Assembly: GCA_963740635.1 (NCBI GenBank)
Contig: CAVUEQ010000003.1
Coordinates: 97,350-161,349 of the forward strand
DNA from: an uncultured bacterium
GTDB lineage: Bacteria > Patescibacteriota > Saccharimonadia > UBA4664
Reading direction: 5' to 3'
Length of the DNA: 64,000 nucleotides
In this document: positions 1-64,000 of the stretch, in pieces
How the letters are laid out: every line of letters starts with the position of its first letter
Position numbering within the stretch: position 1 is the first letter of the stretch
The notes under the pieces: model-generated
What the model saw: only the letters and a program-made list of their open reading frames with translations
Told to the model about the DNA's origin: nothing
Databases searched by the model: none
Translations under genes and position numbers: made by a program

Positions 1-1
1 C

Positions 2-433
2 TATCCCAGCCAGGTGGGGTACCGGCCCTACGCCGATGAGCTCGGCAGCCTGGTGTATGCCGGGTCGGATATTTTCCTGATGCCGAGCCTGTTTGAGCCG
101 AGCGGGCTGGGGCAGCTGGTGAGTTTGCGCTATGGCACAGTGCCGGTGGTGCGGCGGACCGGGGGCCTGGCCGACACCATCGCCGACTACAACCCGCGCA
201 ACCGCACCGGCAACGGGTTTGTATTCGACGAATACACGGGCGCGGCGCTGGCGGAGGCGATCTGGCGGGCGCTGGCGCTGTGGGCCGACAAGGAAAAATG
301 GTGGGACCTGATGCTTCGCAGTATGGCGCTGTCGTACTCGTGGGAGATCCCGGCCAAGAAGTACGTGCGGATTTATAAGGCCGCGATTAAGGAGAAGCAA
401 GGGGTGGCGTGGTCGATCCCGAAGCGGTGGTAG
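2..433 (+). CDS. glgA: glycogen/starch synthase (GT5), C-terminal fragment; 5' end outside the window
   Basis: The ORF is open to the left edge. The translation ..GSDIFLMPSLFEPSGLGQL..YGTVPVVRRTGGLADT.. is the conserved C-terminal region of ADP-glucose glycogen synthases. Confidence 0.85.
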   Translation, partial: YPSQVGYRPYADELGSLVYAGSDIFLMPSLFEPSGLGQLVSLRYGTVPVVRRTGGLADTIADYNPRNRTGNGFVFDEYTGAALAEAIWRALALWADKEKWWDLMLRSMALSYSWEIPAKKYVRIYKAAIKEKQGVAWSIPKRW

Positions 434-437
434 CTTC

Positions 438-1163
438 CTAGAAAGCTACTAGAGAAATGCCCGACAAGACTAAAAAGGCCATTACAATGCGCTTGAATGC
501 AACGTCATCTAGCTTCGAGTGAGCCTTTTGACCGAGCCAAACTGCTAACAGAAATCCTGGCAATACAACAAACGCGAGTGAAGCAATGTGTGCGTTGATG
601 GTACCGTTTAAGGTTAAAAGCGCAAACCTCAGGGTGTTGCCGATCCCAAGCGAACCAATGATTGTTGCCCGGATCACATTCGGCTGGCTGAGCTTGTTAT
701 AGATGTAGGTCACATAAAATGGGCTGCCACTGGAAAATAGGCCTGAAAACAACCCGGCAAAGAGTCCGAATATCCAGCCGAATTTTTGGAACTGCTTGAC
801 CTTGGCTTTGCCAATAAATTGGTGTGCCACATAAAAAAGAATGAATACGCCCAAGAGCTTGTTTAGGACAACTGGGCTGCCGTATTGCAATACCCAGACT
901 CCTATGAAGATACCGACAATACCGCCCCCGCTCAGCTCCAATACTGTTCGGCGATCCATCTCGTGCCAATGGCGGCGCGTCATGACTATGCTGAAAAGGA
1001 GCAGGTAGATTGAAATTAGTCCCACAGCTGCCTGCAGGCCAAGGAGGCGGGTGAGGATGGGTAGAGCAATGAGCGGGGCGGCGAATCCGATGACAGTTTG
1101 GACAAAGAAGCCGAGAGACAGGCTTAGAACTAATAACAGGATAGAAAGCGGCGAGAGATCCAT
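438..1163 (-). CDS. TSUP (TauE/SafE) family anion-exporter membrane protein
   Basis: 241-aa polytopic hydrophobic protein with an N-terminus typical of TauE/SafE permeases (..GFFVQTVIGFAAPLIALPIL..). Its GC is visibly lower than that of its neighbours. Confidence 0.7.
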   Translation of the reverse strand: MDLSPLSILLLVLSLSLGFFVQTVIGFAAPLIALPILTRLLGLQAAVGLISIYLLLFSIVMTRRHWHEMDRRTVLELSGGGIVGIFIGVWVLQYGSPVVLNKLLGVFILFYVAHQFIGKAKVKQFQKFGWIFGLFAGLFSGLFSSGSPFYVTYIYNKLSQPNVIRATIIGSLGIGNTLRFALLTLNGTINAHIASLAFVVLPGFLLAVWLGQKAHSKLDDVAFKRIVMAFLVLSGISLVAF

Positions 1164-1234
1164 AGTTAAGCTGAATTATACGCTTAAGATGCGTGCTGCC
1201 CAGAATATACCGGGAGAATTGGCCCGTGAAGCTA

Positions 1235-1307
1235 GGTTACCGAAATCCGGAGAGTGCCGGATAATTTGAGCTCAATTTTTCGCGAGGTGTCCGGGTTTCG
1301 GTATAGG
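1235..1307 (+). repeat. 73-nt hairpin-forming repeat, copy 1
   Basis: 70/73 identical to 1988-2060. The ends pair as a 14-bp stem (1238-1251 with 1290-1303, one G-U). The centre holds the palindrome TTGAGCTCAA. Confidence 0.85.
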
Positions 1308-1354
1308 CTGCGGGGGGAGTTTTCTACTCGGAACATTGAAAGGGCGGGTGATTT

Positions 1355-1383
1355 TTGACAAATCTTTGTATTTATGGTACTAT
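1355..1383 (+). promoter_or_regulatory. sigma70-type promoter (TTGACA-17 nt-TACTAT) for the 118-aa ORF
   Basis: Perfect -35 at 1355-1360, 17-nt spacer, TACTAT at 1378-1383. It lies 55 nt upstream of the AGGAGG + ATG at 1439. Confidence 0.6.
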
Positions 1384-1438
1384 CTTCGTTATCCCACCGG
1401 GATTCGCCCGGTGGCCGTACCCACCAGGAGGTCCAGAA

Positions 1439-1795
1439 ATGGACGCCATACAAGTAGCTCGGATGCTGTTTGACCGACAAGTCGGCTCTAGCATCACCTT
1501 GCCACACGCCGAATTTTTTTCACTGGCGTTCGATAGGGGCGACCCCAAGTTCCCTGCCCGCCTAGCCAGTCTGATTGCCGAAATGTCCTACCAGGGCAAG
1601 GCCATCTACGCTGTCGTGGTTACGACGTACACCGAAGGTGACTACTATTCCGCTACGGCGGAGGCAGTCGCCAAGGTGACGTCGAACGAGGCGCTTGATG
1701 CGTGGCTCGAATACGCCGACGCTAGCTACGAGAACGATGGTTTTGACTACGGCTGGTACATGGCGTACTACGCCGCACCGTCTGACCTGCTCTAA
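1439..1795 (+). CDS. hypothetical protein (118 aa), no recognisable family
   Basis: ATG preceded by AGGAGG (1426-1431) with 7-nt spacing. It has its own promoter and terminator. The 146-aa track ORF (1355-1795) was trimmed to this start. Confidence 0.55.
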   Translation: MDAIQVARMLFDRQVGSSITLPHAEFFSLAFDRGDPKFPARLASLIAEMSYQGKAIYAVVVTTYTEGDYYSATAEAVAKVTSNEALDAWLEYADASYENDGFDYGWYMAYYAAPSDLL

Positions 1796-1926
1796 CCGGC
1801 TCGCGTAGCCGGACATTGCACGTAGCTCGACCTGGAGCTTGACCGCAAGACCTTGTCGCATGACCGTGAAAGACGGGCCGTTTGGGCACGAGCACGACAT
1901 TTGGCAAAACTGCACCACCTGGAATA

Positions 1927-1972
1927 CCCGGCGCCCTCGCTCTACGAGGGGACAACGCCGGGATTTTTCTTT
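1927..1972 (+). terminator. intrinsic terminator after the 118-aa ORF
   Basis: CCCGGCG (1927-1933) pairs with CGCCGGG (1956-1962) and is followed by ATTTTTCTTT. Confidence 0.6.
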
Positions 1973-1987
1973 GTGGGCGTCTGGCGG

Positions 1988-2060
1988 GGTTACCGAAATC
2001 CGGAGAGTGCCGGATAATTTGAGCTCAATTTTGCGGGAGGTGTCCGGGTTTCGGTATGGG
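1988..2060 (+). repeat. 73-nt hairpin-forming repeat, copy 2
   Basis: Direct repeat of 1235-1307. It differs by 3 substitutions, all outside the 14-bp stem. Confidence 0.85.
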
Positions 2061-2153
2061 TATACGAAGGGGGTATTCGGCAAGTAACATTAATCGAGCG
2101 CACAGACGGGCTGAGCTTATTTTGGTAAACTTGACCAGGTAACGGGTACTGTC

Positions 2154-3656
2154 GTGTTCTGGGCAACTTTACTGCATTATTACCAGCCATATAAGCAAAA
2201 ACGCGAGATAATCGATGCGATTGTGGCGCAGTGCTACCGGCCGGTGGCTGAGGGGATTTTGGCTGAGCCGGGCGCAGCGGTAACGATAAATTTTACGGGG
2301 GTGCTGCTCGACCAGCTGGCGGAATACGGGTACGGCGAGGTGATCGACATGTACGCGGAGGCGGCACGGCTGGGCCGGGTGGAATTTGTGGGCTCGAGCA
2401 AGTACCACACTACATTGGCGCTGATGGAGCCGGCGGAGGCGCTGCGGCAGTTGGAGCTCGATGACGAGGCGGGGCGGCGGCATTTTGGGAACGCGTACGA
2501 GCGGCAGGGGATTTTTTTGCCGGAGATGGCCTGGCACCCGAAGCTGGCGCCGGTGCTGGAGGCGGCCGGGTTTGAGTGGGTGATGCTGGATGAACTGGCC
2601 TGCAATGGCAAAATCGGCGCGGTGGATTATGCGTTGCGGTACAAGGTGGAGGGTACGTCGCTGGGGGTGCTGTTTCGGGAGCACCGGCTGAGCGCGACCA
2701 TTATGAGCGCCGGGCCGCGCGACACGGGTGAGCTGAAGAAGGCGGCGGGGACCGCATTGCACGAGCGGCGGATGATCGTGACGGCCATGGACGGCGAGAC
2801 GTTCGGGCACCACCGGGTGGGCCACGAGCAGCTGCTGTTTGGGATGTTCCGCGACCCGGAGATTAATCTGGTGCGGGCGAGCGATCTGCTAACGGAATTT
2901 GCCGATGCGCCGGTGGTGACCGTGCCGACGGTGGCGTGCACCTGGGCTTCTAGCGAGTATGACATTGAGCGCGGCACGCAATTTATTTCGTGGGACGACC
3001 CCGACAATGAAATCCACCGGCTGCAATGGGAGCTGATGAATTTGGTGACGAATGCGGTGCATGAGGCCGACCACAAGGCGCCCGGCTATGAGGTGGCCCG
3101 AGCTAAGCTCGATCCGGCGCTGGCCAGCGACCAATTTTTTTGGGCGACGGCCAAGCCGTGGTGGATGGTCGAGCAGATTGAATTTGGGGCCTACATGCTG
3201 CTCGACACGCTGGAGCATATGCCGGGAGTGGGCCCCGACGTAGTGCAACGGGGGCTCGACCTGTACCGGCAGATAATGTGGCTCGCCTACGAGTGGCAGC
3301 GCGGCGGCAAGGTGGACGAAATTGTGAGCTCGGGCCGGGATGACGTGGTGCGTATTCCGCTGCGTGAATGGACGCTGGAGAGCGGCGGGCGGGAGAACGT
3401 GGTTTGGCATGCGTATATGGACCTGATGCGCGGCGAGGAGAAGGCCGCCGTGAAGCGCGGGGATTATGAGGCGGCAATTTTATGGCGCGACGCGGTGTAC
3501 AAGCTCGAGCACAAGCTAGATATTTACGACGCCTGGTACGCCACTGACATGCTGAAGGCCAAGCTGCCGAACCGGCGGGTGCAGGAAACTATCGATGAAT
3601 ATAAGGCGCAATACGACCACATCCGCGGCGGGCAGGTGGAGCAGCGGTCGAATTAG
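2154..3656 (+). CDS. glycoside hydrolase family 57 protein (alpha-glucan-active enzyme)
   Basis: 500 aa. The N-terminal ..LLHYYQPY.. and ..MDGETFGHH.. motifs are typical of GH57. It lies between glgA and glgP. Confidence 0.8.
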   Translation: MFWATLLHYYQPYKQKREIIDAIVAQCYRPVAEGILAEPGAAVTINFTGVLLDQLAEYGYGEVIDMYAEAARLGRVEFVGSSKYHTTLALMEPAEALRQLELDDEAGRRHFGNAYERQGIFLPEMAWHPKLAPVLEAAGFEWVMLDELACNGKIGAVDYALRYKVEGTSLGVLFREHRLSATIMSAGPRDTGELKKAAGTALHERRMIVTAMDGETFGHHRVGHEQLLFGMFRDPEINLVRASDLLTEFADAPVVTVPTVACTWASSEYDIERGTQFISWDDPDNEIHRLQWELMNLVTNAVHEADHKAPGYEVARAKLDPALASDQFFWATAKPWWMVEQIEFGAYMLLDTLEHMPGVGPDVVQRGLDLYRQIMWLAYEWQRGGKVDEIVSSGRDDVVRIPLREWTLESGGRENVVWHAYMDLMRGEEKAAVKRGDYEAAILWRDAVYKLEHKLDIYDAWYATDMLKAKLPNRRVQETIDEYKAQYDHIRGGQVEQRSN

Positions 3657-3911
3657 TTTTTACTTGTAAAGAGTGGTCTACGGGTTTGGAAATATTCGGT
3701 TGCCCATCGCGCAGGGGTGTTCTACTATATGGAATTTGCTACCATTTTTGAGCGTAAAATTTCGCGATAATTCCTTATACTGGAACACCTCTATAGAGGG
3801 GATGTTTCGAAATATCAGCGGCGGACATGGGTAATTTGAAGTTATAAGTATGTCTCAAGGACACGTTCTACGGAATAGCATATAGTTAAGTTAGACAAGC
3901 AAAGGACCCTC

Positions 3912-5555
3912 ATGACCGACCCGACCGTCGCCTACTTTTCGGCTGAGTATGCCATAGCCGACGACATGCCGATCTACGCCGGGGGCTTAGGGGTACTGGC
4001 GGCGGATACGGTACTGGAGGCCGGCGCGCAAAACCGGGAGTTTTATGCACTGGGGCTGGTGTACCACCTGGCGTTTACGGGGTCGGATCCGGACCAGCGC
4101 ACCATGAACGAGCGGCTGGTGGGCAATGGGTTCGAGGTGGCGAAGGATGCTTCAGGAAAGCCAATCAACGCCACTGTGCACGTGGCGGACCGCACGGTTA
4201 TTTTGCAATGCTGGGTGAAAAAGTGGGGCCGCACGCGGCTGCTGCTGCTAGACACCAACTTGGACCAGAACGACCCGCGCGACCGGGCGATTTGCGACCG
4301 GCTGTACGCCAGCGACCCCAACCTGCAGCTGGCCCAGGAGATTTGCCTCGGGTTCGGCGGGGTAGCAATGATGGAGGAGTTGGGGCTGGAGCCCGACGTC
4401 TACCACCTCAACGAGGGCCACACGGCCATGGCCGGCCTGGCGGTGGCACTGCGGGCGCTGGAGACCAGCCCCGGCATCCTGAACCTGGATATGGCGGTGG
4501 CGAAAGTCAGGCGCCGGCTGGTGGGCACCAAGCACACGATACTGGCCGGCGCCGGCATTTTGCTCGACTGGGGCAGCATGACACGCCAGCTCGGGCCGAT
4601 GCTGACGGCGCACGGAGCATCGGTCGACGAGCTGCGCGGAATGGCCGGGCTGCCCAACGGGGATTATTCCGATACCCGGCTGATGATCGAGCTGACCCAC
4701 CTGGCCAGCGGCGTGTCGAAAATCCATGTGGCCGAAGAACTGGAGGCGCACTCCAACAGCCGGCTGATCCCGATTACCAACGGCGTGTACCGGGGGCGGT
4801 GGGTGGCCGAAAACTGGGGCGACCAGCCGCTGGAATTGGGTGATGCCGAGATTTGGGCGAAGCACAGCCAAAATCGCCGTAACCTGTTCGGCATGATCAA
4901 AACCCAAACCGGTGACCAGCTCGACCCGGACCGGCTGACGGTGGTGTGGTCGCGGCGGATGGCGGCCTACAAGCGGCCGGAACTTTTGGCGAGCGACCTG
5001 GGGCGGCTCGAGGCCCTGGTGCGCCACCAGACGCACCCCGTGCAGTTCGTGGTGGCGGGGCGGGCCAACCCGTCCGACGCGGTGGGCACCGAGCTGATGA
5101 ACCGGGTGATTGCGGCGTCGAAGCGGCCGGCGCTGGCCAAGCATTTTGCCTACCTGCCGCGCTACAACCCGGCGACGGCCAAGCTGCTGGTGCGCGGTGC
5201 CGACCTGTGGCTCAACACGCCGATTCGCGGCTACGAGGCGTGCGGAACCAGTGGCATGAAGGCCAGCCTCAACGGCGCGCTGCAGTTTTCGACCTCGGAC
5301 GGCTGGCTCGACGAGGTGAAGCTGGCCGAGATCGGGTGGCGGCTGCCCGTGGAACGCGCGGCGGCGGAACTATACGAGCGGCTGGAAGACGACATTGCGC
5401 CCATGTTTTACGAGCGCGGCGCCGACGGACTGCCACGGGAGTGGATCAAGCTGATGCGGGCAAACATGAAGCTGGTGGCGGACCAATTTACCGCGACCCG
5501 GATGCTTTCGGAATATTACTCTAAATTGTACGCGCCTCAAGCTTCGTTTGATTAG
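3912..5555 (+). CDS. glgP: alpha-glucan (glycogen) phosphorylase family protein, GT35
   Basis: 547 aa. YFSAEYAI..PIYAGGLGVLAAD..HLNEGHTA.. and the C-terminal ..TSGMKASLNG.. match alpha-glucan family phosphorylases. Confidence 0.9.
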   Translation: MTDPTVAYFSAEYAIADDMPIYAGGLGVLAADTVLEAGAQNREFYALGLVYHLAFTGSDPDQRTMNERLVGNGFEVAKDASGKPINATVHVADRTVILQCWVKKWGRTRLLLLDTNLDQNDPRDRAICDRLYASDPNLQLAQEICLGFGGVAMMEELGLEPDVYHLNEGHTAMAGLAVALRALETSPGILNLDMAVAKVRRRLVGTKHTILAGAGILLDWGSMTRQLGPMLTAHGASVDELRGMAGLPNGDYSDTRLMIELTHLASGVSKIHVAEELEAHSNSRLIPITNGVYRGRWVAENWGDQPLELGDAEIWAKHSQNRRNLFGMIKTQTGDQLDPDRLTVVWSRRMAAYKRPELLASDLGRLEALVRHQTHPVQFVVAGRANPSDAVGTELMNRVIAASKRPALAKHFAYLPRYNPATAKLLVRGADLWLNTPIRGYEACGTSGMKASLNGALQFSTSDGWLDEVKLAEIGWRLPVERAAAELYERLEDDIAPMFYERGADGLPREWIKLMRANMKLVADQFTATRMLSEYYSKLYAPQASFD

Positions 5556-6009
5556 CGTGGGTTATGGCGATGGCCAACCCATCGGCGGCGTCGTCGGGCT
5601 TGGGGAGGTGTGGTAATTTTAGCAACGTCTTGACCATGGCCTGAATTTGGGGCTTTTTGGCGCCGCCAAATCCGGTGGTGGCTTGTTTGATTTGCATGGG
5701 GGTGTACTCGGCCGGTATGAGGCCGGCCTCGGCCAGGGTCAACAGGATAACACCTCTGGCCTGGCCGACGCTGATGGCGGTTGTGACATTGGTGGCGAAG
5801 AACAGCTGCTCGACGGCCGCCTGATCGGGAGCGGTTTCGGCGATTACCTGCGCGAGCTCGGTGTGCAGCGTGACCAGGCGCTCGGGCATGGGCGCGCCGG
5901 CCGGGGTGGTGATGACGCCCGCATCCACGAAGGTGAGACGGCCGCCGGCCACTTCGATGATGCCAAAGCCGGTGGTGGCGGTGCCGGGGTCTACGCCGAT
6001 GATCCTCAT
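5521..6009 (-). CDS. ruvC: crossover junction endodeoxyribonuclease RuvC
   Basis: The MRIIGVDPGTATTGFGIIE.. N-terminus is the RuvC signature. The track ORF was trimmed from 6102 to the ATG at 6009. It overlaps the glgP 3' end convergently. Confidence 0.9.
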   Translation of the reverse strand: MRIIGVDPGTATTGFGIIEVAGGRLTFVDAGVITTPAGAPMPERLVTLHTELAQVIAETAPDQAAVEQLFFATNVTTAISVGQARGVILLTLAEAGLIPAEYTPMQIKQATTGFGGAKKPQIQAMVKTLLKLPHLPKPDDAADGLAIAITHANQTKLEARTI

Positions 6010-6084
6010 GTAACTGATCATACTACTAACGGTAATTAGGTTGGCGGGTGGTCCTACCGTGTCTGGGAATATTGTTTGGGCGCA

Positions 6085-6127
6085 ACTAGGTATTCCAATC
6101 ACCTAGTGAGTGATTGGAATACCTAGT
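6085..6127. repeat. perfect 18-bp inverted repeat (hairpin) between the toroid-protein gene and ruvC
   Basis: ACTAGGTATTCCAATCAC-ctagtga-GTGATTGGAATACCTAGT. A T-run follows only on the plus strand, where no gene ends. Confidence 0.7.
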
Positions 6128-6151
6128 TTTGGACGTTTGATGTGGCTTGGT

Positions 6152-7444
6152 TTAGCGGTTGCGGGCGCGGGCGAAGTGCAGGCGAACAGCCAAGCCAGTG
6201 AGGGCAGCAATGACTGCAGCCATTAGAAGCAGGATCAAATTCGAGACTACACCCACGGCGGGGAGGGTACTGGACCCCAGGACCGTGCCGGTGGCGCTAG
6301 CAGGCGGGGTGGTGGAGGCGCCGAGGACCGAACCGGCCGGGGTGGGGCTGGGTGTGGGAGTCACGCTCGGACTGGGCGATGGGCTGGGGCTGGGAGACCG
6401 CGACTGCAAGTTGATGTCGTCGCCCTGGCCGGGCAGGAGGCCGGCGTAGACGCTGAGCGGGAATTGGCCGCCGGCGAGGGCGGTGACGGCCGGGGTGGTG
6501 TCGAACACGTCGCCGGCAGCGGGCGCCTGGTACGGGAAGCTGCCGTCGGCGGATTGGGCGGCGCGGATGTAGGCCTGGGCGTTGGTGCCGGCGGGCGCGT
6601 TGGCTTGGCCGAGCGCGTCGAAGGCCATCACGACCCAACTGGTACTGGAGACGTCGGAGACCGGGCCGCCCCAGGCGGGAGGCGTGAGCGGGTCGTACGG
6701 GAAGCCGCCGTCGGCGTTTTGGGTGCCGAGCAGGTAGCTGGTGGCGTTGGTGAGGGCGGTGGTGACAGCGGTGCTGGCGAGGCCGGCGTTTTGCAGGGCC
6801 TTAAGCGCCATGATGGCCGCGGCGGTGTCGTTGGTGTCGGAGCCGGTGGCCGGGTCGGTGGTGTAGCTGAAGCCGCCGTCGGCGTGCTGAGCAGCCAGCA
6901 CGAAAGCCAGCGCGTCGGTGAGCACGGTGTCGGACAGGCTGTCGCGGGCGGCGCTCAAAGCTATGAGGCCGAAGAGGTCATCGTTGACGGCGGTGGCGCT
7001 GCCGATCTGGCCGGAGGCGGCGAAGGTCTTGAGGTGCGCCACATAGTCGGTTCCGCCGAAATTGTACGGATTCTGGCCGTCGGCCGTGATGGCGATGATA
7101 CTGCGCTCCCAGTCGGTGGCGGCGGCTGCGGCGCCGGGCGCGTTGGCGGCCAGGTGCGCGCGCAGGCTGGTGCCGCCGCTGGTGTGGACGGTGCTGAGGT
7201 CGAAGCCGGCGGCGCTCAAAGCCACAGCCGACCAGCCGGTCTCGGAGGCTGAGGCCCCGATGTGGCCGTCGGCGGCCTGCTGGGTTTGCAAATAGGCCGC
7301 ACCGTTGGCGACCGGCGTTTGGTTATCGGCGCTAATCGCAAAGGCATTTTCGGCAGGGGCTAAAGCCAAAGCAAGGACGGGAACGATCACCGAGATTTTT
7401 GATAGTGTTTTCAAGAACGTTCTCCTGATTATTGATGCTTCCAT
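6152..7444 (-). CDS. secreted prenyltransferase/squalene-oxidase-repeat (alpha/alpha toroid) protein with LPxTG-like C-terminal anchor
   Basis: Signal peptide, then repeated ..QxADGGFxY.. units typical of terpenoid-cyclase/prenyltransferase-like repeats. A PSPSPSPSPS linker follows, then LPAVG + hydrophobic helix + RARNR tail. Confidence 0.7.
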   Translation of the reverse strand: MEASIIRRTFLKTLSKISVIVPVLALALAPAENAFAISADNQTPVANGAAYLQTQQAADGHIGASASETGWSAVALSAAGFDLSTVHTSGGTSLRAHLAANAPGAAAAATDWERSIIAITADGQNPYNFGGTDYVAHLKTFAASGQIGSATAVNDDLFGLIALSAARDSLSDTVLTDALAFVLAAQHADGGFSYTTDPATGSDTNDTAAAIMALKALQNAGLASTAVTTALTNATSYLLGTQNADGGFPYDPLTPPAWGGPVSDVSSTSWVVMAFDALGQANAPAGTNAQAYIRAAQSADGSFPYQAPAAGDVFDTTPAVTALAGGQFPLSVYAGLLPGQGDDINLQSRSPSPSPSPSPSVTPTPSPTPAGSVLGASTTPPASATGTVLGSSTLPAVGVVSNLILLLMAAVIAALTGLAVRLHFARARNR

Positions 7445-8109
7445 GTGACAATCGATCCGTCGATGGGCTGCATTGACCCTGCGTAGGTACAGCCATAAAT
7501 ATTCCCATTAGGGGGACTACCGTTTTTTACACCGTATTCCCACCCTGAGACACCGTTTATTTCCTCCACAAAGAGGCTTTTTAAGGAAGCGTACTTGTCG
7601 GTGATAGTGACAGAGCTAATCTCGCCTTCTCGCTTGGCTTCTTCGAGTACCGTGCAGGCATTTGCTCCTGATAGGAGTTCAACCAAATACGACGAGCTCG
7701 CCTGGCCAATGGTCACGATCAATGTGACACGAGGCGATGGCGTGGGTGTGGCTGGATTTACAACACGTGTCTGGGTCCGCGTTTGGGCGGGTGTGGGCGC
7801 GGTGGAGGCACCGGCAACCGCCGGCAAGGCTGTGGGCGCTGGTGAAGGCGACGGATTATCTGACGCTTCCGGCGTGGCCAACGGTGAGGGGTTCGAATCT
7901 GGAGTGACTGCTGTGTGTGTAGGCAAGAGCGTGAGCGGGTGGTGCGGCGAGCGGGCCAGGGCCGCGGCCCCGCCGAGCCCAGCCACGGCCACAACCGCTA
8001 GCAGCAGTCGGGCCGGCTTCACTTTTAATCGCCTGAACATAAAATCCCCCACATCCATGCGGAGTTGAGGGTTCCAGAAAGCGAAAAAGCTTCCCGGAAG
8101 AGAAGCCAT
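7429..8109 (-). CDS. DUF4430 (transcobalamin-like C-terminal beta-domain) protein, secreted or membrane-anchored
   Basis: The C-terminal ..EEINGVSGWEYGVKNG...DGSIVTWKH matches the DUF4430 pattern. N-terminal TM/signal and Pro/Thr linker. It overlaps the downstream gene by 16 nt. Alternative start at 8040. Confidence 0.7.
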   Translation of the reverse strand: MASLPGSFFAFWNPQLRMDVGDFMFRRLKVKPARLLLAVVAVAGLGGAAALARSPHHPLTLLPTHTAVTPDSNPSPLATPEASDNPSPSPAPTALPAVAGASTAPTPAQTRTQTRVVNPATPTPSPRVTLIVTIGQASSSYLVELLSGANACTVLEEAKREGEISSVTITDKYASLKSLFVEEINGVSGWEYGVKNGSPPNGNIYGCTYAGSMQPIDGSIVTWKHQ

Positions 8110-8258
8110 AGCGGCGAACTCTTTCCTTTAATCCGAAGGATAAGCGTTTGCCATGAGGGTGCGGTCCGGCTTTACGGTAGCGGTACTGCTCTGAATTTCA
8201 CAGATGCTCGCCTCATGGCGGTTTGCGTTGTTAAACCGATCAACTCACTCGGTCGGTA
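8110..8258 (-). promoter_or_regulatory. candidate cobalamin (B12) riboswitch leader
   Basis: The closing helix GCCATGAGG (8219-8211)/CCTCATGGC (8158-8150) encloses UGUGAAAUUCA, GCAGUACCGCUACCGUAA and AAGCCGGACCGCAC, which resemble the cobalamin core and B12 box. A UCCUU/AAGGA hairpin (8140-8124) can mask the SD. Confidence 0.45.
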
Positions 8259-8264
8259 TGTCTG

Positions 8265-8293
8265 ATAGTATGGCCCGCTTGCTGCGCTGTCAA
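8265..8293 (-). promoter_or_regulatory. sigma70-type promoter TTGACA-17 nt-TACTAT for the riboswitch-led operon
   Basis: The minus strand reads TTGACA (8293-8288), a 17-nt spacer, then TACTAT (8270-8265). It starts immediately after the yebC-family stop codon. Confidence 0.6.
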
Positions 8294-8299
8294 GGACAG

Positions 8300-9061
8300 C
8301 TAGTCCAGTTTTTCGAGGATGTCGGGTGGGATGTCGAAATTGGCGAACGTTCCGGTGACGTCGTCGAGGTCGTCGAGGGCGTCCATGAGGCGCATGAGCT
8401 TGCGGGCGGCGTCCGGGTCAGTGATGGCGACGGGGGTGTTGGGCTCGAACGACAGCTCGGCCTTTTCGATCTGGTGGCTTTTGGCGGCGAGGGCACGGCG
8501 AACGTGGTCGAGGTCGGTGGGGACGGTGTAAACAATGAGGCTCCCCTCCTCCGCCTCGGCGGATCTTCGACCTTCTTCGACGTCCTCGGCGCCGGCTTCG
8601 ATGGCGTCCATGGTGGCGGCTTCGAGGTCCTTGGCCTCGACGACGATGACGCCGCGCTGGGTAAACTGGTAGCTCACGCTGCCCGGCGTGCCGAGGCTGC
8701 CGCCGTGCTTGGTGAAGGCGCTGCGGACTTCGGGAGCGGTGCGGTTGCGGTTGTCGGTGGCGGTTTCCACGATGATGGCGGCGCCGCCGGGGCCGTAGCC
8801 CTCGTAGGTGATTTCTTCGAAGGTGCCGCCGCCATCCTGGCCTGCGCCGCGCTTGATGGCGCGCTCGATGTTGGCGTTGGGCACGCCGGATTTGCGCGCC
8901 AAGTCGACGGCCAGGCGGAGTTTGAAGTTGGTTTCCGGATCGCCACCGGCGCGAGCAGCCACGGAAATGAGGTTGGCGAACTTGGTGAAGCTGGCGCCGC
9001 GACGGGCGTCTTTGATGCCTTTTTGGTGCTTAATGGAAGCCCATTTGGAGTGTCCGGACAT
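8300..9061 (-). CDS. YebC/PmpR family DNA-binding transcriptional regulator
   Basis: MSGHSKWASIKHQKG..DARRG..F.K is the invariant YebC N-terminus. 253 aa. Confidence 0.92.
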   Translation of the reverse strand: MSGHSKWASIKHQKGIKDARRGASFTKFANLISVAARAGGDPETNFKLRLAVDLARKSGVPNANIERAIKRGAGQDGGGTFEEITYEGYGPGGAAIIVETATDNRNRTAPEVRSAFTKHGGSLGTPGSVSYQFTQRGVIVVEAKDLEAATMDAIEAGAEDVEEGRRSAEAEEGSLIVYTVPTDLDHVRRALAAKSHQIEKAELSFEPNTPVAITDPDAARKLMRLMDALDDLDDVTGTFANFDIPPDILEKLD

Positions 9062-9266
9062 GATGGTTTCTCGCGCGTTAATCTGTCAGGCGGCCTCATT
9101 ATACCAAAGGAATACTGTGACCGCCCCTAACTATCACCCGACTTGTGTTTGTCGAGAACCGCCTGCATGTATCTATTAACCTCTTGTACTGCGTCGTCGT
9201 CGAGGTCTGGAACCCCAAAGCCCGCTTCCTCGGCCTGGGCCATACCCTGTCGCAGCAATTCGACGG

Positions 9267-9596
9267 CTACTGTGTTGGCGTCGCAGGGAGCGTTGGTGTT
9301 GGTTTGAGCGAATTCAGTTCCGCTCTGAGTGCCTGGATTTCCGCTTGATTTTTGTCAGACTGCTCGCGATAGGTTTGGTTGTTGAAGTGTAGCTGGTCAA
9401 CTACCATCGCACAGACTGCTACGACAATGCCCACCAGAGTGACAAGCGCAACAAACACAACAGCATAGACAAGCGTCTCGATGTTAGCAAAACGCCTTTC
9501 GTTGCGTTGCTGGGCAGTTGGAGTGAGGCTGTCAGCGGGGATTGGGACTAGGCCTTCCCCGCTCGCCTCCTCGATCACCTCCTCAGTGTTTGGCAT
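9267..9596 (-). CDS. hypothetical single-pass membrane protein (109 aa)
   Basis: Acidic N-terminus, one TM helix (LVYAVVFVALVTLVGIVVAVCAMVV) and a coiled-coil-like tail. Start overlaps the upstream stop (ATGA). Confidence 0.5.
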   Translation of the reverse strand: MPNTEEVIEEASGEGLVPIPADSLTPTAQQRNERRFANIETLVYAVVFVALVTLVGIVVAVCAMVVDQLHFNNQTYREQSDKNQAEIQALRAELNSLKPTPTLPATPTQ

Positions 9597-9844
9597 CAGG
9601 TATATATTCCTCTAATAACCCATTTTTCGGGTGTTTTCTCTACCTGCAGGCTCTTTCCAAGATATTGAAATAGGTCTATTCCGCCGAACGCTACGCCTCG
9701 AGAGAACTTGACGCCGGGTCCAAATTCTACTCCGCCGATCTGAATGCGCCGAATCGGCTCCAATGCACCATCTGTGCCGAGCTTAAAAACCTCCCAAAAA
9801 GTGGCGCGCTCCATAATATTTTCAGTATATCTTAGTCGAGGCAT
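9596..9844 (-). CDS. hypothetical protein (82 aa)
   Basis: GAGGAA lies 6 nt upstream of the ATG. Co-directional with and downstream of comEC. Lower GC. Confidence 0.45.
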   Translation of the reverse strand: MPRLRYTENIMERATFWEVFKLGTDGALEPIRRIQIGGVEFGPGVKFSRGVAFGGIDLFQYLGKSLQVEKTPEKWVIRGIYT

Positions 9845-9896
9845 ATTTGTTTCCTCATCTTAGCGAACAATTCCCGAACAAGCAAGCTCGAGAGTT

Positions 9897-11318
9897 TTAG
9901 CCTCGGACCGGTTCGAGGAGGTGGGAGCTGGCTTTTTCGGTGCGGCCGCGGCGGGAGTTGGCGGTTTTGACGGAAATGGTGCCGGCCAGGACAATGGCGT
10001 ACATGGCGAGCATTACGGGCATGGTGATGTGGTCGGTGCGGCCGGCCCAAGGGAGGGCGGCGAATTGGTCGATGACGGCGGTGATGAAGCCAAGGACCAG
10101 CATGGCCGGCCAGGCGATCCAGCCCGCAAAGGCCGGGATGAGCATGCCGGCCATGCCCGCGGCGAAACTGACGGCCATGGCCAGCGGCACCATTGGCAGC
10201 ACGACCAGGTTAGACAGCGGCGACACGATGGAGAGCTGGCCGAAGATGTAGAGAATGAGCGGCAGGGTAAGAACTTGGGCGGTGGTGGATTCGATGAACA
10301 GCCGGATAATGACGGATTTGGGATGGTGCAGGCGGGCTTCGATGGCGGGCGCGAGCACCAGGATGCCGAAGAAGGCCAAGAATGACAGCAGCCACCCGAG
10401 ATCGGTGAGGTAGGCCGGGCCGAAGGCGGCGGTGGCACCGGCGGCGATGAGGATGAGGGTGAGCGGGTTGAAGCGCAGGCCGTAGAAACTAGCGAGCAGG
10501 CTGAGGACGCTCACAAGGCTGGCGCGGACGATGGAGGCGGAGGCGCCGGTGACAATCAGGAACCCGGCGATGAGCCACAGGCTGGTAACCAGCGCCACCC
10601 CGCGGCCGGCGCGCTTAAGGGCGCGATCGACGGCGGCGATGATGATGGTGAGGTTGTAGCCGGATACCGCCACGAGATGGCTGAGGCCCACGAGGGCGAG
10701 CTCGGTCTGCATGGGTTTGGGGATGAGCGCGCGGATGCCTACGAGCAGGCCGAGGCCGAAGCTGGCCAGGGGCTCGGGCAGGGCGGTGCGCACGCCGGTG
10801 AAGAAGCGCTGGCGGAATTGTTCGAGGGGGTCCTGGGCGGTGGAGAGAGTTTCGATTTTGGGGAAGCTGAGCTCGGCAACGGCATTGCCGAAGCCGGGTT
10901 TGACTTTGCCGGTGGCCCGCACGCGGTAGCCGCGCTGGAGGTGGACCGGGTAGCTATGGACGCTGAGGGTGCCGGGGATGCGGCCGCCGGCATTGAGGCC
11001 GCCGAGTTTGAAGTCGACCTGGCCCGTTGTTGGATTTACAGCGGGGTCGTCGGCGACCGTGCCGGTGACAGTGACCGCTTGGCCGATGAGGGCCGTGAGC
11101 TGGGCGCGGTCACCGGCCCAGGCCGTAGCGCGCCACAGGCCGAGCGACAGCGCCGCGAGCATGAGGCAGCCCAGCAGCAGGCGGCTGCGGCGCGCGAACA
11201 GGCCGGCGGCCAGAGCGACGGCCAGCGCTTCGGGCCCGGCCTGTATCCCCGCGCGCCCGAGCGCCACCCCGGCGATCAGGGCGCCAAAAACCAAACTGAT
11301 CTGGGTGGTGCGTTTCAC
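9897..11318 (-). CDS. comEC: ComEC/Rec2 family competence membrane protein
   Basis: 473-aa polytopic protein with the ..GLSHLVAVSGYNLTII.. competence-domain motif. Confidence 0.85.
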   Translation of the reverse strand: MKRTTQISLVFGALIAGVALGRAGIQAGPEALAVALAAGLFARRSRLLLGCLMLAALSLGLWRATAWAGDRAQLTALIGQAVTVTGTVADDPAVNPTTGQVDFKLGGLNAGGRIPGTLSVHSYPVHLQRGYRVRATGKVKPGFGNAVAELSFPKIETLSTAQDPLEQFRQRFFTGVRTALPEPLASFGLGLLVGIRALIPKPMQTELALVGLSHLVAVSGYNLTIIIAAVDRALKRAGRGVALVTSLWLIAGFLIVTGASASIVRASLVSVLSLLASFYGLRFNPLTLILIAAGATAAFGPAYLTDLGWLLSFLAFFGILVLAPAIEARLHHPKSVIIRLFIESTTAQVLTLPLILYIFGQLSIVSPLSNLVVLPMVPLAMAVSFAAGMAGMLIPAFAGWIAWPAMLVLGFITAVIDQFAALPWAGRTDHITMPVMLAMYAIVLAGTISVKTANSRRGRTEKASSHLLEPVRG

Positions 11319-11387
11319 TCGGCGATTATGGCCTTACTAAGGGCCAATCGCAAGCACAAGCGGCGAGGCGCGAACATTAGAATAAGT

Positions 11388-12186
11388 TTATCTGAGTAGC
11401 GGGAATATGGCGTCCGCGCCGCCCGTAAGCTCGCCGTGAACAACAGAGTTAGTAATTAAGTAGTCGTGGTTTCGGTAATCGTAAGTATTTTGGCCAATGT
11501 TGGTGGCTACCCCGCCGGCTTCGCTGACCAACAGTGAGCCAGGAGCAAAATCCCAATCCGCGCCATAGGGTTCAAGCCCGATGCGGCCCTCGAGCTTCCC
11601 GGAAGCAATCATGGCAAATTCAAAGCCGCAGTTAAGAGTAGCGATGATGTTGGCTTGCCCTCTGACCTGGAGGTATTTCGCGTTGTTCTGCGGCTTATCG
11701 AGCTTGGTCTCAAAAGAAATCATACCGTGTTTCAGCCCGCGTTCGCTAACGGAAATTCTTTTTCCGTTACAGAATGCGCCGCCGCCCCGGGTAGCCCAAT
11801 ACGTGTCATCGCGGACAAAGTCGTGAATAACTGACAGCACTACCTGGCCATTTTCAATGAGCGCGACCATCGTTGTGCAGAAGGGCAGGCCCCGGGTGAA
11901 ATGTGAGGTCCCGTCGATTGGGTCAACCAACCAGGTGGTTTCGGCCTGAGCCTGAACGCCAAACTCTTCGCCCCTGAAGCCAATGTCTGCGGAAAACTTG
12001 CCGAGCTCCACTGACTAGAAATCGCTCGGTCCGGTGATCAAGCTCCGTAACAACGCCACCGACACCGAATCCGTCGCCCTTACTTTTTGACTCTACTTTG
12101 CCAAAATGCAGCTTTAATTCTTGCCCCGCTGTGACGACTGCGGCCCGGGTGATTTTGAGGGCTTGATCTAGATCTTTGTCAGTCAT
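11388..12186 (-). pseudogene. inositol monophosphatase (SuhB/IMPase) family gene interrupted by a +1 frameshift near 12008-12012
   Basis: ORF 11923-12186 gives the N-terminus ..VVTELDHRTERFLVS. ORF 11388-12011 continues ELGKF..GEEFG..WLVDPIDGT... Removing one G from AGTGGAG restores a single IMPase reading frame. Confidence 0.8.
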
Positions 12187-12388
12187 TATTTCCCGGTGGG
12201 GCGGGCGTAGCCGATGAAGAACAGGCCGCAGATGGCGATAGTGTAGAGGATGGCCGCGAGAATTAGGTAAAGCATGAGGGCATTATACAGGGTCAGGGGG
12301 TGGGTTTACCCGAATAAGGCGAAAGCATGGTATCCGCAGACGATCACGGCCGGGATCACGTAGCCATTGCGCTCATTGTAGCAAAGTA

Positions 12389-12649
12389 TTAGTAGTGGTA
12401 TCGACAAGCGATTACGCGGACGTCGTCATCATCAACGAAGTAGACTAAACGATGCTCATCCGTAATTCTGCGTGACCAGGCGCCTGAAAGCTCGTGCCGC
12501 AGCGGTTCCGGCTTGCCGATACCGGCGAAAGGGTCGCGCTGGCAATCTTTCAGGAGCTGGTTGATTTTCTTTAAGACTTGCTTGTCGTGAGATTGCCAAT
12601 AGAGGTAATCTTCCCACCCTTCAGCGGTGAAGCTCATGGTTTTGCTCAT
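12389..12649 (-). CDS. yoeB: Txe/YoeB family toxin (mRNA interferase)
   Basis: 86 aa. ..WEDYLYWQ..DKK..KKIN.LLKD..R.PF.GIGKPEPL...LSG.WSRRI..EHRLVY.. is the YoeB pattern. It overlaps the antitoxin gene by 4 nt. Confidence 0.92.
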   Translation of the reverse strand: MSKTMSFTAEGWEDYLYWQSHDKQVLKKINQLLKDCQRDPFAGIGKPEPLRHELSGAWSRRITDEHRLVYFVDDDDVRVIACRYHY

Positions 12650-12900
12650 GATTGCTGGAGATCGTGCTTTTCTACTTTACCCGCGCGCGCGCTTTTCAGT
12701 GACCGCCGCAACCGCTCCGCGTTGGCTGGGCCGCGCAGCAAGTAGTCGGTTTCAGCATAAGAGTTGTAGGTCGCCAGCGGAAGCACCACGACGGAGACGT
12801 TATCGGAGCGGGTCACGACCAGGGGCTCTTGGTCTTGGTCGACCTCGTCAACGTACCGCTTGAGGTCTTTGCGGAAATCAGATGTGGATGCGATTTTCAT
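12646..12900 (-). CDS. yefM: Phd/YefM family antitoxin
   Basis: 84 aa. ..FRKDLKRYVDEV..DQEPLVVTR.. and the C-terminal ..TDYLLRGPANAERL match YefM. Confidence 0.9.
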   Translation of the reverse strand: MKIASTSDFRKDLKRYVDEVDQDQEPLVVTRSDNVSVVVLPLATYNSYAETDYLLRGPANAERLRRSLKSARAGKVEKHDLQQS

Positions 12901-12909
12901 AGTACGGTA

Positions 12910-12933
12910 TATTGTACTTTTTTGAGTACAATA
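12910..12933. promoter_or_regulatory. candidate YefM-YoeB operator (9-bp inverted repeat with GTAC cores)
   Basis: TATTGTACT-tttttg-AGTACAATA lies immediately upstream of the yefM ATG (12900). Confidence 0.5.
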
Positions 12934-12959
12934 CTGTCAAGACCGCATTAATAATTCCA

Positions 12960-13036
12960 TGGAGGGCCCAGTGGGACTCGAACCCACGACACGCTGCTTA
13001 AAAGGCAGCTGCTCTAACCAACTGAGCTATGGGCCC
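12960..13036 (-). tRNA. tRNA-Lys (anticodon UUU), CCA encoded
   Basis: The reverse complement folds as GGGCCCA/TGGGCCC acceptor, GCTC..GAGC D-arm, GCTGC-CTTTTAA-GCAGC anticodon arm and GTGGG-TTCGAGT-CCCAC T-arm. Confidence 0.9.
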
Positions 13037-13058
13037 ACGCGAGATGGACCGGTATATT

Positions 13059-13304
13059 CTAGCGTTTGCGGCGCTTTCCGTCTATACCGCCCTCCTGATC
13101 AATGCTGAGAATGCGGTCAACAGTGGAGTTGAGTTTGCGGTTGAACTCGGCCTGTTCGTCGAGCTGCCGCTTTTGGCGCCGGAGCTCGGCTTGTTGCTTG
13201 CGGATATAGGCTGTAACTGCGATTGTGGCGGCCACCAAAATCACGATGAAGGTGACTTCACCCTCTTCGAGAGGCAGGTCAACGATGGCTAGCGGGATAA
13301 TCAT
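13059..13304 (-). CDS. hypothetical small membrane protein (81 aa)
   Basis: One TM helix (VTFIVILVAATIAVTAYI) followed by a charged coiled-coil tail. Confidence 0.45.
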   Translation of the reverse strand: MIIPLAIVDLPLEEGEVTFIVILVAATIAVTAYIRKQQAELRRQKRQLDEQAEFNRKLNSTVDRILSIDQEGGIDGKRRKR

Positions 13305-13324
13305 GCACTAATTGTACGCCTGAT

Positions 13325-13807
13325 CTAGTGGCTTTTGTGCTCGCCGCGCATGAATCCGAAGACCAGAGCTGCCACGGGGAGCAGGCCGAGCAGCCAAAGG
13401 TAGTATTGCTGGAGGTTTTGAGCTAGAAATGAATCGTTGTCAATGGCGGACATTTGGCTGACGGGCAGCAGGCGCAGGGCGCTGGCCACGATGAGGGCGC
13501 CGGTAAACAGGCCCACGATGAGGTTGGCGATGAAAGCGCCTTTATCATGGGATTTTTTGTGGGCGATGCCGACCACGCCGAAGATTACGATGGGCAGGCC
13601 GAAGAGCAGCCAGCTCACCTGGTCGGGGCCGAGCATTTTGAGGCTGGGAGCGACGATGCCGGCCAGTTGCTGGGCCAGCACAATGCCCACATATACGCTG
13701 AGGATGAGGATGCGCAGGCGCTGCTTGCCGGCGATGAGGCCGTACAGCATTACGAGCACCATGACGGCGATGATGATCGTGTTGACGTTGAGGGCGGGTA
13801 GTTGCAT
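13325..13807 (-). CDS. CvpA-like integral membrane protein (tentative)
   Basis: About 160 aa with 4 TM helices in an arrangement resembling CvpA. The track ORF was trimmed to the ATG at 13807 (MQLPALN..). Confidence 0.4.
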   Translation of the reverse strand: MQLPALNVNTIIIAVMVLVMLYGLIAGKQRLRILILSVYVGIVLAQQLAGIVAPSLKMLGPDQVSWLLFGLPIVIFGVVGIAHKKSHDKGAFIANLIVGLFTGALIVASALRLLPVSQMSAIDNDSFLAQNLQQYYLWLLGLLPVAALVFGFMRGEHKSH

Positions 13808-13948
13808 TTTTGCGCTTATGCTTAGGTTCCAGTATAGCATTCGCGCCGGAGGAGGATTAAATGATCAAAATTTCGCGATTCGGAAAAATGTCGGCATTTC
13901 TAATATGTAACAAATTAGATATTTGCTTGCGCGAACGTAATTTTAATT

Positions 13949-15076
13949 TTAACGCTTGAAGAAGCCCTTTTTGGCGTGGCCGGATTCGGAGGCGAATTGC
14001 TCAAGTAGCTCGCGCTGTTTGGCGGAGAGCTTGGTGGGGATGTCGACCTCGACCGTTACAAGGTGGTCGCCGCGGCTGCGGCCGCCCAGGCCCGGGACGC
14101 CGCGGCCGGAGAGCTTGAAGACCTTGCCGCTTTGGGTGCCGGCCGGGATTTTGAGAGTGACGGGGCCGTCGACGGTTTCGATTTTGACCTCGGTGCCGAG
14201 CGCGGCGTCGACCATGGGGATGGTGGCCTCACTGAGGATATCGCGGCCGTCACGTTCGAAGCGGCGGTCGGCGCGCACGCGGATTTGGACGTACAGGTCG
14301 CCCTTGGGGCCGCCGCCTTTGGGCGCCGCGCCCTGGCCGGACAGGCGCATGGTGGCGCCGTCGTCGACGCCGGCCGGGATTTTGATGTCCAGGGATTTGG
14401 CCCGGCGGAGCACGCCGGCGCCGCGGCAGACGGTGCACGGCTGCTCGGGGATCTGCCCGCGGCCGGAGCAATTGGAGCAGACGCTGGTTTGCTGCATGGC
14501 GCCCAGGATGGTCTGCTGCACGCGGGTGACTTGGCCGCGGCCGTTGCAGGTGGGGCAGGTTTTGAGCTTGGTGCCGGGTTCGGCGCCGTTGCCGTGGCAA
14601 TGTTCGCAGGCGTCGTCGAGGGTGACCGAAATTTTCTTGCCGGTGCCAAATACGGCCTCGGCAAACTCGATGGTGACGCTGACCTCCAGATCGCGGCCAC
14701 GGGCCGGGCCGCGAGAACCGCCACCGCCGGCGCCGCCCATGAATTGGTTGAGGATGTCCGAGAAATCGAAGCCGGCGCCGCCGCCAAAGTCGAAGCCGCC
14801 GAAGCCCTGGGCGCCACCCGCGCCGCCGCCCGCTCCCCCGCCGCCAAACGGGTTGCCCTGGGCACCAGCGTGGCCAAATTGGTCGTAGCCCGCGCGCTTT
14901 TGGTCATCTTTGAGCGTTTCGTAGGCCTCGCCCAGCTCTTTGAATTTGGCGTCGTCCCCGCCGTGCTTGTCGGGGTGGTGCTCCATGGCGAGCTTGCGGT
15001 AGGCACGCTTAATTTCGTCGGCCGAGGCCGACTTGCTTACCCCTAATACTTCGTAATAATCACGCTTCGTCGCCAT
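13949..15076 (-). CDS. dnaJ: molecular chaperone DnaJ
   Basis: J-domain (..YYEVLGV..HPDK..), G/F-rich region and four CxxCxGxG zinc-finger motifs. Confidence 0.95.
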   Translation of the reverse strand: MATKRDYYEVLGVSKSASADEIKRAYRKLAMEHHPDKHGGDDAKFKELGEAYETLKDDQKRAGYDQFGHAGAQGNPFGGGGAGGGAGGAQGFGGFDFGGGAGFDFSDILNQFMGGAGGGGSRGPARGRDLEVSVTIEFAEAVFGTGKKISVTLDDACEHCHGNGAEPGTKLKTCPTCNGRGQVTRVQQTILGAMQQTSVCSNCSGRGQIPEQPCTVCRGAGVLRRAKSLDIKIPAGVDDGATMRLSGQGAAPKGGGPKGDLYVQIRVRADRRFERDGRDILSEATIPMVDAALGTEVKIETVDGPVTLKIPAGTQSGKVFKLSGRGVPGLGGRSRGDHLVTVEVDIPTKLSAKQRELLEQFASESGHAKKGFFKR

Positions 15077-15704
15077 CGCCAGTCTCTTGCTTCTCGCCCT
15101 CGGTCCCCGCTGCCTCGGCTTTGTCGAAAATCTTAATCAATTGCCCGTCGGTGTAGGTCTGCCACTCACCGGCCTGGCGGGCGAGGCCCCAGGTGAGCGA
15201 ATCTTTGCTGGCCAGAATTTTGACCCGAGCTCCCCGGCTCTTCACCACCTCGACGGCTGGTGTGAGGTCGGCGTCGGAGCTCCAAATCACCAGGGTTTTG
15301 TCGTGCTCGGAGTCCACAACCAAGTCGACGGCCAGGCGCACGTCCACGCCCTTTTCGCGGAACACCGCCTCCTGATGGCCGCAGTTTTTGCAGACAATGC
15401 CATCGCGGGCCCGCAGCCGCCCAGCTTTGACGATCTCAATCCCCTCCTCGATCAGATGGTTGGTCCACAGCGCGGTCCAGGCAATCATGTCTTGCGAACG
15501 CTTTTCCATGTCCTCGTCGGTTTTGACCACCTGCAGGGTGGTGGTGTAGTACTTAATTTTGACGTCTTTGGCGCGGATGAGTTGCTGGATGAGCTCCACC
15601 ACGTTGACCTTGAGCAGGTCCTCGCGCGACTTGAGCCGGCCCGAGCGGCGCAATACGTCCATGAGTTGGTGAACGACGTTTTCGCCGTCTAGGTAAACGA
15701 TCAT
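15060..15704 (-). CDS. NYN (LabA-like, PIN-related) domain protein
   Basis: MIVYLDGENV.. N-terminus and ..VIWSSDADLTPAVEVVKSRGARVKIL.. are NYN hallmarks. The 3' end overlaps the dnaJ start by 17 nt. Confidence 0.7.
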   Translation of the reverse strand: MIVYLDGENVVHQLMDVLRRSGRLKSREDLLKVNVVELIQQLIRAKDVKIKYYTTTLQVVKTDEDMEKRSQDMIAWTALWTNHLIEEGIEIVKAGRLRARDGIVCKNCGHQEAVFREKGVDVRLAVDLVVDSEHDKTLVIWSSDADLTPAVEVVKSRGARVKILASKDSLTWGLARQAGEWQTYTDGQLIKIFDKAEAAGTEGEKQETGDGDEA

Positions 15705-15813
15705 ACTGGCTCCACCTTACATGCGCCCGCCGCGAAACAAAAGCCCCGCGAGGCTGGACTCCAAGCGGGGTGACTTGAGTCCAGATTAATGCTGTTGGCA
15801 CTAGAAGTCAATG

Positions 15814-16632
15814 TCACCGGCCGAGCTCCGTGGGCCGTGGTTCCAGCCGGCGCTCCAGGCGCTTAACGTCTTCGGCCTTGGGCAAATGCTCGGGCCGGAT
15901 GCCGCGCTCGCCCAGCGCCCGGCGGACGGCTTGGTTGTTACTGACGTGCTCGCCCTTAATGGGCTGCTTGCCGGTGAGGTCTTTTTCGAGCGTGTTGACG
16001 GTGGTCATTTCGGCGGCGAGGTCTTTGGCCTTGAGCGTAATGGTGGGGACGTAATCGGCCAGCGGCTGTGTGGCCTTGATGCCAAGCCGGTGCTTCATGC
16101 TGGCGGTATTGTGCCCGCCAAATAGCGCCTGGTCGCCGGCGCCGCGGATTTCGGCAATGCCGGGCTGGTCGACCCCACGGTCCACGACCACGCCGGAGAA
16201 GCGCTTTTCGGTCTCGCGGAGTTTATTGCGGGCTTCGAGACGTTCCGTATCACGCTTGTGCTTTTCGGCCAACTCCTGGCGGCGGGTCTGCGAGGCGAAG
16301 TAAGTCTGCGCGAGGGCGATGGCCCGCTTGCGCGGATCGCCGTTTTGGGCAATGAGGTAGCAGGCGTAGCGGGTGAGAGCGATGTCGTCGATCTCAAATT
16401 GAGCGCCTTTGCCGCGACTGGTCATCTTCCTGGCGCCGGGAAATTGATCGGCGACATTATGGCCGGACTCTGCGCACGCGGCTTTGGCTTTGTCGATGAT
16501 TTTGACGAAGTTTTCCCACTTGCTGTATCCGAGCAGCGGCATTAGCTCGCGGGCCGACCAAAATTCGGCCCCGTTTTTGGTGTGCTTGATGGCTTCAAAA
16601 CTGGCTTGTGTGGCTTCGATTTTCTGGTCCAA
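15814..16632 (-). CDS. dinD: DNA-damage-inducible protein D (DinD) family protein
   Basis: 272 aa. ..FEAIKHTKNGAEFWSARELMPLLGYSKWENF..IDKAKAACAESGHNV.DQF resembles E. coli DinD over its N-terminus. Confidence 0.75.
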   Translation of the reverse strand: MDQKIEATQASFEAIKHTKNGAEFWSARELMPLLGYSKWENFVKIIDKAKAACAESGHNVADQFPGARKMTSRGKGAQFEIDDIALTRYACYLIAQNGDPRKRAIALAQTYFASQTRRQELAEKHKRDTERLEARNKLRETEKRFSGVVVDRGVDQPGIAEIRGAGDQALFGGHNTASMKHRLGIKATQPLADYVPTITLKAKDLAAEMTTVNTLEKDLTGKQPIKGEHVSNNQAVRRALGERGIRPEHLPKAEDVKRLERRLEPRPTELGR

Positions 16633-16703
16633 TGTGATTCCCCCTACGCGTTATTCTGCCCTTAGTGTAGCACGTTTTGAGGCTAAAAGCGAACTAAAAC
16701 CGA

Positions 16704-17150
16704 TCATTTCCATAACCCTTGTTCGCGTAAGAAGATGCGACTACACAGAGAATCCTGCTCGGCGGCAGCGAGGAGGATTTTGGGGTCGTCAGCCATTTTG
16801 AAGGCGGAATACTGGGTGATGGAAGGGTCGGATTGCGGGACTTTGGGATTGCCCTTTACGAGCCGGACCTCGTACTCCATAAGGTGCAGGCGATAGCCGG
16901 GCCGCTCACCGCGGTCATCGCCGACGTAGCGGACGATTTCGACATCCACACCGAGCTTGGCTTGGCCGCCGCGGACCACGGCTGCTTCTGGGCTTTCGCC
17001 TGGCTTGGCCGCCAGCGAGGGCAAACCCCAGATGCCGGGCAGGCTGATGGTGTCATCGGGTCGCTTAACGGCCGAGAACCGGCCGGCGTCGTCCCGCCAC
17101 CAGAAGGCGACGGTGGTGACGGTGGGCAGCGAGTCCTGGGCGGCGGTCAT
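16704..17150 (-). CDS. Nudix-fold protein with degenerate Nudix box
   Basis: ..GIWGLPSLAAKPGESPEAAVVRGGQAKLGV.. fits Gx5Ex7 but lacks the REUxEE glutamates. The gene abuts the dnaK stop codon. Confidence 0.5.
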   Translation of the reverse strand: MTAAQDSLPTVTTVAFWWRDDAGRFSAVKRPDDTISLPGIWGLPSLAAKPGESPEAAVVRGGQAKLGVDVEIVRYVGDDRGERPGYRLHLMEYEVRLVKGNPKVPQSDPSITQYSAFKMADDPKILLAAAEQDSLCSRIFLREQGLWK

Positions 17151-19102
<1,952 letters not shown>

Positions 19103-19164
19103 GTATTTGGATCTCCTACTGCTTATGTTTGGCACTCACTAATACGGGGTGCTGATATGGCAGT

Positions 19165-19202
19165 ATTGTATGAAATTAGCACTCTCATGTCAAGAGTGCT
19201 AA
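19165..19202 (-). promoter_or_regulatory. CIRCE operator overlapping the dnaK promoter
   Basis: Perfect TTAGCACTC-N9-GAGTGCTAA (19202-19176). The N9 spacer supplies TTGACA (19193-19188), then 17 nt, then TACAAT (19170-19165). Confidence 0.9.
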
Positions 19203-19236
19203 CCGCGCGGCTTTAATTTTGTTGATCCAATTGTGC

Positions 19237-19725
19237 TCAGCAGTGGAGGGGATTCCACCACAGTCTCCAGCCGGCGTTGTAATACTGGTCAGTCATACAG
19301 CCATTTGTTTGCAGCCTGAACAGATAGTACCCACCCGGGCTTCGGTTGTTGATGCCCGTAGACCACCGGGCGTGTCCGCCGCAGTCATATATCACCACAT
19401 TTCCATCCGTTTGGAAGGCGAGCCGCTCCGGCTTGCAGTAAATATTCGTGCCCGATGCCCACACCGCATGGTATCTACCCGTTGACGCGCTCCACTCATA
19501 TTCAACGAAGTTACCGTCCGATTGGAAAACTATTGCGGCAAGGCCGCCGGATGCCGGGACACGCCACGACGGGCTGCGGTTGGAATAGATATTGGCCGAC
19601 TTGGCGTAACCATGACCGTAATAGTAATCCCAGATGACTAATGATCCGGCGTTGGCCGGTACCGACCACATTGAGAGAACAAATGTCAGTACCGATGCAA
19701 TTATTAATGACGCTTTTAACTTCAT
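19237..19725 (-). CDS. secreted bulb-type (B-type) mannose-binding lectin domain protein
   Basis: Signal peptide (..VPANA|G). Two copies of the QxDxNxVxY lectin motif (FQSDGNFVEY, FQTDGNVVIY) plus a degenerate third repeat. Confidence 0.7.
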   Translation of the reverse strand: MKLKASLIIASVLTFVLSMWSVPANAGSLVIWDYYYGHGYAKSANIYSNRSPSWRVPASGGLAAIVFQSDGNFVEYEWSASTGRYHAVWASGTNIYCKPERLAFQTDGNVVIYDCGGHARWSTGINNRSPGGYYLFRLQTNGCMTDQYYNAGWRLWWNPLHC

Positions 19726-19834
19726 ACCTACCTCCTCAACCCCTTGTTGCGCTTAAGCGTACGCCGCTGGCAAAGGCATGGCATCGGTAAAAATGTCACT
19801 GTAGAGGGAATATTTTGAGGAAAATTATGGAAAC

Positions 19835-20323
19835 TCAGGCGGCAGGCGGAGCGGACGGCGGGGCAGGATTCGCAGGAGTTGCCTGTGCGGCGGTGGCGTG
19901 CCCGCCCTTGAAGTTGGCTTTGTCCACAAAGAACACGCCAACGATGGGCAGCAGGAAGAGCAGCACCCAGAAGCCGGCATCGCGGTCGTACTTAGAGGCG
20001 AAGCTGACAACGATGAGGATTTCGAGCACCAATGCTGCCAAGCCCGTTAGAAGGCCCAGCAGTGGGACGAAGGACACCACTATGCAGGCTACGAGGGCCC
20101 AGAATTTCCATGGCTCAGAGCCGCCGACCTTGGTTATGACCCAGAGGTTATAGAACGGGACTATAGCCGCCCAGCCCGGCTGGCCGGCTTTGGTGAAGAG
20201 CTTCCACAAACCTACTAACAGCGGAAGGGTGTAGAAAAGCAAGGTGCCAAAAACCAGGGCAAGTATAAATCCGCCAACGGCGGCCGCTGTCGCCGGATCG
20301 ACGGTGGTTGTTGTGTCGTACAT
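19835..20323 (-). CDS. DUF5684-family membrane protein
   Basis: ..LWKLFTKAGQPGWAAIVPFYNLWV..KV.G.. matches the DUF5684 core. 3-4 TM helices. Confidence 0.6.
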   Translation of the reverse strand: MYDTTTTVDPATAAAVGGFILALVFGTLLFYTLPLLVGLWKLFTKAGQPGWAAIVPFYNLWVITKVGGSEPWKFWALVACIVVSFVPLLGLLTGLAALVLEILIVVSFASKYDRDAGFWVLLFLLPIVGVFFVDKANFKGGHATAAQATPANPAPPSAPPAA

Positions 20324-20380
20324 GGAATTAGTCCTTTATTGTAATGATTAACTAAAGTAAACCAGTTTCTGAGAGGCTGG

Positions 20381-20944
20381 TCAATTTACACGCATCTCGC
20401 CGACCTTCACCATAGCATGGCGCAGAACGGTGTCGCCGAGCTTGTAGCCGGCCTGGAGCTCCTCGGTGACGGTGTCGCCGGCGCCGTCGGTGGCGATGGC
20501 CTCGTGGAGGTGCGGGTCGAAGGGAGTACCGACGGAGGTGAAGCGCTCGACGCCGAGCTTGGCCAGGGTTTGGTCGAACTGGGTGCGGATGGCATCGATC
20601 GATTTGGCCCACTCCGGGTTGGTGTCGGCGGGGCGGTGGGCCAGCTCGGAGTCGAAGCTGTCGCGGACGGTCAGGAATTCGCGGACCACGCGGGCGGTGG
20701 CGAAGCCGGCGATGTCGGCGCGCTCGGCGTCGGCGCGGCGTTTGTAGTTGATGAATTCGGCCTGGAGGCGCTGCAGGTCGGCGGTGAGCTCGGCGACTTG
20801 ATCGCCATCGGCGCCGCCGGCGGATACGGTTTGCTCGGAGTGGCTTTCGACATTCACCTCAGTGTTGGAAGTATTGCTGACATCCTGCCCCATTTCCTCG
20901 AGGATTTTCTTGGCTTTTTTCTGAGCGTCATCCATTTTGGACAT
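20381..20944 (-). CDS. grpE: nucleotide exchange factor GrpE
   Basis: 187 aa. ..LQRLQAEFINYKRR..E.. and the C-terminal ..G..F.P..HEA.. are typical of GrpE. It lies between hrcA and dnaK. Confidence 0.9.
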   Translation of the reverse strand: MSKMDDAQKKAKKILEEMGQDVSNTSNTEVNVESHSEQTVSAGGADGDQVAELTADLQRLQAEFINYKRRADAERADIAGFATARVVREFLTVRDSFDSELAHRPADTNPEWAKSIDAIRTQFDQTLAKLGVERFTSVGTPFDPHLHEAIATDGAGDTVTEELQAGYKLGDTVLRHAMVKVGEMRVN

Positions 20945-20952
20945 ATATTCTC

Positions 20953-21645
20953 CTAACTAAGTGCTTCTTCGAGCAATTTGCCGGTGTATTGGACGAGACC
21001 GATGACGGGGCCGTAATTTTGGCGGGTGGGGCCGAGCACGCCGACGTAGCTGCGGGAGCTGAACGGCGACTCGAAGCGGCTGATGATGAGGGTGGCGCCG
21101 GAGCTGCGGCCGATGGGGTTTTCGCGGCCGATGTAGACGCTGATGGGGGCATTGGGGGCGGCTTCGGCCAGCCACTCTTCGAGGCTGTCGAGGAGCCGGG
21201 CGACCTCATAGGCGTTGGCGCCGCCGGAGAATTCGGGGTGCTGGAAGAGGCTGGCCATGCCGGAGAGGTAGAGGTTGCCGGAGATGGTGCCGAGGCCGAG
21301 GTTGCCGGTAACGTGGGCGAGCGATTCGACGGCGTTTTTGATGGTGCGCTCGCGCTCGCCGGCGGATTTGATGTGGCGGGCCAGCGCCTGCTCGTGGCGG
21401 CCGTCGTGGGTGGGCTCGCCGAGGGCGTTGACGTAGGCGCGGTAGCCTTTGTCGGTGGGCACGCGGCCGGCCGAAATGTGCGGCTGCATGATGAACCCGG
21501 CGGTCTCCAGGGCCGCCATTTCGGCGCGGATGGTGGCGCTCGAGGTCTCGAAGCGCTCGCACAAAGACATGGAGCCCACGGGTTCGGCCGTTTTGGCATA
21601 GGTCTCCACGATGGCGGCGAGGACATGTTGCTGCCGGGGTGTCAT
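20953..21645 (-). CDS. hrcA: heat-inducible transcription repressor HrcA (short form, 230 aa)
   Basis: N-terminal winged helix ..RQQHVLAAIVETY..EPVGS..L......SSATIR.EMA.LE..G....PH.SAGR.PT.KGYR.YV. and C-terminal ..GVLGPTR..Y. Confidence 0.88.
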   Translation of the reverse strand: MTPRQQHVLAAIVETYAKTAEPVGSMSLCERFETSSATIRAEMAALETAGFIMQPHISAGRVPTDKGYRAYVNALGEPTHDGRHEQALARHIKSAGERERTIKNAVESLAHVTGNLGLGTISGNLYLSGMASLFQHPEFSGGANAYEVARLLDSLEEWLAEAAPNAPISVYIGRENPIGRSSGATLIISRFESPFSSRSYVGVLGPTRQNYGPVIGLVQYTGKLLEEALS

Positions 21646-21651
21646 GGGGTT

Positions 21652-21690
21652 ATTTTAGATGGTTTAGCACTCGGCCGTCAAGAGTGCTAA
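21652..21690 (-). promoter_or_regulatory. CIRCE operator overlapping the hrcA promoter; transcript probably leaderless
   Basis: Perfect TTAGCACTC-N9-GAGTGCTAA (21690-21664). The spacer contains TTGACG (21681-21676), then 18 nt, then TAAAAT (21657-21652), only 6 nt before the hrcA ATG (21645). Confidence 0.85.
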
Positions 21691-21915
21691 CCAAGCGTGG
21701 ATCGTCTGTGTGCTCAAGGCGGGAACTCCAAGCGCGGAAACTATATGCACTTTGCATATATGCAGAATGCATATATTTCTTAGTAAGTAGACATACCGAT
21801 ACAACTCTAAAGGCCGGATATCCAGACGCCGATAACCCTATAGCCGAAAACCACACGGAGACTTGCTCCTAGGAAAAGCAAGAGCTTTATTGTTGGCGGT
21901 CGGGCTATCTGCCAT

Positions 21916-22641
21916 CTACTTCAGCGCTTTGAGGGCGGAGATGGCCGAGGCAGCGTCCTGGCGGGCGGTTTTGAGGTCGGTTTGAGCGGCCGCGAGGGTG
22001 GTGCGGAAAGTCAGCAACACGGTGTGGTTGGCATTGTAGTCGGTGGGCTGGAGCGCCAGCAGCTGGGTGACAACATTGGCGGTCTTGGTTTGGGCGTCAG
22101 CGATTTTGGCGTTCATGTCGGTAACGCCGGCCTGCTCGGCGGTGACGTCCTGGCCGGCGGCCTTGGCAGTGCTGATTTTCGCCTGGAGCTTAACGCTGAG
22201 GGCGGTGAGCTGGGCTTCGGCGACATCGAAGCGGTCGGCGGAAGCAACCAGGCGGGCTTTGGGCAGCATAAGTGCGTACACCCGGTAATCGGTGATGATG
22301 CTCTGGACGTCCGTGCGGGCGGTAGCGAGCACAGTGTCGGCGGCCAGCTTGGCCTTCAGGGCCCCCAGGCCGGTGAGTTCGGCGTTGAGCTGGCTGGTGA
22401 GTGTAGCCTTGGCTGCGGCGGTGAGCTTGGTGCTGGCAGCCAGCTTGTCGAGCGCGGCGGTGAGGTTGGTGATGCGGCGGTCGATCTCGGCATTGCCGCG
22501 GGTCTTGAGGTTGGTGAGGTGCTGGGCGGCCGCGGCACCGGGAGTGGGCGTGGGCGTGCTGACAGCGCTGATGGTGGCGGTGGGCATGGCGGCCAACAAG
22601 ACGGCGGCCAGGACCCGGCGCGTGACGGTGACGGTACTCAT
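21916..22641 (-). CDS. secreted Ala/Thr-rich coiled-coil protein, unknown function
   Basis: 241 aa. Signal peptide followed by helical heptad-like sequence. Confidence 0.5.
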   Translation of the reverse strand: MSTVTVTRRVLAAVLLAAMPTATISAVSTPTPTPGAAAAQHLTNLKTRGNAEIDRRITNLTAALDKLAASTKLTAAAKATLTSQLNAELTGLGALKAKLAADTVLATARTDVQSIITDYRVYALMLPKARLVASADRFDVAEAQLTALSVKLQAKISTAKAAGQDVTAEQAGVTDMNAKIADAQTKTANVVTQLLALQPTDYNANHTVLLTFRTTLAAAQTDLKTARQDAASAISALKALK

Positions 22642-23102
22642 TCGCTTAAGTCTCCCTGGGTGTCGCTGAGGGCGGCGCCGGCGTCGCTGAAGTTGGTGTT
22701 GGCGTCGTTGAGGCTGGCGTCGGCGGCCTGGAGCGAGCTGTCCAGATCGCTGGTGGCCGGGATGGGGGTGGGCGTGGGCGTGGGGGTCGCTGGCGATCCG
22801 GGGACGTGCTGGCCGCTGAGCATGAAGTAGGCGCCGCCGCCCAGCACGATCACGAGCAGGATGGTGAGGATCACCGGGACGACCGAGTGCTTGCGCTTCA
22901 CCGGCTCGGGGGGCGGCGGGCCGCCTCCGGATACAAACGGCTGCACGGTTGGCCCGGGCGGCGTGAGCGGCGCCGGCGCATCGGCCGCCGGAGGCGTGGG
23001 CGGGGGCGGGTCGGTGTTAACCGAGGCGTTGCTGGAGCTGCCGGGGTTGGATTCGGGCTCGGCGTTGGCTGCCGGTTTGGTTTCGGGTTGAGGGTCTGAC
23101 AT
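22638..23102 (-). CDS. Pro-rich single-pass membrane protein, unknown function
   Basis: 154 aa. Proline-rich N-terminus, TM helix (VVPVILTILLVIVLGGGAYFML) and TPTPTP linker. Overlaps the downstream start by 4 nt. Confidence 0.5.
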   Translation of the reverse strand: MSDPQPETKPAANAEPESNPGSSSNASVNTDPPPPTPPAADAPAPLTPPGPTVQPFVSGGGPPPPEPVKRKHSVVPVILTILLVIVLGGGAYFMLSGQHVPGSPATPTPTPTPIPATSDLDSSLQAADASLNDANTNFSDAGAALSDTQGDLSE

Positions 23103-23246
23103 TGGAAGGACCTTGCTTAACGGTTCAATACCTTTATACCACTTATGCTACCACTTATTCTGAGAGCCCTGCCGGGCTCGGTCCAGTATTTGGCCGATTT
23201 TGCCGCTATGACGGGCAAATCCTGAACCATATGATAGGATAGGCGC

Positions 23247-24803
23247 ATGGACGAGGCGGTTACCCCTAAGCAGCCGGACCCCACGCGCTGGTGGACGCTA
23301 GCGGTGGTGTGTGCCGCGATTTTTATGCTGCTGATCGATATTACGATCGTGAATGTGGCGCTGCCGGATATACAGAAGGCTTTTAACTCGAGCTTTTCGA
23401 ACCTGCAATGGGTGATAGACGCTTACGCGCTGACGCTGGCGAGCTTCGTGCTCAACGCGGGCAGCCTGGCCGACCGGTACGGGCGCCGGCTGCTGTTTCT
23501 GATAGGTGTGGGCATTTTTACCCTGGCATCGGCGCTGTGCGGGGCGGCGGTGAGCGACTTTATGCTGATCGCGATGCGGGCGCTGCAAGGCGTGGGTGCC
23601 GCGATCATGTTCGCGGTGTCGCTGGCGCTGCTGGCCAACAGCTTCCATGGCCGCGAGCGCGGGACGGCGTTTGGGATCTGGGGGGCGGTGACGGGGGCGG
23701 CGGTGGCGATCGGGCCGCTGGCCGGCGGCGCCCTGACGTCGTGGATATCGTGGCACTGGATTTTCTACATTAATGTGCCCATCGGGCTGCTGACGCTGGT
23801 GGTGGGGGCCTGGAAGGTGCGCGAATCGCGCGACCCGGGGGCGAACAAGACCGACTGGATCGGCGTCGTGACGCTGTCGGCGGCGCTGTTTTGCCTGATT
23901 TTCGCGCTGCTGCGAGGCAATAACTGGGGCTGGACGGCGGCCAAAACGCTCGGGCTGCTGAACGCGGGCGGCACGCTGACGGTGGCGTATTTGCTGAATG
24001 AGGCGCTGTCGCCGAACCGGTCGCTGCCGCTGGGCTGGTTTAGGATACCGGCGTTTACGGGTACGCAGCTGGCGGCGTTTGGGATATCGGCGTCGATATT
24101 CTCGATGTTTTTGTATCTCACGCTGTATCTGCAAAATGTGCTCGGCTTCTCGGCGATTGACGCCGGCCTGAGATTTTTGCCGACGACATTGCTGGCGTTT
24201 TTCGTGGCGCCGATTGCCGGGCGCCTGAGCGCGCGGGTGCGGCCGCAGCTGCTGATCAGCTTCGGGCTGGCGCTGATCGCGGAGTCGCTGCTGCTGATGT
24301 ACGGGCTGGGGGCCGACTCGGAATGGACCGCGCTGCTGCCGGGATTTATTTTGGCCGGCATCGGGATCGGGATGGTGAACCCGCCGCTGGCGTCGACGGC
24401 CATTTCGGTGGTGCCGGCAGCGGAATCCGGGACGGCCTCGGGGGTCAACAATACGTTCCGGCAGGTGGGAATTGCCTCTGGCATCGCTGTGCTGGGGGCG
24501 ATTTTCCAGCACCGGGTGGGCGACGAATTACGCGGGTCGCTGGGGTCGCTGCCGATACCGAAGGGCGCGCTTGACGGGCTGACAGTGGCCGTGTCGTCGG
24601 GGCGAGTCCATGAGGCTGCCCAAGCGGCGCCGGTGGCGGTGCGGGCACTGGTAGAAACCTCGTCGAAGGAGGCATTCATTGTGGCCATCAACCAGTTGTT
24701 TTTGGTGGGGGCGGCCATCGCTGGGGTGGCCGCGGTGCTGGCGTTTGTGCTCCTGCGCAAGCAACCGGCGACCGGGCAGGCGCGAGGTGCGGCCGAGGGT
24801 TAG
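23247..24803 (+). CDS. MFS transporter, DHA2 (EmrB/QacA-like, 14-TMS) family
   Basis: 518 aa. ..IVNVALP.I......S....QWV..AY.L..A......G.L.DR.GRR.. is the DHA2 signature. Confidence 0.85.
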   Translation: MDEAVTPKQPDPTRWWTLAVVCAAIFMLLIDITIVNVALPDIQKAFNSSFSNLQWVIDAYALTLASFVLNAGSLADRYGRRLLFLIGVGIFTLASALCGAAVSDFMLIAMRALQGVGAAIMFAVSLALLANSFHGRERGTAFGIWGAVTGAAVAIGPLAGGALTSWISWHWIFYINVPIGLLTLVVGAWKVRESRDPGANKTDWIGVVTLSAALFCLIFALLRGNNWGWTAAKTLGLLNAGGTLTVAYLLNEALSPNRSLPLGWFRIPAFTGTQLAAFGISASIFSMFLYLTLYLQNVLGFSAIDAGLRFLPTTLLAFFVAPIAGRLSARVRPQLLISFGLALIAESLLLMYGLGADSEWTALLPGFILAGIGIGMVNPPLASTAISVVPAAESGTASGVNNTFRQVGIASGIAVLGAIFQHRVGDELRGSLGSLPIPKGALDGLTVAVSSGRVHEAAQAAPVAVRALVETSSKEAFIVAINQLFLVGAAIAGVAAVLAFVLLRKQPATGQARGAAEG

Positions 24804-25126
24804 GGCGCGAACATCTCCTGCAGCCTGTCGAGGATGCGCACCAGGTCGCTGGGGTGGGTTTCGCCCAGCTGGCCGATAACGCGGAGTGGGCTCATTACCT
24901 GGATTTGGTCTAGCATTGCGTAGCATGTTTGTTCACGGAACTCGATGCGCAGACGCGTGGGGTATGGCCGGTCCTTAGTTGTCAGCGGCACTGCAATGAA
25001 AGTAGCCGCTTTGGTATTTGAGATATCGGGCGACACTACCACGCATGGCCTTGGCTTTTTAACTTCGCTGCCAACACCATCGAAGGTAGCCAGGTAAACC
25101 TGACCGCGTCTTATTTTTCCCACCAA
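24800..25126 (-). CDS. type II toxin, PemK/MazF family endoribonuclease
   Basis: 108 aa. ..RRGQVYLATFDGVGSEVKKPRPCVVVSPD.... is the MazF/PemK N-terminal pattern. Overlaps the antitoxin gene by 16 nt. Confidence 0.8.
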   Translation of the reverse strand: MVGKIRRGQVYLATFDGVGSEVKKPRPCVVVSPDISNTKAATFIAVPLTTKDRPYPTRLRIEFREQTCYAMLDQIQVMSPLRVIGQLGETHPSDLVRILDRLQEMFAP

Positions 25127-25410
25127 CCGTCCTCGTCTTCGAGCAATTCGGGGGCTACGTATATGCCGACCTGCCAGTCGAGTTCTTCTTGGGTCGGCTC
25201 CAAGTCGCCGCGCTCATAGGCTGCTTCCATCTGCTCGGCCCAGCCTTCGCGGGGTTTGCGATGGTTAGAGATAAGAATTTCGCCGTCGCGGGCAATGAGC
25301 TCGACCTCGTCGGCGAGGCCGGCCTGTTCGATAAGGGCTTTGGGGATACGGATGCCGCGGGAATTGCCGATCCTTGTGAGCTTAGTTGTGGTCTTGGGGC
25401 GCGTCGTCAT
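25111..25410 (-). CDS. AbrB/MazE/SpoVT family antitoxin
   Basis: 99 aa. The ..LTRIGNSRGIRIPKALIEQAGL.. swapped-hairpin motif lies upstream of the MazF-like gene. Confidence 0.8.
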   Translation of the reverse strand: MTTRPKTTTKLTRIGNSRGIRIPKALIEQAGLADEVELIARDGEILISNHRKPREGWAEQMEAAYERGDLEPTQEELDWQVGIYVAPELLEDEDGWWEK

Positions 25411-25453
25411 AATAACATTGTAATTACGTTGATCCGAAAAGCAATCTTCTTTG

Positions 25454-27238
25454 TCATGAATCCTTGCTCACAAGCACCATGAACGCTTCGGCCGGGATGT
25501 CGACCTTGCCGATGCGCTTCAGGCGCTTTTTGCCACGTTTTTGCTTGTCCAGGAGCTTGTTTTTACGCGTGACGTCGCCGCCGTAGAGTTTGGCGATGAC
25601 GTCTTTGCGCACGGCCTTGACGTCTTCGCGGGCGATGATTTTGCCGCCGATGGCCGCCTGGAGCGACACTTCGAAGTTTTGGCGCGGGATGAGGTCCTTG
25701 AGCTTTTCGACGATTTGCTTGCCGGCGCGGGGGGCTTCGTCGGCGTGGGTGATCTGCGAGAGGCTGTCGATGAGCTCGCCGCCCACCAGAATGTCGAGGC
25801 GCACGAGACGCTCGGGGCGGTAATCGGCCAGCTCGTAATTGAAGCTGCCGTAGCCGGAGGTGATGGACTTGAGCGAGTCGTAGAAGTCGGTGAGGACGTT
25901 GGCGAGGGGAGCTTCGAAGTCGATGAGGGCTAGCGTTTCGTCGAGATAATTGAGTGACTTTTGAATCCCGCGGATGCGATTAATCAGCTGGATGCAGCCG
26001 CCGACGTAGGGGCCGGGCACCACTATTTCGCCGCGGATCCAGGGCTCGCGGATGTGGTCGATTCTGGACTGCTCGGGCAGGCCGGCGGCGGAGCGGATGG
26101 TGTAATCGGCGCCGGCGGTGTCGGTGACGATGTAGTCGGTGCTGGGGCTCGTGACCACGAGGTCGAGGCCGTATTCGCGCTCGAGCCGCTCGCGGACGAT
26201 TTCCAGATGGAGCAGGCCGAGGAAGCCGACGCGGTAGCCAAAGCCGAGCACCTGGGACGATTCTGGCTCGTAGATGAGGGCGGCGTCGTTGAGGGTGAGC
26301 TTCTCGAGGGCGTCTTTTAGTAATGGGTATTGTTCGCCGGAACTGGGGAAGAAGCCCGCGAACACGAACGGCTTAACCTGTTTGTAGCCGGGAAGGGCCT
26401 GCGTGGCAGGGGTGGACTTGAGCGTGACGGTATCGCCGACGCGGGCTTCCGAGATGTCTTTGAGGTTGGTGACGATGTAGCCGATTTGGCCGGTTTGGAT
26501 GTCGGGGGCCGGGGTTTGCTTGGGCGCGAAGGTGCCGACTTCCACGGCCAGACCCGAGGCGCGAGTGGCCATGAGAGTGAGGTGGTCGTGGCGCTTCACC
26601 ACGCCGTCGACAATGCGCACGAACAAGATGACGCCGCGGTGGATGTCGTAGATGGAGTCGAAGATCAGCGCCCGAAGGGGCGCTTCAGTGTTCCCCTGGG
26701 GAGCAGGTATATCACTAACAATGTGGTCTAATAGGGCGCCTACCCCCTCCCCGGTCTTTCCTGAAACGCGCAGGATGCTGTCGGGGTTGACCCCGAGCAG
26801 ACTGGCCACTTCGCCCGCTACACGCTCGGGATCAGCCGCTGGGAGGTCGATTTTGTTGAGGACCGGGATGATCTCGAGGCCGGCCTCGATGGCCAGGTAG
26901 ACGTTGGCGAGGGTTTGCGCCTGGATGCCCTGGGAGGCGTCCACCACCAAGACGGCGCCTTCGCAAGCGGCCAGACTGCGACTGACTTCGTAGCTGAAGT
27001 CGACGTGCCCGGGCGAGTCGATTAAGTTCAGGGTGTGATCTTTCCAGGCCATTTTGACGGGCTGGAGCTTAATCGTTATCCCCTTTTCGCGTTCGAGGTC
27101 CATGCTGTCGAGTAATTGTGCCTGCATGTCGCGCTTTTGGACCGTGCCGGTGAGCTCGAGCATGCGGTCGGCCAGGGTCGATTTGCCATGGTCGATGTGC
27201 GCGATGATACAAAAATTGCGGGTGTGGGCTTGGTTCAC
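25454..27238 (-). CDS. lepA: translation elongation factor 4 (LepA)
   Basis: 594 aa. ..RNFCIIAHIDHGKSTLADR.., DSPGHVDF and the LepA-specific C-terminal domain (..GKKRLK.IGKV.IP.EAF). Confidence 0.95.
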   Translation of the reverse strand: MNQAHTRNFCIIAHIDHGKSTLADRMLELTGTVQKRDMQAQLLDSMDLEREKGITIKLQPVKMAWKDHTLNLIDSPGHVDFSYEVSRSLAACEGAVLVVDASQGIQAQTLANVYLAIEAGLEIIPVLNKIDLPAADPERVAGEVASLLGVNPDSILRVSGKTGEGVGALLDHIVSDIPAPQGNTEAPLRALIFDSIYDIHRGVILFVRIVDGVVKRHDHLTLMATRASGLAVEVGTFAPKQTPAPDIQTGQIGYIVTNLKDISEARVGDTVTLKSTPATQALPGYKQVKPFVFAGFFPSSGEQYPLLKDALEKLTLNDAALIYEPESSQVLGFGYRVGFLGLLHLEIVRERLEREYGLDLVVTSPSTDYIVTDTAGADYTIRSAAGLPEQSRIDHIREPWIRGEIVVPGPYVGGCIQLINRIRGIQKSLNYLDETLALIDFEAPLANVLTDFYDSLKSITSGYGSFNYELADYRPERLVRLDILVGGELIDSLSQITHADEAPRAGKQIVEKLKDLIPRQNFEVSLQAAIGGKIIAREDVKAVRKDVIAKLYGGDVTRKNKLLDKQKRGKKRLKRIGKVDIPAEAFMVLVSKDS

Positions 27239-27398
27239 GGTACTTGATTATACCTGTGTTGGTTCCAAAATGAAAAAGGCCCCGGAGGGCCTCCCCGGTT
27301 GTTCACAAACGGGGAGGTCTCTCGGGGTGTGGGGGTGGCCCCGTGGCAGGAATGCGTGACTGCCTGGAGCGGGGTCGCACCCAAGATCGGCGCGACGG

Positions 27399-28073
27399 TT
27401 AGCAACTGTCGGCCAGATTCAACGCAGCGTTTGAATCTGATGAGCGGCGCCATATGCCGCCTGGTTTGCCGTAGAGGTACCCGCCCTGATACTCAATGCT
27501 GTACACTTTGGCGCCGGAAAGTCTGCATCTGATAACCCCGTACCCATTGTTGTCGACTGAACGGGCGTCTTCTGGGTGCTTAGGGTCCTCGAGGCACACG
27601 ACACCGTCGTTGTTGCTGATCCGTTTTCCGGGTAAGGACTCACATAACGGGGTAGTGATCTTCTGGCCAGTGGACGTGTGCGTGGCGGCGTACCCATCAT
27701 TGATCACTTGATGACGGTGGACGGCGTGGAAGCCCCAGACCAACATCACGATGAACAGAATGCACGCCGCAATCGTTGCGATAACTGTCCAGCCGTTGGC
27801 AAAACCATTGCTTGCTGACAATGAGACAAGCACAACGACGGCGATGATGATCCACAGCACGTAGAACGTGATAGCTGGTTGCAGCACTTCGCTCTCATGA
27901 TTGAGCTTGCCGAAGGCAATGATCGCCCAAGTCGGCATCCAGAAAGTTCCGATGACGATTGCCAGCGCCATGAAGCCGGCAATGAAGGTTTTGACGCCTT
28001 GCATCTCACAAGCCTTTCTATCGGGGCGTGGACGGGACGTGCTTATTTTGAACCTTTCTTGTATATCTGTCAA
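27399..28073 (-). CDS. hypothetical membrane protein (4 TM) with Cys-containing extracytoplasmic C-terminal domain
   Basis: 224-aa ORF with lower GC. No family recognised. Confidence 0.45.
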   Translation of the reverse strand: MTDIQERFKISTSRPRPDRKACEMQGVKTFIAGFMALAIVIGTFWMPTWAIIAFGKLNHESEVLQPAITFYVLWIIIAVVVLVSLSASNGFANGWTVIATIAACILFIVMLVWGFHAVHRHQVINDGYAATHTSTGQKITTPLCESLPGKRISNNDGVVCLEDPKHPEDARSVDNNGYGVIRCRLSGAKVYSIEYQGGYLYGKPGGIWRRSSDSNAALNLADSC

Positions 28074-28088
28074 TAATCAGGTGCAGTT

Positions 28089-28972
28089 GGTTCTCTAAAC
28101 TAAAGCGGAACAAGTTCTACACTTAAGTTACGGCAATAACTTAAAGCAAGGAGACTTGTTCCAATGTATACCTTAATAAATCTGCCCCGGGATAACCAGG
28201 AGTGTGTCGAGCTGGTGGTCCGGGAAATATATCCCAATGGCCTGGTTTGCCCTTGGCAAAGCCACAAGACAATACTTGTACGGGAGAAATACCTGTGGTG
28301 CGGTACCTGCCGCCGGAAATGGAGCCTCAAGCGCAACCTGGGATTCGGGTTCTCGAAGCTGTCCTGGGTCAAGATCCTGGCCCTCGTCATCTGTTGGCAG
28401 GGCAAGCACTCTCCAGGCGACATTGTGGTGGCGACCGGCCTCAGCTACCCGACGGTGCAGCGGTGGCTGGAACGGCTCCGGTCCCGGTTGCCCCGCAGTG
28501 AGGGCGACCCATTGGCTGGCCTCCTGGAGATTGACGAGTCCTTCCTGGGTCACCAGAAATATGGCAACCAAGCTATTGTCATGGGGGTGGTCGACCGGGA
28601 AACAAACAAAGTGCGACTAGAGGTCATTCCGGATGTAGCCCAAGATACCGTTGAGGGCTTCCTTGACCGTCACGCTGAGGTCGGCAGCCTCATTCATGCT
28701 GACGCCCACGCTTCCCATCTGGGGCTCGAGGACGTCGGCTACGGACTCGTCGTCTGCAACCATGACCGGGGGCACTTCGGGCCAACCAACCGGGCCGAGA
28801 ATGTCTGGAGCTGCCTGGACCGGTTTGTCATCCGAACCCGCGACCGCTTCTTGAAGCGCTTCTTGTCCGGCATACTGCAGGAGTTTCAGGCACGGAGGAG
28901 CCACCCTGAACTATTTCGAGACCCATTCACATTACTTAAGAGTATGGCTGTTCCGGTTTAGTGGACAGAACC
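28089..28972 (+). mobile_element. complete IS1595-family insertion sequence (884 bp)
   Basis: Terminal inverted repeats GGTTCTCTAAACTAAAGCGGAACA / GGTTCTGTCCACTAAACCGGAACA (20/24 match). Flanked by the direct repeat GGTGCAGTT (28080-28088 and 28973-28981). Single transposase ORF. Confidence 0.85.
28164..28961 (+). CDS. IS1595 family transposase (zinc-ribbon + ISXO2-like DDE domain)
   Basis: 265 aa. N-terminal C..W..H...CG.C Zn-ribbon-like segment, then ..LEIDESFLG....G.......GVVDRETNKV.. typical of the ISXO2-like DDE domain. Confidence 0.8.
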   Translation: MYTLINLPRDNQECVELVVREIYPNGLVCPWQSHKTILVREKYLWCGTCRRKWSLKRNLGFGFSKLSWVKILALVICWQGKHSPGDIVVATGLSYPTVQRWLERLRSRLPRSEGDPLAGLLEIDESFLGHQKYGNQAIVMGVVDRETNKVRLEVIPDVAQDTVEGFLDRHAEVGSLIHADAHASHLGLEDVGYGLVVCNHDRGHFGPTNRAENVWSCLDRFVIRTRDRFLKRFLSGILQEFQARRSHPELFRDPFTLLKSMAVPV

Positions 28973-29067
28973 GGTGCAGTTATGGCTTGACAAAGGCGGG
29001 GAGGAGGTGTATGCTTGCGAATTCGTTTTTAAGACCGCGTTTGTGGCGGTGAGAAAGAGGAGGACGC

Positions 29068-29850
29068 GTGAACCTCAGATCCATGTCCAAATACGTAATT
29101 ATTGTTATGATGGCGGCGGCAATGGCCGGCTTGAGCTTTGGCCAGGCGATGGCTGCGGCCACCGGTAGCCTAACGCTGGCGACCACCACTCCCGTGGTGC
29201 ACATGGGCGAGACAATCAGCGTGGAGGTGCGCGAAGACAGCGGCAGCACGCTCGTGAACGCGGTGCAGGCCAAGGTGGGATACCCGGCCTCCAAGCTGGC
29301 GGTGACCAAGATTGACACCAGCGGCAGCGCCTTCGACATTAAGGCTGATGAGCGCGACGGCGGCGGCACGGTTTATATTGCCCGCGGCAAAAGCGGCGCC
29401 ACGCTGAGCGGCAGCCAGCTGGTGGCTGTAATCACGTTTACTACCAAGGGGTCCGGCTGGTCGGCGCTGAGCTTTCGCAGCGGCACAGCCGTAGTGGGAG
29501 CCACGGATAACAAGGCGGTGGAGGCCGACTTTGGCAGTTTGACCGTCGACGCTGATACGCTTTGCACCAACCCGTCGCCGGCGGCTACGAGCCCGAGTCC
29601 GAGCCCCAGCCCTGCGGACACTCCGGCGCCCACGACCACCCCGAAGCCGGCCTCAACCCCCTCGCCGACCTCGGCCGGTGCGGTGAAGGGCAGCTCCACG
29701 GGCACCGGGTCGGCCACGCCGGCCACCCTGCCGGTAACCGGCGCCGGGACGCTCGGCGGCGTGGTGGGCTTCGGCTCGATCGCGTACGCGGGCCGCGCCT
29801 GGGCGCGCAGCCGCAAAGGCCTCAAGACGGCCATGCGCACCCCGCGCTAA
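29068..29850 (+). CDS. cohesin-like domain protein with LPVTG sortase cell-wall anchor
   Basis: Signal peptide and a cohesin-like beta domain (..GETISVEVRED....VNAVQAKVGYPASKL..), then a Pro/Ser/Thr linker. LPVTG + hydrophobic segment + RSRK tail. Alternative ATG at 29083. Confidence 0.65.
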   Translation: MNLRSMSKYVIIVMMAAAMAGLSFGQAMAAATGSLTLATTTPVVHMGETISVEVREDSGSTLVNAVQAKVGYPASKLAVTKIDTSGSAFDIKADERDGGGTVYIARGKSGATLSGSQLVAVITFTTKGSGWSALSFRSGTAVVGATDNKAVEADFGSLTVDADTLCTNPSPAATSPSPSPSPADTPAPTTTPKPASTPSPTSAGAVKGSSTGTGSATPATLPVTGAGTLGGVVGFGSIAYAGRAWARSRKGLKTAMRTPR

Positions 29851-31229
29851 GTGGCGGGCGGAGGCTGCGCCGCGGCCGGTTTGGGCGGAGTCGGCGGCGA
29901 CTTGAGCGCCACCGGCAGGGTTACGATGAACTGTGAGCCTTTGCCCTTTTCGCTTTCGACCAAAATCGAGCCGCCCATGTGCTCAATGTATTGCTTAATT
30001 ATCCATAGTCCCAAGCCGGTGCCCGCGATGTCGCGGGTATCGGCGTTTTTGGCTCGGTAAAAGCGCGCGAACAGGTGCGAGACTTCGTCGGGGGTGAGGC
30101 CGATGCCGGTGTCGGCGACGGTGGTGGCCAGCACGCCCGGCGCGGTGTCGTGGCGGATGGTGACGGTGCCGGCGCGGGAGTATTTGATGGCGTTGTCGAT
30201 GAGGTTGGTGAAGATTTCGCTGACGCGGTCGGGATCGGCCAGTACAGGCGGGAGGTCAGCGGGGGGCTGGTAAACCAGCGCCAGGCCCTTGTCCTTGGCC
30301 TTCACCTGGAAGGTGTTCATCATGGGGCCGATGGTGCCGGGCAAGTTCACGGGTGCAAGATTGTATTTGGTTCTCCCCTGCTCCAGCCGCGAGACGTCGA
30401 GCAGGTCCGTGACGAGGCGGGTGAGCCGGTTGGTCTGGTCGAAGCCGATGGTGAGCATATCTCGCACGCCCGGCTCGAGTTTTTCTTCGAGCGCCATTGA
30501 GATGTAACCCTTGATGACGCTCATGGGCGCCTTGAGTTCGTGGGTGGCGATGGATATGAAATCATCTTTCATTTGGGCAAGCTCTTTTTGCTGGCGGAAG
30601 AGTTCCGCGTATTGGACGAAGCGGAAATGGTTGAGCAATAGCAGAATTATGACCACGATCATCACACTCAGGCCAATGAAGGAATTGCGCAGAGTGGCAC
30701 TCATGAGTTGGTCGGAGCTGGCCAGCGAGACCCGCATCACGGCGACGGCGACCGGGCCGCTGGGGCCGATGAGGGGCGTGGCCACCAGCCACTCGCGGTC
30801 GCCGCCCTCGCCCGCCGCGATGAGGCTGGCCACGGCTTGGGATTTGGACCAGGCGAGTTGGGTCTGGATGGTGGAATCGAGGGCTCCGGCCTTCGACGGA
30901 TCGGAGCTGGCGAGGGTGCGGAAGCCGCTGCTGCTGGGCGTGGAGACGCCGAGAGCATCGATTTCGGGGGCTTGGGCGCGGGTCTGGTCAATTAATTGTT
31001 GGAGTTGGGCGGCGACGCGGTCGGACGAGTTGCTATTCATGATGTTGACCACTGATACGCCGAAGACTTCATTGGCTAGGTTGGCTTTGCGGCGTAATTC
31101 CTGATCGAAATCGTCTTTGACCTGCGTGGTCAGCCAGATGGTGCCGGCCACCACGAGGGCGGGGATGAGAATGACCAGAAAGATCGAGTAGGCGAGCTCG
31201 ACACGCTGCCGGTTAAACTTGAGCGTCAT
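29847..31229 (-). CDS. sensor histidine kinase (HisKA + HATPase_c), no cognate response regulator in the window
   Basis: Two TM helices flank a periplasmic domain. H-box ..FISIATHELKAPMSVIKGY.., N/G boxes ..NLIDNAIKYS.. and ..DTGIGL....GTGLGL. Confidence 0.88.
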   Translation of the reverse strand: MTLKFNRQRVELAYSIFLVILIPALVVAGTIWLTTQVKDDFDQELRRKANLANEVFGVSVVNIMNSNSSDRVAAQLQQLIDQTRAQAPEIDALGVSTPSSSGFRTLASSDPSKAGALDSTIQTQLAWSKSQAVASLIAAGEGGDREWLVATPLIGPSGPVAVAVMRVSLASSDQLMSATLRNSFIGLSVMIVVIILLLLNHFRFVQYAELFRQQKELAQMKDDFISIATHELKAPMSVIKGYISMALEEKLEPGVRDMLTIGFDQTNRLTRLVTDLLDVSRLEQGRTKYNLAPVNLPGTIGPMMNTFQVKAKDKGLALVYQPPADLPPVLADPDRVSEIFTNLIDNAIKYSRAGTVTIRHDTAPGVLATTVADTGIGLTPDEVSHLFARFYRAKNADTRDIAGTGLGLWIIKQYIEHMGGSILVESEKGKGSQFIVTLPVALKSPPTPPKPAAAQPPPAT

Positions 31230-32985
31230 GGCCTGGTTGGCCGGCCGGCGGGGCAGGTGCGGGCGGCGGGTTCTGCGGGGCCGGGGCCGGTGTCGCGGGG
31301 GTTGCCGGGGCCGGGGCCGGTGCGGCGGGCGTGGGGCCGGCAGGTGCGGGCGGCGAGGCCGGGGCAGGTGCGGCGGGCTGGGGTGCGGGCGGAGCCGGCG
31401 CTGTGGGCTGAATCACGGGGGCGGGCGCCGTGGGGACGGCGGCCTGAGGGGCGCCCCCGGGGGGCGGTGTGCCGGCTACGGCGGCCGGACGACGGCGGCG
31501 GCGCAGAATCGTAAACAGCACGCCCAGCGCCGCCAGCACCAAAACGCCGGCCGCGGCCGCAAAGCCGATTTGGGCCGTGGACCAGCTGCGCTCCACCACC
31601 AGGCTGCCGTCTTGACCGCCCGAGGCGGCGGCCACGGTAATCGGCACGGCCGAGGTGCGCACAAAGTTGCCGGCATCCTTCTCGGCCACGGCATATACCT
31701 CGTGCTTGCCGGCCTTGAGCGGGGTTTCGAGCACATACTTCCACGTCCCGCTGCTATCGGTTTGGGCGCGCAATACTAACGGATCGGAGAAGAAATAGAG
31801 GAAGACGCTGGAGTTTGGCGCGCCGGTGCCGGTAAGCAGCAACCCGTTGATCTTTTTGCCGCCGCTGGTGACGGTATGGTTCTTGACGCTGGCGAGCGAC
31901 ACGAGGTCGGCGGTCGAAGGCAGTTCGGTGAGGTGGGCCGGTGCGACCGGGGCCAGAACGGCCGGTATCGGATTGGGGCCCACGAAGCAGCTTTGGGCCA
32001 GTTTGCGCTCGGCCGCGGTGGGCTGGCTTTTGCCTCCCGAAATTTCGGCAAACCGCGACTTGCCCACCGCCTTTTCGAGGCAGCTAAGCGTGGGGAGACT
32101 CACGATGGGGTCGGAGTTGGTCGGGGCGGCGGGCCGGAAGATGGTCGGCATGGCGGCCAGGCGGTTGGCGTCTTCGGTGCTCAGGGGCGCGGGTGTGGGG
32201 CTGAGCAGGGAGCCGTCTGATGAGGTTGTGGCTGCGGGCGTGGGGCGAGGGCTGGAGGTGCCGGAACCGGATCCGGAGGCCGAGGTAGCGATTTTGATCT
32301 GGGCAATCCCGTGCGCCGCCAGCCCGTTATAACCTACGTCGGCGAAAAGCTGACCCGAGGTCAGGGCGGTACCGGCCATAAACAAGGTGTTTGGCGTATT
32401 GGGCGGGTTGGCGACGCCAAGGGTGGAATGCCAGTTAACACCTTGCGGGCTGACGTGCGATTGGCGGCCGTATTGGTCGGTGTAAAGCGTGTCGACCGAG
32501 AAAGAGCCGGTTGAGCCCGGCGCGCCTTGCCAGGTATTGGGCGAAACGGTGGCCTGCAATGTTGGTGCTTGGGTGGCCAGGTTATTAATGTCGATAGGAA
32601 CGGCCTGGCTCGCGCAATCGAGACTGGTGGCGGTGCCAAAGTGGGCAATGGCGGCCACGGGGTATCCGCCGTTGGGCTGGTTGCGCGTATCCCATTTAAG
32701 GACCCAGGTAGAGCCGGACTGAGACGCTTCGCCGATCACCTGCTGGACTGGCTGCAGGAGCATGAATGTGAGCCCGCTAGCGGTCGTGGGCGTGGATTGG
32801 GCCTGGAGTGTAACAACCCCAGATACGGTCCCGGTGGTACTTTTTGGCCAGGTAACGACAACGCTCGAGCCGGTGGCGCAGGCGGCCTGGGCCGAGGGCG
32901 GGCTGACGGTGAGTAGGGCCAGCGAGCTCAGCACCACGGCGCCCAGCATCAATGAAACAACCAGGTGATGGGCACGCAGGGTCAT
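31213..32985 (-). CDS. large secreted/surface protein with Ig-like regions, C-terminal TM and Pro/Ala-rich tail
   Basis: Start chosen at the ATG 32985, which has GGAGGA 9 nt upstream (track ORF extends to 33039). Signal peptide ..PPSAQA. The 3' end overlaps the kinase start by 17 nt. Confidence 0.55.
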   Translation of the reverse strand: MTLRAHHLVVSLMLGAVVLSSLALLTVSPPSAQAACATGSSVVVTWPKSTTGTVSGVVTLQAQSTPTTASGLTFMLLQPVQQVIGEASQSGSTWVLKWDTRNQPNGGYPVAAIAHFGTATSLDCASQAVPIDINNLATQAPTLQATVSPNTWQGAPGSTGSFSVDTLYTDQYGRQSHVSPQGVNWHSTLGVANPPNTPNTLFMAGTALTSGQLFADVGYNGLAAHGIAQIKIATSASGSGSGTSSPRPTPAATTSSDGSLLSPTPAPLSTEDANRLAAMPTIFRPAAPTNSDPIVSLPTLSCLEKAVGKSRFAEISGGKSQPTAAERKLAQSCFVGPNPIPAVLAPVAPAHLTELPSTADLVSLASVKNHTVTSGGKKINGLLLTGTGAPNSSVFLYFFSDPLVLRAQTDSSGTWKYVLETPLKAGKHEVYAVAEKDAGNFVRTSAVPITVAAASGGQDGSLVVERSWSTAQIGFAAAAGVLVLAALGVLFTILRRRRRPAAVAGTPPPGGAPQAAVPTAPAPVIQPTAPAPPAPQPAAPAPASPPAPAGPTPAAPAPAPATPATPAPAPQNPPPAPAPPAGQPGHDAQV

Positions 32986-33081
32986 GGGACGGCTTCCTCC
33001 AAGTACCTTAACAATGGCCAATTTAGGCCCGAAAGTCAATAAGCGTAAGCGGATTTCTATGGTGGAGTTAGGTTGCGGGGC

Positions 33082-34518
33082 TTAAGCGTAATTATCGGTC
33101 CAGTCGTTTTGCATCAGGACGACGTCGCCGGCGGCCACGAAATGCGTGAGGTTGGCATAGAAATGCTCGGGGTCGTCGACGATTTTGAGCTCGCCGGAGA
33201 AGCCGGCCGCGGTGAGCCCCTCCTGGATGTAGGCTGTGACGGAATTATTCATCAGCACCACCACGTCGGCGGCGGCGGCGACGTGGCGGCCAATGTCGCG
33301 GTGGACAGCGGCGGTGCGGCTCCCCAGCTCCACCAGCCCGGGCGTCACGTAGATGCGGCGGGCGGCGGGCACCTCCGCGAGCCACGCCAGGCCGGCGCGT
33401 ACGCCGTCAACATTGCCGTTGTAGGTGTCATCGATGACCCAGGCTCCGCCAAGCTCGCGCGGCTGCAGGCGGTGGTCGTAGGGCCGGGTGCGGGCGATGC
33501 CGGCGGTGATCTGGGCCGGAGTGAGGCCGAGTCCGCCGGCGATGTCGATGGCGGCCACGAGCGGCCCGATCTGTTGGCGGCCGAGCAAGGCGGTGGTGGC
33601 ATGGATGGCGGTTCGGCCCTTGCGGGCGGTGAAGGCGGTGGAGTTGGCGTTGACCTGGGCGTGGGTGACCTTCCAGCCGTTGACGCCTCCGGACGTGTAC
33701 ACCAGCGGGTCGCCGGTGTGCGCCCGGGCCCGCACCTGCTGATTGTCGCCGTTTTTGTAGACCGGGCCGGTCTTCAAATAATCGGCAAGCTCGAAAATGG
33801 CCGCTGTGGTGCGTTCGAGAGTTTTGAATTTGCTGAGGTGGGCCTCGTTGACGCCGGTAATGACGCCTAATTGCGGCCGCACCAGCTCGCAAAGCCCGGC
33901 GATATCGCCGGGGTAATATTCGCCCAGTTCAAATATGAGGACGTCTTCGTCGCCGCGGAGATCTTGGGCAAACCGGCTGATGCCCAGCGGCGTGTTCATG
34001 TTGCCGGGGGTAGCGGCCACGCGTTTGCCCTCAGCCAGGATGGCGGCCAGGTTTTCCTTGAAGGTGGTCTTGCCGTAACTGCCGGCGATGGCAATGCGGT
34101 AACCGGGATGCGCGCGCAGGATTTGGGCGGAGTGGGCGACGGTGCGGCGCGTGCGCGGTTTTTGGATGAGCTGCTCGCCGGCATACAGCGGCAGGGCGAG
34201 GCCGGCGAGGAGGAACAGAGGCGCGGCGGAGAGCAGAAACGCCGCCATCAACCACCAGACCGGCTGGCCGAGGGCAGTGAGAACGGCGCCCAGAAACGCT
34301 GCGATAATAACCGCCAGGATTAACCACCCGGTCATGAGTAGCAGGCGGGCCTTGGGGGTGGGGACGAGGCGGCCGCGACGGGCCACATGCCGCAGATCGC
34401 CGGCCCGGGCAAACCAGGCAAAGTATTCGGACAGATCATATTCGCTCGATTGCAACATGTATACGAGCGAGCCCACGAAACGAGGATCGTAGCATGTGAG
34501 GTAGGCGCGCAGGGTCAT
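33082..34518 (-). CDS. murF: UDP-N-acetylmuramoyl-tripeptide--D-alanyl-D-alanine ligase (MurF) with N-terminal membrane extension
   Basis: Mur ligase P-loop ..IAIAGSYGKTT.KE.. together with the central and C-terminal Mur ligase domains. Sits beside ddl. Confidence 0.8.
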   Translation of the reverse strand: MTLRAYLTCYDPRFVGSLVYMLQSSEYDLSEYFAWFARAGDLRHVARRGRLVPTPKARLLLMTGWLILAVIIAAFLGAVLTALGQPVWWLMAAFLLSAAPLFLLAGLALPLYAGEQLIQKPRTRRTVAHSAQILRAHPGYRIAIAGSYGKTTFKENLAAILAEGKRVAATPGNMNTPLGISRFAQDLRGDEDVLIFELGEYYPGDIAGLCELVRPQLGVITGVNEAHLSKFKTLERTTAAIFELADYLKTGPVYKNGDNQQVRARAHTGDPLVYTSGGVNGWKVTHAQVNANSTAFTARKGRTAIHATTALLGRQQIGPLVAAIDIAGGLGLTPAQITAGIARTRPYDHRLQPRELGGAWVIDDTYNGNVDGVRAGLAWLAEVPAARRIYVTPGLVELGSRTAAVHRDIGRHVAAAADVVVLMNNSVTAYIQEGLTAAGFSGELKIVDDPEHFYANLTHFVAAGDVVLMQNDWTDNYA

Positions 34519-35285
34519 TTGAGGAACTCCTCCACGTAACGGGCCGTGACATCAGGAGCGTCGAGGTACACGAAATGGCCGGCGCCGGGCACTACTTCGA
34601 GCTTGGAGTGCGGGATTTTGGCAGCCAGGAGCCGGCCGTCGGCGAGGGGGGTGTCCTGGTCGTATTGCCCCCAGATCAGGAGGGTGGGGACTGTGATGGC
34701 GGCGGCTGCGGATTGCAAATCCTCGTTGATGACGCGGACGAAAATCTGGCGCATGGGGCCGGCATCCAGGTAATCCGCGCTGCCGGCAGCGGTGTAGAGG
34801 CGGCGGCGCAGAGCGGTGCGGAGGCGAGCGAGCCCGGGTAGCGCGGTAACGGCCTGGCCGGCTTTGGCCGCCAGCTTAAAGGCCTGGTTGCGGGCCGACG
34901 CAGCGTGTTTGACGCCGGCCGAGTCCAGGAGCACCAGGCGGCGCGGTTTCAGCAGCCCGCCGGCAACGGCCTTGATGGCTACGCGCCCGCCGAACGAGTG
35001 GCCGATTACAGCCGCGAGGTCTGGAGTCAGGCCGGCTTTGGCCGCAAAGCCGGCCACGACGCGGGCGAAATCCTGGAGCTGCCAGCCGGCGGGCGGGATT
35101 TGGCTGCCGCCGTGGCCGGGCAGGTCGAGGGCAACGGCTCGGAAGCCGGCGGCAGCGAGCGCTGCGGCCAGTCCGTCGAAGCTGGCGGCGGTGGCGCCCC
35201 AGCCATGTAGCAGGAGGACGGCCGGCGCATCAGGCTCGCCGGCCTCGTGGTAGTTCAGCAAAATACCGTCGACGACGAGATTCAT
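34515..35285 (-). CDS. alpha/beta hydrolase fold protein
   Basis: 256 aa. ..VLLLHGWG.. and the nucleophile elbow ..IGHSFGG. Confidence 0.75.
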   Translation of the reverse strand: MNLVVDGILLNYHEAGEPDAPAVLLLHGWGATAASFDGLAAALAAAGFRAVALDLPGHGGSQIPPAGWQLQDFARVVAGFAAKAGLTPDLAAVIGHSFGGRVAIKAVAGGLLKPRRLVLLDSAGVKHAASARNQAFKLAAKAGQAVTALPGLARLRTALRRRLYTAAGSADYLDAGPMRQIFVRVINEDLQSAAAAITVPTLLIWGQYDQDTPLADGRLLAAKIPHSKLEVVPGAGHFVYLDAPDVTARYVEEFLK

Positions 35286-35306
35286 TAAATTAAGTGTACT
35301 CTAGCC

Positions 35307-36476
35307 CTAGAACTGCTTCAGGAAATTAGTGGTGAAGGTGGTCTGCAGGCGGGAGCGGGCCGCGTGGCGCTCAAAGCCGAGCCGCACGAGCTCGGCGACC
35401 AGGTCAACACCGGACAGGCCCTTAAGCTTCCAGTTGTGCGCGTAAAGGCTGCCGGGTAAGGGATTGACCTCGTTGAAAAAGACTTTTTCGGCCTTGGTGT
35501 CTATGAGCAGGTCGACGCGGGAGATGCCGGTGCAGCCCAGCACTTGGTAAACCTGGAGCGCGAGCTGCTCGGCCTCGTCGTAGAGCTTTTGCGGGAGATT
35601 GGCCGGGATTTGGCTGTATCCCTGGGCGCCCTTCTTGGCGCCGGCCTCAGTGCCGCCGAGCTTTTTGCCGCCGGACAGGTATTTGGTGTCGAAATCGAAG
35701 AAATCGTCGGGTTTCACGAGGGGCTGCTCGAGGAAGGCCGCGCGGGGTTTGTCATTTCCAATGATGGGCACGGTAACCTCCACGAGGTTGTCCACGGCCT
35801 GCTCCACGACGATTTTGTCATCGAAGTGGGCCGCGACTTCCAGGGCGTTCATGAGCTGGGCTTTGTCGGTGACGCGGGTGATGCCGATGCTACTACCGAG
35901 CAGGGCCGGCTTCACGAACAGCGGGTACTTGAGCGAGCCGATGCGCTTGAGCACGGCCCGCGGGTCCTCGGCCAACTCGCGGGCGTAAAACCAAACCCAC
36001 GGCGTACTGGCAATGCCCTCGCCGCGCGTGACCTGCTTGGCCAGCACCTTGTCCATGGCAACCGCCGCGGCCGCCACCCCGCAGCCCACGTAGGCCACGC
36101 CGGCCATGTCGAGCAGGCCCATGAGCGCGCCGTCTTCGCCGTAGGTGCCGTGCATGGCCGGGAACACGATGTCGATGGGGCGGTACATTTTGCGCCCGGC
36201 GAATTGGCTGGATTTTACGAGCGTGAGGCTATCGTCGAACAGCAGGTGAACTTTGGGCGCCTTGCGCAAGAATTCCTCGAGGCCGTCGCCCTGGTAGAGG
36301 CCAATGTTTCCCAGCTTGTCGTCCCAATACCAGGAACCGTCTTTGGCGATATAGACGGGTTCGACCTGGTATTCGCCCGTAAGTTCGAGCGGCTTAATGA
36401 CGGCTGACAGGGCGGTGATGATGGAGACGTCGTGCTCGGCCGATCGGCCACCAAAGATTACGGCTACGGTTTTCAT
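35307..36476 (-). CDS. ddl: D-alanine--D-alanine ligase
   Basis: MKTVAVIFGGRSAEHDVS.. N-terminus and ATP-grasp motifs. The track ORF was trimmed from 36506, because the extension runs through an AT-rich palindrome. Confidence 0.9.
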   Translation of the reverse strand: MKTVAVIFGGRSAEHDVSIITALSAVIKPLELTGEYQVEPVYIAKDGSWYWDDKLGNIGLYQGDGLEEFLRKAPKVHLLFDDSLTLVKSSQFAGRKMYRPIDIVFPAMHGTYGEDGALMGLLDMAGVAYVGCGVAAAAVAMDKVLAKQVTRGEGIASTPWVWFYARELAEDPRAVLKRIGSLKYPLFVKPALLGSSIGITRVTDKAQLMNALEVAAHFDDKIVVEQAVDNLVEVTVPIIGNDKPRAAFLEQPLVKPDDFFDFDTKYLSGGKKLGGTEAGAKKGAQGYSQIPANLPQKLYDEAEQLALQVYQVLGCTGISRVDLLIDTKAEKVFFNEVNPLPGSLYAHNWKLKGLSGVDLVAELVRLGFERHAARSRLQTTFTTNFLKQF

Positions 36477-36529
36477 GCGCGGAGCATAGCACTTATTACA
36501 ATTCATTGCAATTAATTGTAATAAGAATT

Positions 36530-36570
36530 ACCAACCCAAAAAATCAACCCCGCACCATGATGGTGCGGGG
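36530..36570 (-). terminator. intrinsic terminator of the DGQHR gene
   Basis: CCCCGCACCA-tga-TGGTGCGGGG (36548-36570) is followed on the minus strand by TTGATTTTTTGGG. Confidence 0.7.
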
Positions 36571-36642
36571 ACGCCGAAGTTTTCGACGATTTTGCGCCAA
36601 AGACGCTTGTGCTAGCGGCGCTAGACTTGGGGACCTCCGAGG

Positions 36643-37761
36643 TTAGGCCACAATCTCAGTCTGGCCGGACTCGATCTTTCGCTGGTGAGCTCGACCGATG
36701 ACCTCATCGAGTGACAGAGTGATCTCACGCTGGCTGGAGTTCCGGTGGGCTTTGGCTGTCCAGTTGAACTTGACGCCCATCTCGAGCGCTGCGCGAAGGC
36801 TCTCGATTCGGAAATCGTCGCCGATCACGATCCGAAAGTTGGGCCCGCTGACGATGAGCGACAGCACCGCGTTGATACCACGGGCCGTTGTCAGCACGTG
36901 CTCATTACTGCGCCATGCCCGCGACCAGACCTCGCTGGCGACGAAGATCAGGTTGAGAGCTACCTCGGCGCGCTTTTCGAGCGATAGAGCGTAGAGGGGC
37001 GAGCCCTTGCCCATGACCGACTTCAGCGAGGCCCAAACGCCGCTGGCGTTAATGCCTTCGGTGCGGTGCCGGTTCTCGTACGGGCGCTTGACCTTCTCCT
37101 CCAGGATCAGCATGCCCCTCAAGGGGCTGCTCGTGTCGGAATTGAGCCGAAGGATCAGCTCGTACGCCTGGCGCTCGGCAGCCGAGCCCCACTCGTCCAG
37201 CTTGTAGCGCATAGCTAGATCGAGCCTGGTGTCGATGGGCTTGCGCAGGCGCTGCTGCCGGAATATCCGCAACCGCGTCTCGTAATCCAGCCCTCGGGTG
37301 GCCACAACCGGGAAGGTCCACCTCGCCCGCTCTTCGGGGTTGAGAACCTCGCAGGCACCGCGCCGGTGCTGGCCATCGTCGACCGACAGGTACGCGTCGT
37401 CTCCAGGGACGAGGAAGCCATCCTCTAGCGTCCACTCACCTTTAAGATCCCCGCAGATCGAGTCGAGCATCACGGTGTCCGGCCGGAGCATTGACTCGGC
37501 AATTGCAAGGACCTTTCTTTCGTCGAACTGCCGGTTTACGCCGTCGGAGTGGTCGCCGAAGCGTTCCACTCGGGAGATAGCGACCAGAACTTCCGCCGAC
37601 ACCGTGAAGGTGTAGACGTCGATCTCGCGCTGGCGGATAAGGTCCGCCCTAAACTTGTAATTGACCACTGTTGCCTCCAGGCAACTTTTGGGGCCTACTC
37701 TTGTTCGGCGCCCGGGGTACTCACTCTGAGCGCTGGGTACTGTCGTGGTGGCTATTGCCAT
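36643..37761 (-). CDS. DGQHR domain (DndB-like, ParB/Srx-fold) protein, stand-alone
   Basis: 372 aa containing the eponymous ..LSVDDGQHRRGA.. motif. No dnd, dpd or ssp partner genes are nearby. Confidence 0.7.
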   Translation of the reverse strand: MAIATTTVPSAQSEYPGRRTRVGPKSCLEATVVNYKFRADLIRQREIDVYTFTVSAEVLVAISRVERFGDHSDGVNRQFDERKVLAIAESMLRPDTVMLDSICGDLKGEWTLEDGFLVPGDDAYLSVDDGQHRRGACEVLNPEERARWTFPVVATRGLDYETRLRIFRQQRLRKPIDTRLDLAMRYKLDEWGSAAERQAYELILRLNSDTSSPLRGMLILEEKVKRPYENRHRTEGINASGVWASLKSVMGKGSPLYALSLEKRAEVALNLIFVASEVWSRAWRSNEHVLTTARGINAVLSLIVSGPNFRIVIGDDFRIESLRAALEMGVKFNWTAKAHRNSSQREITLSLDEVIGRAHQRKIESGQTEIVA

Positions 37762-37793
37762 TTTCCACTTCGCCAGCTTGAGTGGTGGGTAAT

Positions 37794-37822
37794 AAAGTAC
37801 TCTCTCTCTTTTAATTTATCAA
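37794..37822 (-). promoter_or_regulatory. candidate promoter of the DGQHR gene (TTGATA-17 nt-TACTTT)
   Basis: The minus strand reads TTGATA (37822-37817), 17 nt, then TACTTT (37799-37794). It lies in the 86-nt gap after the murJ stop. Confidence 0.4.
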
Positions 37823-37847
37823 GTTGTACAGTTTATCGCGTGCTGAA

Positions 37848-39437
37848 CTAAGTGAGGCTGACGGGACGGTTGAGCAGCTCGCGGGCCCGCCGGGCGAAAT
37901 GTTTGGCTTCGGCCAGCTGCATGAGATAGCACGGAATGAAGTAACTAACGGCCGCCACGCCGGTGATGGCCAGGAATTTGGGCATCAGCGTAATGAAGCC
38001 GCGGTCGGCGGCGTAAAGCGGCAGGACCTGCGAGATTAACGGGTAGAGTATGCCGGTCATGATAGCGCCGCCGATAAGCATTACCCAGACGCCGCGCAGA
38101 ATTTGCGTCTCGCCGAAGCGGCCGTAGCGCAGGCGCAGGATGACGGCGAGGCTGATGGTCTCGAGCGCGGCCACAAGACTGGCACTCATGGCCAGGCCGA
38201 CCACGCCATACGAGCGCGAAAACAGGATGCTGAGCGCGATGTTGAGCGGAATGCTGCCCAGGCTGGTGTAGAGCGGTGTGCGCGTGTCTTGCATGGCGTA
38301 GTACACGCGGCTGACGAGCATAAAGAGGCTGGTAAACACGATGGTGCCGGCGAACCAACCGAGAGTGTTGGCGGTAGTCTGGTCGCCAAAGCCATACAGC
38401 AGCCGCACGATGTAGCCGCGGGCCACCAGCGTGAACAGTGCCGACGGGATGGCCAGGAACAATATAAGGCGGGCGGTTTGCACGTAACCTTCGATCAGCT
38501 TCTCGCGCTGCCCGCCGGCCGCACTGGCGGCCAGCCGCGGGAACACGGCCGTGGTGATGGAACTGCCGATGAGCACCAACGGCACGTTTTTGAGGTTGTT
38601 GGCGAGGGCAAACTGCGCGATGGCGCTGGGACTGACGGTGGAGCCGATGATGGTTTCGACCGAATAGTTAATCTGGTCAATGCCCTGGTCGATACTGCGC
38701 GGCAGCATGAGCTTGAGCGTGGTGATAACGCCGGTGAGTTTGAGATTGAGCTCGGGCCGGTACTTGAAGCCGAGGCCGTAGAGGCCGGCCCATTGCAGCA
38801 GAGCCTGCAACATCACACCTAGCACCACGCCCCAGGCGGCGCCGAAAATCCCGAAGCGACCCGATAGCGCCACTATGCCGGTGATGATGCCCAGGTTGTA
38901 GAACACCCCGGCGAGCGAAAATATCAGGAACCGGTTGAAGGCCTGCTGCACGCTGCCGAGCACGCTGGAAATGGCGAATAGCATGGGCGTAATGGACATG
39001 ATGCGGGTGAGCTCGACGGTGAGGTCGTGAGTGGGCTGGTCAAAGCCGGGGCTGATGAGACGCGTGAGCGGATCGGCAAAGATGATAATGAGCAGGCCGC
39101 CGGCCACGGTAGCCAGGACCAGGAGGTTAAGCAGGCTGGAGGTAATCTGCCAGGCCTGGTCTTTCTCGTCCTTTTGGAGGCGCTCGGTGAGCACGGGGAT
39201 GAACGCCACGGCGAAGGCGCCGGAAACCAGCAGCGTGAATAACATTTCTGGTATGCGGAAGGCGGCGTTGTAGGCCGACAGCTCCGGCCCCACGCCAAAG
39301 TGCGCCACCAGCAGGCGGTCGCGCAGCAGGCCGAGCAGGCGGCTGAAGAGGTAGGCCACGGTGATGACCATGGTGGCGCCGGCGACGGTTTGGCGGGAGT
39401 TGGCCTGGGAGAGCAGACGTCTGGCGCGGTCTACCAT
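37848..39437 (-). CDS. murJ: lipid II flippase MurJ
   Basis: 529-aa polytopic protein. ..SRLLGLLRD.L.A..FG......AY..AFRIP..LF.. is the MurJ/MviN N-terminal signature. Confidence 0.9.
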   Translation of the reverse strand: MVDRARRLLSQANSRQTVAGATMVITVAYLFSRLLGLLRDRLLVAHFGVGPELSAYNAAFRIPEMLFTLLVSGAFAVAFIPVLTERLQKDEKDQAWQITSSLLNLLVLATVAGGLLIIIFADPLTRLISPGFDQPTHDLTVELTRIMSITPMLFAISSVLGSVQQAFNRFLIFSLAGVFYNLGIITGIVALSGRFGIFGAAWGVVLGVMLQALLQWAGLYGLGFKYRPELNLKLTGVITTLKLMLPRSIDQGIDQINYSVETIIGSTVSPSAIAQFALANNLKNVPLVLIGSSITTAVFPRLAASAAGGQREKLIEGYVQTARLILFLAIPSALFTLVARGYIVRLLYGFGDQTTANTLGWFAGTIVFTSLFMLVSRVYYAMQDTRTPLYTSLGSIPLNIALSILFSRSYGVVGLAMSASLVAALETISLAVILRLRYGRFGETQILRGVWVMLIGGAIMTGILYPLISQVLPLYAADRGFITLMPKFLAITGVAAVSYFIPCYLMQLAEAKHFARRARELLNRPVSLT

Positions 39438-40105
39438 TTGCCCGCTCCATCCGGCACGGCGGCCATGAGGTCCTTTACGACTGGCTCCAGGGCCTCGGCG
39501 ATGCGGGCGTTGGCGGCCTCATCCAGATGGATGCCGTCCGCTGTCCCCCCTTCGGCCACTTGGGCCGCGTCGAAAAAGGCGACACCGAGGGACTTGGCCT
39601 TGGCTTCATAAAGCGGCGCTAATTGTGCCGATTTGTCGCCGGCGCCGGCGAATTTCGTGTCCCCGCGGAGGTGCTCCTCCATAATGCGGGGCGGAGAAAC
39701 AATGAGCAGTTTGGGCACCGGCATTCCGAAGTCGTGGGCCCATTCACCTATTTTGTCCCAATATTTATCGAGCCCCGACGCGATCTGCTCCGGCGACTTA
39801 TTCGACGCCGCGTTGCAATCATTCGCACCCAGGGAAACCACTACCAAATCTAGAGGGAGGTGACTGCCGAGAATCGGGCCGAACTGCTGGAGTCCGTCGC
39901 GCTCAGGGAAGTTGGGGTTGTCGCCCTCAAGCATCCGGCCGCGGAGGCCTTCTTCGATAATTTCGAAGCCGGCACCGAGCCGCTCCTGCAGTTGGCAGGT
40001 CCAACGGGTGTGCTCATCGTAGCGGCCTGACTCGCCCCCGATCCGCCCCCAGACAATGGAGTCGCCGTAAATTAAGATTCTTTTGCCCCCGGAATGGATG
40101 TTCAT
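39431..40105 (-). CDS. SGNH/GDSL hydrolase family protein
   Basis: ..ILIYGDSIVWG.. (block I GDS), ..GAND.. (block III) and a ..DGIHL.. (block V)-like motif. Confidence 0.75.
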   Translation of the reverse strand: MNIHSGGKRILIYGDSIVWGRIGGESGRYDEHTRWTCQLQERLGAGFEIIEEGLRGRMLEGDNPNFPERDGLQQFGPILGSHLPLDLVVVSLGANDCNAASNKSPEQIASGLDKYWDKIGEWAHDFGMPVPKLLIVSPPRIMEEHLRGDTKFAGAGDKSAQLAPLYEAKAKSLGVAFFDAAQVAEGGTADGIHLDEAANARIAEALEPVVKDLMAAVPDGAGKW

Positions 40106-40230
40106 AGATATCCGGTTAGTTTCATGCTGCGGACATTATACCCGCTGAGGTCAGATTGGGCGACAGCCCGGAATTTGATGCTTTGGTTTGTAGGGCCAAT
40201 CCCTGGGGTAGGGACCAACCCTTTCTGGCG

Positions 40231-42126
40231 CTAGGCCGCGGCCGGGGAACTCGAGATGTCGGGGGCGACGTCCTGGGGATCGGCGCCGGGCTCGCGCGGG
40301 TCGGTGGGCTTTGGCGCGCCGGGCTTGGGGCCAATGAGGTCGGTGAACTCGTCGCGGTCGATGACCTCGTCTTTAATGAGTTTGGCCGCAATTTTGTTGA
40401 CCTGCTCGCGGTGGGTGCTAATGACCTCGCCGGCGCGCTTGGCCGCTTCGTCGATGAGGGCCGCCACCTCTTCGTCAATCATTCCGGCGATTTCCTCGGA
40501 ATAGTTGCGGCCCTCGCCGAGCTCGCGGCCCAGAAACACGGCCGCCTCGCCGGTGCCAAACACGCGGTTGGGCAGCTTGGGGCTCATGCCGTTGTCCATG
40601 ATCATGTGCCGGGCGAGCTGGGTGGCCTTCTGGAGGTCGTTACTGGCGCCGTTGGTGATGTCGCCGAAGACGATCTTTTCGCCCATGCGGCCGCCCAGCA
40701 TCACGGCCAGGTCGTCTTTGTAATCGGTGACGGAGTTGAGGTGGCGGTCTTCATCGGGGAGCTGCCAGGTGAACCCGCCGGCGCGGCCCCTGCTGATTAT
40801 CGACACCTTGTTGACCGGGTGGGCATTGGGGAGAATGTGCGCCACGATGGCGTGGCCGGCCTCATGGTAGGCCGTGATCTCCTTTTCTCTCGGGTTCATC
40901 ACGTGGGTTTTGCGCTCGGGGCCCATGAGGACCTTTTCGACGCTGGAGTTGAGGTCACGGCGGGTGATTTTCTTTTGGTCGAGGCGCGCAGCCAGGATGG
41001 CGGCCTCATTGAGCAGGTTTTCGAGGTCGGCGCCGGAGAAGCCGGGGGTTTTCTTGGCGATTTCGTCGAGGTCGGCCGATTTGTCGAGCGGCTTGCCGGC
41101 CGAGTGGACCTCGAGGATGGCCAGGCGGGACTTGTAATCGGGCGAGTCGAGGGTGACGCGGCGGTCGAAGCGGCCGGGACGCAGGAGGGCCGGATCGAGC
41201 ACGTCGGGGCGGTTGGTGGCGGCCATCACGATAACGTTCGTGCCTTGCTCGAAGCCGTCCATTTCAACCAGGATCTGGTTTAAGGTCTGCTCGCGCTCGT
41301 CGTGTCCCCCGCCCATGCCGGTGCCGCGCTGGCGGCCGACGGCGTCAATTTCGTCGATGAAGATAATGCAAGGTGCATTCTTCTTGGCCTTCATAAACAG
41401 GTCGCGCACGCGGGAGGCGCCGACGCCGACGAACATTTCCACGAAGTCGGAACCGGCGATAGAGAAGAACGGCACGCCGGCCTCCCCTGCCACCGCGCGG
41501 GCGAGCAGGGTTTTACCGGTGCCGGGAGGGCCAAACAGCAACACGCCCTTGGGGATTTTGGCGCCCAGGGCCTCAAACTTGCTGGGGAATTTCAGGAATT
41601 CGACGATCTCGGTGAGCTCCTGCTTGGCCTCGTCGGCACCGGCAACTTCTTTGAACGTGACTTTCTTTTTGTCGGAGCCGTAGAGTCGGGCGCGGGACTT
41701 GCCGAAGTTCATGGCTTGGTTCCCCTGCCCCTGGGCTTGGCGCATCATGAAGTAGAAGAAGGCAATGATCAGCGCGATCGGCCCCACGGTAATCAGGAGC
41801 TGGAACCAAATGCTCGAAGTGCCGGAATCGCTCGACTTGGTGTTCACGGTGACCTTGGAGTAGTCGATGCCGTAATCCTTGAGGGTGGCGGAGGATTCCT
41901 TGTTGGTGATTTGCTTCGGCTCGGAGGGATCTTTGAGGGTCGCCGTCAGTTTGTTGCCATCGACATCAATATGATCGACCTGGCCGTTTTTGGACTCGTC
42001 GATAAGCTGCGACAAGGAGACGTCTTTGGTTCGGACAGATGGGAGTGACACAACTACCAGGACTGCGGCCACTAGGATGGCCCCAACCAGGAAGAAAAAA
42101 CTCCGGGTGCTTCTCTTCATTTTCAC
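40231..42126 (-). CDS. ftsH: ATP-dependent zinc metalloprotease FtsH
   Basis: 631 aa. Walker [15 protein letters not shown], and the zinc site HEAGHA. Confidence 0.95.
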
Positions 42127-42164
42127 GTAATACTCGCCTTTAGAAAATACCCATACAGTATACC

Positions 42165-43121
42165 CTAAAGAGGGGCGTTTGTGGTGATGTGCAGAGTGCC
42201 CTTTTTTAGCATAAGCAAGATGTTTAGGCGCAACGGGCGGTGCGTGCCGGTGCGGCCGGTGCGGGCGAACGCCGCGGCTTGAGTGACGAGACGCCGGTCG
42301 AGCTGAATGCCGGGATGGAGGGCGCGGGCGGCGGCGAGGATGAGCTCCTGGAGCTGCGGGGCAGAGAGGCTATTGACGAAATCCCGGTCAAATTGGAGAG
42401 TGTCCGGACTCATGCGCGCGGGAGCAATGATGTCACCCAGGGTTTGGTCAATTTTGGTATTCAAGGCGGCTAGTTCTGCGACCAATGCCAGATAACGGCG
42501 GCGCCAGGAGGGGCCGGCGGCCGCCAGGAGACGGTGACGCAGCAGGTTTCGGGGGTTGGCGAGGCCGGCGTTGGTGGGGTCCTCGCGCCAGGCGACATGG
42601 TGGACCGCGGCGTAGGCCCGAAGCTGTGCGCGGGTGGCGGCTAGCAGGGGCCGGGCAATGGCGCCGGCGGTGAGCCCTCCCAGGCGGGTCTTCGACATGG
42701 GCGCCAGGCCGAGGCGGCCGGAGCCGCGCGCCAGGTTGAGCAGGCTGGTCTCGAGCAGGTCGTCCTGGTGGTGGGCGGTGAGGATGGCGGTGGCGCCGGC
42801 GGCGGTACGGACCTGCTCGAGCCAGGCGTGGCGGGCGGCGCGGGCGCGGGCTTCACTGGCGCGGCCGAGCCCGGCCGCCGCGTGCTCAAACGGCAGGCCG
42901 AGGCGGCGGGCGGCGGCGGCCACAAACCCGGCGTCGGCCGCGGAGTCCGCGCGCAACCCGTGGTCGAAATGCGCCACCACCAGCTCGTACCCGCGCGCCG
43001 GGGCGGCGGCCGCAAACAAATCCAGCAGCACCATGGAGTCGGCGCCGCCGCTCACAGCCAACGCGTAGCGGCCGGCCGGCGGCCAGTCCACGCGCGGATT
43101 CACAGCCTTAGCCGCCGCCAT
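42165..43121 (-). CDS. tilS: tRNA(Ile)-lysidine synthetase TilS (short form)
   Basis: PP-loop ..ALAVSGGADSMVLLDL.. and ..ILTAHHQDD..ET.L.NL.RG. Confidence 0.85.
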   Translation of the reverse strand: MAAAKAVNPRVDWPPAGRYALAVSGGADSMVLLDLFAAAAPARGYELVVAHFDHGLRADSAADAGFVAAAARRLGLPFEHAAAGLGRASEARARAARHAWLEQVRTAAGATAILTAHHQDDLLETSLLNLARGSGRLGLAPMSKTRLGGLTAGAIARPLLAATRAQLRAYAAVHHVAWREDPTNAGLANPRNLLRHRLLAAAGPSWRRRYLALVAELAALNTKIDQTLGDIIAPARMSPDTLQFDRDFVNSLSAPQLQELILAAARALHPGIQLDRRLVTQAAAFARTGRTGTHRPLRLNILLMLKKGTLHITTNAPL

Positions 43122-43122
43122 G

Positions 43123-43947
43123 TTAGCCGCCGCAGACCGATTCGGGCAGCGCGACCAAATGCTCGAAGCGCTCCTTGATTTGCGCGGCGGCCGGCGCCTT
43201 GTCCTGCGCGAAGATCACGACGCTGCCCAGGACGTCGTTGAGTTTAGCGAGCTTTTCTTCCGAGCTCGTGCCGGCGCTGGCAGCGGCGTCCGGTGGCGCC
43301 AGCCGGTTCAAAAAACTGGTGGAGGGCTGGCCGGCAAAGAAATCGCGCAAGTCATCGTGCAAAAAGGCGTCCCAGTCACGCTGTTTGTAGCCGTTTTTAT
43401 CGCCGGTGTACACGTAATAATTGGCATGCGCCGGGGGGTTGGGCAGATCGTGGCCGTGCACCGGCACCCGCACGAGTTTTGGAAACTGGTCAAAGCGGTA
43501 ACCGAGCGTGTTGGCCGTGCCGCCGATTAGTTTCCAGCCGTAATCCTTGAGCACGATGCCGCCTGTGAGGTGGTTCCAATGGATGTGCACGAACTGGTCG
43601 AGCTGGTCATGGAAATGCACCGGCTCCTTGGTGAGCGCGGCGCTGCAAATGTCCTTATTGAACTCGGTTTGGTACTTGGCGTCGGCAAAATTGACGGCCT
43701 GGCCGCCCACGATGACCTGCAGGCGGAAGTGGTAATGGGCGCTCACGGGGTGCCGCAGGGCCGCCGGCGTACTGGCGTAGGCGTAGGCGTACCAGCCGCC
43801 GACCGCAACCACAGCCAGGACGATGAGCCCCAGAACCCAGCGCAGCACTAGCGTTAGCGGATCGGGGGATTTCGGCGAAGTGGTGGCGGGGTTGTCGTCT
43901 ATGGTTCGGCTCCTCGTCTTGGGCTTTTCATTATATACCCTCGCCAA
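43123..43947 (-). CDS. membrane-anchored extracytoplasmic His-rich protein, unknown function
   Basis: 274 aa. N-terminal TM. ..HYHFRLQVIVGG..V.F........PVHFHD..D.FVHIHW.. suggests metal ligands. Confidence 0.45.
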   Translation of the reverse strand: MARVYNEKPKTRSRTIDDNPATTSPKSPDPLTLVLRWVLGLIVLAVVAVGGWYAYAYASTPAALRHPVSAHYHFRLQVIVGGQAVNFADAKYQTEFNKDICSAALTKEPVHFHDQLDQFVHIHWNHLTGGIVLKDYGWKLIGGTANTLGYRFDQFPKLVRVPVHGHDLPNPPAHANYYVYTGDKNGYKQRDWDAFLHDDLRDFFAGQPSTSFLNRLAPPDAAASAGTSSEEKLAKLNDVLGSVVIFAQDKAPAAAQIKERFEHLVALPESVCGG

Positions 43948-43958
43948 ACGGAAAAACG

Positions 43959-44405
43959 TTAGTCATGGTGGCCATGGAGAACGGCGTGGCCAAGGCCGCG
44001 GGCGATGAGTACTCGGTTGACCGGGACCGTGACCACGAAAGCTATTGCGAGTGAAATGGCTAGGCTGAGCCAAAACAGGATGGTGTTGAGGCCGGCGTTA
44101 ATGGCGCCGGGCACGAGCAATATGAAGCCGTTGTCGGATAGCTCCATGGTGGCGATGGACACGGTGTCGGAGGCCAGCGCCAGGCCGAGGGCGCGCCTGA
44201 ACGAGAGGCCGGTGCGCAGCAAGGGAGCAATGGTGAGGCTGTAGCCAAACACGAACGCCAGGGCGGTCGAAATGATGACCGACGAAGCGTTGCTCAGACC
44301 TAGCGCCGTGGTGAGCACCATGCCGAGCACCTCGCCAATGGCGCAGCCGGTGAGGCAATGGCGGGTGGCGGCGACGGCCTGCCTGGTAAGGTCATTTTGA
44401 GACAT
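43959..44405 (-). CDS. DUF4396 domain membrane protein
   Basis: 148 aa. ..RHCLTGCAIGEVLGMV.. is the DUF4396 N-terminal motif. 4 TM helices. Confidence 0.6.
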   Translation of the reverse strand: MSQNDLTRQAVAATRHCLTGCAIGEVLGMVLTTALGLSNASSVIISTALAFVFGYSLTIAPLLRTGLSFRRALGLALASDTVSIATMELSDNGFILLVPGAINAGLNTILFWLSLAISLAIAFVVTVPVNRVLIARGLGHAVLHGHHD

Positions 44406-44805
44406 CGGTGAGGCTCCGCAAGGTTAAGCCGGCAACATTGGCCCCGAGAAGAGCCTGGTCGTTGGTAACAAAGTTGCCGGCGCCGGAAATGATAGCGCTG
44501 CCGAGGTGAATCGCGTCGGCCAGAGCCAGCCGGTGGTGCCGCCGCAAACGGGCGGCTTCTGTGAGCACCGGCGCGGTCACCGGTACGAGCCGCAGATCGA
44601 GCGACCGCAAAAAGTCCCGCACGGCCTCAATGTCCCCATCATTTTTGACCGTGTGATGGCTGAGCAACTCGGCTATTACCAGCTCTGAAGCTTCGAAGTG
44701 CATCTCTCTTGGCGAATGGAAGAGCCGCAACGAGAGAGGACCATATCTCGGGTGGGCTGTGAGAATGTAGATCAAAATGTTGGTGTCGACGGCCTGGTTT
44801 GCCAT
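44392..44805 (-). CDS. vapC: type II toxin VapC (PIN domain ribonuclease)
   Basis: 137 aa. ..AVDTNILIY.. plus downstream acidic residues (..E..) and ..LADAIHLG.A......FVTND. Confidence 0.8.
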   Translation of the reverse strand: MANQAVDTNILIYILTAHPRYGPLSLRLFHSPREMHFEASELVIAELLSHHTVKNDGDIEAVRDFLRSLDLRLVPVTAPVLTEAARLRRHHRLALADAIHLGSAIISGAGNFVTNDQALLGANVAGLTLRSLTDVSK

Positions 44806-45051
44806 TTAAGCGTAGTGCTTATCCCGGCGCACCTGGCGCTGATAGGCCACTGGGTCCTCGGAAGCGACCCACAGACCGTAATAATCTTCAACCGCTTTGG
44901 CGGGCACAAGAATTATCTCGCTGCCTTTCCCGACCGAAAGCGTCACTCGCTGACCGGGCTGGATGTGCAAGTGCTCCCGGACCGTTTTCGGAATAACAAT
45001 CTGATATTTCGACGAAACTGTGGAGTCGCCGCGAGTAGAAGATGATTTCAT
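44806..45051 (-). CDS. vapB: AbrB/SpoVT-type antitoxin (VapB-like)
   Basis: 81 aa. ..VSSKYQIVIPKTVREHLHIQPGQRV.. swapped-hairpin motif. The stop abuts the vapC start. Confidence 0.75.
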   Translation of the reverse strand: MKSSSTRGDSTVSSKYQIVIPKTVREHLHIQPGQRVTLSVGKGSEIILVPAKAVEDYYGLWVASEDPVAYQRQVRRDKHYA

Positions 45052-45110
45052 GCGTACAACGTAACACGCCGTAAAACGACACGCAAGCGTTTTACATGTA
45101 GAATGAAACC

Positions 45111-45689
45111 ATGAACACGAAACCGGAAATTCGTGAGGCAGGCAAACGAATGCGAGCAGAGCTCGGGGCCGCCGCCCGGGCCGAGCTCGATCGGCAACTG
45201 GTGGAGCGGTGCCGCACGGAATTGGATTGGCGCGGGTTCCGGCAGGTGATGGTGTTTTTGCCGATTGAGCGCCAGCACGAAATTAACACCTGGCCGCTGG
45301 TGATCTGGCTATGGGAGACTCAACCGCAGCTGGCGGTGTACGCGCCGGTGATACTGGGCGGGGGCATACAGGCGGTGCGGATTACGTCCGGGTCAACGTT
45401 CACTACCAGCCGATGGGGCATTCCGGAACCGTTTGACGGCCCTCAGCCGATGGCCGATGAGCCTCTCGACCTGGTGTTCACGCCGCTGCTGGGGTTCGAC
45501 GACAGCGGCAACCGGGTGGGCTACGGGCGCGGGTTTTATGACAGTTTTTTGGCTTCACAGAGCGCCGCGATGATTGTGGGGCTGGGCTACGAAGCCCTGA
45601 AAGTGCCCGGGGGTATACCGGCGTCGGAGCGCGACGTGCGGCTGCAGGCGGTGGTGACCGAGGCCGGGTTCAAAGCGGTTACAAAGTAG
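45111..45689 (+). CDS. 5-formyltetrahydrofolate cyclo-ligase
   Basis: 192 aa. ..D.V..PLLGFD..G.R.GYG.GFYD.FL.. is the MTHFS signature. Confidence 0.85.
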   Translation: MNTKPEIREAGKRMRAELGAAARAELDRQLVERCRTELDWRGFRQVMVFLPIERQHEINTWPLVIWLWETQPQLAVYAPVILGGGIQAVRITSGSTFTTSRWGIPEPFDGPQPMADEPLDLVFTPLLGFDDSGNRVGYGRGFYDSFLASQSAAMIVGLGYEALKVPGGIPASERDVRLQAVVTEAGFKAVTK

Positions 45690-45776
45690 CCTTGGCCATA
45701 CGCTAAAAGCGAAGCGCCTCGTTGATACAACGAGGCGCGTTCACCCGTGCGGGTGGTTCTGGTTCTGTTCCGGGCC

Positions 45777-46238
45777 TTACCGCTGAGAGGCGCGGAGCGC
45801 AGCATCGATGATCTGACCGCGGTAGCCCTCATCTTCGAAGCGTGCGTGCTTCTGGTAGCGCATGAGCTGGCGTAGCAACGTGCTCGCGAGAGCGGGGTTG
45901 TCCGGGCAGAGACCCAGGAACCGCATCACGGCGTCCTCGAGGTCTTCGGGCCAGCCTCTCACGAGCAGGACCAGACGAATACCGGTCGTCTGCGCGGTTA
46001 CTGTTAACGCCTTCGCAAGGCCGAGGATGTTGCGGTCCAAGACCAACCCGTCGGCTGACACCAGGCAGTAGACGCCGTAAACGGCATTCAATGCCTGGTT
46101 GACCCGGTCAAGCGATTCGCTGACCGTGAGCTTGGGGAACTCCTTGCGCAGGTACTTGACCAGTTTGATGCGGTCGGCGCCGGGGTTTTCGCCGACAAGG
46201 GTGGTGGCATAGTCAAGGACAGTCGATTCGGTTGTCAT
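45777..46238 (-). CDS. hypothetical protein (153 aa)
   Basis: The track ORF 45777-46445 was trimmed to the ATG at 46238 (GAGAGG upstream), because the extension runs through a tRNA gene and its terminator. Confidence 0.5.
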   Translation of the reverse strand: MTTESTVLDYATTLVGENPGADRIKLVKYLRKEFPKLTVSESLDRVNQALNAVYGVYCLVSADGLVLDRNILGLAKALTVTAQTTGIRLVLLVRGWPEDLEDAVMRFLGLCPDNPALASTLLRQLMRYQKHARFEDEGYRGQIIDAALRASQR

Positions 46239-46350
46239 GTCGGTGCCTCTCTGGGCGTGTGCGGTCCTGACTCGGCGGCGAGCACAGGAATGAACAGAAT
46301 GATTATGACATATATACTGTTTATGCAAAGTCATTGATTTGACACAGACA

Positions 46351-46376
46351 TAAAATGAGCCCGACCGAAGTCGGGC
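46351..46376 (-). terminator. intrinsic terminator after tRNA-CAU
   Basis: GCCCGAC-ttcg-GTCGGGC (46376-46359) is followed on the minus strand by TCATTTTA. Confidence 0.65.
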
Positions 46377-46384
46377 ACATTTTA

Positions 46385-46459
46385 TGGTGGCTACGGCTAG
46401 ATTCGAACTAGCGACCAAGGGCTTATGAGTCCCCTGCTCTACCACTGAGCTACGCAGCC
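46385..46459 (-). tRNA. tRNA with anticodon CAU (elongator Met-like; Ile2 not excluded), CCA encoded
   Basis: Reverse complement GGCTGCG..CTCATAA..GTTCGAATC..CGTAGCCACCA. G1-C72 are paired, so it is not an initiator. The acceptor stem resembles E. coli tRNA-Met(m). Confidence 0.85.
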
Positions 46460-46716
46460 ATACGGGTACGAATTGTAAAAGTTTGAGGGTGAGAACGCAA
46501 CCTCCTGAAACTATTAGACCATGATTTTGCTCGTGCAGTACTTACTCGGAGGGGGCGGTGATTCTTAAATCGATGGCATAATAACATCTACAGATAGGGG
46601 TCTGTGATCTGATGTCTAGCCGGAACGCAGTCCGGATCAGTTTTGGCCGCTTATAGGCGGCTGGCGGTGGCGGCTGTTTAGGGTTTTGAGGCTAAAAAGC
46701 AGCTACACCATTATTG

Positions 46717-47352
46717 TTAGCCAATGCTCTCCCTCCGAGGGGAGGGCTCGTTTTTGAGCGAGGCCCAGAGGTGCCAGGACGCGATGGTGCGGTACGGGCG
46801 CCAGCGGTCGGCTGTGGCGATGAGCTGGGCCTTGGGCGGCAGGTCGGCCCAGCCGTAGAGGCGGCGCATGGCGTTTTGGAGGCCGACGTCGTCGGGCGCG
46901 AAGACGTCGAGGCGGACGAGGGTAAACATGAGGAACATTTGCGCCGTCCAGGTACCGACGCCCTTGATGGCGGTGAGCTCGGCGATGACCTGGTCGTCGG
47001 GGAAGGTGTCGAGATGATTGTAGACGGCGGGGTCGTGGGCGAAATGCGCGGCCAGGTCTTGGATGTAGCGGGCCTTGGCGCCGGACAGCCCGGCCGCGCG
47101 CAGCTGCTCGGGGGTAGCCGCCATGACGCGCCGCGGGTCGAGGCCGGTGAGCGCTTTGAAGCGGGCGAATATGGTGGCGGCCGCTTTCACGGATAATTGC
47201 TGGCCGGTAATCGACCGGCTCAGCGACATGAAGTAATTCGTGCGGGGTTCGTGCACGATGGGCGCTTGGAGCGCAATGATTTTGCCCAGTTTGGGGTCGA
47301 GCTTGCTTAGCTGCTGTTCGCCGGCGGCGATGCGTTTAGATAGATCGTCCAT
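46717..47352 (-). CDS. DNA-3-methyladenine glycosylase II family (HhH-GPD) protein
   Basis: 211 aa. ..SITGQQLSVKAA..IF.RF.. and ..L..IKGVGTWTAQMFLMF.L.R.DVF...D.GL.. Only the last 211 codons of the 461-aa track ORF are real. Confidence 0.8.
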   Translation of the reverse strand: MDDLSKRIAAGEQQLSKLDPKLGKIIALQAPIVHEPRTNYFMSLSRSITGQQLSVKAAATIFARFKALTGLDPRRVMAATPEQLRAAGLSGAKARYIQDLAAHFAHDPAVYNHLDTFPDDQVIAELTAIKGVGTWTAQMFLMFTLVRLDVFAPDDVGLQNAMRRLYGWADLPPKAQLIATADRWRPYRTIASWHLWASLKNEPSPRRESIG

Positions 47353-47417
47353 AAAAGTATTATAAAGACTGCGGTGGGAGACCGGCCCGCCGTGGTGGCA
47401 GGCCGGTCTCCAGCGAA

Positions 47418-48323
47418 CTAGGCCAGAACCTTGCGGAACGCCGCCTCCCACCCATTCGGCCCCCCCGGGAACTCGAGGAACCCGACGTGGGTCGACGCGA
47501 CCTCCACGAGACCGAGGTTCGGGTACACCCGGCGCCAGTGCTCGTAGGCCTCGCGTTTGATGGTGTCGTCCGCGTCGGGCGCATAGGGACGCCGGGATTG
47601 CAGGTAGTTCGCGGTAACGCCGTTCCGCTCGGGGCTGGGTTGCGGCGTGGGGTGAGCCAGAATGGAGCGTGCCTCGTCGAACAGCTGGTGGAGCGGCCAG
47701 CGACTGGCCAGTGCGTGCTGCGCGTCTAGGAGCTCCCAATTGACCCCTTCGCCGAGCAAGTCCGGTTTGGGGGGCTTGAAGGTCAACTTCCAGAACGGCC
47801 GGTTGAGCAGGAGGTCGAACAGCCGTCCGGCTGGGATGAACTTCGCTAGCTGTGCGGCCGGGTCCACGAGATCCGCAGAAGTGAAAGGGGCGTCGACCAG
47901 TTGGTTGCGAACATCCCGCCCGGGCTTGCTCATACCGAGCACGATGTCGTCGGCGGTCAGACCACCCATGGAGGCGCCGATCAGGTCGATGCGTTGGTAT
48001 TCGGTGGAGCGGAGCAGACCCCTGACCCGCTTCACGATGGACCTGCCGGTGTAACGGTTGAGGTCGTACTCCACTAGCCAGACGTCGGCGTACTCGAGCC
48101 ACACCCGAAGCATGCCGGCGGAGTGCTTGACGGCCGAACTCTGCGCCCCCGTGAGGTAGATGATGAGCCGCGAGTGATTCCGGCCGGGGCGCTTAACGAT
48201 CTCGATCTGCGGCCGCCTCATGAGGTGGAACGCGAACAGATCGATCGTGCACAGTGCAAGCATCAACAGGACCAGACCGAACAGCGATCCGATACTGATC
48301 AGTACCCATTGCCATGCGGTCAT
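47418..48323 (-). CDS. membrane-anchored alpha/beta hydrolase-like protein
   Basis: 301 aa. N-terminal TM. GxSxG elbow in ..DLIGASMGG... Confidence 0.55.
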   Translation of the reverse strand: MTAWQWVLISIGSLFGLVLLMLALCTIDLFAFHLMRRPQIEIVKRPGRNHSRLIIYLTGAQSSAVKHSAGMLRVWLEYADVWLVEYDLNRYTGRSIVKRVRGLLRSTEYQRIDLIGASMGGLTADDIVLGMSKPGRDVRNQLVDAPFTSADLVDPAAQLAKFIPAGRLFDLLLNRPFWKLTFKPPKPDLLGEGVNWELLDAQHALASRWPLHQLFDEARSILAHPTPQPSPERNGVTANYLQSRRPYAPDADDTIKREAYEHWRRVYPNLGLVEVASTHVGFLEFPGGPNGWEAAFRKVLA

Positions 48324-48544
48324 GGCCGATCATCCCCTCTCCTGGGGTCTCGTTTTTCAGGTTCAGCGGGCTAGGACTGAGGAATTATACAATTTTATTG
48401 TGCATACGTCCAGGTAAGCCTAGCTTTTTGGATTAAGCGATAAATTATATCCCTTAACAGGATGAGGCTTCACTGTGTTAAAAACAGATACTTTTGGAAT
48501 AGGTTCAGAATGTATCTAATTTTGACCGGCGACTGATAAATCCT

Positions 48545-48621
48545 TGGTAGCGGGGGCAGGATTTGAACCTGCGACCTCTGGGTTATGAGCCCAGCGAGCT
48601 ACCGAACTGCTCCACCCCGCG
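48545..48621 (-). tRNA. initiator tRNA-fMet (anticodon CAU), CCA encoded
   Basis: Reverse complement CGCGGGG..CTGGG-CTCATAA-CCCAG..CCCCGCTACCA. It has three G-C pairs closing the anticodon stem and an unpaired 1:72 position (C:U). Confidence 0.88.
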
Positions 48622-48658
48622 ATATGTACCGCACTATAATCTAACAGATTGAGGTGAA

Positions 48659-49834
48659 ATGGTCAATGACGAACCTGAGAAAAAGGTGTATGATGTTTGC
48701 CTAATTGGGAGCTTTGCGATGGGGAGAATCAAGGTTCTGGCGGGAGTATTAATAGCGCTGTTGGTCCCGGTGGCGGCAGTGGCCGCGGTGGACTCGCACG
48801 CCAACGTGGTGCTGGCCAAGGGCGATAACCGGACCGGCACTTATTATGCCGCGGGGCAGACCGTGACGGTCGATGGAGATGTGAGCGGCGACGTGGTCTG
48901 TGCGGCGCAGACCGTCACCATTAACGGCTCTGTCGGCGGCGACGTGCTGTGCGCCGGGCAGACCATCACCATTAACGGCGCGGTCGGAGGCAGCGTGCGG
49001 TCGGCCGGGCAGGTCGTAAACGTAAACGGCACCGTGGGCCGCAACGTGACGGCGGCCGGCCAGGACGTGACGGTCGGCAGCGCCTCCAAAGTGGGCGGCG
49101 ACATGGCGGCGGCGGGCGCTGGGGTGAACGTGAACGCGCCGGTGACGGGCACCCTGTACGCCGGTGGCCAGAACCTGGCGTTGAACGCTGCCGTCGGCGG
49201 CGACGTGGGCTTTTGGGGGCAGGACCTGAGCTTGGGCAATGCCGCCCAAATCGGTGGCAACCTCGTTTACACTAGCAAAAATACGTTTGCGATCGACAAG
49301 GCCAAGGTCGCTGGGACGGTGACCCGGCACGAGCCGCCGGCCACCAAGCCGGCGGCGCCGAGCGCGGCTTCGCGGCTGGCCATGCTGCTGTACTGGATAG
49401 TGGCCGGGCTGGCGACGGCGTTGGTGGCGGTGTGGCTGACGCCGCGGCTGGTGCGGGCCGTGACGGGCCCAATGCTGCGCCGGTGGCCGGCCAGCGCGGG
49501 CTGGGGCTTGGCGGTATTGCTGCTGGGGCCGGCCGTGTTCGTGGTGCTTTTGATCACGGTTATCGGCATACCGGTGGCCCTAATCGCCGGTGCGTTCTGG
49601 TTGCTGGTGCTGCTGACTTCGCAGTTGTTCGCCGGCGTGGCCGTGGGCCGGCTAATCCTGACGCGCGAAGACGACAACCGCCGCGGCATGGCGCTGGCCG
49701 CGCTGGTGGGCGTGCCGCTGGTGATGCTGGCCGTCTGGGTGCCGGTGCTCGGAGTCCTGGTGGGGCTGGCCGCGGCTATCTGGACGTTCGGCGGCGTCGT
49801 GCTGGCCATGACCCGGTCGAGCGCGCTCGGCTAG
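48659..49834 (+). CDS. bactofilin-like (polymer-forming, beta-helical repeat) protein with C-terminal multi-TM domain
   Basis: Repeats ..G.V.GDV.CAGQTVTINGSVGGDV.. followed by 4 TM helices. Alternative start at 48719 (MGRIKVLAG.., a signal-like sequence). Confidence 0.6.
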   Translation: MVNDEPEKKVYDVCLIGSFAMGRIKVLAGVLIALLVPVAAVAAVDSHANVVLAKGDNRTGTYYAAGQTVTVDGDVSGDVVCAAQTVTINGSVGGDVLCAGQTITINGAVGGSVRSAGQVVNVNGTVGRNVTAAGQDVTVGSASKVGGDMAAAGAGVNVNAPVTGTLYAGGQNLALNAAVGGDVGFWGQDLSLGNAAQIGGNLVYTSKNTFAIDKAKVAGTVTRHEPPATKPAAPSAASRLAMLLYWIVAGLATALVAVWLTPRLVRAVTGPMLRRWPASAGWGLAVLLLGPAVFVVLLITVIGIPVALIAGAFWLLVLLTSQLFAGVAVGRLILTREDDNRRGMALAALVGVPLVMLAVWVPVLGVLVGLAAAIWTFGGVVLAMTRSSALG

Positions 49835-50217
49835 TCGGCGCGCCCGCTTAAGAAATCAAACCATTGCTGGAGGTTCGAGGTTTTGGCGGCCGGGTTGGCG
49901 TTGCCCGACGCGGGCGCGGGCGCGGGGCTGGCGTGCGGGATGATCACCACATTCTCGCCCGGTAGCTGCAACCCGAGGTTGGAGCGGGCCTGGCGGTCGC
50001 GGAAAGCGTTGGTGTTGTAGTAGGCGATTGAGTCGGCGAGCTGGTTTTTTTGGTCTTGCAGCAGCGCTATTTGGACATTTAACGACTCAATTTGGCGGCC
50101 CAGCTGGTAGTTGCGCTGAATCGTCTGGGTGAGCACGATCACGAGGTAAAGGATAACCAACGCGCCGATGAGGTTGAGGAGATTTACGCCGGTCAGTTTG
50201 ATTTTTGGCAGCTTCAT
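49831..50217 (-). CDS. septum formation initiator (FtsB/DivIC family)
   Basis: 128 aa. N-terminal TM plus coiled coil (..LNVQIALLQDQKNQL..) and ..RDRQARSNLGL..PGE.V. Confidence 0.75.
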   Translation of the reverse strand: MKLPKIKLTGVNLLNLIGALVILYLVIVLTQTIQRNYQLGRQIESLNVQIALLQDQKNQLADSIAYYNTNAFRDRQARSNLGLQLPGENVVIIPHASPAPAPASGNANPAAKTSNLQQWFDFLSGRAD

Positions 50218-50232
50218 TAGCCTTAGTATAAT
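50205..50232 (+). promoter_or_regulatory. promoter of tRNA-CAU (TTGGCA-16 nt-TATAAT)
   Basis: TTGGCA 50205-50210 and TATAAT 50227-50232. The tRNA 5' end is at 50247. Confidence 0.55.
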
Positions 50233-50246
50233 ATACTAACCCCCGG

Positions 50247-50322
50247 GGGTCCGTAGCTCAGTGGTTAGAGCAGGCGGCTCATAACCGCTTGGTCGCAGGT
50301 TCAAATCCTGCCGGACCCACCA
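50247..50322 (+). tRNA. tRNA with anticodon CAU (Met elongator or lysidine-modified Ile2), CCA encoded; integration target
   Basis: GGGTCCG..GGCGG-CTCATAA-CCGCT..GGTTCAAATCC..CGGACCCACCA. 1:72 are paired. The last 44 nt are overlapped antisense by the recombinase ORF. Confidence 0.88.
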
Positions 50323-51811
50323 ATGTTGATTTATCGTCAGCGATTTGCTGAATTACCTCAAAACAAAGCCCTAATTTAGCGGTTCCAAAACCTATCCCGA
50401 AGTCATACCTAATTCCACCCGGGAAGATCATCTTTTGGAACCGGCGTTTGTATTCCGGTTCCGCATCCTCCCACATCTTCGCCAGGTTACCAATAAAGTT
50501 AGCCGCATAACCTACTATCGCATCGCGGTCCAACTCCTCCTCCCACGCCTGCCCCCGCTGCATTTGCATCGTTACTAGCTCACTATCAATCTGATCTATC
50601 ACGCGCTTATTCTTCGCTAACTGCCCGGTTTTTGCCAGGTTGCGCACGACGGTGTCCTTTTCCTCTTCAAGAACCTGCATGGACTTATCGATCTTGCGCC
50701 TAGCGTTGCGGGCATCCGCATATTCAGACTCCCATCGCTTGAGGACTGTGGCACGAAACAGTAAGAGGTCATCGTCGGTAAACTTGACGGCTTTTAGACG
50801 TTCCAGAAACTGCCGGTGAAGTGCTTCTTTATCTTCCGAGACTTGCTTGCCGGTGACGGAGCGTCGGCACTTTGGGCAGCTGTACTTGAGATACACGCCG
50901 CCGTTGCCGCGAGGTGTGCTGCCGGTGATGGGCGTAGAGCAGAGGTGGCAAACCACGAATCCACCGCGCAGAGGCCACTCACCGCCCATTTTGGTCTTGA
51001 GCAGTCCCTTGCGCGGTTTGCCGGTAAGTATGTCTTGGTTGGCCTCAAACTCGCTCATAGTTATCAGGCCAGCATGTAGGCCTTTGCGATCACCCTCAAC
51101 CAACTTGCTTCTCACGATACCGGCGTAAACACCATTTCGGAGCATGTTGCAGGTGTACTGGTACACCAGCCTTTTGCCAGACTTGTTGGTGATGCCCATC
51201 TGCCAAGCCAGCTTGTGCATCTCACGCTGCGTATAGACGCCCTTAGAGAACTCCCGGAGCCACTTTGCTACAAGTGGTCCTTTTTCGTCTGCCTCGAGCG
51301 TAGGCCGGTTCATTGCGTCTTTGACGTTGCGGTAACCAATTGGTGCCATGAAGGGCCAACTTCCCTCTTCCACCCGCTTTGCCATTCCGCCAATGGAGCG
51401 TTCGGCGCGTACCTCGTTGTCAAACTGCGCAAATCCCGACAACATTGTCTCCATCAATCTGCCAAGGGTAGTGTCTTCTATCGGCTCGGTAACCGATGCG
51501 AGGCTCACTCCTACCTTCTTGAGCACCGCTTTGATAGCATGGTGGTCTTTGGTGCGGCGAGAGAACCGATCCAGCTTCCAAACGAGCAGGGTGCTAACTT
51601 GGCCCTTGTGCTCTTGGCAATACCTGATCAGGGCGAGGAGCTGTGGCCGGTTGGCAGTTTTGGCGCTTTCGCCCTCTTCGACAAATACCTTTAGCACCTC
51701 GAGCCCGTTGGCCTCGGCATACTTCTCGCAGGCTTCGAGTTGATTCCCCAAGCTCATATTCTCGACTTGCTCGTCGGTACTGACCCTGGTGTAGATAATG
51801 GCTGTCTTCAT
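50279..51811 (-). CDS. large serine recombinase (resolvase N-domain + recombinase domain + zinc ribbon)
   Basis: 510 aa. ..AIIYTRVSTDEQ.. catalytic Ser region, ..WKLDRFSRR.., then ..C..C......G.........YY.C..C Zn-ribbon and a coiled coil. Confidence 0.9.
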   Translation of the reverse strand: MKTAIIYTRVSTDEQVENMSLGNQLEACEKYAEANGLEVLKVFVEEGESAKTANRPQLLALIRYCQEHKGQVSTLLVWKLDRFSRRTKDHHAIKAVLKKVGVSLASVTEPIEDTTLGRLMETMLSGFAQFDNEVRAERSIGGMAKRVEEGSWPFMAPIGYRNVKDAMNRPTLEADEKGPLVAKWLREFSKGVYTQREMHKLAWQMGITNKSGKRLVYQYTCNMLRNGVYAGIVRSKLVEGDRKGLHAGLITMSEFEANQDILTGKPRKGLLKTKMGGEWPLRGGFVVCHLCSTPITGSTPRGNGGVYLKYSCPKCRRSVTGKQVSEDKEALHRQFLERLKAVKFTDDDLLLFRATVLKRWESEYADARNARRKIDKSMQVLEEEKDTVVRNLAKTGQLAKNKRVIDQIDSELVTMQMQRGQAWEEELDRDAIVGYAANFIGNLAKMWEDAEPEYKRRFQKMIFPGGIRYDFGIGFGTAKLGLCFEVIQQIADDKSTLVGPAGFEPATKRL

Positions 51812-51857
51812 ATTTTGAACCTTTGAAGCCTTGATTATATGCTAACTTGTTAACATT

Positions 51858-52028
51858 TCAAGACTTCCGCCTGGACTTTTGAACCTTGAACATATCCACC
51901 ACTAGTTTGGCCAGCTGGTCTACGGCCTCGACCCGCGCACGAATCTCATCGTCGGTCATAGTCTCAGATTTGGCCCCGAGCAACTTGCGTGCCTCTGCCA
52001 CCCCGAAGTTTTGCTCGGAGTTTGCCAC
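51858..52028 (-). CDS. possible small ORF (56 aa, GTG start), unknown function
   Basis: Not in the ORF track (under 60 aa). The GTG lies 2 nt after the RHH stop. Translation MANSEQNFGVAEARKLLGAKSETMTDDEIRARVEAVDQLAKLVVDMFKVQKSRRKS. Confidence 0.3.
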   Translation of the reverse strand: MANSEQNFGVAEARKLLGAKSETMTDDEIRARVEAVDQLAKLVVDMFKVQKSRRKS

Positions 52029-52030
52029 GA

Positions 52031-52219
52031 TTACCCCTTGCGCCGGTTGCCGCGCTTACCAGTCGCGAGCTTGGCCTGCTCTGCATCTAGGTCATCAATT
52101 AGATCATTCAGTAGCTGGATCATCGACCGCCCGTCCATGGCCGCAATAATTTTCAACCGCTGGTGCTGGTTGGTGCCAATGCGCGTTAGTCTCGTTGATT
52201 CTTCGATAGTCGAGTTCAT
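52031..52219 (-). CDS. ribbon-helix-helix (CopG/Arc-like) DNA-binding protein
   Basis: 62 aa from the ATG at 52219 (GAGGGGGA upstream). ..TRLTRIGTNQHQRLKIIAAMDGRSMIQLLNDLIDDL.. fits the beta-strand/helix/helix pattern. Confidence 0.6.
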   Translation of the reverse strand: MNSTIEESTRLTRIGTNQHQRLKIIAAMDGRSMIQLLNDLIDDLDAEQAKLATGKRGNRRKG

Positions 52220-52293
52220 GGGTCCCCCTCGGGTTGGAAACAAAAGTAGCCTTCTACACAAAGGCTACACGTGCGGGAGTTCGCTAGAGTTAG

Positions 52294-52947
52294 CTAACTT
52301 TTTGTAGTGAGTGCCGGGTTCAAGCGCACCGTGTACTTGGTGACTAGCAGTAGATCCGGGGTGCCTGACAATGCTGCAACGCGGGTATTCACACTGGTGG
52401 CGGCGGTATATACCTTCCGCCAGTCCAACGCGTGTTGATCATCTTCACGTATTCCAAACTCAGCCAACATTTCGTCTGCGTTCCACGCCTCGCCCGGAGC
52501 CTTACTCGCGCCGAATAGAGCCGCCAGCAGAGCGGCCTGATTGGTATTGGGCCGAATCCTCACTTGGCCACCGTTTAAGCGCAGCACTGCACGGTCGGGT
52601 TCGTAGCTCACGCCGCCTTGAGGTAACAATAGCTGAATTGGCCGGATGTTGAGTAACTTTATCGAGTATTCTTGCCTAAACGAGAATACGGAGCCTACCG
52701 GGTTGACTCGCGTCATGAAGCCGTCTTGCTTCTCATGGTTCACTCTCACGGCCCCTTGCTGCTCTAGGTACCGCCAAAACTCCCCAATCCCTGTCTCGCT
52801 CTCCTGGTCCGGCTCGTCGGTATCCGCGTACGCCTGCACTACCACGTCCAAACCGAGCGAAGCAGCCTGGTAATTCTCTTCGTGACTGACCAAAGCGGTA
52901 GCGATGCGCGTAGTATGCTCGCTAAGGTTGGGCGTCGTAGTCTCCAT
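52294..52947 (-). CDS. hypothetical protein (217 aa); C-terminal part possibly winged-helix
   Basis: First gene of the co-directional 217 aa-RHH-56 aa-recombinase array. No family recognised. Confidence 0.45.
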   Translation of the reverse strand: METTTPNLSEHTTRIATALVSHEENYQAASLGLDVVVQAYADTDEPDQESETGIGEFWRYLEQQGAVRVNHEKQDGFMTRVNPVGSVFSFRQEYSIKLLNIRPIQLLLPQGGVSYEPDRAVLRLNGGQVRIRPNTNQAALLAALFGASKAPGEAWNADEMLAEFGIREDDQHALDWRKVYTAATSVNTRVAALSGTPDLLLVTKYTVRLNPALTTKS

Positions 52948-53268
52948 GGTGTAAACAAGTATACGCCGGGTGTGAATGGGGACACGGATCGAGACTAATG
53001 ATTGCGGGTATATGGGGCTTTTTTGTGTTACTGAATGTCATGAAATGGTTGTACAACTAACAACACGAATACGCTCAAAAAAATTATGTGTGCCCGCAGC
53101 GAGATTTGCCAACGCATATGCTCGTGACCCGGTAGTTGTGCGACGGGGGTGCACGGGGTGCAATATGACCCGGGTGTTGGCTTGGTAGTGTACACGGAAT
53201 GGATTGGGTGCCACATGTCTTCGGTGGCGGATCGGGGAGGCTCTGAGAGCGTAGGTCCGACGCGGAAG

Positions 53269-53496
53269 TTACATGCCCTTGAACAGATCCGAGATGCGCA
53301 CACCAAGCCCCTGCGCTAGTCGATCGAGTGTAGCAATTCGCGGCCAGCGTCTGCCGTTCTCTACAAATGCTATGGTCATACGGTCCAAGCCCGTCTTTTC
53401 GGCCAACTGTTCCTGGGTAATAGACCTTTCGGCCCGGAGTTGAGCAACATGCCCTCCAAATCTAGCCAAAATCTGCTTTTCGTCGTGCTGCTTCAT
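53269..53496 (-). CDS. XRE-family helix-turn-helix transcriptional regulator
   Basis: ..ITQEQLAEKTGLDRMTIAFVENGRRWPRIATLDRLAQGLGV.ISDLF. ATG at 53496 (track ORF starts at the GTG 53505). Confidence 0.85.
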   Translation of the reverse strand: MKQHDEKQILARFGGHVAQLRAERSITQEQLAEKTGLDRMTIAFVENGRRWPRIATLDRLAQGLGVRISDLFKGM

Positions 53497-53514
53497 TGCA
53501 TACACGATATTGAG

Positions 53515-53549
53515 TGTTTACAATCTGTAACATTTACAATTTGTAAACA
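53515..53549. promoter_or_regulatory. operator-like inverted repeats in the XRE divergent promoter region
   Basis: TGTTTACAA (53515-53523) and TTGTAAACA (53541-53549) are reverse complements. TTTACAA-T-TTGTAAA (53533-53547) is a 7-1-7 palindrome. Confidence 0.6.
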
Positions 53550-53569
53550 ATGTGTTATTATTCGGCCTT

Positions 53570-54082
53570 ATGAAGTCAAAAAAGAGATTCAATAAACTCT
53601 ACTGGATTGTGCCAACCGCAGTGGCTGCCTGCCTGCTCAGCGGTGTAGCCGTCTTTGCCCTGAATAGCGGTGCGGAGCTACCAACCAACACGGACTACGC
53701 GACTAGTGCATCGCTAACTGCAACGCCAACCTCGCCGAAGCCTGGAAGCACTACGACAATAGTGGTTGTTACCCCGGCTCCGGTCGCGCCAAGCACCACT
53801 GTAGTCGAAACCCAGATTTGCAGGAGCATTATCAGCAACGCGCAAACTCAAGCAAAGAACCTGGATTCACAATACTCGAGCAACTGGACCTCGTGGAACA
53901 GCGTGTACCTGGGTGAGTACGACAGCCAAGCCGCCCTGGATGGCAAAGAGTGGTATAAGAACTACACAAAGCAGCAGTTTGCCAACTGGGTTAGCTCCAA
54001 TGACCCGACCATGCAGAAGTTCTGCCACTCCTCGACCTCACTGGCCGACATCATGGTCCAGCCCGACTACAGCACCTGGTAA
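53570..54082 (+). CDS. hypothetical secreted/membrane-anchored protein (170 aa)
   Basis: MKSKKRFNKLYWIVPTAVAACLLSGVAVFAL signal anchor, then a Thr/Pro linker. Transcribed divergently from the XRE gene. Confidence 0.5.
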   Translation: MKSKKRFNKLYWIVPTAVAACLLSGVAVFALNSGAELPTNTDYATSASLTATPTSPKPGSTTTIVVVTPAPVAPSTTVVETQICRSIISNAQTQAKNLDSQYSSNWTSWNSVYLGEYDSQAALDGKEWYKNYTKQQFANWVSSNDPTMQKFCHSSTSLADIMVQPDYSTW

Positions 54083-54094
54083 TAGCGCGGGGCT

Positions 54095-54634
54095 TTAGTC
54101 GAGAAGTGACTTCTGGCCACCGGTAAACCAGGAGCTGTCAAAGCCGTCCGCAACTACGATGGGCTGCACCTCGGTCAGACCGGCAGCGTGAAGGGTGCGG
54201 AGTTGTTTAGCGAGAGTGGATGCGTCCTCAGTGATGATGTAGTCAATTTTATTTTTCTCGGCCTGGGCAATAAGTTTCAGATCATCCTTGAACTCAGCGC
54301 GCGCACTTCGGGGTGTTGTGCCGTCATTCGCGGAATCGTTTCGTGCGTCAATCCGGGCGGTACTGCCGAGATTGTGGGCGACGTTGGAAAGGTGGGTTGC
54401 CTCGTAGATATTAAAAGGCATGGGAATAAAGTTGCCGCTCGACAGCCACTCCGCAGCCGATACCAGCTGGTGATACTCGGCAATCACTATGGCCGACAGA
54501 TGCATCTTGATGTCGTTCCCCAGCATGTATTTGTAGTAGCGATTAGCTACATCGTAATTCGGATATTTGGGATTCGCGAGGGTGATGAGGAATGTAGTGT
54601 CCACCATGACGGTCTTTTTTGCATCAGCCATCAT
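54095..54634 (-). CDS. PIN-like domain nuclease (179 aa)
   Basis: ..VMVDTTFLI.. N-terminal Asp strand, ..IVIAEYHQL.., and C-terminal ..DDLKLIAQAEKNKIDYIITEDAS.. acidic residues, all in PIN order. Confidence 0.6.
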   Translation of the reverse strand: MMADAKKTVMVDTTFLITLANPKYPNYDVANRYYKYMLGNDIKMHLSAIVIAEYHQLVSAAEWLSSGNFIPMPFNIYEATHLSNVAHNLGSTARIDARNDSANDGTTPRSARAEFKDDLKLIAQAEKNKIDYIITEDASTLAKQLRTLHAAGLTEVQPIVVADGFDSSWFTGGQKSLLD

Positions 54635-55421
54635 TTCCTCGCATCGCTTCTACCCATGAGGTCGGCGATGCACCCTCCCAGACTGCCGCACCCTTTTCTT
54701 GGATAGCGACAAGCTGGGCTTCGTCGTAGTGGGGGTAATAGTGTTCGTAGCCAAGTAGCTCCTCGTCTTTGAGCAGTTCGGTCTTCACATTGTAGAGCGC
54801 CTTGATCCGGAGTAGTTGCTTCTGGTAGAGGCGGTTTTCTTTGTCGCTGGCCAAGAGTTTGGTATCCGACGATACAGTCAGAGACCGGCCGTTCTCAAGC
54901 TGCACATGCACGTTGGCCTTGGATTTACCGCCCATATCGTATATCTCGCCATAAACATACTTTTCGACCTCCACCCAGACGTTGTTGGACGCGTGGTATT
55001 CCGAATCGGCGTTAATGACGATTCTCTTCACATCTTTGCCGCCCAGGGTGAGCGTATATACCCGCCCCTCGTTGAGACGTGCTAGGTTCTGCCACTGATT
55101 GATGATCTTGCGGCGGCCTGGGTCTAGATCGCTGATGTCGTCCGAGCTGGCCGCTTTCTCATAATCTACTTTAACCTCGGCCATAAACGCGGGCTGGCCG
55201 CTTGTAGCAAGCACCAGGGAGCCTTCCTCGACGGCGGTGCTGATCTTGGCATCAAGACGTCGTGAACCTTTCACAAAATCGGCCACTTGGGATACAAAGT
55301 CCTTGAGCATGGACAGGCTGACATGGTCAGGAGTGACCGGTACGCCATCAACGTTATCCTGAAGCGAAAACTTCAGTGTTATAGGATCTTCAACTGATTC
55401 GGCTGAGGTGTTTTTTACCAT
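54624..55421 (-). CDS. hypothetical protein (265 aa), partner of the PIN gene
   Basis: Overlaps the PIN gene start by 11 nt. No recognisable family. Alternative TTG start at 55466. Confidence 0.5.
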   Translation of the reverse strand: MVKNTSAESVEDPITLKFSLQDNVDGVPVTPDHVSLSMLKDFVSQVADFVKGSRRLDAKISTAVEEGSLVLATSGQPAFMAEVKVDYEKAASSDDISDLDPGRRKIINQWQNLARLNEGRVYTLTLGGKDVKRIVINADSEYHASNNVWVEVEKYVYGEIYDMGGKSKANVHVQLENGRSLTVSSDTKLLASDKENRLYQKQLLRIKALYNVKTELLKDEELLGYEHYYPHYDEAQLVAIQEKGAAVWEGASPTSWVEAMRGNDG

Positions 55422-55639
55422 AACCTTTATGCTTATGCTATCACGGATTGTAGTACCGAACACCAACCGAAACTATTGGTATTTCTTACAGGATTCTTAC
55501 AAAGAGTCCGACGTGATTTGGTAGGAGCTGATCATATACGCGAGGCCAGCGACCTGCAAGCACATGGGGAATCCGCCCGCCTTAGCGTAATCGCAAGAAT
55601 CATGACCCGGCTCGCCTACCAGCAACAACGGCAAAGAGC

Positions 55640-56629
55640 TTACTTCTCCCGGCCGGTGTCGCTCTTGTCCACCCGAGCGAGTCTCCTCTGATACAGGTGT
55701 CGGAAAAGCTTGATCTCTATGATCCTAAACTTATCCAGCACTAGGAGCAGGATAATTACGCCGAGAACGGTTGCTAGGCCTGTCCCGGCGGGAGTTGAGA
55801 CGCCTTTAACGAGCGTCTTGATTGGAGCCGCAGCCGCTGCAGCAGCCGAAGCCGCCTTGCTTGGAGAACCGCTGGGCGAGGGAGATGCGGTCGAAGATGG
55901 CTGGGTACTGTTATTTGAGACAGCATTTTGGGACTTGCCACTACCTGTGGACGAATTGGAGCTACCGGAGGCGCTCTTTTGATCCTCATAGCGGAATACA
56001 GTCACCTGGGCGCTCGTTGTCTGATGGCCAGCGTTGTCGGTGGCAACGGCGGTTACGGCATTTAGCCCGATCGTGAGAGGTAGTGTGACCGAATATGCCC
56101 CGCCCTGCACGGACGCTGCGTGGCCATTTACCGTGACTGATTGGATTCCGGAACCGCTATCACTCACCGATCCCGTTACGCTCACGTTTGCGGCGGCGGT
56201 ATTCGTGTTGTTCTGGGGCAAGGAAATCGAGACCGTTGGTGCCTGCGTGTCGTATTTTAGATCGCCTTCCCACGCGACGATATTAAACTGGCCGCTGGGC
56301 AAGGACTGATTGCAGTAGAGAGCCCCCATTCCAAGTACTCCGTCAGTCTCGACATGTACGACCGTCTCGTTGGCATCTGTTAGAAAGCGATAGTGATGGA
56401 GGCCTTGAGCAAACCAGTCGTACCCGGAATCCGAGCTGGAACCGCATTGATTCCATACTGGCTGCCCCGTAAACCACTCGTTTGCCAGGCTGCAACCGTG
56501 AATGGCTTTGCAGTAGGGGCCGTACATTGGAGTCGCAGCGAGGCCTACACCTGGCAACCAAGCCATTGCCAAAATGACTGCCGGTAGAAGCAGCCTAATT
56601 GACCTCAATATTTTCCTTGCGTGAAGCAC
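55640..56629 (-). CDS. secreted Ig-like domain protein with Ser-rich linker and C-terminal membrane anchor
   Basis: Signal peptide, a Cys-containing N-domain and an Ig-like segment (..VSVTGSVSDSGSGIQSVTVNG..), then a Ser-rich linker, TM and basic tail. Confidence 0.55.
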   Translation of the reverse strand: MLHARKILRSIRLLLPAVILAMAWLPGVGLAATPMYGPYCKAIHGCSLANEWFTGQPVWNQCGSSSDSGYDWFAQGLHHYRFLTDANETVVHVETDGVLGMGALYCNQSLPSGQFNIVAWEGDLKYDTQAPTVSISLPQNNTNTAAANVSVTGSVSDSGSGIQSVTVNGHAASVQGGAYSVTLPLTIGLNAVTAVATDNAGHQTTSAQVTVFRYEDQKSASGSSNSSTGSGKSQNAVSNNSTQPSSTASPSPSGSPSKAASAAAAAAAPIKTLVKGVSTPAGTGLATVLGVIILLLVLDKFRIIEIKLFRHLYQRRLARVDKSDTGREK

Positions 56630-56949
56630 AATTTGGTCCCGTGACTTGCAGTTATTCTACAATCTACCGTGGAATTAGGCTAGAGGCTTGAGCTTAGAGA
56701 TGCTTGGGTTCACATACATCTAAGTAGTGCTTGCGACCGGCATGTCCCGTAGCACCCGGTACCAATCCACCAGCTCCTTCTTGATAAGGTTCCACCGAGT
56801 TAAACTCAAGTCCACCAATAATTGACTCCAACTAGGTAAGGCCAGGTCTATGAACACGGAAATTCCGTCGCCAGACGACAAACGCCTACGGTATCGGGGA
56901 GCGGACAGCTCAAGAAATTACCGTCGAAGTCCCTGGGCATGACGGCCCG

Positions 56950-57750
56950 GTGGCACTGCAGGTTCAGACTGAGGGCGCCCTCATCGAGGATCTGCGGGTT
57001 GGTGATACGCAGGTTCTGACTAGCGTTGACGTCAAGGACCCCGAGACGGGAGACGATTTTTTGCGACCGTTGAAACGCGACGGCACGATCACAGTGTTGC
57101 CTTATGGTCCCAGCCCGGCCGGTCCTCAGCATGGCCCGTCGCGCTATAACCAGTACAATATCGCATCATCGGCAGCTAATAGGCTTGAGCTGACGGCCCG
57201 GGATCCGCAAGGCTACGGACACCTCAAGACGCTAGTGGCTGAGGCCGACGGAGCGACGATTACTGACGAAGTCGTAAACTTGAGCGGTAACGAGGCACGA
57301 ATGAGCGTCGGCGAGCATTTCTATTTTCCCGTGCAAGAAGCCGAGTTGGCCCAGGTGAAATTCCTGAACGAATCCGGTGAAGAAACTTCCTTTGCGACCG
57401 GAGTCGAGGATAAGGGCAATGCCCACGGAAAACTTTCTGACTTCCTAGATGAACTTATGGACGGGAAAACGCTGCATATCGAAGGGTTTACCGGTAGCCA
57501 ATCGATTAGCATCCCCGGCCTGGGAGTGATCGAATTGGGCGCCGACGCCCAGGTGGAAGGACAGAAACAGGCTGTGAGCCTGTTGATATGGCATCGTCCA
57601 GGGACAAACACCATTTGCTTTGAGCCCGTTGCAGGGGTAGCGATGGACAGTGAGGGCCGCGAGCAAAGCGACGGGGTGGCACTCGGTGCGGGCGAGACCG
57701 TGACCCTGACGTCTCGGGTCCGTCTGACGCGCTCGTTAGCCGGGCAATAG
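56950..57750 (+). CDS. aldose 1-epimerase-fold (hexose-phosphate mutarotase-like) protein; N-terminus probably displaced by a frameshift (ATG at 56850)
   Basis: ..PQHGPSRYNQYN.., ..GEHFYFPV.. and ..TICFEPVAG.. align with aldose-epimerase family motifs. The same frame stays open and protein-like back to 56854 with no start codon. Confidence 0.6.
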   Translation: MALQVQTEGALIEDLRVGDTQVLTSVDVKDPETGDDFLRPLKRDGTITVLPYGPSPAGPQHGPSRYNQYNIASSAANRLELTARDPQGYGHLKTLVAEADGATITDEVVNLSGNEARMSVGEHFYFPVQEAELAQVKFLNESGEETSFATGVEDKGNAHGKLSDFLDELMDGKTLHIEGFTGSQSISIPGLGVIELGADAQVEGQKQAVSLLIWHRPGTNTICFEPVAGVAMDSEGREQSDGVALGAGETVTLTSRVRLTRSLAGQ

Positions 57751-57783
57751 CGGGCCGCACTTTTTTGGTGGTACGATGTTCAC

Positions 57784-58428
57784 ATGGATAAGCGCAAGCA
57801 TAACGAGCCGGAGCACGGCCGCCATTATTTGGTGATGGCCCAGGTGTGCGAGCCGAAATACGGTGACGAGATGAAGTTTGTGGCAGCCGAAAAGGCTTTG
57901 GTGGCGCGGAAATTGGCCGCTGCCCGGGGGATTTCGCTGCCGAAATTGGGCTTTTACGGCCAGGATGACTGGAAGCGCTATGAGCACCAGTTGGAAAAAT
58001 ATGCCCGTCAGCTTGAAGAATATGAAGAAGATGTGGACGGCGGGATTCTGCCGGTCAAGTTCGCGGTATATAACGACGCCGAATTTTCCGACCGCGGGAT
58101 CCATGTGACGGTGAAGGTGAAGGGCGGCCGTGTAGATAGCGTGAAGAAGCCGCCGGAGCGGCCGGAGCGGCTAGATGGCGGGCGCAAACCGTGGCCCAAA
58201 CTCACGTTGCCCAAGCCGGGCTTTTCGCGCCGTAATGTCCGGATCACGCCACACGCGGTGTCGGTGGTGCTATCGAACTTGCACGCCGAAGACGGCGCGG
58301 TGCTTGTAAACCAGCTCGTCCACGTGCACTGCGGTCCGGAGACCACGGTGCATTATGAAGTCATGAGCCACAATGTGGCGCACGAAACCGGCGACGTCGA
58401 AATCCAGCAGGCAGCAGCCGCTACTTAA
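57784..58428 (+). CDS. hypothetical protein (214 aa)
   Basis: ORF with host-like GC. No family recognised. Confidence 0.45.
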   Translation: MDKRKHNEPEHGRHYLVMAQVCEPKYGDEMKFVAAEKALVARKLAAARGISLPKLGFYGQDDWKRYEHQLEKYARQLEEYEEDVDGGILPVKFAVYNDAEFSDRGIHVTVKVKGGRVDSVKKPPERPERLDGGRKPWPKLTLPKPGFSRRNVRITPHAVSVVLSNLHAEDGAVLVNQLVHVHCGPETTVHYEVMSHNVAHETGDVEIQQAAAAT

Positions 58429-59056
58429 GCAGCGTGTCGGCCTGGGCCTTGAGGGCTTCGTAGGTGCTTGCGCCGCTGAATTTGACGCCGTTGAAATAGA
58501 AGGTGGGCGTGCCACTCACGCCCAAGGCGGTAGCGTCGGCGGAGTCCTGGTCGATGACGTTTTGGAATTGCTTGCTGGTGAGGGCCGCCTTGAACTTATC
58601 GGCGTCAAGGCCGAGGTCTTTGGCATAACCCACGAAGGTGTCGGTGGGGTCGGAAGATTCGGACCAGTCCTTTTGGGTGGCGTAGAGCTTGTCGTGCATC
58701 TGCCAATATTTGCCCTGGTCGGCGGCCGACTCGGCCGCATTGGCCGCAGCATTGGCGTTTTGGTGGAGGTTGACGAGCGGGAAGTTGCGGAAGTAGAAGG
58801 TGATTTTGCCGTCGTAGTCCTTGAGGAGCTTCTCCACATTGGGCTCAGCGGCGCCGCAAGCCGGGCACTGGAAGTCGCCGAATTCCACCAGCTGGACCGA
58901 CCCGCTGCCCTCTTTGTGGCTCGAATCCCGGATGACTTTGGTGTCGCCCTTGGGCGTGTTGGCCTGCTGGTTGTTATTGGCGATGGCAAACAGGCCAATC
59001 ATGCCGCCGACGACTACTACGAGGATGCCGATGAGAATTTTAGCTTCGCGTGACAC
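58421..59056 (-). CDS. DsbA-family thiol:disulfide oxidoreductase (membrane-anchored)
   Basis: N-terminal TM. ..VEFGDFQCPACG.. CxxC thioredoxin-fold motif. Confidence 0.85.
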   Translation of the reverse strand: MSREAKILIGILVVVVGGMIGLFAIANNNQQANTPKGDTKVIRDSSHKEGSGSVQLVEFGDFQCPACGAAEPNVEKLLKDYDGKITFYFRNFPLVNLHQNANAAANAAESAADQGKYWQMHDKLYATQKDWSESSDPTDTFVGYAKDLGLDADKFKAALTSKQFQNVIDQDSADATALGVSGTPTFYFNGVKFSGASTYEALKAQADTLLK

Positions 59057-59099
59057 AGTTAAGCACTCCCTTCACAAGTATTACGTTTACTCTAACAGA

Positions 59100-60212
59100 T
59101 TACTCCCAGCTGAACACGCGAACCGCAACGAAGCCCATTATGACACCCCAGACCAGCAGGCCGAGGACGTCGGAGCGGACGGCCCAGAGCGTCGCCCCGT
59201 CGTTGGCCACGTGGCGGAGAGCGTCGGCGAGGTAGGTGAGGGGCAGGTAGCCGGTGACGAATTGCAACACCGGCGGGAAACCGTCGCGCGGGAAGAAAGT
59301 GCCGGACAGGAACATCATGGGGAACTGGATGAGCTGGGCGACAGGTTGGGCCTGGTCTTCATTTTTGGCCCAGCCGGCGATGGAGAAGCCGAAGAGCTGG
59401 AAGACCGCGCTGCCGATCAGCGACAGGGCGATGAAGGCCGCCCAGCTGGCCGGGCTGAGGTGGAAGCCGAACGCCACCACGCCGACGGTGGCCAGCAGTA
59501 TGGTCTGGAGCACGGCCATTATCAGACGGGTGAGGCCCTGGGCGGCCAGGAAGCTGCCGGGGTGGATGGGCGTGGCCTGGAGCCGGCGCAGCGTGCCGGT
59601 GGTTTTGTAGCTCACGAAACCGAAGGCCACCGAGAAGATGCCGATCTGCATCACCGACAGGCCGATCATGCCGGGCAGCAGGAAGTCAATGTAGGTGAGG
59701 TTCTTGGTTTTTACGCCGCTGGCTTCCACCGAGATGACCTTGGGGGCCTTGGTGATCTGGTCGTTGGTGGCGCTCGTGATTTCTGAGAGGATCTGGGCCG
59801 CCGCCTGGCCGTTGCCCGGGCGCTCGGCGTTGAAATGGGCGATGATTTGTGAAGGCGTGACGCGGCCGTTTTTGGCGGTCTGGCCGAAATTCTCTGGGAG
59901 GGTCACCGTGAGGTCGGCGTCACCTTTGTCGAGGTCACGGGAGGCCTGATCGGCCGAGGCGTCCTTGATCTTGAAGGCGGTCACCTTGTCTTTGAGCGTT
60001 TGCTCAAATTGAGTGGCCATCGTGGTACCAGACAGGTTAACGATGTCGATCTTAAAGGTGCTGGAATTGTTCTTGAAGATGAGGCCAAAGACCGTGATGA
60101 AGACCATGGGGAAAAAGAGGGAGAAAAATATGGCCGTGCGGTTGCGGAAGTACATCTTGAGCGAGGCGATGAGGAGGCCACGGAAGGCGATGATAGTGCG
60201 CTGCTTGCCCAT
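59100..60212 (-). CDS. ABC-2 type transporter permease
   Basis: 370 aa. One N-terminal TM, a large loop, then 5 TM helices. Immediately downstream of the ATPase gene. Confidence 0.8.
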   Translation of the reverse strand: MGKQRTIIAFRGLLIASLKMYFRNRTAIFFSLFFPMVFITVFGLIFKNNSSTFKIDIVNLSGTTMATQFEQTLKDKVTAFKIKDASADQASRDLDKGDADLTVTLPENFGQTAKNGRVTPSQIIAHFNAERPGNGQAAAQILSEITSATNDQITKAPKVISVEASGVKTKNLTYIDFLLPGMIGLSVMQIGIFSVAFGFVSYKTTGTLRRLQATPIHPGSFLAAQGLTRLIMAVLQTILLATVGVVAFGFHLSPASWAAFIALSLIGSAVFQLFGFSIAGWAKNEDQAQPVAQLIQFPMMFLSGTFFPRDGFPPVLQFVTGYLPLTYLADALRHVANDGATLWAVRSDVLGLLVWGVIMGFVAVRVFSWE

Positions 60213-60213
60213 G

Positions 60214-60975
60214 CTAGTCGCGAAGTTCCTTGCCGGTTAGCTCAATGAAGACGTCTTCCAGTGTGGCTGCCTGGACCTTGGTGTGCGGCTTGAACCCGCG
60301 GCTGAGCAACTTGTAGATGAGGTGGTCGGGCGTGTCCATGGCGATAATTTTGCCCTCGTCCATGATGGCCACGCGGTCGCACAGCACCTGCGCCTCCTCC
60401 ATGTAATGCGTGGTGAGGATGACGGTGGTGCCTTTTTTCTGGATGGCCTTGATCAGATCCCAGAGGTTGCGGCGGGCCTGGGGGTCGAGGCCGGTGGTGG
60501 GCTCGTCGAGAAAGACGGCGACCGGCTTGTTCACCAGGGTGGTGGCGATGCTGAAGCGCTGCTTCTGGCCGCCCGACAGTTCCTTGGCCTTGGCGTTGGC
60601 CTTCTCTTCGAGCCCGACTTCGCGCAGCAGCTCCATCGGGTCGCTGCGCTCGGCGTACAGGTCGTTGAAAAGGCGCAGCAGCTCGACGAGGCTGAGGTTC
60701 GGGAAGAAAGCGGATGATTGCAGCTGGATGCCGATGCGTTCTTTGACGGCGTAGGGGCGGCGTTTGACGTCGAGGCCGTCCAGGCGGGCGGTGCCGCCCG
60801 TGATTTCGCGCAGGCCTTCGATCATTTCGAGGGTGGTGGTTTTGCCGGCGCCGTTGGGACCGAGGATGCCAAACACTTCGCCCTTTTTAACGCTAAAACT
60901 TACGCCTTTGACGGCTTCAAAACCGTCAGCGTAAGTTTTGCGGAGATTATTTACCTCTAGGATTGGACTTGGCAT
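60214..60975 (-). CDS. ABC transporter ATP-binding protein
   Basis: Walker A GPNGAGKTT, signature LSGGQKQR and Walker B VFLDEPT. The track ORF was trimmed from 61095 to the ATG at 60975 (MPSPILEVNNLRK..). Confidence 0.9.
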   Translation of the reverse strand: MPSPILEVNNLRKTYADGFEAVKGVSFSVKKGEVFGILGPNGAGKTTTLEMIEGLREITGGTARLDGLDVKRRPYAVKERIGIQLQSSAFFPNLSLVELLRLFNDLYAERSDPMELLREVGLEEKANAKAKELSGGQKQRFSIATTLVNKPVAVFLDEPTTGLDPQARRNLWDLIKAIQKKGTTVILTTHYMEEAQVLCDRVAIMDEGKIIAMDTPDHLIYKLLSRGFKPHTKVQAATLEDVFIELTGKELRD

Positions 60976-60991
60976 GCCGCCTAGTAGCGTA

Positions 60992-61192
60992 TCACCAAGC
61001 CTTCTTGAGGACAAGCAGGCCGGTGCGCGGGTTCTCGACCGAGACGTAGCCTTCGGGCATGGCGTCAACGGCGCCGTCGCGGACATCGCGGGCAAAGAAG
61101 TAGATCCTCTGGAGACGGCCGCCCTTGAGGGTGACGTCCTTCATGTGGAGGAAATACTGCTGACCTTTGGAATTGGTTTGGGAATAAGCCAT
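60992..61192 (-). CDS. hypothetical small protein (66 aa)
   Basis: ORF upstream of the ABC genes in the same orientation. No family recognised. Confidence 0.45.
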   Translation of the reverse strand: MAYSQTNSKGQQYFLHMKDVTLKGGRLQRIYFFARDVRDGAVDAMPEGYVSVENPRTGLLVLKKAW

Positions 61193-61268
61193 ATGTATTC
61201 CTGATTAATACTGTTATCTGTATTATGCTTATGCTATATCTGTTGTCAACTGTTTTTGTGCTCTGGGC

Positions 61269-61645
61269 TCAAATTACTTGCGTGCACAGGTCGCAGAATC
61301 CCTTAAGTTCTACTTGTTTCTCGCGCATAACGTAACGCCGGCGCTTCATAATATCGTCGAGCGACCGCACCCGGTACATACGATGGAGTAATGCTGGTGA
61401 CGAAAGGGTGGCTGAAGTTCGACGAGACCCGCGGGCAGCTCACGGATGATACGAGTGTTAATGAACAGCCGCACCGTGCGGTAGACGGTGCGCTTGCTGA
61501 CGCCGCGTTGACCTAATGGCTCGACGAGCGCCCGGGGCCGGCAGGGACCAATGGCGCCGATCAGGTAATATACCTCGCTGCGCTGACGGGTGCGGCTCAA
61601 ACCGTAACGCAAAAGCTCGGTGTGCATTGCCTCTGGAGGAAACAT
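61269..61645 (-). pseudogene. Fur-family transcriptional regulator interrupted by a 1-nt frameshift near 61349-61366
   Basis: ORF 61346-61645 ends ..HQHYSIVCTGCGRSTIL*. A shifted frame continues LDDIMKRRRYVMREKQVELKGFCDLCTQVI*, supplying the second CxxC pair expected in Fur proteins. Confidence 0.7.
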
Positions 61646-61665
61646 AGTTGCGTTACCATACCAGA

Positions 61666-61688
61666 TTTTTGACCCAATGGGTCAAAAA
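61666..61688. promoter_or_regulatory. perfect 11-1-11 palindrome upstream of the Fur-family gene (candidate operator)
   Basis: TTTTTGACCCA-A-TGGGTCAAAAA overlaps a TTGACC -35-like hexamer. An extended -10, TGgTATGGT, lies 9 nt before the ATG at 61645. Confidence 0.6.
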
Positions 61689-61836
61689 TTCGCTATAGTG
61701 CACCAAGAGGAGCTCCGACCGTGTGACGGGGAAGTGGTATCATCAGCGCATGAACATTCCGAAGAAGCATCTTAGGAACGGATTTGAACTGCCGGTGTAT
61801 GGGCTGGGAGATGGAGCCCGAGGATTTCGAGAAACT

Positions 61837-62094
61837 CTAAACGTCGGCGAAGAGGGTGACATTGTCGCGGGTGACGCGCAAAATGCCGCGGGCTATCTGG
61901 AATTCGAGCTGTTGGAAGCCGGTGTTGACGGTGACGGCGCCGCCCGTGAGCAGCGAGAAGAAGTTGATGTGGCCGGGCAGCACGTCGAACGGGCCGGTGC
62001 GGTTTTCGGCGCTGAGGCTGATGGCTTCGCCCTGGTAATAAGTCTGGTAGGGGCTGAAAATTTTGATCTTGAAACGCTTTTGGTTCTTGTCCAT
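61837..62094 (-). CDS. atpC: F0F1 ATP synthase subunit epsilon
   Basis: 85 aa. ..PGHINFFSLL.. (consensus PGH.P....L). The start overlaps the atpD stop (ATGA). Confidence 0.8.
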   Translation of the reverse strand: MDKNQKRFKIKIFSPYQTYYQGEAISLSAENRTGPFDVLPGHINFFSLLTGGAVTVNTGFQQLEFQIARGILRVTRDNVTLFADV

Positions 62095-63407
62095 TAAATG
62101 AGGATCTCCTCCACGCCGGAAAGGGTTTGCTCGCGGCTGAAGTACATGCCGGGCACGCCGTTGAGCTTCTCGGTGACAAAGAATGACTGCGAGAAGAATT
62201 CGATCAGTTTCTTGGCTTTCTGGTAGTCGGCGCGGTCTTGGGGCGAGAGCTCGTTTTCGCCGATGATGGCGATGATGTTTTTGAGCGAGTCGTACTTTTG
62301 CATAATCGACTGCACCTGGGTCACCAGCAAGTAGTGGCGCTCCCCCACCACCTCGGGCGTAACGAGGCTGGAGGTGGTTTTGATGAGGTCGACGGCGGGG
62401 CGGATGCCGGCCTCAGCGACCTGGCGCGAGAGCACGATGACGGAGTCGATCTGGGACGAAATTTCCTGCACGGCGGGGTCGGTGAGGTCGTCGGCCGGGA
62501 CGTAGATGGTCTGCACGGCGGTGATGGAGCCGTTTTCGTTGCTGTAGAGGCGGTCCTGAAAACGCTTGAGGTCGGAGAAGATGGTGGCCTGGTAGCCGCC
62601 CTCGGACGGGATCTGGCCCATCATGGTGGATAGCTCGTTGCCGGCCTGGATGTGGCGGTAGACGTTGTCGACGAAGAACAGGATGTCGCGCTTCTCCTCG
62701 TCGCGGAAGTATTCGGCCAGGGTGACGGCGGCCGGGCCGACCATGGCGCGCATGGCCGGGTTCTCGTTCATCTGGCCGTAGAACATGGCGGTGGCCCCGA
62801 GCATGTCGCGCTCTTTGAGGGTCTCGTAGAGCTCGGCGCCTTCACGGATGCGCTCGCCGATGCCGGCAAAGAAGGCCAGCTTGCTCGGGTCTTTGCCGAC
62901 GTTGTTGATGATTTCCATGATGAGCACCGTCTTACCCACGCCGGCGCCGCCGATGATGCCGATTTTGCGGCCTTTGACGAAAGGCGTGAAGAAGTCGAGC
63001 ACCTTGATGCCGGTCTCGAGCAGCTCGTCCTTGTTGCCGTAAAGCTGGTTTGAGCTGGCGTTGGTGTACACGCTGCGGCGCGGGACGTCCGGGCCGAAGG
63101 GCTCGAGCTTGTCGGCCGGCATGCCCACGGAGTTGAACAGGCGGCCGAGCACTTTGGCGCCGGTGGGCACCGAAATGGTGGTGCCGGTGGACACCACTTT
63201 GGCCCCGCGGGCCACGAGGGTGCTGGTCATATAAGTGATGCAAATGGCTTCGCGATGCTCGGTGAAGGACTGGATTTCGAGCAGGATCTCGGGATGGCCC
63301 TCGATAGTTAAAACTTCGCGCAACGCCGGACGGCCATCACCCTGGAAGGCCACTTCCACGATGAGTCCGCGAATGCTAACTATATGACCGGTAAATCCTG
63401 CTGCCAC
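62094..63407 (-). CDS. atpD: F0F1 ATP synthase subunit beta
   Basis: 437 aa. Walker A GGAGVGKTVLIME, ..GERIREG.., ..DNVYRH.QAG.E.S...G..PS..GYQ.T. GTG start. Confidence 0.93.
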   Translation of the reverse strand: MAAGFTGHIVSIRGLIVEVAFQGDGRPALREVLTIEGHPEILLEIQSFTEHREAICITYMTSTLVARGAKVVSTGTTISVPTGAKVLGRLFNSVGMPADKLEPFGPDVPRRSVYTNASSNQLYGNKDELLETGIKVLDFFTPFVKGRKIGIIGGAGVGKTVLIMEIINNVGKDPSKLAFFAGIGERIREGAELYETLKERDMLGATAMFYGQMNENPAMRAMVGPAAVTLAEYFRDEEKRDILFFVDNVYRHIQAGNELSTMMGQIPSEGGYQATIFSDLKRFQDRLYSNENGSITAVQTIYVPADDLTDPAVQEISSQIDSVIVLSRQVAEAGIRPAVDLIKTTSSLVTPEVVGERHYLLVTQVQSIMQKYDSLKNIIAIIGENELSPQDRADYQKAKKLIEFFSQSFFVTEKLNGVPGMYFSREQTLSGVEEILI

Positions 63408-63486
63408 CTCACCTACTGCGATATGCGCATAATGCTTATTGTTATTCTACACGATAATCGCGGGGGTTTGTGGTAGCATAAGCGTA

Positions 63487-64000
63487 ATGAGCGCTAAGCG
63501 TCAGCCCAAAAAGACCGAAACCGCCTCGGTAGTCGTGAAGCAAGGGGCGAAGTTTGGGCTGGTCGGGATCTCTAATACCGTCATCGACTACACCATCTTT
63601 ATTACGGTGACCAGCCTTCTGCATGTGCCGCTCGACCTGAGCTACCTGGTGAAATACCTGTCTGGGACGGTGGCCATGCTCAACAGCTTTTATTGGAACC
63701 GGAGGTGGACGTTTAAGAGCCACGCCAGCGTGGGCAAGTCGGGGGCGAAATTCCTGACGGCGACGCTGGTGAGCGTATATGCGATACAGCCCGGGATGGT
63801 GAAATTGTTTTCGGGGACAAGCTTCGGGCAGGCGTTTGGCGGGTGGTGGTACCACTTGGCTTACACGCTTGGAATCACCGGGCTGGCGCCGGATTTGCTA
63901 ACACATGATTGGCTGGTTAAGACGATCGCGTTCGGCATGGGCGTGGTGGGCAGCGCGATTTGGAATTTCACGCTTTATAAATTGTGGGCGTTTCGGGAGA
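63487..64000 (+). CDS. GtrA family membrane protein, 3' end outside the window
   Basis: Not in the ORF track because no stop occurs before the window edge. My translation is MSAKRQPKK..GAKFGLVGISNTVIDYTIF....NSFYWNRRWTFKS...IWNFTLYKLWAFRE, which fits the GtrA pattern. Confidence 0.7.
   Translation, partial: MSAKRQPKKTETASVVVKQGAKFGLVGISNTVIDYTIFITVTSLLHVPLDLSYLVKYLSGTVAMLNSFYWNRRWTFKSHASVGKSGAKFLTATLVSVYAIQPGMVKLFSGTSFGQAFGGWWYHLAYTLGITGLAPDLLTHDWLVKTIAFGMGVVGSAIWNFTLYKLWAFRE

Follow-up and report, generated by a model that had tools for sequence, protein, structure and literature searches.

Two near-identical palindromic repeats around a rare small-protein gene at the glgA/GH57 junction of a Saccharimonadia genome: possible MITE-like insertions

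In the glycogen cluster of a Saccharimonadia bacterium (candidate phyla radiation, CPR/Patescibacteria), two nearly identical palindromic repeats stand on either side of a single small gene, which raises the question of what the repeats are and whether they brought the gene to this place. The DNA analyzed was a 64-kb stretch of a high-GC genome, which its GH57 homologues place in the Saccharimonadia; the stretch is referred to here as the window. A sequence-only reading of the window had described the repeats as bracketing a cassette, and had offered a MITE-like element pair, a small mobile cassette, or a structured RNA as explanations; the first of these survived our analysis, and the other two were left unsupported. 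The features of the locus are as follows, with the two repeat copies named R1 and R2 and the bracketed gene named ORF118.

14-433, plus strand: 3' end of glgA, glycogen cluster
438-1163, minus strand: gene for a TauE/SafE family membrane protein (Pfam PF01925, E 3e-28)
1202-1175, minus strand: TauE promoter-like site TGGGCA-16-TATAAT, between the TauE start (1163) and R1
1235-1307, no strand assigned: repeat copy R1, 73 nt
1355-1383, plus strand: ORF118 promoter TTGACA-17-TACTAT, from the promoter scan (10/12 with TG)
1394-1414, plus strand: hairpin CCACCGGG-attcg-CCCGGTGG in the ORF118 leader (5' UTR)
1426-1431, plus strand: Shine-Dalgarno sequence AGGAGG, ahead of the ATG at 1439
1439-1795, plus strand: ORF118, 118 amino acids, starting with the ATG at 1439
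1927-1975, plus strand: intrinsic terminator of ORF118, identified by folding
1988-2060, no strand assigned: repeat copy R2, 73 nt, in the same orientation as R1 (direct)
2123-2131, plus strand: extended -10-like motif TGGTAAACT upstream of GH57, a putative element read from the sequence
2154-3656, plus strand: GH57, glycogen cluster

The repeat search of the window recovered the two direct 73-nt copies as they had been described, identical at 70 of 73 positions (96%), with start positions 753 bp apart and a longest perfect direct identity of 45 nt. A 38-mer of the repeat matched twice in the window, a count that was reached in 0 of 100 shuffles, and the 15-nt arm had no other convincing match there. 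The copies differ by three substitutions, at 1280 (T/G), 1283 (C/G), and 1305 (A/G) in R1 coordinates. All three lie outside the 14-bp stem, and the earlier statement that they avoid the stems holds for this stem. The duplication was also visible in a separate assembly (run ERR11718635), in which the Logan contig L003 begins at window position 2003, the first 31-mer unique to the second copy. Because a break at a k=31 branch point within R2 is the behavior expected of a de Bruijn assembly at a true two-copy repeat, the duplication is considered to be real.

Each copy is built around an imperfect palindrome, whose parts in R1 are listed below.

1238-1303 in R1, and 1991-2056 in R2: imperfect palindrome of 66 nt, 76% self-complementary
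1238-1251 and 1290-1303: terminal arms of R1, 14 bp each
1245-1262: competing hairpin ATCCGG-AGAGTG-CCGGAT, read from the sequence
1266-1275: central perfect palindrome TTGAGCTCAA, 10 bp, read from the sequence

The outer stem of 14 bp, TACCGAAATCCGGA/TCCGGGTTTCGGTA, contains 13 Watson-Crick pairs and one G-U pair (G-T in DNA) on the plus strand, and this single pair becomes an A-C mismatch on the minus strand. Folding and inspection of the sequence thereby agreed with the earlier description of the stem, the central palindrome, and the competing hairpin. The RNA minimum free energies were -29.1 and -31.8 kcal/mol on the plus strand (z of -4.1 and -4.5) and -21.3 and -21.4 kcal/mol on the minus strand, and the DNA folds of the repeats agreed with the RNA folds. 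All symmetry elements of R1 share one dyad axis, at 1270/1271. The repeats showed no coding capacity, since the ORFs that cross them are all spurious and extend beyond the repeat. Although one frame stays open across both copies, its tails are unrelated after a 1-nt offset, and the repeat was rejected as a coding sequence. A template/variable pair of a DGR was also rejected, on the grounds that only one of the three differences is at an A, that there is no reverse transcriptase, and that the location is intergenic.

The position of the copies relative to transcription signals bears on whether they could act as RNA. The promoter scan and the ORF coordinates agreed with the earlier description of a complete promoter-Shine-Dalgarno-ORF unit between the copies. 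The intrinsic terminator, which had been noted at 1927-1972, was missed by a simple scan and was borne out at 1927-1975 by folding of positions 1796 to 1990, which showed AUUUUUCUUU after a G+C-rich stem spanning 1927-1961. The TauE promoter-like site lies between the TauE start and R1, and two divergent promoters therefore lead away from R1, one on each side. R2 follows the ORF118 terminator and precedes the -10-like motif for GH57, which has the equivalents TGCTAAACT and TGGTACACT in two related contigs (L011 and L008, respectively). By these predicted signals, R1 and R2 would both be untranscribed, in line with the earlier statement that they lie outside the predicted transcripts. Neither copy shows a T-run after the stem on either strand, as an intrinsic terminator would have.

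A structured RNA encoded by each copy and folding as the 14-bp hairpin, as a small RNA or a cis-regulatory leader, is considered very improbable. The plus strand folds well, with z of about -4, and the lone non-Watson-Crick pair is G-U on that strand but A-C on the other, which suggests a strand preference. However, long palindromes in general fold well as RNA, and a good fold is expected of any of them. In addition, the copies are located upstream of or between predicted promoters, R2 lies past a good terminator, and the only internal promoter-like match in the repeat is weak (TTACCG-17-GATAAT, 8/12). The Rfam check for a known RNA family, which the sequence-only reading had proposed, gave no repeat match at the gathering score over the window (four tRNAs only) or at E ≤ 10 over positions 1100 to 2250, and the repeat has no homologues and so no covariation.

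We examined the glgA/GH57 junction in related genomes. In four relatives (L004/5, L006/7, L008, and L016), whose glgA C-terminus is 86% identical and whose GH57 is 70 to 74% identical to those of the window, GH57 directly follows glgA with gaps of 15 to 51 nt. In a fifth relative (L014; GH57 75% identical), GH57 occurs without glgA upstream. Because glgA abuts GH57 in the four relatives, the segment at 434-2153 is not the common state, and the synteny comparison supports the earlier claim that the ORF118 unit together with the TauE gene separates glgA from GH57, and shows the segment to be lineage-specific. The TauE gene itself is lineage-specific at this site and had rightly been described as lower in GC: its GC is 0.49 and its GC3 0.57, compared with a GC3 of 0.8 to 0.87 for core genes and 0.70 for ORF118. 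Its nearest protein relatives are 61 to 65% identical and come from contigs of much lower GC (e.g., L012, 39% GC). With a gene of foreign composition here and an uninterrupted junction in four relatives, the glgA/GH57 junction of the window appears to be an insertion-tolerant site.

The history of ORF118 at this junction was informative about the repeats. A word-indexed search with ORF118 found only the protein itself, and an exhaustive HMMER search was needed to find homologues. P0138, with 121 amino acids, is 53% identical to ORF118 (E 3e-25), and P0140 is 32% identical, in a cluster that also holds a 148-amino-acid version, P0141. The family thus amounts to four sequences among about 15 billion and is a very rare family of small proteins. 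A 943-amino-acid repeat protein (P0139) was rejected as a homologue because its match looks like compositional similarity. Searches of Pfam, NCBIfam, PHROGs, PADLOC, and PDB sequences for the function of ORF118 all returned no match, and its AlphaFold model (pLDDT 67) gave only weak Foldseek matches, with E about 1e-3 and TM 0.4 to 0.5, to the little-finger fold of Y-family polymerases; no function was read from them. The earlier statement that ORF118 belongs to no recognizable family therefore stands with regard to curated families, but not with regard to homologues (P0138 at 53% and P0140/P0141 at 32%).

The gene for P0138, on the more distant Saccharimonadia contig L011, sits between glgA and GH57, at the same junction as in the window. 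Nucleotide alignment showed that promoter, leader, Shine-Dalgarno sequence, ORF, and terminator are all homologous between L011 and the window. The L011 promoter counterpart, TTGACA-17-TAGGAT, starts 6 nt past the glgA stop. Conservation also covers the leader, CAGGAGGTCCAG-N-AATGGAC, and the terminator, in the form CCCCG-CGCCCTCGC...GCGAGGGG...CGCCGGGG-T-run. L011 has no TauE gene, and neither the covariance model described below nor blastn found the repeat in it; its gaps beside glgA and the GH57 promoter are too short to hide a decayed copy. Since the unit is present in L011 without repeats, the repeats did not bring the unit to the junction, and the earlier definition of the cassette by its repeats does not hold. 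Being absent from the L011 unit and from all other sequences searched, the repeats are late, lineage-private additions flanking a resident gene. L011 is farther from the window (glgA 79.5%, GH57 57% identical) than the relatives that lack the ORF118 unit, and the simplest history would be that the unit is old and resident and was lost in one sister clade, with lateral transfer to the same site also conceivable. The third family member, on contig L013, is monocistronic with its own promoter and terminator and lies between recJ and priA.

These observations also bear on the possibility that R1 and R2 serve as sites for site-specific recombination in direct repeat (resembling attC, res, or att), with the ORF118 unit as a cassette that could be excised or integrated. 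Direct repeats around exactly one self-contained unit are the expected trace of a circular cassette entering its cognate site, palindromic arms are found in recombinase core sites, and the window carries a large serine recombinase gene at 50279-51811. Nevertheless, the reading is improbable, given that L011 has a homologous unit at this junction and no repeat. The attL and attR sites of serine integrases are hybrids with nothing but a central dinucleotide in common, not full palindromes with 96% identity, and R1 and R2 do not resemble them. The serine recombinase gene is 48 kb away, next to its own tRNA-Met site, and no other cassette with this site was found in the collections searched. The attC core motifs RYYYAAC and GTTRRRY were absent from both copies and were nowhere paired in positions 1100 to 2250 (regular-expression search, both strands), and no integron integrase or tyrosine recombinase was among the Pfam families listed for the window ORFs. 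There is no third cassette site, because only 4 nt separate glgA from the TauE gene. A more specific version, in which the repeats are the recombination sites of a cassette system of CPR bacteria whose integrase acts in trans and the ORF118 unit is excised or captured between them, would explain the patchy presence of the unit at the glgA/GH57 junction; we regard it as hardly credible.

Further copies of the repeat were searched for at several levels. A covariance model was built from R1 and R2 with the 14-bp stem and was run with filters off, following a check that had been suggested by the sequence-only reading. In the 64-kb window, it recovered only R1 and R2 (next match, 14 bits, E 0.45), and its sole match among 12 related loci was the truncated R2 on L003. 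A scan for the pattern TACCGAAANCCGG-N25-55-CCGGNTTTCGGTA, needed an exact match at 24 stem positions. Of its four matches, two came from the 185,579 representative genomes (Blastococcus and Provencibacterium) and two were JGI metagenome contigs, and every one is an unrelated perfect palindrome. Viral contigs matched neither the stem pattern nor the central 23-mer, and blastn of the repeat with its tail against phage and plasmid records gave no match. Neither the half-sites nor the central palindrome occurred in excess, whether across the window or ahead of homologous genes in relatives. Because no relative with the locus carries any version of the repeat, there is no stem-preserving variation. 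With no further copies in the sequences searched and no such variation, an outcome that the sequence-only reading had itself named as a refutation, neither a structured-RNA family nor a mobile-cassette family is sustained. For REP sequences associated with RAYT, the test gave no GTAG at either end, only two copies in 64 kb, and no Y1_Tnp among the Pfam families listed (25 of 31 in one batch). Altogether, the repeats are not REP sequences, attC sites, intrinsic terminators, or members of any Rfam family.

The edges of the repeats were compared between the two copies. The left flanks of R1 and R2 showed no similarity. The right flanks (1308-1337 and 2062-2092) matched at 19 of 30 positions in register, which was reached in 12 of 5,000 shuffles in an anchored test with the length chosen post hoc, and the similarity was not significant in local, unanchored alignment. 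An extension of the repeat into the right flank is unproven, and the repeat unit was taken as sharply bounded. Short direct repeats were found at both copies as follows.

1234-1236 and 1305-1307, at R1: AGG, 3-nt direct repeat, candidate target-site duplication
1987-1989 and 2058-2060, at R2: GGG, 3-nt direct repeat, candidate target-site duplication

In context, R1 reads GCT AGG T-palindrome-T AGG CTG, and R2 reads GCG GGG T-palindrome-T GGG TAT. The 3-nt repeats are perfect and in the same register at both copies, and the A/G difference in the right flanks (1305/2058) is mirrored in left flanks that are otherwise unrelated. Random pairs of sites match as the AGG and GGG flanks do 0.7% of the time, a value from tests that are not independent, as GG is shared by both copies. 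Because GG is common to both copies on both sides, the real significance of the flanking repeats is nearer to 0.01 to 0.05. The flanks are therefore suggestive of target-site duplications but are not proof of them. In addition, the 9-mer GGCGGGGTT, which in L008 lies between glgA and the GH57 promoter, stops in the window precisely where the R2 palindrome starts. This position is consistent with an insertion of R2 into ancestral spacer DNA.

The explanation that we favor, with a probability of roughly 0.45, is that one non-coding palindromic element of 66 to 68 nt, MITE-like (or REP-like), bearing 14-bp terminal inverted repeats, and acting at the DNA level, inserted twice to give R1 and R2. 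The grounds for favoring a MITE-like element are the sharp boundaries, the 14-bp terminal inverted repeats, and the 3-nt direct repeat flanking each copy. The insertions would be recent and confined to this lineage, and their targets would have been the intergenic gaps before and after the resident ORF118 at the glgA/GH57 junction. The element may have been moved in trans by a transposase acting on the terminal inverted repeats, and, if it was transposed, AGG and GGG would be its 3-bp target duplications. The copies would probably have no dedicated host function. As a side effect, their 45 nt of perfect direct identity could permit homologous deletion of the ORF118 unit. Several observations count against a MITE-like element. 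There are just two copies, 753 bp apart, co-oriented and neatly bracketing one gene, a pattern not predicted by random transposition, and no further copy was found in the rest of the window, in the 12 related loci, or, by scans exact at 24 stem positions, in large collections. The flanking-repeat evidence is statistically weak, and the window has no partner IS with matching ends, as described below.

In an alternative reading, the repeats are a locally duplicated palindrome to which a dimeric or tetrameric protein binds as double-stranded DNA (as operator, insulator, or looping site), with the copies kept alike by selection or gene conversion and controlling the TauE, ORF118, and GH57-glgP promoters. 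The single dyad axis at 1270/1271 and the perfect, even-length center of 10 bp are typical of protein-bound DNA rather than of an RNA hairpin loop, and the palindrome centers would be about 100 to 120 bp upstream of three predicted transcription starts. If the 19/30 likeness of the right flanks reflected real homology, the core (70/73) would be far better conserved than the flank; this likeness is, however, not significant unanchored. The inserted segment contains no regulator gene, and no similar palindrome or half-site was found upstream of the homologous genes in L004-L016 or at the TauE locus of L012, nor elsewhere in the window. Moreover, at 66 bp and with arms 38 bp apart, the site would be unusually large. 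A binding palindrome is an unlikely account of the pair.

For a MITE-like element, the window was examined for an insertion sequence with matching ends. It contains a single IS, of the IS1595 family, as follows.

28089-28972, no strand assigned: IS1595-family IS
28164-28961, no strand assigned: its transposase
28089-28112 and 28949-28972, no strand assigned: its 24-nt inverted repeats

This IS is flanked by a 9-bp duplication, GGTGCAGTT. Its ends matched the repeat at 8 of 11 positions at the left end only and at 2 to 4 of 11 at the right end. Derivation of the repeat from this IS was rejected because of the one-ended similarity, the failure of the other end, and the 9-bp duplication. No partner transposase with ends matching the repeat was found in the 64-kb window.

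If the MITE-like reading is true, the repeats slightly extend the short list of mobile DNA known from the reduced genomes of CPR/Saccharimonadia, and they show that insertions are tolerated at the glgA/GH57 junction. Of more use is the bracketed ORF118 itself, a member of a rare family in a unit conserved at a glycogen-cluster junction. Conservation of the whole unit at the same junction in a distant relative makes ORF118 a candidate accessory of glycogen metabolism. Only a demonstration that the repeats are excised, bound by protein, or transcribed would change current understanding.

Among known systems, operators of the CIRCE type resemble the repeats in being palindromes upstream of promoters. 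CIRCE has a 9-N9-9 structure, is conserved across phyla, and lies at the promoter or leader of chaperone operons, whereas the repeat palindrome has 66 nt, is confined to this genome, and precedes promoters by about 100 bp. The window also carries a genuine CIRCE, at 21664-21690. The attC sites of integron gene cassettes share with the repeats an imperfect palindrome of the 57- to 141-nt class lying in the same orientation beside a single ORF. In contrast to attC, the repeats lack the R''/R' core motifs, and their stem has no extrahelical bases. Unlike an integron cassette, the ORF118 unit has its own promoter and terminator, comes without an integron integrase, and exists elsewhere without the sites. 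REP/BIME sequences, which are mobilized by RAYT Y1 transposases, are likewise imperfect intergenic palindromes acting at the DNA level; the repeats differ from them in having no GTAG head, a low copy number, and no Y1 transposase among the Pfam families listed. Finally, bacterial MITEs and small palindromic elements (Correia/NEMIS, RUP, and ERIC) differ from the repeats in that the latter form two adjacent copies, with no autonomous partner IS with matching ends in the window, are at the small end of the size range (66 to 68 nt), and belong to a family otherwise absent from the databases searched. MITEs occur as multiple dispersed copies, and their ends are shared with an autonomous IS; in the 64-kb window, the only two copies lie within 0.8 kb of each other, and no IS shares their ends. 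Because copy number and partner IS both fail on the available sequence, we call the repeats MITE-like and assign them to no named family. The resemblance to these elements nevertheless extends to a length below 200 nt without coding capacity, terminal inverted repeats, an intergenic location, near-identical copies, short flanking direct repeats, and a hairpin that can fold on either strand.

The small-protein family of ORF118, the 118-aa ORF between glgA and the GH57 gene, is very rare, with 4 sequences among about 15 billion. Every member is encoded in a monocistronic unit with a promoter, leader, and terminator of its own, and three such units were delimited.

Window, 1338-1975: ORF118 unit
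L011 (a more distant Saccharimonadia contig), 1786-2466: ORF118-family unit
L013 (contig of the third family member), 1760-2500: ORF118-family unit

The window and L011 share the location of the unit, which is the glgA/GH57 junction. The leader and Shine-Dalgarno sequence of the unit are conserved at the nucleotide level, and the 3' untranslated region is structured and long (177 to 224 nt). The structure model of ORF118 had a pLDDT of 67.

The neighboring TauE/SafE gene (within 434-1234) was probably acquired horizontally. It shows a foreign composition, with a GC content of 0.49 and a GC3 of 0.57, and its closest homologues (61 to 65%) come from low-GC Patescibacteria contigs. The gene is convergent with glgA, with 4 nt between the two stop codons; a TATAAT promoter-like site is present, and the start of the gene is almost leaderless.

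Gene order in the glycogen cluster was also compared with that of relatives. The GH57-glgP spacer of the window (3657-3911) is 255 nt long with 41% GC; at the same position, the opposite strand of three relatives in which glgA directly abuts GH57 (L004, L006, and L008) contains HAD-hydrolase and APH-type kinase genes, and these genes are lost from the window. In L014, among the closest GH57 relatives (75% identity), two unrelated genes without a Pfam match (1-1400) lie upstream of GH57 in place of glgA. Because the GH57 gene of L014 is not preceded by glgA, the glgA/GH57 linkage is variable within the group of GH57 relatives.

Elsewhere in the window, the segment from 50247 to 57750 looks like an element integrated at a tRNA-Met(CAT) gene. 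The 3' end of a large serine recombinase gene overlaps this tRNA gene, and a lower-GC block (0.52 to 0.58) of mostly ORFs of unknown function follows the recombinase gene. The tRNA gene is one of three with a CAT anticodon within 4 kb (46385-50322), presumably of the initiator, elongator, and tRNA-Ile2 types.

46385-46459, minus strand: tRNA (CAT)
48545-48621, minus strand: tRNA (CAT)
50247-50322, plus strand: tRNA-Met(CAT)
50279-51811, minus strand: large serine recombinase gene (Resolvase N-terminal domain, E = 4e-37)

The window also contains a compact insertion sequence of the IS1595 family, which has terminal inverted repeats of 24 nt (83% complementary) and is flanked by the 9-bp direct repeat GGTGCAGTT.

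28089-28972: IS1595-family insertion sequence
28164-28961: its transposase (PF12762, E = 4e-12)

Type II toxin-antitoxin pairs are also present. MazF/PemK-MazE lies at 24800-25410. YoeB and Phd/YefM matches were found among the ORFs at 5.5 to 21.6 kb; we infer that they correspond to two neighboring ORFs of 86 and 84 aa (12389-12900). The ORFs at 42.2 to 63.9 kb include a further MazE-like antitoxin as well as a PIN domain and HTH proteins.

Immediately upstream of a minus-strand gene starting at 21645 lies a perfect CIRCE operator, adjoined by a separate palindrome.

21664-21690: CIRCE operator, TTAGCACTC-N9-GAGTGCTAA
21739-21778: AT-rich palindrome, 40 nt

This gene is the first of a block whose Pfam matches include HrcA, GrpE, Hsp70, and DnaJ.

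Follow-up and report, generated by a model that had tools for sequence, protein, structure and literature searches.

Bacterial surface proteins combining SLBB domains and alpha/alpha-toroids were predicted to act as B12 scavengers by Burroughs, Balaji, Iyer & Aravind in 2007 (PMC1796856). The proteins of that study occur as fusions in either order or with paralogous SLBB genes within one operon, their operons had CbiO/CbiQ, and the scavenging role was proposed for organisms unable to make B12. No riboswitch control was reported in this work, which appeared before most Patescibacteria genome data were available. For Lactobacillus sakei, a split beta/alpha pair has been described (Lsa1839/Lsa1840; bioRxiv 10.1101/864751), encoded in the ECF-like operon lsa1836-1840 alongside S, A-A' and T components. 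The two proteins are exported; the published heterodimer model has them clamping a tetrapyrrole, for which heme was proposed, and no riboswitch was reported. The mammalian transcobalamin, intrinsic factor and haptocorrin comprise an alpha6/alpha6 toroid and a small beta-grasp domain with a beta-hairpin insert. Bacteroides BtuG and BtuH, which are surface B12-binding lipoproteins, are functional analogues in that surface-exposed, high-affinity corrinoid capture precedes a membrane transporter; the likeness shown is one of function. The presence of DUF4430 in BtuH found no support, the BtuH paper mentioning neither transcobalamin nor DUF domains. At the RNA level, the closest systems are the class II cobalamin riboswitches (Rfam clan CL00101, RF01689; env8HyCbl, PDB 4FRN/4FRG; P. 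megaterium metE), whose class definitions are given in PMC7367189 and of which the P. megaterium metE riboswitch, a transcriptional corrinoid riboswitch, has been experimentally dissected (PMC10327014).

The DNA analysed here, hereafter the window, is a stretch of 64,000 nucleotides. Its minus strand carries between positions 8293 and 6152 a two-gene operon which is probably controlled by a divergent class II cobalamin riboswitch working as a transcriptional OFF switch. As judged from predicted structures, the two genes would encode surface proteins together resembling the two halves of animal transcobalamin. The domains, signal peptides and Gram-positive-type anchors are those of the proteins in PMC1796856, and the split and gene order (beta-like, then alpha-like) are those of L. 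sakei. The window pair differs from the latter in standing alone, in being riboswitch-controlled and in its long stalks, and from mammalian transcobalamin in consisting of two polypeptides, in the order beta then alpha, that are tethered separately, each by a stalk and an anchor. In Patescibacteria, related operons have DUF6580 in place of CbiO/CbiQ, and that of the window is devoid of any transporter gene. A bacterial B12-scavenging system of this kind had thus already been predicted, and the window provides a well-supported new example without adding a system of a new kind: both the class and the mechanism of the RNA are known, and the protein concept dates from 2007. The sequence-only reading had presented a B12-repressed, two-polypeptide capture pair without known precedent; the cobalamin riboswitch leader, the predicted repression by B12 and the functional link between the two domains were supported, whereas the implied novelty was not, being preceded by the 2007 prediction and by the L. 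sakei pair. The features of the operon are the following, all on the minus strand:

8265..8293, minus strand: predicted sigma-70-like promoter, TTGACA at 8293-8288, 17-nt spacer, TACTAT at 8270-8265
8150..8219, minus strand: class II cobalamin riboswitch aptamer (RF01689 alignment and covariation)
8219-8211 with 8158-8150, minus strand: continuous P1/P3 helix of 9 bp, GCCAUGAGG / CCUCAUGGC (sequence)
8204-8190, minus strand: P4, UCUG-UGAAAUU-CAGA (sequence)
8187-8179, minus strand: P5/L5, AGU-ACC-GCU (sequence)
8177-8166, minus strand: P6, CCG-UAAAGC-CGG (sequence)
8124..8140, minus strand: P13 hairpin, UCCUU-CGGAUUA-AAGGA (sequence and covariation)
8094..8128, minus strand: candidate anti-terminator (fold of the nascent transcript, analogy)
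8078..8107, minus strand: intrinsic terminator, GGCUUCUC-UUCC-GGGAAGCU then UUUUCGCUUU (pattern scan, 8 pairs)
8064-8047, minus strand: hairpin CUCCGCA-UGGA-UGUGGGG containing the GGGGGA Shine-Dalgarno, upstream of ATG 8040-8038
7429..8040, minus strand: gene 1, 203 aa from ATG 8040 (orthologs and predicted structure)
7432-7731, minus strand: transcobalamin-beta-like (DUF4430/SLBB) domain of gene 1, 100 aa (AlphaFold, orthologs)
6152..7414, minus strand: gene 2, 420 aa from TTG 7414, or 430 aa if ATG 7444 is used (Pfam, AlphaFold, orthologs)
6265-6251, minus strand: LPAVG of gene 2 (sequence)

The promoter comes directly after the yebC stop codon and matches the consensus at 10 of 12 positions in a consensus scan; 2 such sites turned up in the region, where shuffled sequences would give 0.4. 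This promoter had been noted from the sequence alone, as had the 9-bp helix, the UCUG-UGAAAUU-CAGA hairpin, the conserved core GCAGUACCGCUACCGUAAAGCCGGACC and the UCCUU/AAGGA hairpin, and every one of these elements is present. The aptamer lacks both the P2 arm and a P6 extension, which corresponds to the class II architecture, and the features of the leader agree with the published class definitions. It shares with known class II members the four-way junction P3-P6, the T-loop-like UGAAAUU in L4, the conserved GCAGUxCCGCUACCGUAAAGCCGGA core, the absence of a P2 arm, the short P6 and an L5-L13 kissing loop stabilising P13. P1 and P3 form one continuous helix without the J1/3 bulge, as in class IIb, and P6 is capped by a plain 6-nt loop, as in class IIa; because of these mixed features, selectivity for AdoCbl versus MeCbl/HyCbl is not readable from the sequence. 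L13 also bulges after the third pair (CGG-AU-UA), whereas in known class II members it does so after the second (CG-A-GCA).

Rfam model RF01689 (AdoCbl-II) aligns with the leader over its full length (model positions 1-81) at 8150-8219 on the minus strand, and this match is the only riboswitch-family hit in the whole window. In this covariance-model check, which had been proposed with the sequence-only reading, the score of 27.5 bits lay 9 bits under the gathering score of 36.5; the E-value was 2.2e-4 when 401 nt were searched and 0.035 for the window as a whole. Together with an unremarkable fold z-score of -0.79 for the leader, the sub-threshold score and the whole-window E-value could be read as a sign that the leader resembles a B12 riboswitch by chance and has no regulatory function. 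This explanation is hardly credible, since the same structure was found ahead of homologous genes at about 95 loci, every helix as well as the pseudoknot showing compensatory changes; on such comparative sequence data it can be considered as effectively refuted. Of the 121 loci whose upstream sequence reached 1.5 kb or more, 82 (68%), mostly from Patescibacteria, carry the leader ahead of a homologous toroid gene, and all leader hits at E <= 0.1 lie on the strand of the gene. The question raised by the earlier reading, whether orthologous pairs also follow B12 riboswitches, is answered positively by these loci; the riboswitch is absent from one ortholog (L005).

Three orthologous leaders exceed the RF01689 threshold (L016, 47.3 bits; L014, 40.2 bits; L011, 37.8 bits) and a fourth that of RF00174 (L059, 34.7 versus 31.5 bits). 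Our own covariance model, R1, scores the window aptamer at 47.7 bits, the window being one of its seed sequences. In the curated alignment of 13 leaders, 98.3% of the pair cells were paired, compared with 37-48% in slid controls, and in 72 model-aligned leaders the corresponding values were 88.8% and 38-49%. Over both sets, P4, P5 and P6 were 97-100% paired with compensatory changes. The AdoCbl-II model of Rfam misses a well-conserved Patescibacteria subclass. The homologous leaders, their covariation and the orthologs scoring above Rfam thresholds all support the initial assignment: the leader appears to be a divergent but genuine vitamin B12 riboswitch, for which ligand binding is predicted.

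The UCCUU/AAGGA hairpin corresponds to P13. The CGG..UA of its loop, L13, is complementary to UACCG of L5, giving an L5-L13 kissing loop, and its stem is 96-98% paired with compensatory changes in the curated and model-aligned leaders. L5 and L13 covary in 37 of the 55 leaders compared; permuted sets gave 20.6 +/- 2.2, and none of 2000 permutations reached 37. The co-varying pairs are UGCCG/CG-A-GCA, UGACG/CG-A-UCA, GGCCG/CG-A-GCC, UCCCG/CG-A-GGA and UACCG/CGG..UA. Alone, P13 is weak (-2.4 kcal/mol). It is followed by the intrinsic terminator, whose hairpin folds at -9.8 kcal/mol and whose structure is kept in orthologs though the sequence differs. A terminator-like site was detected downstream of 62 of 76 distinct leaders (82%), compared with 25 of 151 controls.

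The sequence-only reading had given the same hairpin another role, that of a translational switch in which it covers the Shine-Dalgarno sequence AAGGAAAGAG ahead of ATG 8109. We regard this mechanism as quite improbable, even though AAGGAAAGAG lies 9-18 nt upstream of ATG 8109, a 226-aa ORF is open from this codon, the public annotation of gene 1 (P0001, 226 aa) starts there, and many class II cobalamin riboswitches regulate translation, their ribosome-binding site lying within P13 or beside it (PMC10327014). Indeed, the terminator hairpin and its U-run (8107-8078) come right after ATG 8109, within the supposed coding region, and this codon is missing from the orthologous leaders L001 and L088. 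Moreover, in 27 of 27 orthologs the protein opens with basic residues and then a hydrophobic anchor, so that its start corresponds to ATG 8040; this codon is served by a GGGGGA Shine-Dalgarno, and terminators are found on 82% of the related leaders. The hairpin is thus better described as the kissing-loop partner of a terminator-based switch; ATG 8040 is most likely the true start of gene 1, as judged from these sequence comparisons, and ATG 8109 most likely lies inside the leader. The 16-nt overlap previously noted between the two genes is probably an ORF-calling artefact as well, because TTG 7414, served by an AGGAG Shine-Dalgarno, is where the public annotation begins the gene (P0005, 420 aa). 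The start codons of both genes are corrected in this way.

The transcriptional mechanism that we propose agrees with that dissected for P. megaterium metE (PMC10327014). A corrinoid filling the four-way-junction aptamer (8219-8150) would bring L5 to kiss L13 and stabilise the weak P13 (8140-8124). The 5' strand of the terminator would then be left free, the terminator (8107-8078) would form and transcription would stop before ATG 8040. When no ligand is bound, the 3' side of P13 and the bases following it would pair with the terminator 5' strand, and this anti-terminator would permit transcription. The anti-terminator is a candidate proposed by analogy with the metE riboswitch (PMC10327014). 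When the nascent transcript is folded, this pairing gives the lowest energy (-11.2 kcal/mol), and L001 has an equivalent, stronger one; the covariation of the anti-terminator is weak (the observed value was reached by 26 of 1000 permutations), and when P13 was forced in folding calculations a shorter anti-terminator could still form. Shine-Dalgarno-sequestering hairpins analogous to that at 8064-8047 are visible by eye in L001 and L088.

Gene 1 consists of an N-terminal signal or membrane anchor, a Pro/Thr/Ser-rich stalk of ~75 aa and a C-terminal domain of 100 aa. It had been read as a DUF4430 protein. The protein itself has no Pfam hit at E <= 0.1, including to DUF4430 (PF14478), and the assignment holds through its relatives and its predicted structure: 23 of 28 aligned orthologs match PF14478 (best E 2e-12), as do 12 of 15 profile hits. 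The AlphaFold model of the domain has a pLDDT of 94.1. When it was compared with the PDB using Foldseek, ranks 1-14 were all transcobalamin beta-domains (TM 0.62-0.67, probability 1.00), and the hits below were generic beta-grasp folds with probabilities <= 0.33, except one at 0.82. The superposition on the transcobalamin beta-domain covers the full length, with 102 aligned columns, a TM of 0.67 and 20-22% identity. The model thus suggests a beta-grasp fold specifically resembling the transcobalamin beta-domain, the match being judged at the level of the whole domain; the clade concerned is defined by a beta-hairpin insert after the helix.

Gene 2 comprises a signal peptide (…AENAFA), a 12-helix alpha6/alpha6 toroid, a PSPSPS/PT stalk and a C-terminal LPAVG + TM + RARNR tail. 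The LPAVG is followed by 24 mostly hydrophobic residues (VVSNLILLLMAAVIAALTGLAVRL) and then by HFARARNR. In this sorting motif, V replaces the T of the canonical LPXTG; LPxVG is nearly invariant in orthologs, as are its P395 and G398 (430-aa numbering). A search for the sortase signature TLxTC, limited to the 64-kb window and thus of little bearing on the genome as a whole, returned none. The signal peptide, stalk and tail announced by the sequence-only reading are all present, and its description of gene 2 as an exported alpha/alpha toroid ending in a putative sortase-type signal is supported.

The placement of this toroid as a transcobalamin-type half holds in part. Its Pfam matches are SQHop_cyclase_C/N, Prenyltrans and TED only, all near thresholds, with no Cobalamin_bind hit; in this the window toroid is unlike the transcobalamin family. 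The profile search of the PDB gave squalene-hopene cyclases at 1e-28 and did not find transcobalamin. The AlphaFold toroid (12 helices, pLDDT ~97) had terpene cyclases as best Foldseek matches (E 3e-7); the transcobalamins 4zrp_A and 2v3n were significant matches at ranks 36 and 43 (E ~1e-4, TM 0.45-0.48), behind terpene cyclases and prenyltransferases. In sequence and in structure, the toroid is therefore an alpha6/alpha6 barrel closer to these enzymes than to the transcobalamin alpha-domain.

Such matches, the best being squalene-hopene cyclase and drimenyl-diphosphate synthase, raise the possibility that the toroid is a surface enzyme, with DUF4430 as an accessory and only indirect B12 control. 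Consistently with it, 19 of 23 family members keep DxDDTA, which is also the motif used in catalysis by class II cyclases. The middle Asp of this motif is the general acid of these enzymes. In the window copy it is replaced (DTNDTA), and the protein is a single toroid of ~300 residues, exported and stalked, and not a beta-gamma didomain; the toroid is, in addition, always coupled to DUF4430 and to the riboswitch. We thus rejected gene 2 as a class II terpene cyclase and consider the enzymatic explanation as highly improbable.

According to the favoured capture reading, both proteins would be displayed on the cell surface, the beta-like domain of gene 1 held on its long stalk from the N-terminal anchor and the toroid of gene 2 on its stalk with the C-terminal LPxVG sorting signal and TM anchor. 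By analogy with the alpha- and beta-domains of transcobalamin, the two may clamp one corrinoid between them, so that the cell, a probable member of Saccharimonadia/Patescibacteria, would scavenge B12 through this surface pair and presumably hand it over to a membrane transporter. The 64-kb window was found to contain no B12 transporter, adenosyltransferase or B12-dependent enzyme. The model of a toroid/beta chimera had no readable inter-domain geometry, its beta part reaching a pLDDT of 30-67. Among long riboswitch-linked homologs, 45 of 47 have both domains in a single chain, and the fusions occur in both domain orders.

The ligand could also be heme, another tetrapyrrole or a corrinoid precursor. 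Deletion of lsa1836-1840 in L. sakei lowered heme uptake and docking suggested that heme fits (bioRxiv 10.1101/864751), Burroughs et al. raised a distinct metabolite for archaeal members (PMC1796856), corrinoid binding by the family is a prediction, and the literature searched contains no biochemical binding data for the bacterial toroid plus DUF4430 family. We nevertheless judge a different ligand to be unlikely, given that a cobalamin riboswitch precedes the genes at 68% of the loci, that related operons encode a cobalamin adenosyltransferase and that the beta-domain matches only the B12-binding transcobalamin beta-domain. Of the evidence found, the riboswitch linkage (82/121 loci) and the adenosyltransferase encoded in the same operons speak most strongly for a family that may handle corrinoids. 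The two genes, unnamed in public records, thereby gain a predicted annotation as a B12-repressed surface corrinoid binder.

A wider reading can be put forward tentatively, namely that Patescibacteria (CPR) share an undescribed, dedicated riboswitch-governed corrinoid-salvage module, made of a split or fused transcobalamin-like surface clamp, of the uncharacterised membrane protein DUF6580 as a corrinoid importer of a new kind and of a PduO-type adenosyltransferase; in the lineage of the window, the clamp would be a free-standing, doubly tethered two-protein device. Were this true, the choice between heme and B12 would be decided for the entire protein family by its link to the riboswitch, and piracy of B12 would be indicated as a core trait of such episymbionts. 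DUF6580, which like a PduO-type cobalamin adenosyltransferase is found in related operons, is flagged as a candidate transporter of B12. Models of ECF S-components hit it as well, and in one protein (P0097) it is fused to a toroid.

On the minus strand, the order of elements is yebC-family gene, promoter, long leader, two ORFs and ruvC (identified by Pfam). The ORFs are gene 1 (7429-8040), encoding a small DUF4430-like protein, and gene 2 (6152-7414), encoding an alpha/alpha-toroid protein. The first elements were read in the sequence as follows:

Ending at 8300, minus strand: yebC-family gene, upstream neighbour of the promoter
8293-8265, minus strand: sigma-70-like promoter TTGACA-17-TACTAT, matching 10/12 consensus positions
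8219-8211 / 8158-8150, minus strand: 9-bp helix GCCAUGAGG / CCUCAUGGC
8204-8190, minus strand: hairpin UCUG-UGAAAUU-CAGA
Within the leader, minus strand: core GCAGUACCGCUACCGUAAAGCCGGACC
8140-8124, minus strand: hairpin UCCUU-CGGAUUA-AAGGA, helix P13
8107-8078, minus strand: predicted intrinsic terminator GGCUUCUC-UUCC-GGGAAGCU followed by UUUUCGCUUU, hairpin of -9.8 kcal/mol

All the RNA elements described by an earlier sequence-only reading were found where it had placed them. The ~40 nt separating the predicted transcription start from helix P1 (8221-8258, minus strand) hold a small hairpin, CCGACCGAGUGAGUUGAUCGG, and a string, UUUAACAA(N)CAAACCG, which is kept in the related locus L001 and of which only the UUUAACAA part is found in locus L088.

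At gathering thresholds, Rfam detected four tRNAs in the whole window and nothing else. In a permissive scan of 7950-8350, the AdoCbl-II model RF01689 matched 8150-8219 (minus strand) with E = 2.2e-4, and across the whole window this was the sole riboswitch-family match with E <= 1 (E = 0.035). The alignment is full length (model positions 1-81) but its 27.5 bits fall below the gathering score of 36.5, so that the cobalamin riboswitch proposed from the sequence is a borderline call on the window's Rfam scores alone.

The comparative evidence for a cobalamin riboswitch is decisive. We surveyed 160 loci encoding gene 2 relatives, mostly from Patescibacteria (Saccharimonadales, Microgenomates/Levyibacteriota and Parcubacteria groups), with some Bathyarchaeia. 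In loci L001-L004, which encode a gene 1 ortholog of only 38% identity (P0004), the aptamer core and the P13 hairpin are near-identical to those of the window, whereas the P1 and terminator sequences differ. A simple mismatch scan found the 27-nt core upstream of the gene and on its strand in 15 further distinct loci. The gathering threshold of RF01689 was passed by the leaders of L016 (47.3 bits), L014 (40.2) and L011 (37.8), and that of RF00174 (Cobalamin) by the leader of L059 (34.7 vs 31.5 bits). We also searched all loci with a covariance model, R1, built from a structural alignment of leaders, A5. Among the 112 matches at E <= 1, all except one weak match (E = 0.3) had the same orientation as the toroid gene. 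Of the 121 loci in which the available sequence extends 1.5 kb or more upstream, 82 had an R1 match located at most 2 kb upstream. In L005 (1-167), a gene 1 ortholog (P0003, 45% identity by BLASTP) is preceded by a promoter-like TTGACA and by a short leader that contains no riboswitch; the pair is thus not universally under B12 control, close relatives included.

Leader alignments built with MAFFT, with flanks or with trimmed P1, misplaced the variable P1 3' strand and P13. They were replaced by A5, comprising 13 leaders that were segmented by hand, N-padded and fitted to the structure. Standard pairs occupied 98.3% of the A5 pair cells vs 37-48% with slid partners, both sides changed in 23 of the 30 pairs, and no shuffle out of 500 attained such values. 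As A5 was fitted by hand, we cross-checked it with alignments derived from R1. Over 72 distinct model-aligned leaders, 88.8% of the cells were paired vs 38-49% in slid controls, reaching 96-99.6% in P4, P5, P6 and P13, and all four Watson-Crick pair types occurred at several positions. The metagenome leaders, once trimmed, contain P6 insertions.

A 5-nt segment of loop L5 co-varies with L13, the loop of the downstream hairpin. The pairs observed were:

UGCCG with CG-A-GCA
UGACG with CG-A-UCA
GGCCG with CG-A-GCC
UCCCG with CG-A-GGA
CCCCG with CG-A-GGG
UACCG with CG-A-GUA or CGG..UA (the latter in the window)

This 5-bp pattern was present in 37 of 55 distinct leaders vs 20.6 +/- 2.2 after permutation of the loops among sequences, a count of 37 being reached in 0 of 2000 permutations. 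The hairpin at 8140-8124 is P13, carrying the L13 partner of the L5-L13 kissing loop, an interaction that every class of cobalamin riboswitch shares (PMC7367189). The sequence-only reading had instead assigned to it the occlusion of a Shine-Dalgarno sequence ahead of an ATG at 8109. Such a role is unlikely because this ATG lies just upstream of the terminator, is missing from L001 and L088, and competes with a better supported start at ATG 8040: all gene 1 orthologs open on a short basic stretch and then a hydrophobic anchor, in agreement with ATG 8040, which is preceded by a GGGGGA Shine-Dalgarno. At 226 aa, the public annotation of gene 1 (P0001) probably overestimates its length. Likewise, the 16-nt overlap previously suggested between the two genes is probably not real, since TTG 7414 of gene 2, the annotated start (P0005, 420 aa), is preceded by AGGAG and ATG 7444 has no Shine-Dalgarno.

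The sequence points to a riboswitch acting on transcription. The element at 8107-8078 fits the pattern of an intrinsic terminator; in orthologs, a terminator occupies the same place with a different sequence. A terminator was detected within ~170 nt in 62 of 76 distinct leaders vs 25 of 151 control stretches. A gap of 16 nt separates P13 from the terminator, and the two have no base in common; this is a repressing rather than an activating arrangement. In the minimum-energy fold of the nascent transcript, GGAAAGAG, made of the 3' side of P13 plus the bases following, pairs with CUCUUCC at -11.2 kcal/mol, P13 alone reaching only -2.4 kcal/mol. This candidate anti-terminator is the weakest link of the mechanism: its complementarity was only marginal in the comparative test (5.04 vs 4.75 +/- 0.14; 26 of 1000 permutations scored as high). 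A shorter form of it is still compatible with P13.

Two further hairpins were noticed downstream. At 8073-8098 (minus strand), the hairpin UCCGGGAAGC-UUUUUC-GCUUUCUGGA, favoured by ViennaRNA in the full leader fold, takes up the terminator 3' strand, the U-run and downstream bases; equivalent pairings (UUCAGGC/GCCUGAA and GCGAG/CUCGC) are present in L001 and L088. Just ahead of the probable true start, the hairpin CUCCGCA-UGGA-UGUGGGG (8047-8064, minus strand) includes the GGGGGA Shine-Dalgarno. Analogous sequestering hairpins with a conserved GCCGUCGGCUGU loop are found in the two closest orthologous leaders (L001 ~3964-3990, L088 ~2862-2900), and this hairpin may constitute a second, translational control layer.

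In alignment, gene 1 and its 27 positional orthologs have in common an anchor at the N-terminus, a long stalk rich in Pro, Thr and Ser, and a domain of ~95 residues bearing the motif EINGxxNNWTFxVNGxSPxGCS...GDxVxWKY. The DUF4430 assignment stands at the level of the family, 23 of the 28 aligned sequences matching PF14478, but the window's protein itself has no Pfam match. The family profile gave a weak match (E 0.18-0.2) to the transcobalamin beta-domain, falling in the correct region. Residues 104-203 were modelled confidently by AlphaFold (pLDDT 94.1, pTM 0.86), and the 14 best PDB matches of the model were all transcobalamin beta-domains (102 aligned columns, TM 0.62-0.67, 17-22% identity); generic beta-grasp folds ranked below these, almost all of them with a far smaller probability. 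The presence of DUF4430 in Bacteroides BtuH is not supported by the BtuH paper.

For gene 2, Pfam reported SQHop_cyclase_C/N, Prenyltrans and TED just over thresholds, and the family profile matched squalene-hopene cyclases in the PDB at about 1e-28, with no transcobalamin match. The toroid part was modelled as 12 helices (pLDDT ~97). With Foldseek, terpene cyclases and prenyltransferase beta-subunits came on top (E ~3e-7), and transcobalamin at ranks 36 and 43 (E ~1e-4, TM 0.45-0.48). From these rankings, the predicted toroid shares its fold class with the transcobalamin alpha-domain but has nearer relatives than transcobalamin. Class II terpene cyclases have DxDDTA as their catalytic motif. 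It is found in 19 of the 23 members of the toroid family alignment (A1); DTNDTA takes its place in the window's gene 2 (residues 202-210, SDTNDTAAA) and in three relatives. The secreted toroid is probably non-enzymatic. Its C-terminus, LPAVG followed by a hydrophobic segment and RARNR, looks like a cell-wall sorting signal, LPxVG being kept in orthologs; no sortase signature was found within the window. The stalks of both proteins contain a common short motif, [AST]V[AL]G[AST][AST]T (gene 1 residues 72-82, ALPAVAGAST; gene 2 residues 372-378, SVLGAST, and 387-398, TVLGSSTLPAVG, in a 430-aa numbering), also seen in ortholog stalks (PAVAGAST, PAVLGATS), which could be a glycosylation or processing site.

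Gene 2 homologs are often fused to DUF4430. The closest relatives (P0033, P0038, P0039, P0043) have DUF4430 then the toroid, as in the window gene order. P0057, P0061 and others follow the transcobalamin order, with the toroid first, DUF4430 second and Ig-like domains last. PF14478 was detected in 45 of 47 long, riboswitch-linked toroid proteins. Two operon classes were distinguished, in which the riboswitch is followed either by a small DUF4430 protein and a toroid or by a fusion protein. From fusion and co-occurrence, we infer that the gene 1 and gene 2 proteins form a complex. A chimera of the window toroid and beta-domain in the transcobalamin order, modelled for clamp geometry, had a pLDDT of 30-67 in its beta part.

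The gene after the toroid usually encodes DUF6580 (PF20221), a ~185-aa multi-pass membrane family without characterised member. It directly follows the toroid in L012, L014, L017, L022, L035, L099 and others (E ~1e-43 to 1e-49), and in L014 the gene after it encodes a PduO-type cobalamin adenosyltransferase. In P0097, a membrane domain matched by both DUF6580 and ECF S-component models is fused to a toroid. A PDB profile search and an NCBIfam scan retrieved no relatives of DUF6580. We regard DUF6580 as a candidate for corrinoid import. In the window, tblastn detected no DUF6580 and no adenosyltransferase, and Pfam identified no B12-related function among the ten largest ORFs.

Three loci have a second cobalamin riboswitch at the operon end, preceding a 455-560-aa protein:

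L014: riboswitch 5859-5994 (RF01689, 40.2 bits), gene 5937-7580
L012: riboswitch 5894-5977, gene 6049-7731
L021: riboswitch 5908-6069, gene 6077-7444

The L014 copy, the only one scanned, had no Pfam or NCBIfam match and a Cys-rich C-terminus (CVVCNTGPKKLGPCNICITCD). This operon-end gene, without characterised function, is predicted to be B12-regulated. In L022, on a Patescibacteria contig, a DUF3800-II RNA (RF02961, 68.1 bits; 5761-5827, plus strand) was detected downstream of the B12 operon, at a distance of a few kb.

The core reading, a B12 riboswitch controlling a split transcobalamin-like surface pair, holds in the light of the conserved and covarying leader, the beta-domain model matching transcobalamin, and the domain fusions. 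The novelty implied by the sequence-only reading was overstated, two earlier descriptions predating it. Burroughs et al. 2007 (PMC1796856) defined a transcobalamin-like clade of SLBB domains with signal peptides, Gram-positive anchors and alpha/alpha toroid fusions in either order, in operons that also encode CbiO/CbiQ and another SLBB protein, and proposed a role in B12 scavenging in bacteria without B12 synthesis; like the window, these proteins combine toroid and transcobalamin-like SLBB domains. L. sakei lsa1836-1840 (bioRxiv 10.1101/864751) comprises, as does the window, a split beta-like/alpha-like pair, with an adjoining ECF transporter as a feature of L. sakei; heme uptake was proposed for it and cobalamin left open. 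The window is thus a well-supported new case of already known kinds, RNA and proteins alike. In the literature searched, nothing mentioned cobalamin riboswitches together with Patescibacteria, nor DUF6580, and the two papers in which Saccharibacteria, riboswitch and cobalamin appear together deal with TPP riboswitches. The riboswitch linkage argues for corrinoid binding by the toroid and DUF4430 family, and a by-product of the analysis is DUF6580 as a candidate transporter.

Two other features of the window were observed. After the gene 2 stop (6152) and ahead of the probable ruvC start (ATG 6009) lies an almost perfect inverted repeat, CTAGGTATTCCAATCAC-TCAC-TAGGTGATTGGAATACCTAG (6085-6126, minus strand). 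It forms a ~20-bp stem with no U-run after it, and the 152-nt intergenic stretch including it (6151-6000) folds at about -42 kcal/mol. The inverted repeat could serve as a terminator at the operon end or as a protein-binding palindrome, or belong to a repeat element. Finally, a 510-aa serine recombinase ORF (50279-51811, minus strand; Resolvase N-terminal domain, E 4e-37) adjoins and, as called, overlaps a tRNA gene (50247-50319, plus strand), which suggests a mobile element integrated at a tRNA site.

Follow-up and report, generated by a model that had tools for sequence, protein, structure and literature searches.

In the genome of a soil Saccharimonadia bacterium, the end of a tRNA gene is occupied by a 6,495-bp mobile element (positions 50325–56819 of the window, the 64-kb stretch of DNA that was analyzed). 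Our reading, to which we give a probability of about 0.85, is that this is a small integrative element put at the extreme 3' end of the tRNA-Ile2(CAU) gene by a large serine recombinase, with attP located in the 3'-terminal coding sequence of its integrase; the parts of this reading that concern site recognition and regulation are those that we infer. Sequence comparisons indicate that the layout is common to a large, multi-phylum clade, and no description of it (a serine integrase with attP in its own coding end, at a tRNA gene) was found in the searchable literature.

An initial annotation had proposed an AT-richer island of about 6.5 kb at a tRNA-CAU gene, driven by a large serine recombinase, and composition and gene calls bear this out. 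The GC content of the element is 53.2% (0.532), compared with 61.0% (0.610) in the remaining window; the lowest value in 176 windows of equal size elsewhere was 0.581 (mean 0.615, sd 0.013). Its tetranucleotide distance is 0.318, compared with a maximum of 0.164 elsewhere. The target tRNA gene (50247–50322, plus strand) was called by ARAGORN and matched the Rfam tRNA family with 75.7 bits. Its CAU anticodon is of the Ile2 (lysidine) type: the best E. coli matches are genes annotated as tRNA-Ile (87–89% identical), on which ground assignment to the Met type was rejected. Two copies of the octamer CCACCAAT flank the element. The attL core (50317–50324) consists of the final 6 nt of the tRNA gene followed by AT, and four other elements have equivalent identity blocks of 6–8 nt at the same position at the tRNA 3' end. 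The second copy (56812–56819) had been put forward as a tentative right end. Judging from the octamer match and from the integrase homology next to it, described below, CCACCAAT is the real junction core and the second copy the true attR core, which sets the right end of the element at 56819 rather than at 56850, where the initial annotation had drawn it. The crossover dinucleotide falls at some point within these 8 bp.

The integrase gene (50279–51811, minus strand) encodes, in its integrated state, a large serine recombinase of 510 aa (Pfam Resolvase, E-value 4e-37) whose catalytic and cysteine positions are invariant in our homologue alignment (A3). The AlphaFold model of a homologue that is 51% identical (P0008) resembles full-length serine integrases deposited in the PDB (Foldseek E-value 3e-18). 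The ORF extends antisense 44 nt into the tRNA gene: its last 13 sense codons and stop (50279–50320) are tRNA antisense, the TGA stop falls in the anticodon loop, and the 13 residues dictated by the tRNA, which follow a shared LV, are GPAGFEPATKRL. Since the ORF crosses the junction into the tRNA gene, the sequence places attP inside the 3' end of the element's own integrase gene.

On its antisense strand, the DNA just inside attR codes for the conserved C-terminal tail that the integrase lacks. This detached 3' end (56720–56819, minus strand), which doubles as the P arm of attP, consists of the shared L-V codons, 30 tail codons (DLSLTRWNLIKKELVDWYRVLRDMPVASTT), and a stop; joining the octamers gives an ORF of 528 aa with a reading frame that is continuous across the join. 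A profile HMM of the tail built without this window matched at attR with an E-value of 5.6e-8 (next best in the window, 0.047), the sole significant match among the 1,907 six-frame segments of the 64 kb. Thirteen homologues without a tRNA-type ending (the free form) have tails to which the stretch aligns, and the homology ends exactly at the octamer. In the AlphaFold2 model of P0008, the free-form tail is a helix (residues 499–527, pLDDT 72–81); in the model of the integrated form, residues 492–510 have pLDDT below 50 and no secondary structure.

As long as the element is a free circle, the product of the gene is a 528-aa enzyme with a conserved amphipathic helix (W-N-x-L...) at its C-terminus. 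Recombination within the 8-bp CCACCAAT keeps the tRNA whole but severs the last 30 codons and the stop from the integrase gene. In the integrated state, the reading frame of the integrase body continues into tRNA antisense sequence, taking on 13 tRNA residues and the anticodon-loop stop, while the 30 tail codons are stranded at attR, at a distance of 6.5 kb; excision would make the gene complete again. With attP in the coding end of the integrase, integration therefore swaps the last helix for tRNA-antisense residues, and this swap may cause the integrated-state enzyme to differ in activity from the free-state enzyme.

Endings antisense to a tRNA were found in 99 of 120 integrase homologues and the tail in 13, and of the 34 full-length loci, which span many phyla, 24 overlap a tRNA gene (Glu, Met, Ile, Ala, Arg, Leu, Phe, or Asn). 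Four other integrated elements (6.8–11.4 kb) carry a detached tail at the far end on the integrase strand (E-values 3e-6 in L007, 3e-3 in L030, 1.4e-5 in L094, and 2e-3 in L096). Intact integrase genes without a tRNA occur in L087, a 4,495-bp unit with an exact end overlap of 1,520 nt, and in L088, which has 6,274 bp and an end overlap of 30 nt; such overlaps are typical of circular or concatemeric molecules. Some intact-tail homologues, which sit in long chromosomal contigs with no tRNA close by (L012, L013, L022, and L028), are not yet explained by the split-gene model. A tyrosine integrase lies 4 kb from the homologue in L028.

The 3' part of the tRNA gene forms the B arm of attB, with the T-loop sequence GGTTCAA (50298–50304) 25 nt from the CCA end. 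In the P arm, the W-N codons spell GGTTCCA (56788–56794), 30 nt from the CCA-like end and crossover. In five of five integrated elements, 25 (24) nt separate GGTTC from the tRNA end in the B arm, and the corresponding P-arm distance is 30 (29) nt; the free-form contigs L087–L089 keep the 30-nt spacing, the motif being GGCTC in L089. Rutherford et al. (2013, PMC3783163) described a 5-bp motif shift between attP and attB that belongs to the zinc-ribbon domain of serine integrases, and we infer that the GGTTC offset is the one expected for this domain. The enzyme would then read the acceptor and T-arm DNA of the tRNA as the B arm and, in the P arm, the same GGTTC 5 bp further from the crossover; if true, recognition of GGTTC would explain how relatives move among many different tRNA genes. 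The reconstructed attP and attB show weak dyad symmetry.

It is conceivable, though we consider it doubtful, that the P-arm GGTTCCA simply reflects a requirement for Trp-Asn in the tail helix of the protein, with the T-loop likeness and the 5-bp offset being coincidental. Trp has a single codon, the hydrophobic pattern that follows W-N is conserved past the likely limits of attP, and neither computation nor inspection found a GGTTC-like motif in the P' or B' arms. Although L012, L022, and L094 use AAT for Asn, W-N is followed by L, H, Q, or R in all tails but one, and in all available DNA the codon of this next residue begins with C and completes GGTTCCA. Even where the residues are A-N, in L011, GTTCG is retained at the motif position, and the spacing between motif and crossover is invariant: in five independent att pairs, it is exactly 5 bp longer than that in the tRNA.

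Two genomes of other species, at about 70% nucleotide identity (L002 and L003), have no block: the tRNA is followed after 34 nt by an orthologue of the 214-aa gene, and CCACCAAT occurs once. As these genomes are distant and also lack the adjacent mutarotase-like gene, the exact ancestral attB was reconstructed, not observed. The initial annotation had suggested looking for empty sites and circular junctions, and these relatives answer the first part; JGI metagenomes and IMG/VR yielded neither an excised circle nor an empty site of this very element, and hence no evidence that it is active today. Its one other copy, in a different sample (L001), is likewise integrated. Together with the lack of replication and transfer genes, this could be taken to mean that the block is a fixed remnant, with the architecture described above and its ability to excise lost. 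We think this unlikely, as the integrase ORF, the detached tail, both octamers, the 56-aa ORF, and the repressor–operator module are all intact, the composition is still strongly foreign, and this population is probably absent from the collections searched.

Two alternative accounts of the right end are improbable. Relic second tails are known in L096 (at ~3560) and L022 (at ~4950), and the tail-like stretch at attR could similarly derive from a second, degraded integrase of an older tandem insertion; this is very improbable given that its homology starts right at the octamer that attL also has, that the frame is unbroken across the octamer join, that no integrase-like sequence lies upstream of the tail, where a host gene begins 32 nt away, and that L007, L030, and L094 likewise have one tail per element. 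Extension of the element to ~57755 (7.4 kb), suggested by blastn synteny (no counterpart of 50325 to about 57755/57822 in L002/L003, where homology resumes) and by the intermediate GC content of 56820–57750 (0.574), is the least credible account, since the att logic ends the element at 56819 and the 266-aa gene that would be taken in, whose real start (ATG, 56851) is 32 nt past attR, is a mutarotase-like host gene with homologues found amid housekeeping genes elsewhere and never beside an integrase.

The large serine integrases of phages and other elements (A118/LI, SPbeta SprA, PhiC31, Bxb1, and TP901-1) are of the same enzyme class and domain order, and the P0008 model matches full-length SPbeta-type, PhiC31, Bxb1, and LI structures. 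They likewise use short att sites with few shared bases and a motif displaced by 5 bp between attP and attB, ascribed to the zinc-ribbon domain (PMC3783163). Identity to them is 13–20% in fold alignments, and sequence search finds only the catalytic domain. Unlike these enzymes, the integrase described here targets a tRNA gene 3' end, has attP in its own 3' coding end, such that the C-terminus differs between free and integrated states, and has one more helix at the C-terminus and, encoded upstream, a conserved 56-aa partner without known family. In pTN3, attP lies within the integrase ORF, the target is a tRNA gene, and excision restores the gene (PMC5495485), features of SSV1/pTN3-type archaeal integrases that parallel our proposal. 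Those enzymes are tyrosine recombinases, whereas ours is a serine recombinase; their identity segment is long (41 bp in pTN3) rather than 6–8 bp; and their integrase gene is disrupted, whereas here only the last 30 codons are exchanged and the ORF is otherwise complete. Serine recombinases that target tRNA genes are rare, including the Mycobacterium AICE group at tRNA-Leu, phiRSM at tRNA-Ser, and 14 of 297 TIGER S-Int islands (PMC3218068, PMC7192596). They share recombinase class and type of target with our element, but no integrase ORF running into the tRNA, split C-terminal tail, or T-loop-like attP motif is described in these reports, and the phiRSM enzyme is a small resolvase-like protein rather than a large serine recombinase. 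In the integration-dependent immunity of mycobacteriophages BPs and Brujita, reportedly described by Broussard et al. in 2013, attP is said to lie in a coding gene and integration at a tRNA to alter the C-terminus and behavior of the product; there the gene affected is that of the repressor and the integrase is a tyrosine recombinase, whereas here it is the integrase's own gene.

The initial annotation, in which the ORF crossing into the tRNA, attP inside the integrase gene, and the multi-phylum clade did not figure, had listed the 510-aa recombinase, a ribbon-helix-helix protein, a 217-aa orphan, and a 321-bp non-coding region, all found as listed, and a possible 56-aa ORF, which gains support from homologues. 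This ORF (51858–52028, minus strand) lies directly upstream of the integrase gene, as do its homologues in L087, L088, L089, L094, L096, L007, L010, L019, L025, and L028; ten representatives of 55–68 aa were found among 1.84 billion proteins (E ≤ 1e-3), with no Pfam or PHROG family. It may be a recombination directionality or accessory factor. The ribbon-helix-helix DNA-binding protein follows (52031–52261, minus strand; PF23807 RHH_10, E-value 4.7e-6; phrog_1016, 1e-4). The 217-aa orphan (52294–52947, minus strand) is the first gene of the orf217-RHH-orf56-int strand block and had no significant match in Pfam, PHROGs, or PADLOC and no homologue in the other elements compared. The non-coding region (52948–53268), delimited from the ORF list and examined by repeat search and promoter scan, has no Rfam match; it contains an operator half-copy, TGTAAACAA (52950–52958), and a promoter-like site on the minus strand (53112–53083) in a scan that was not significant overall.

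The XRE-family repressor with a divergent operator region was likewise recovered (53269–53505, minus strand; HTH_3, E-value 2.8e-15; PHROG transcriptional repressors), with a homologue in the circular element L087 (E-value 2e-15). A repeat search found two 14-nt palindromic operator-like sites, TTTACAAT(C/T)TGTAA (53515–53549), in the 46-nt region between the divergent repressor and secreted-protein genes, overlapped by a promoter-like site (TTTACA-17-TATTAT, 53533–53561). The repressor, acting at these palindromes, would control the orf217-RHH-orf56-int block.

As the initial annotation had stated, capsid, terminase, replication, and conjugation families have no match in the element in Pfam, PHROGs, or PADLOC; the element is without virion, replication, or transfer genes of its own, in keeping with a minimal integrative island of mostly novel cargo. 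We assign as cargo the remaining genes, a secreted protein, a PIN-like pair, and an Ig-like surface protein. The first (53552–54082, plus strand) has the N-terminal hydrophobic signal or anchor in its translation that its description as secreted implied, and its length is 176 aa as the longest ORF and 170 aa, the figure first given, as called in L001. The possible PIN pair consists of two ORFs overlapping by 11 nt, one of 179 aa (54095–54634, minus strand) with a PIN_3 match that spans profile positions 2–114 of 115 at an E-value of 0.013, too weak for the curated cutoff, and one of 280 (265) aa from the ORF list (54624–55466, minus strand). Neither the 176-aa nor the 280-aa protein matched a family in Pfam, PHROGs, or PADLOC. 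The Ig-like surface protein (55640–56629, minus strand; 329 aa) is confirmed by matches to Glucodextran_B (E-value 8.1e-16) and phrog_11157 (3.7e-8), and its translation contains a signal peptide, an Ig-like domain, a Ser-rich linker, and a C-terminal membrane anchor.

The element that the initial annotation placed at a tRNA(CAU) gene (50247-50322, plus strand; ARAGORN and Rfam) is real, and both of its ends lie in pieces of a single gene. The ORF of the 510-aa integrase (50279-51811, minus strand) runs past the element end into the tRNA gene, and its final residues (...STLVGPAGFEPATKRL*) are read antisense through the tRNA, starting at the CCA end and stopping in the anticodon loop at a TGA complementary to U33-C34-A35. 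The octamer CCACCAAT, found at both 50317-50324 and 56812-56819, is the hinge of the split gene: joining its two copies produces a 528-aa ORF with a new C-terminus, LVDLSLTRWNLIKKELVDWYRVLRDMPVASTT*, which shares 59% identity over 80 residues with the C-terminus of an integrase homologue of the same length (P0008), with the invariant Trp in register. We constructed a profile of this C-terminal tail excluding the window sequence and searched it against all 1,907 segments of the six-frame translation of the 64-kb window; the single significant match lay on the minus strand at 56917-56723 (E = 5.6e-8; runner-up 0.047), with homology beginning at the octamer and none beyond it, outside the element. 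The tail match and the octamer joining together define an element of 6,495 bp (50325-56819), and the right-end octamer tentatively noted in the initial annotation (56812-56819) is thereby borne out.

This geometry places attP within the integrase gene, and integration trades the last 30 codons for 13 codons dictated by the tRNA. The reconstructed attP junction reads ...GAGTTAAACTCAAGTCCACCAATGTTGATTTATCGTCAGCG... and the reconstructed attB junction ...CCTGCCGGACCCACCAATAATTGACTCCAACTAGG..., with a small core of identity (8 bp in the window, 6-8 bp in four relatives). A search of the rest of the window allowing up to 3 mismatches found no longer remnant of the tRNA 3' end, and a general repeat search for att sites in the window returned only chance-level families. 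For this particular element, neither a circle nor an empty site turned up: its exact attP had no match in JGI metagenomes or IMG/VR, nor its exact empty attB in JGI metagenomes, and the sole other copy of the element is integrated too.

Relatives that lack the block (L002 and L003) share the gene order DUF8173, DivIC, tRNA(CAU), 215-aa gene, DsbA, with 72% identity in DivIC. Their tRNA and 215-aa genes are just 34 nt apart, the sequence after the tRNA reading ...CCCACCAATGCAC..., so the window carries additional DNA at this position. By synteny alone this DNA would extend to ~57755, adjoining a 214-aa gene, and the right end was first placed there. That placement was overturned by the tail reconstruction and by the 266-aa ORF in 56820-57755, a host mutarotase-like gene whose homologues elsewhere sit among housekeeping genes; the stretch 56820-57755 is thus outside the element. 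The true start of the mutarotase-like gene is the ATG at 56851 (MNTEIPSPDDKR...), matching the N-termini of its homologues P0214 and P0216. The gene (56851-57750, plus strand) is frameshifted near its 5' end, with the remaining homology in another frame from ~56890, which reflects either a pseudogene or an assembly error.

Homologues of the DivIC-like neighbor protein are named Candidatus Saccharimonadia. Two further relatives, L004 and L006, have different short ORFs at the tRNA-adjacent position, and an initial scan of genome contigs using the DUF8173 neighbor did not find relatives. The closest E. coli counterparts of the target tRNA are genes annotated as tRNA-Ile (87-89% identity), identifying it as a lysidine-type tRNA-Ile2 and leading us to reject tRNA-Met. 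The two other CAU tRNAs lie 2-4 kb upstream, giving three CAU-anticodon genes inside 4 kb (46385-46459 and 48545-48621 on the minus strand, 50247-50322 on the plus strand), a trio that is also kept in L002, L004, and L006 and that by sequence looks like elongator Met, initiator Met, and Ile2. Elsewhere in the window, GC content peaks sharply at 0.77 (42500-43000, in a 318-aa minus-strand ORF), far over the window mean.

The AT-richer block of about 6.5 kb that the initial annotation described 3' of the tRNA is evident in both base and tetranucleotide composition. GC content drops immediately 3' of the tRNA from ~0.65-0.70 to 0.50-0.56 and is 0.532 over 50325-56819 compared to 0.610 in the remaining window, where 176 same-sized windows have a minimum of 0.581. 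In tetranucleotide distance, the block reaches twice the greatest value elsewhere in the window. All of the genes previously listed for the block are present: the 510-aa resolvase-domain protein, a 56-aa small ORF, an RHH protein, a 217-aa orphan, an XRE repressor, an N-terminally anchored protein, a 280-aa orphan overlapped by a weakly PIN-like protein, and an Ig-like surface protein. The listed 321-bp gap is there as well, and the 46-nt divergent region of the XRE repressor contains two 14-nt palindromes. Rfam matched only the tRNA across the element, promoter and terminator scans of the element gave no excess over shuffles, and PHROGs and PADLOC assigned no cargo function. Overall, the element is a small, ordinary-looking island whose novelty sits in its integration module.

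Among known systems, the partitioned integrases of the SSV/pTN3 type also carry attP within the integrase ORF. Division of integrase genes on integration is known for archaeal tyrosine recombinases (PMC5495485), and since the enzyme here uses serine rather than tyrosine chemistry, we regard the element as an analogue of that type and not a member. An integrative conjugative or mobilisable element would be expected to carry transfer genes, and no relaxase, oriT, coupling protein, or type IV secretion family matched in the block; four of its ORFs lack any annotation, however, so a novel mobilisation protein may be among them. A prophage or phage satellite does not fit, as Pfam, PHROGs, and PADLOC found no virion, replication, conjugation, or defence families in the block, in agreement with the initial annotation's failure to recognize capsid, terminase, replication, or conjugation genes, and no capsid, terminase, portal, tail, primase/replicase, or packaging-redirection gene had a Pfam or PHROG match among the nine genes. 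A classical tRNA-gene island of the tyrosine-integrase type is dismissed, as the block has no Phage_integrase domain and a repeat of 8 bp instead of tens of bases of the tRNA 3' part. Use of tRNA genes by serine recombinases has been noted as rare, as in Mycobacterium AICEs at tRNA-Leu and in phiRSM (PMC3218068), and for large serine integrases it was described as unreported before, with 14 of 297 cases (PMC7192596). The literature searched, which covers only a minority of subscription-journal papers, yielded no account of a serine integrase whose attP sits in its own 3' end at a tRNA.

The catalytic domain of the integrase (PF00239, E = 4e-37, residues 4-152) places it in the serine recombinase family. 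The Y-x-R-V-S motif, D81/R82/R85, and further positions are invariant across 36 sequences, and the sequence matches the TP901-1 and gamma-delta catalytic domains. PF07508 and PF13408 did not reach E = 0.01 on the window integrase and are recorded in most of its homologues. Three cysteines (C291, C312, and C315) are invariant and C288 almost so, paired long helices span ~346-424 in AF2 models, and the AlphaFold model of P0008 (pLDDT 88.7) matches SPbeta-type, PhiC31, Bxb1, and LI integrases at full length in Foldseek (E = 3e-18 to 1e-10). The modeled architecture is that of a recombinase domain followed by a zinc ribbon with an inserted coiled coil. By its domains the protein is a large serine recombinase, a class from which attP x attB catalysis and directionality-factor-dependent excision are predicted. 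In the P0008 model, the tail forms a helix (499-527) after a low-confidence linker, while the AF2 model of the integrated-form window integrase has no predicted structure beyond residue 491. In eleven elements, a 53-88-aa ORF with the common motif ..EARK[IL]LG......[TS]D[DE]E[IV]... ends just 5' of the integrase start; in the window this is the 56-aa ORF at 51858-52028 (minus strand). The family matches no known family, and has ten small representatives among 1.84 billion proteins; its position makes it the obvious candidate directionality or accessory factor.

The integration module is widespread. Among 120 homologous proteins (37-71% identical), 99 end in the tRNA-antisense peptide [LVM]V..G[FIL]EP..., a further 5 read the T-arm in another frame, and 13 end in a distinct, mutually alignable tail, S-x-[LV]-V-x6-W-N-x-[LI]-x3-L... 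One of the proteins with the same antisense ending as those of Patescibacteria is labeled as a Streptomyces caniscabiei protein and lies on a 958-kb contig (P0088), which may be horizontal transfer or contamination. A genome scan yielded 34 loci (26-37% identity), and the integrase ORF enters a tRNA gene in 24 of them, the overlapped tRNAs being Glu, Met, Ile, Ala, Arg, Leu, Phe, and Asn. Among the hosts are Saccharibacteria, other Patescibacteria, Verrucomicrobiota, Acidobacteria, Bacteroidota, Alphaproteobacteria, and a Methanobacterium MAG. At the archaeal Methanobacterium sp. locus (L041, 10001-11590), a homologous large serine recombinase ORF enters a tRNA-Leu gene, which points either to spread across domains or to a binning error.

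In four further loci, the tail profile picked up a detached tail, each time on the integrase strand and at the element's far side: L007 (11.4 kb, E = 3e-6), L030 (9.9 kb, E = 3e-3), L094 (6.8 kb, E = 1.4e-5), and L096 (7.2 kb, E = 2e-3), each with a 6-8 nt identity block at the last tRNA bases. At the far end of the L007 element, just outside the detached tail, 13 nt match the D-arm region of the target tRNA-Glu (87-99 and 11637-11649) and may represent part of a second copy of the tRNA. Two contigs with intact tails and no tRNA, L087 (unit of 4,495 bp, exact terminal overlap of 1,520 nt) and L088 (6,274 bp, overlap of 30 nt), have terminal overlaps typical of circular or concatemeric molecules. 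In another locus, L089, an Sf6-type small terminase adjoins the integrase gene, and an IMG/VR scan with the integrase alignment recovered, among the matches listed, at least one clade member, a 41.8-kb contig (L097) that terminates within the integrase/tRNA overlap; the terminase and this contig imply that the clade serves phage-sized elements also. The split-gene model leaves four loci unaccounted for (L012, L013, L022, and L028), which have an intact W-N tail on long MAG contigs and no tRNA at the gene end. On the 1.36-Mb contig of L028, a tyrosine integrase lies 4 kb downstream of the integrase homologue. Second, weaker tail-like coding relics occur near the integrase elements of L096 (~3552-3680, E = 9e-3) and L022 (~4922-5095, E = 1.4e-2) and may be traces of older or tandem insertions at the same tRNA.

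Comparison of sites across the five integrated elements revealed a shared motif. Read in the tRNA sense, the P arms (the attP side at the integrase 3' end) carry (T)GGTTCCA(A), ~17 nt, then ..CACCA. In all five, GGTTC starts at a distance of 25 (24) nt from the tRNA end in the B arm (the T-loop; 50298-50302 in the window) and of 30 (29) nt from the end in the P arm (the W-N codons; 56788-56792). In serine integrases, the zinc-ribbon motif is 5 bp nearer the center in attB than in attP (Rutherford et al., PMC3783163). Constraint on the P-arm motif at the DNA level is supported by the fit of the spacing to this 5-bp rule, by the C-initial codons used for the L/H/Q/R residue after W-N in all loci with DNA sequence available, and by the retention of GTTCG in L011, a locus where the residues are A-N. 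Hydrophobic periodicity runs on past the likely site, suggesting that the tail helix matters as protein too. Because of this protein-level periodicity, the weak dyad symmetry scored for the reconstructed attP and attB, and the lack, on visual inspection of P' and B', of any motif resembling GGTTC, we only infer that the zinc ribbon recognizes the T-loop.

A more far-reaching reading, less likely than not (we assign it a probability of roughly 0.3), is that a multi-phylum clade of large serine integrases reads the universal tRNA T-loop DNA motif by its zinc ribbon, with attP formed by a copy of the motif 5 bp further out in its own coding end, and that the C-terminal swap between a free-state helix and an integrated-state peptide dictated by the tRNA is a built-in sensor of integration state that, with the 56-aa partner, sets the direction of recombination. 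Serine integrases are the main tools for large-DNA insertion, and their natural targets are mostly protein-coding genes; here one large clade targets the final bases of tRNA genes of many kinds, and the common GGTTC motif with its 5-bp offset provides a readable, testable site-finding rule. Known direction control in these enzymes involves coiled-coil motifs and directionality factors, and if the state-dependent C-terminus alters activity, it would be an additional layer of such control. Both ends of an element are usually difficult to map for serine integrases; the detached-tail signature maps them using sequence alone and brings to light elements of 4.5-11 kb in Saccharibacteria and in other phyla that have been little studied. 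The cargo of two relatives, L096 (6326-8532) and L088 (1062-1757), includes genes for Y-family DNA polymerase and SRAP (abasic-site sensor), which hints that some members are connected with DNA-damage tolerance.
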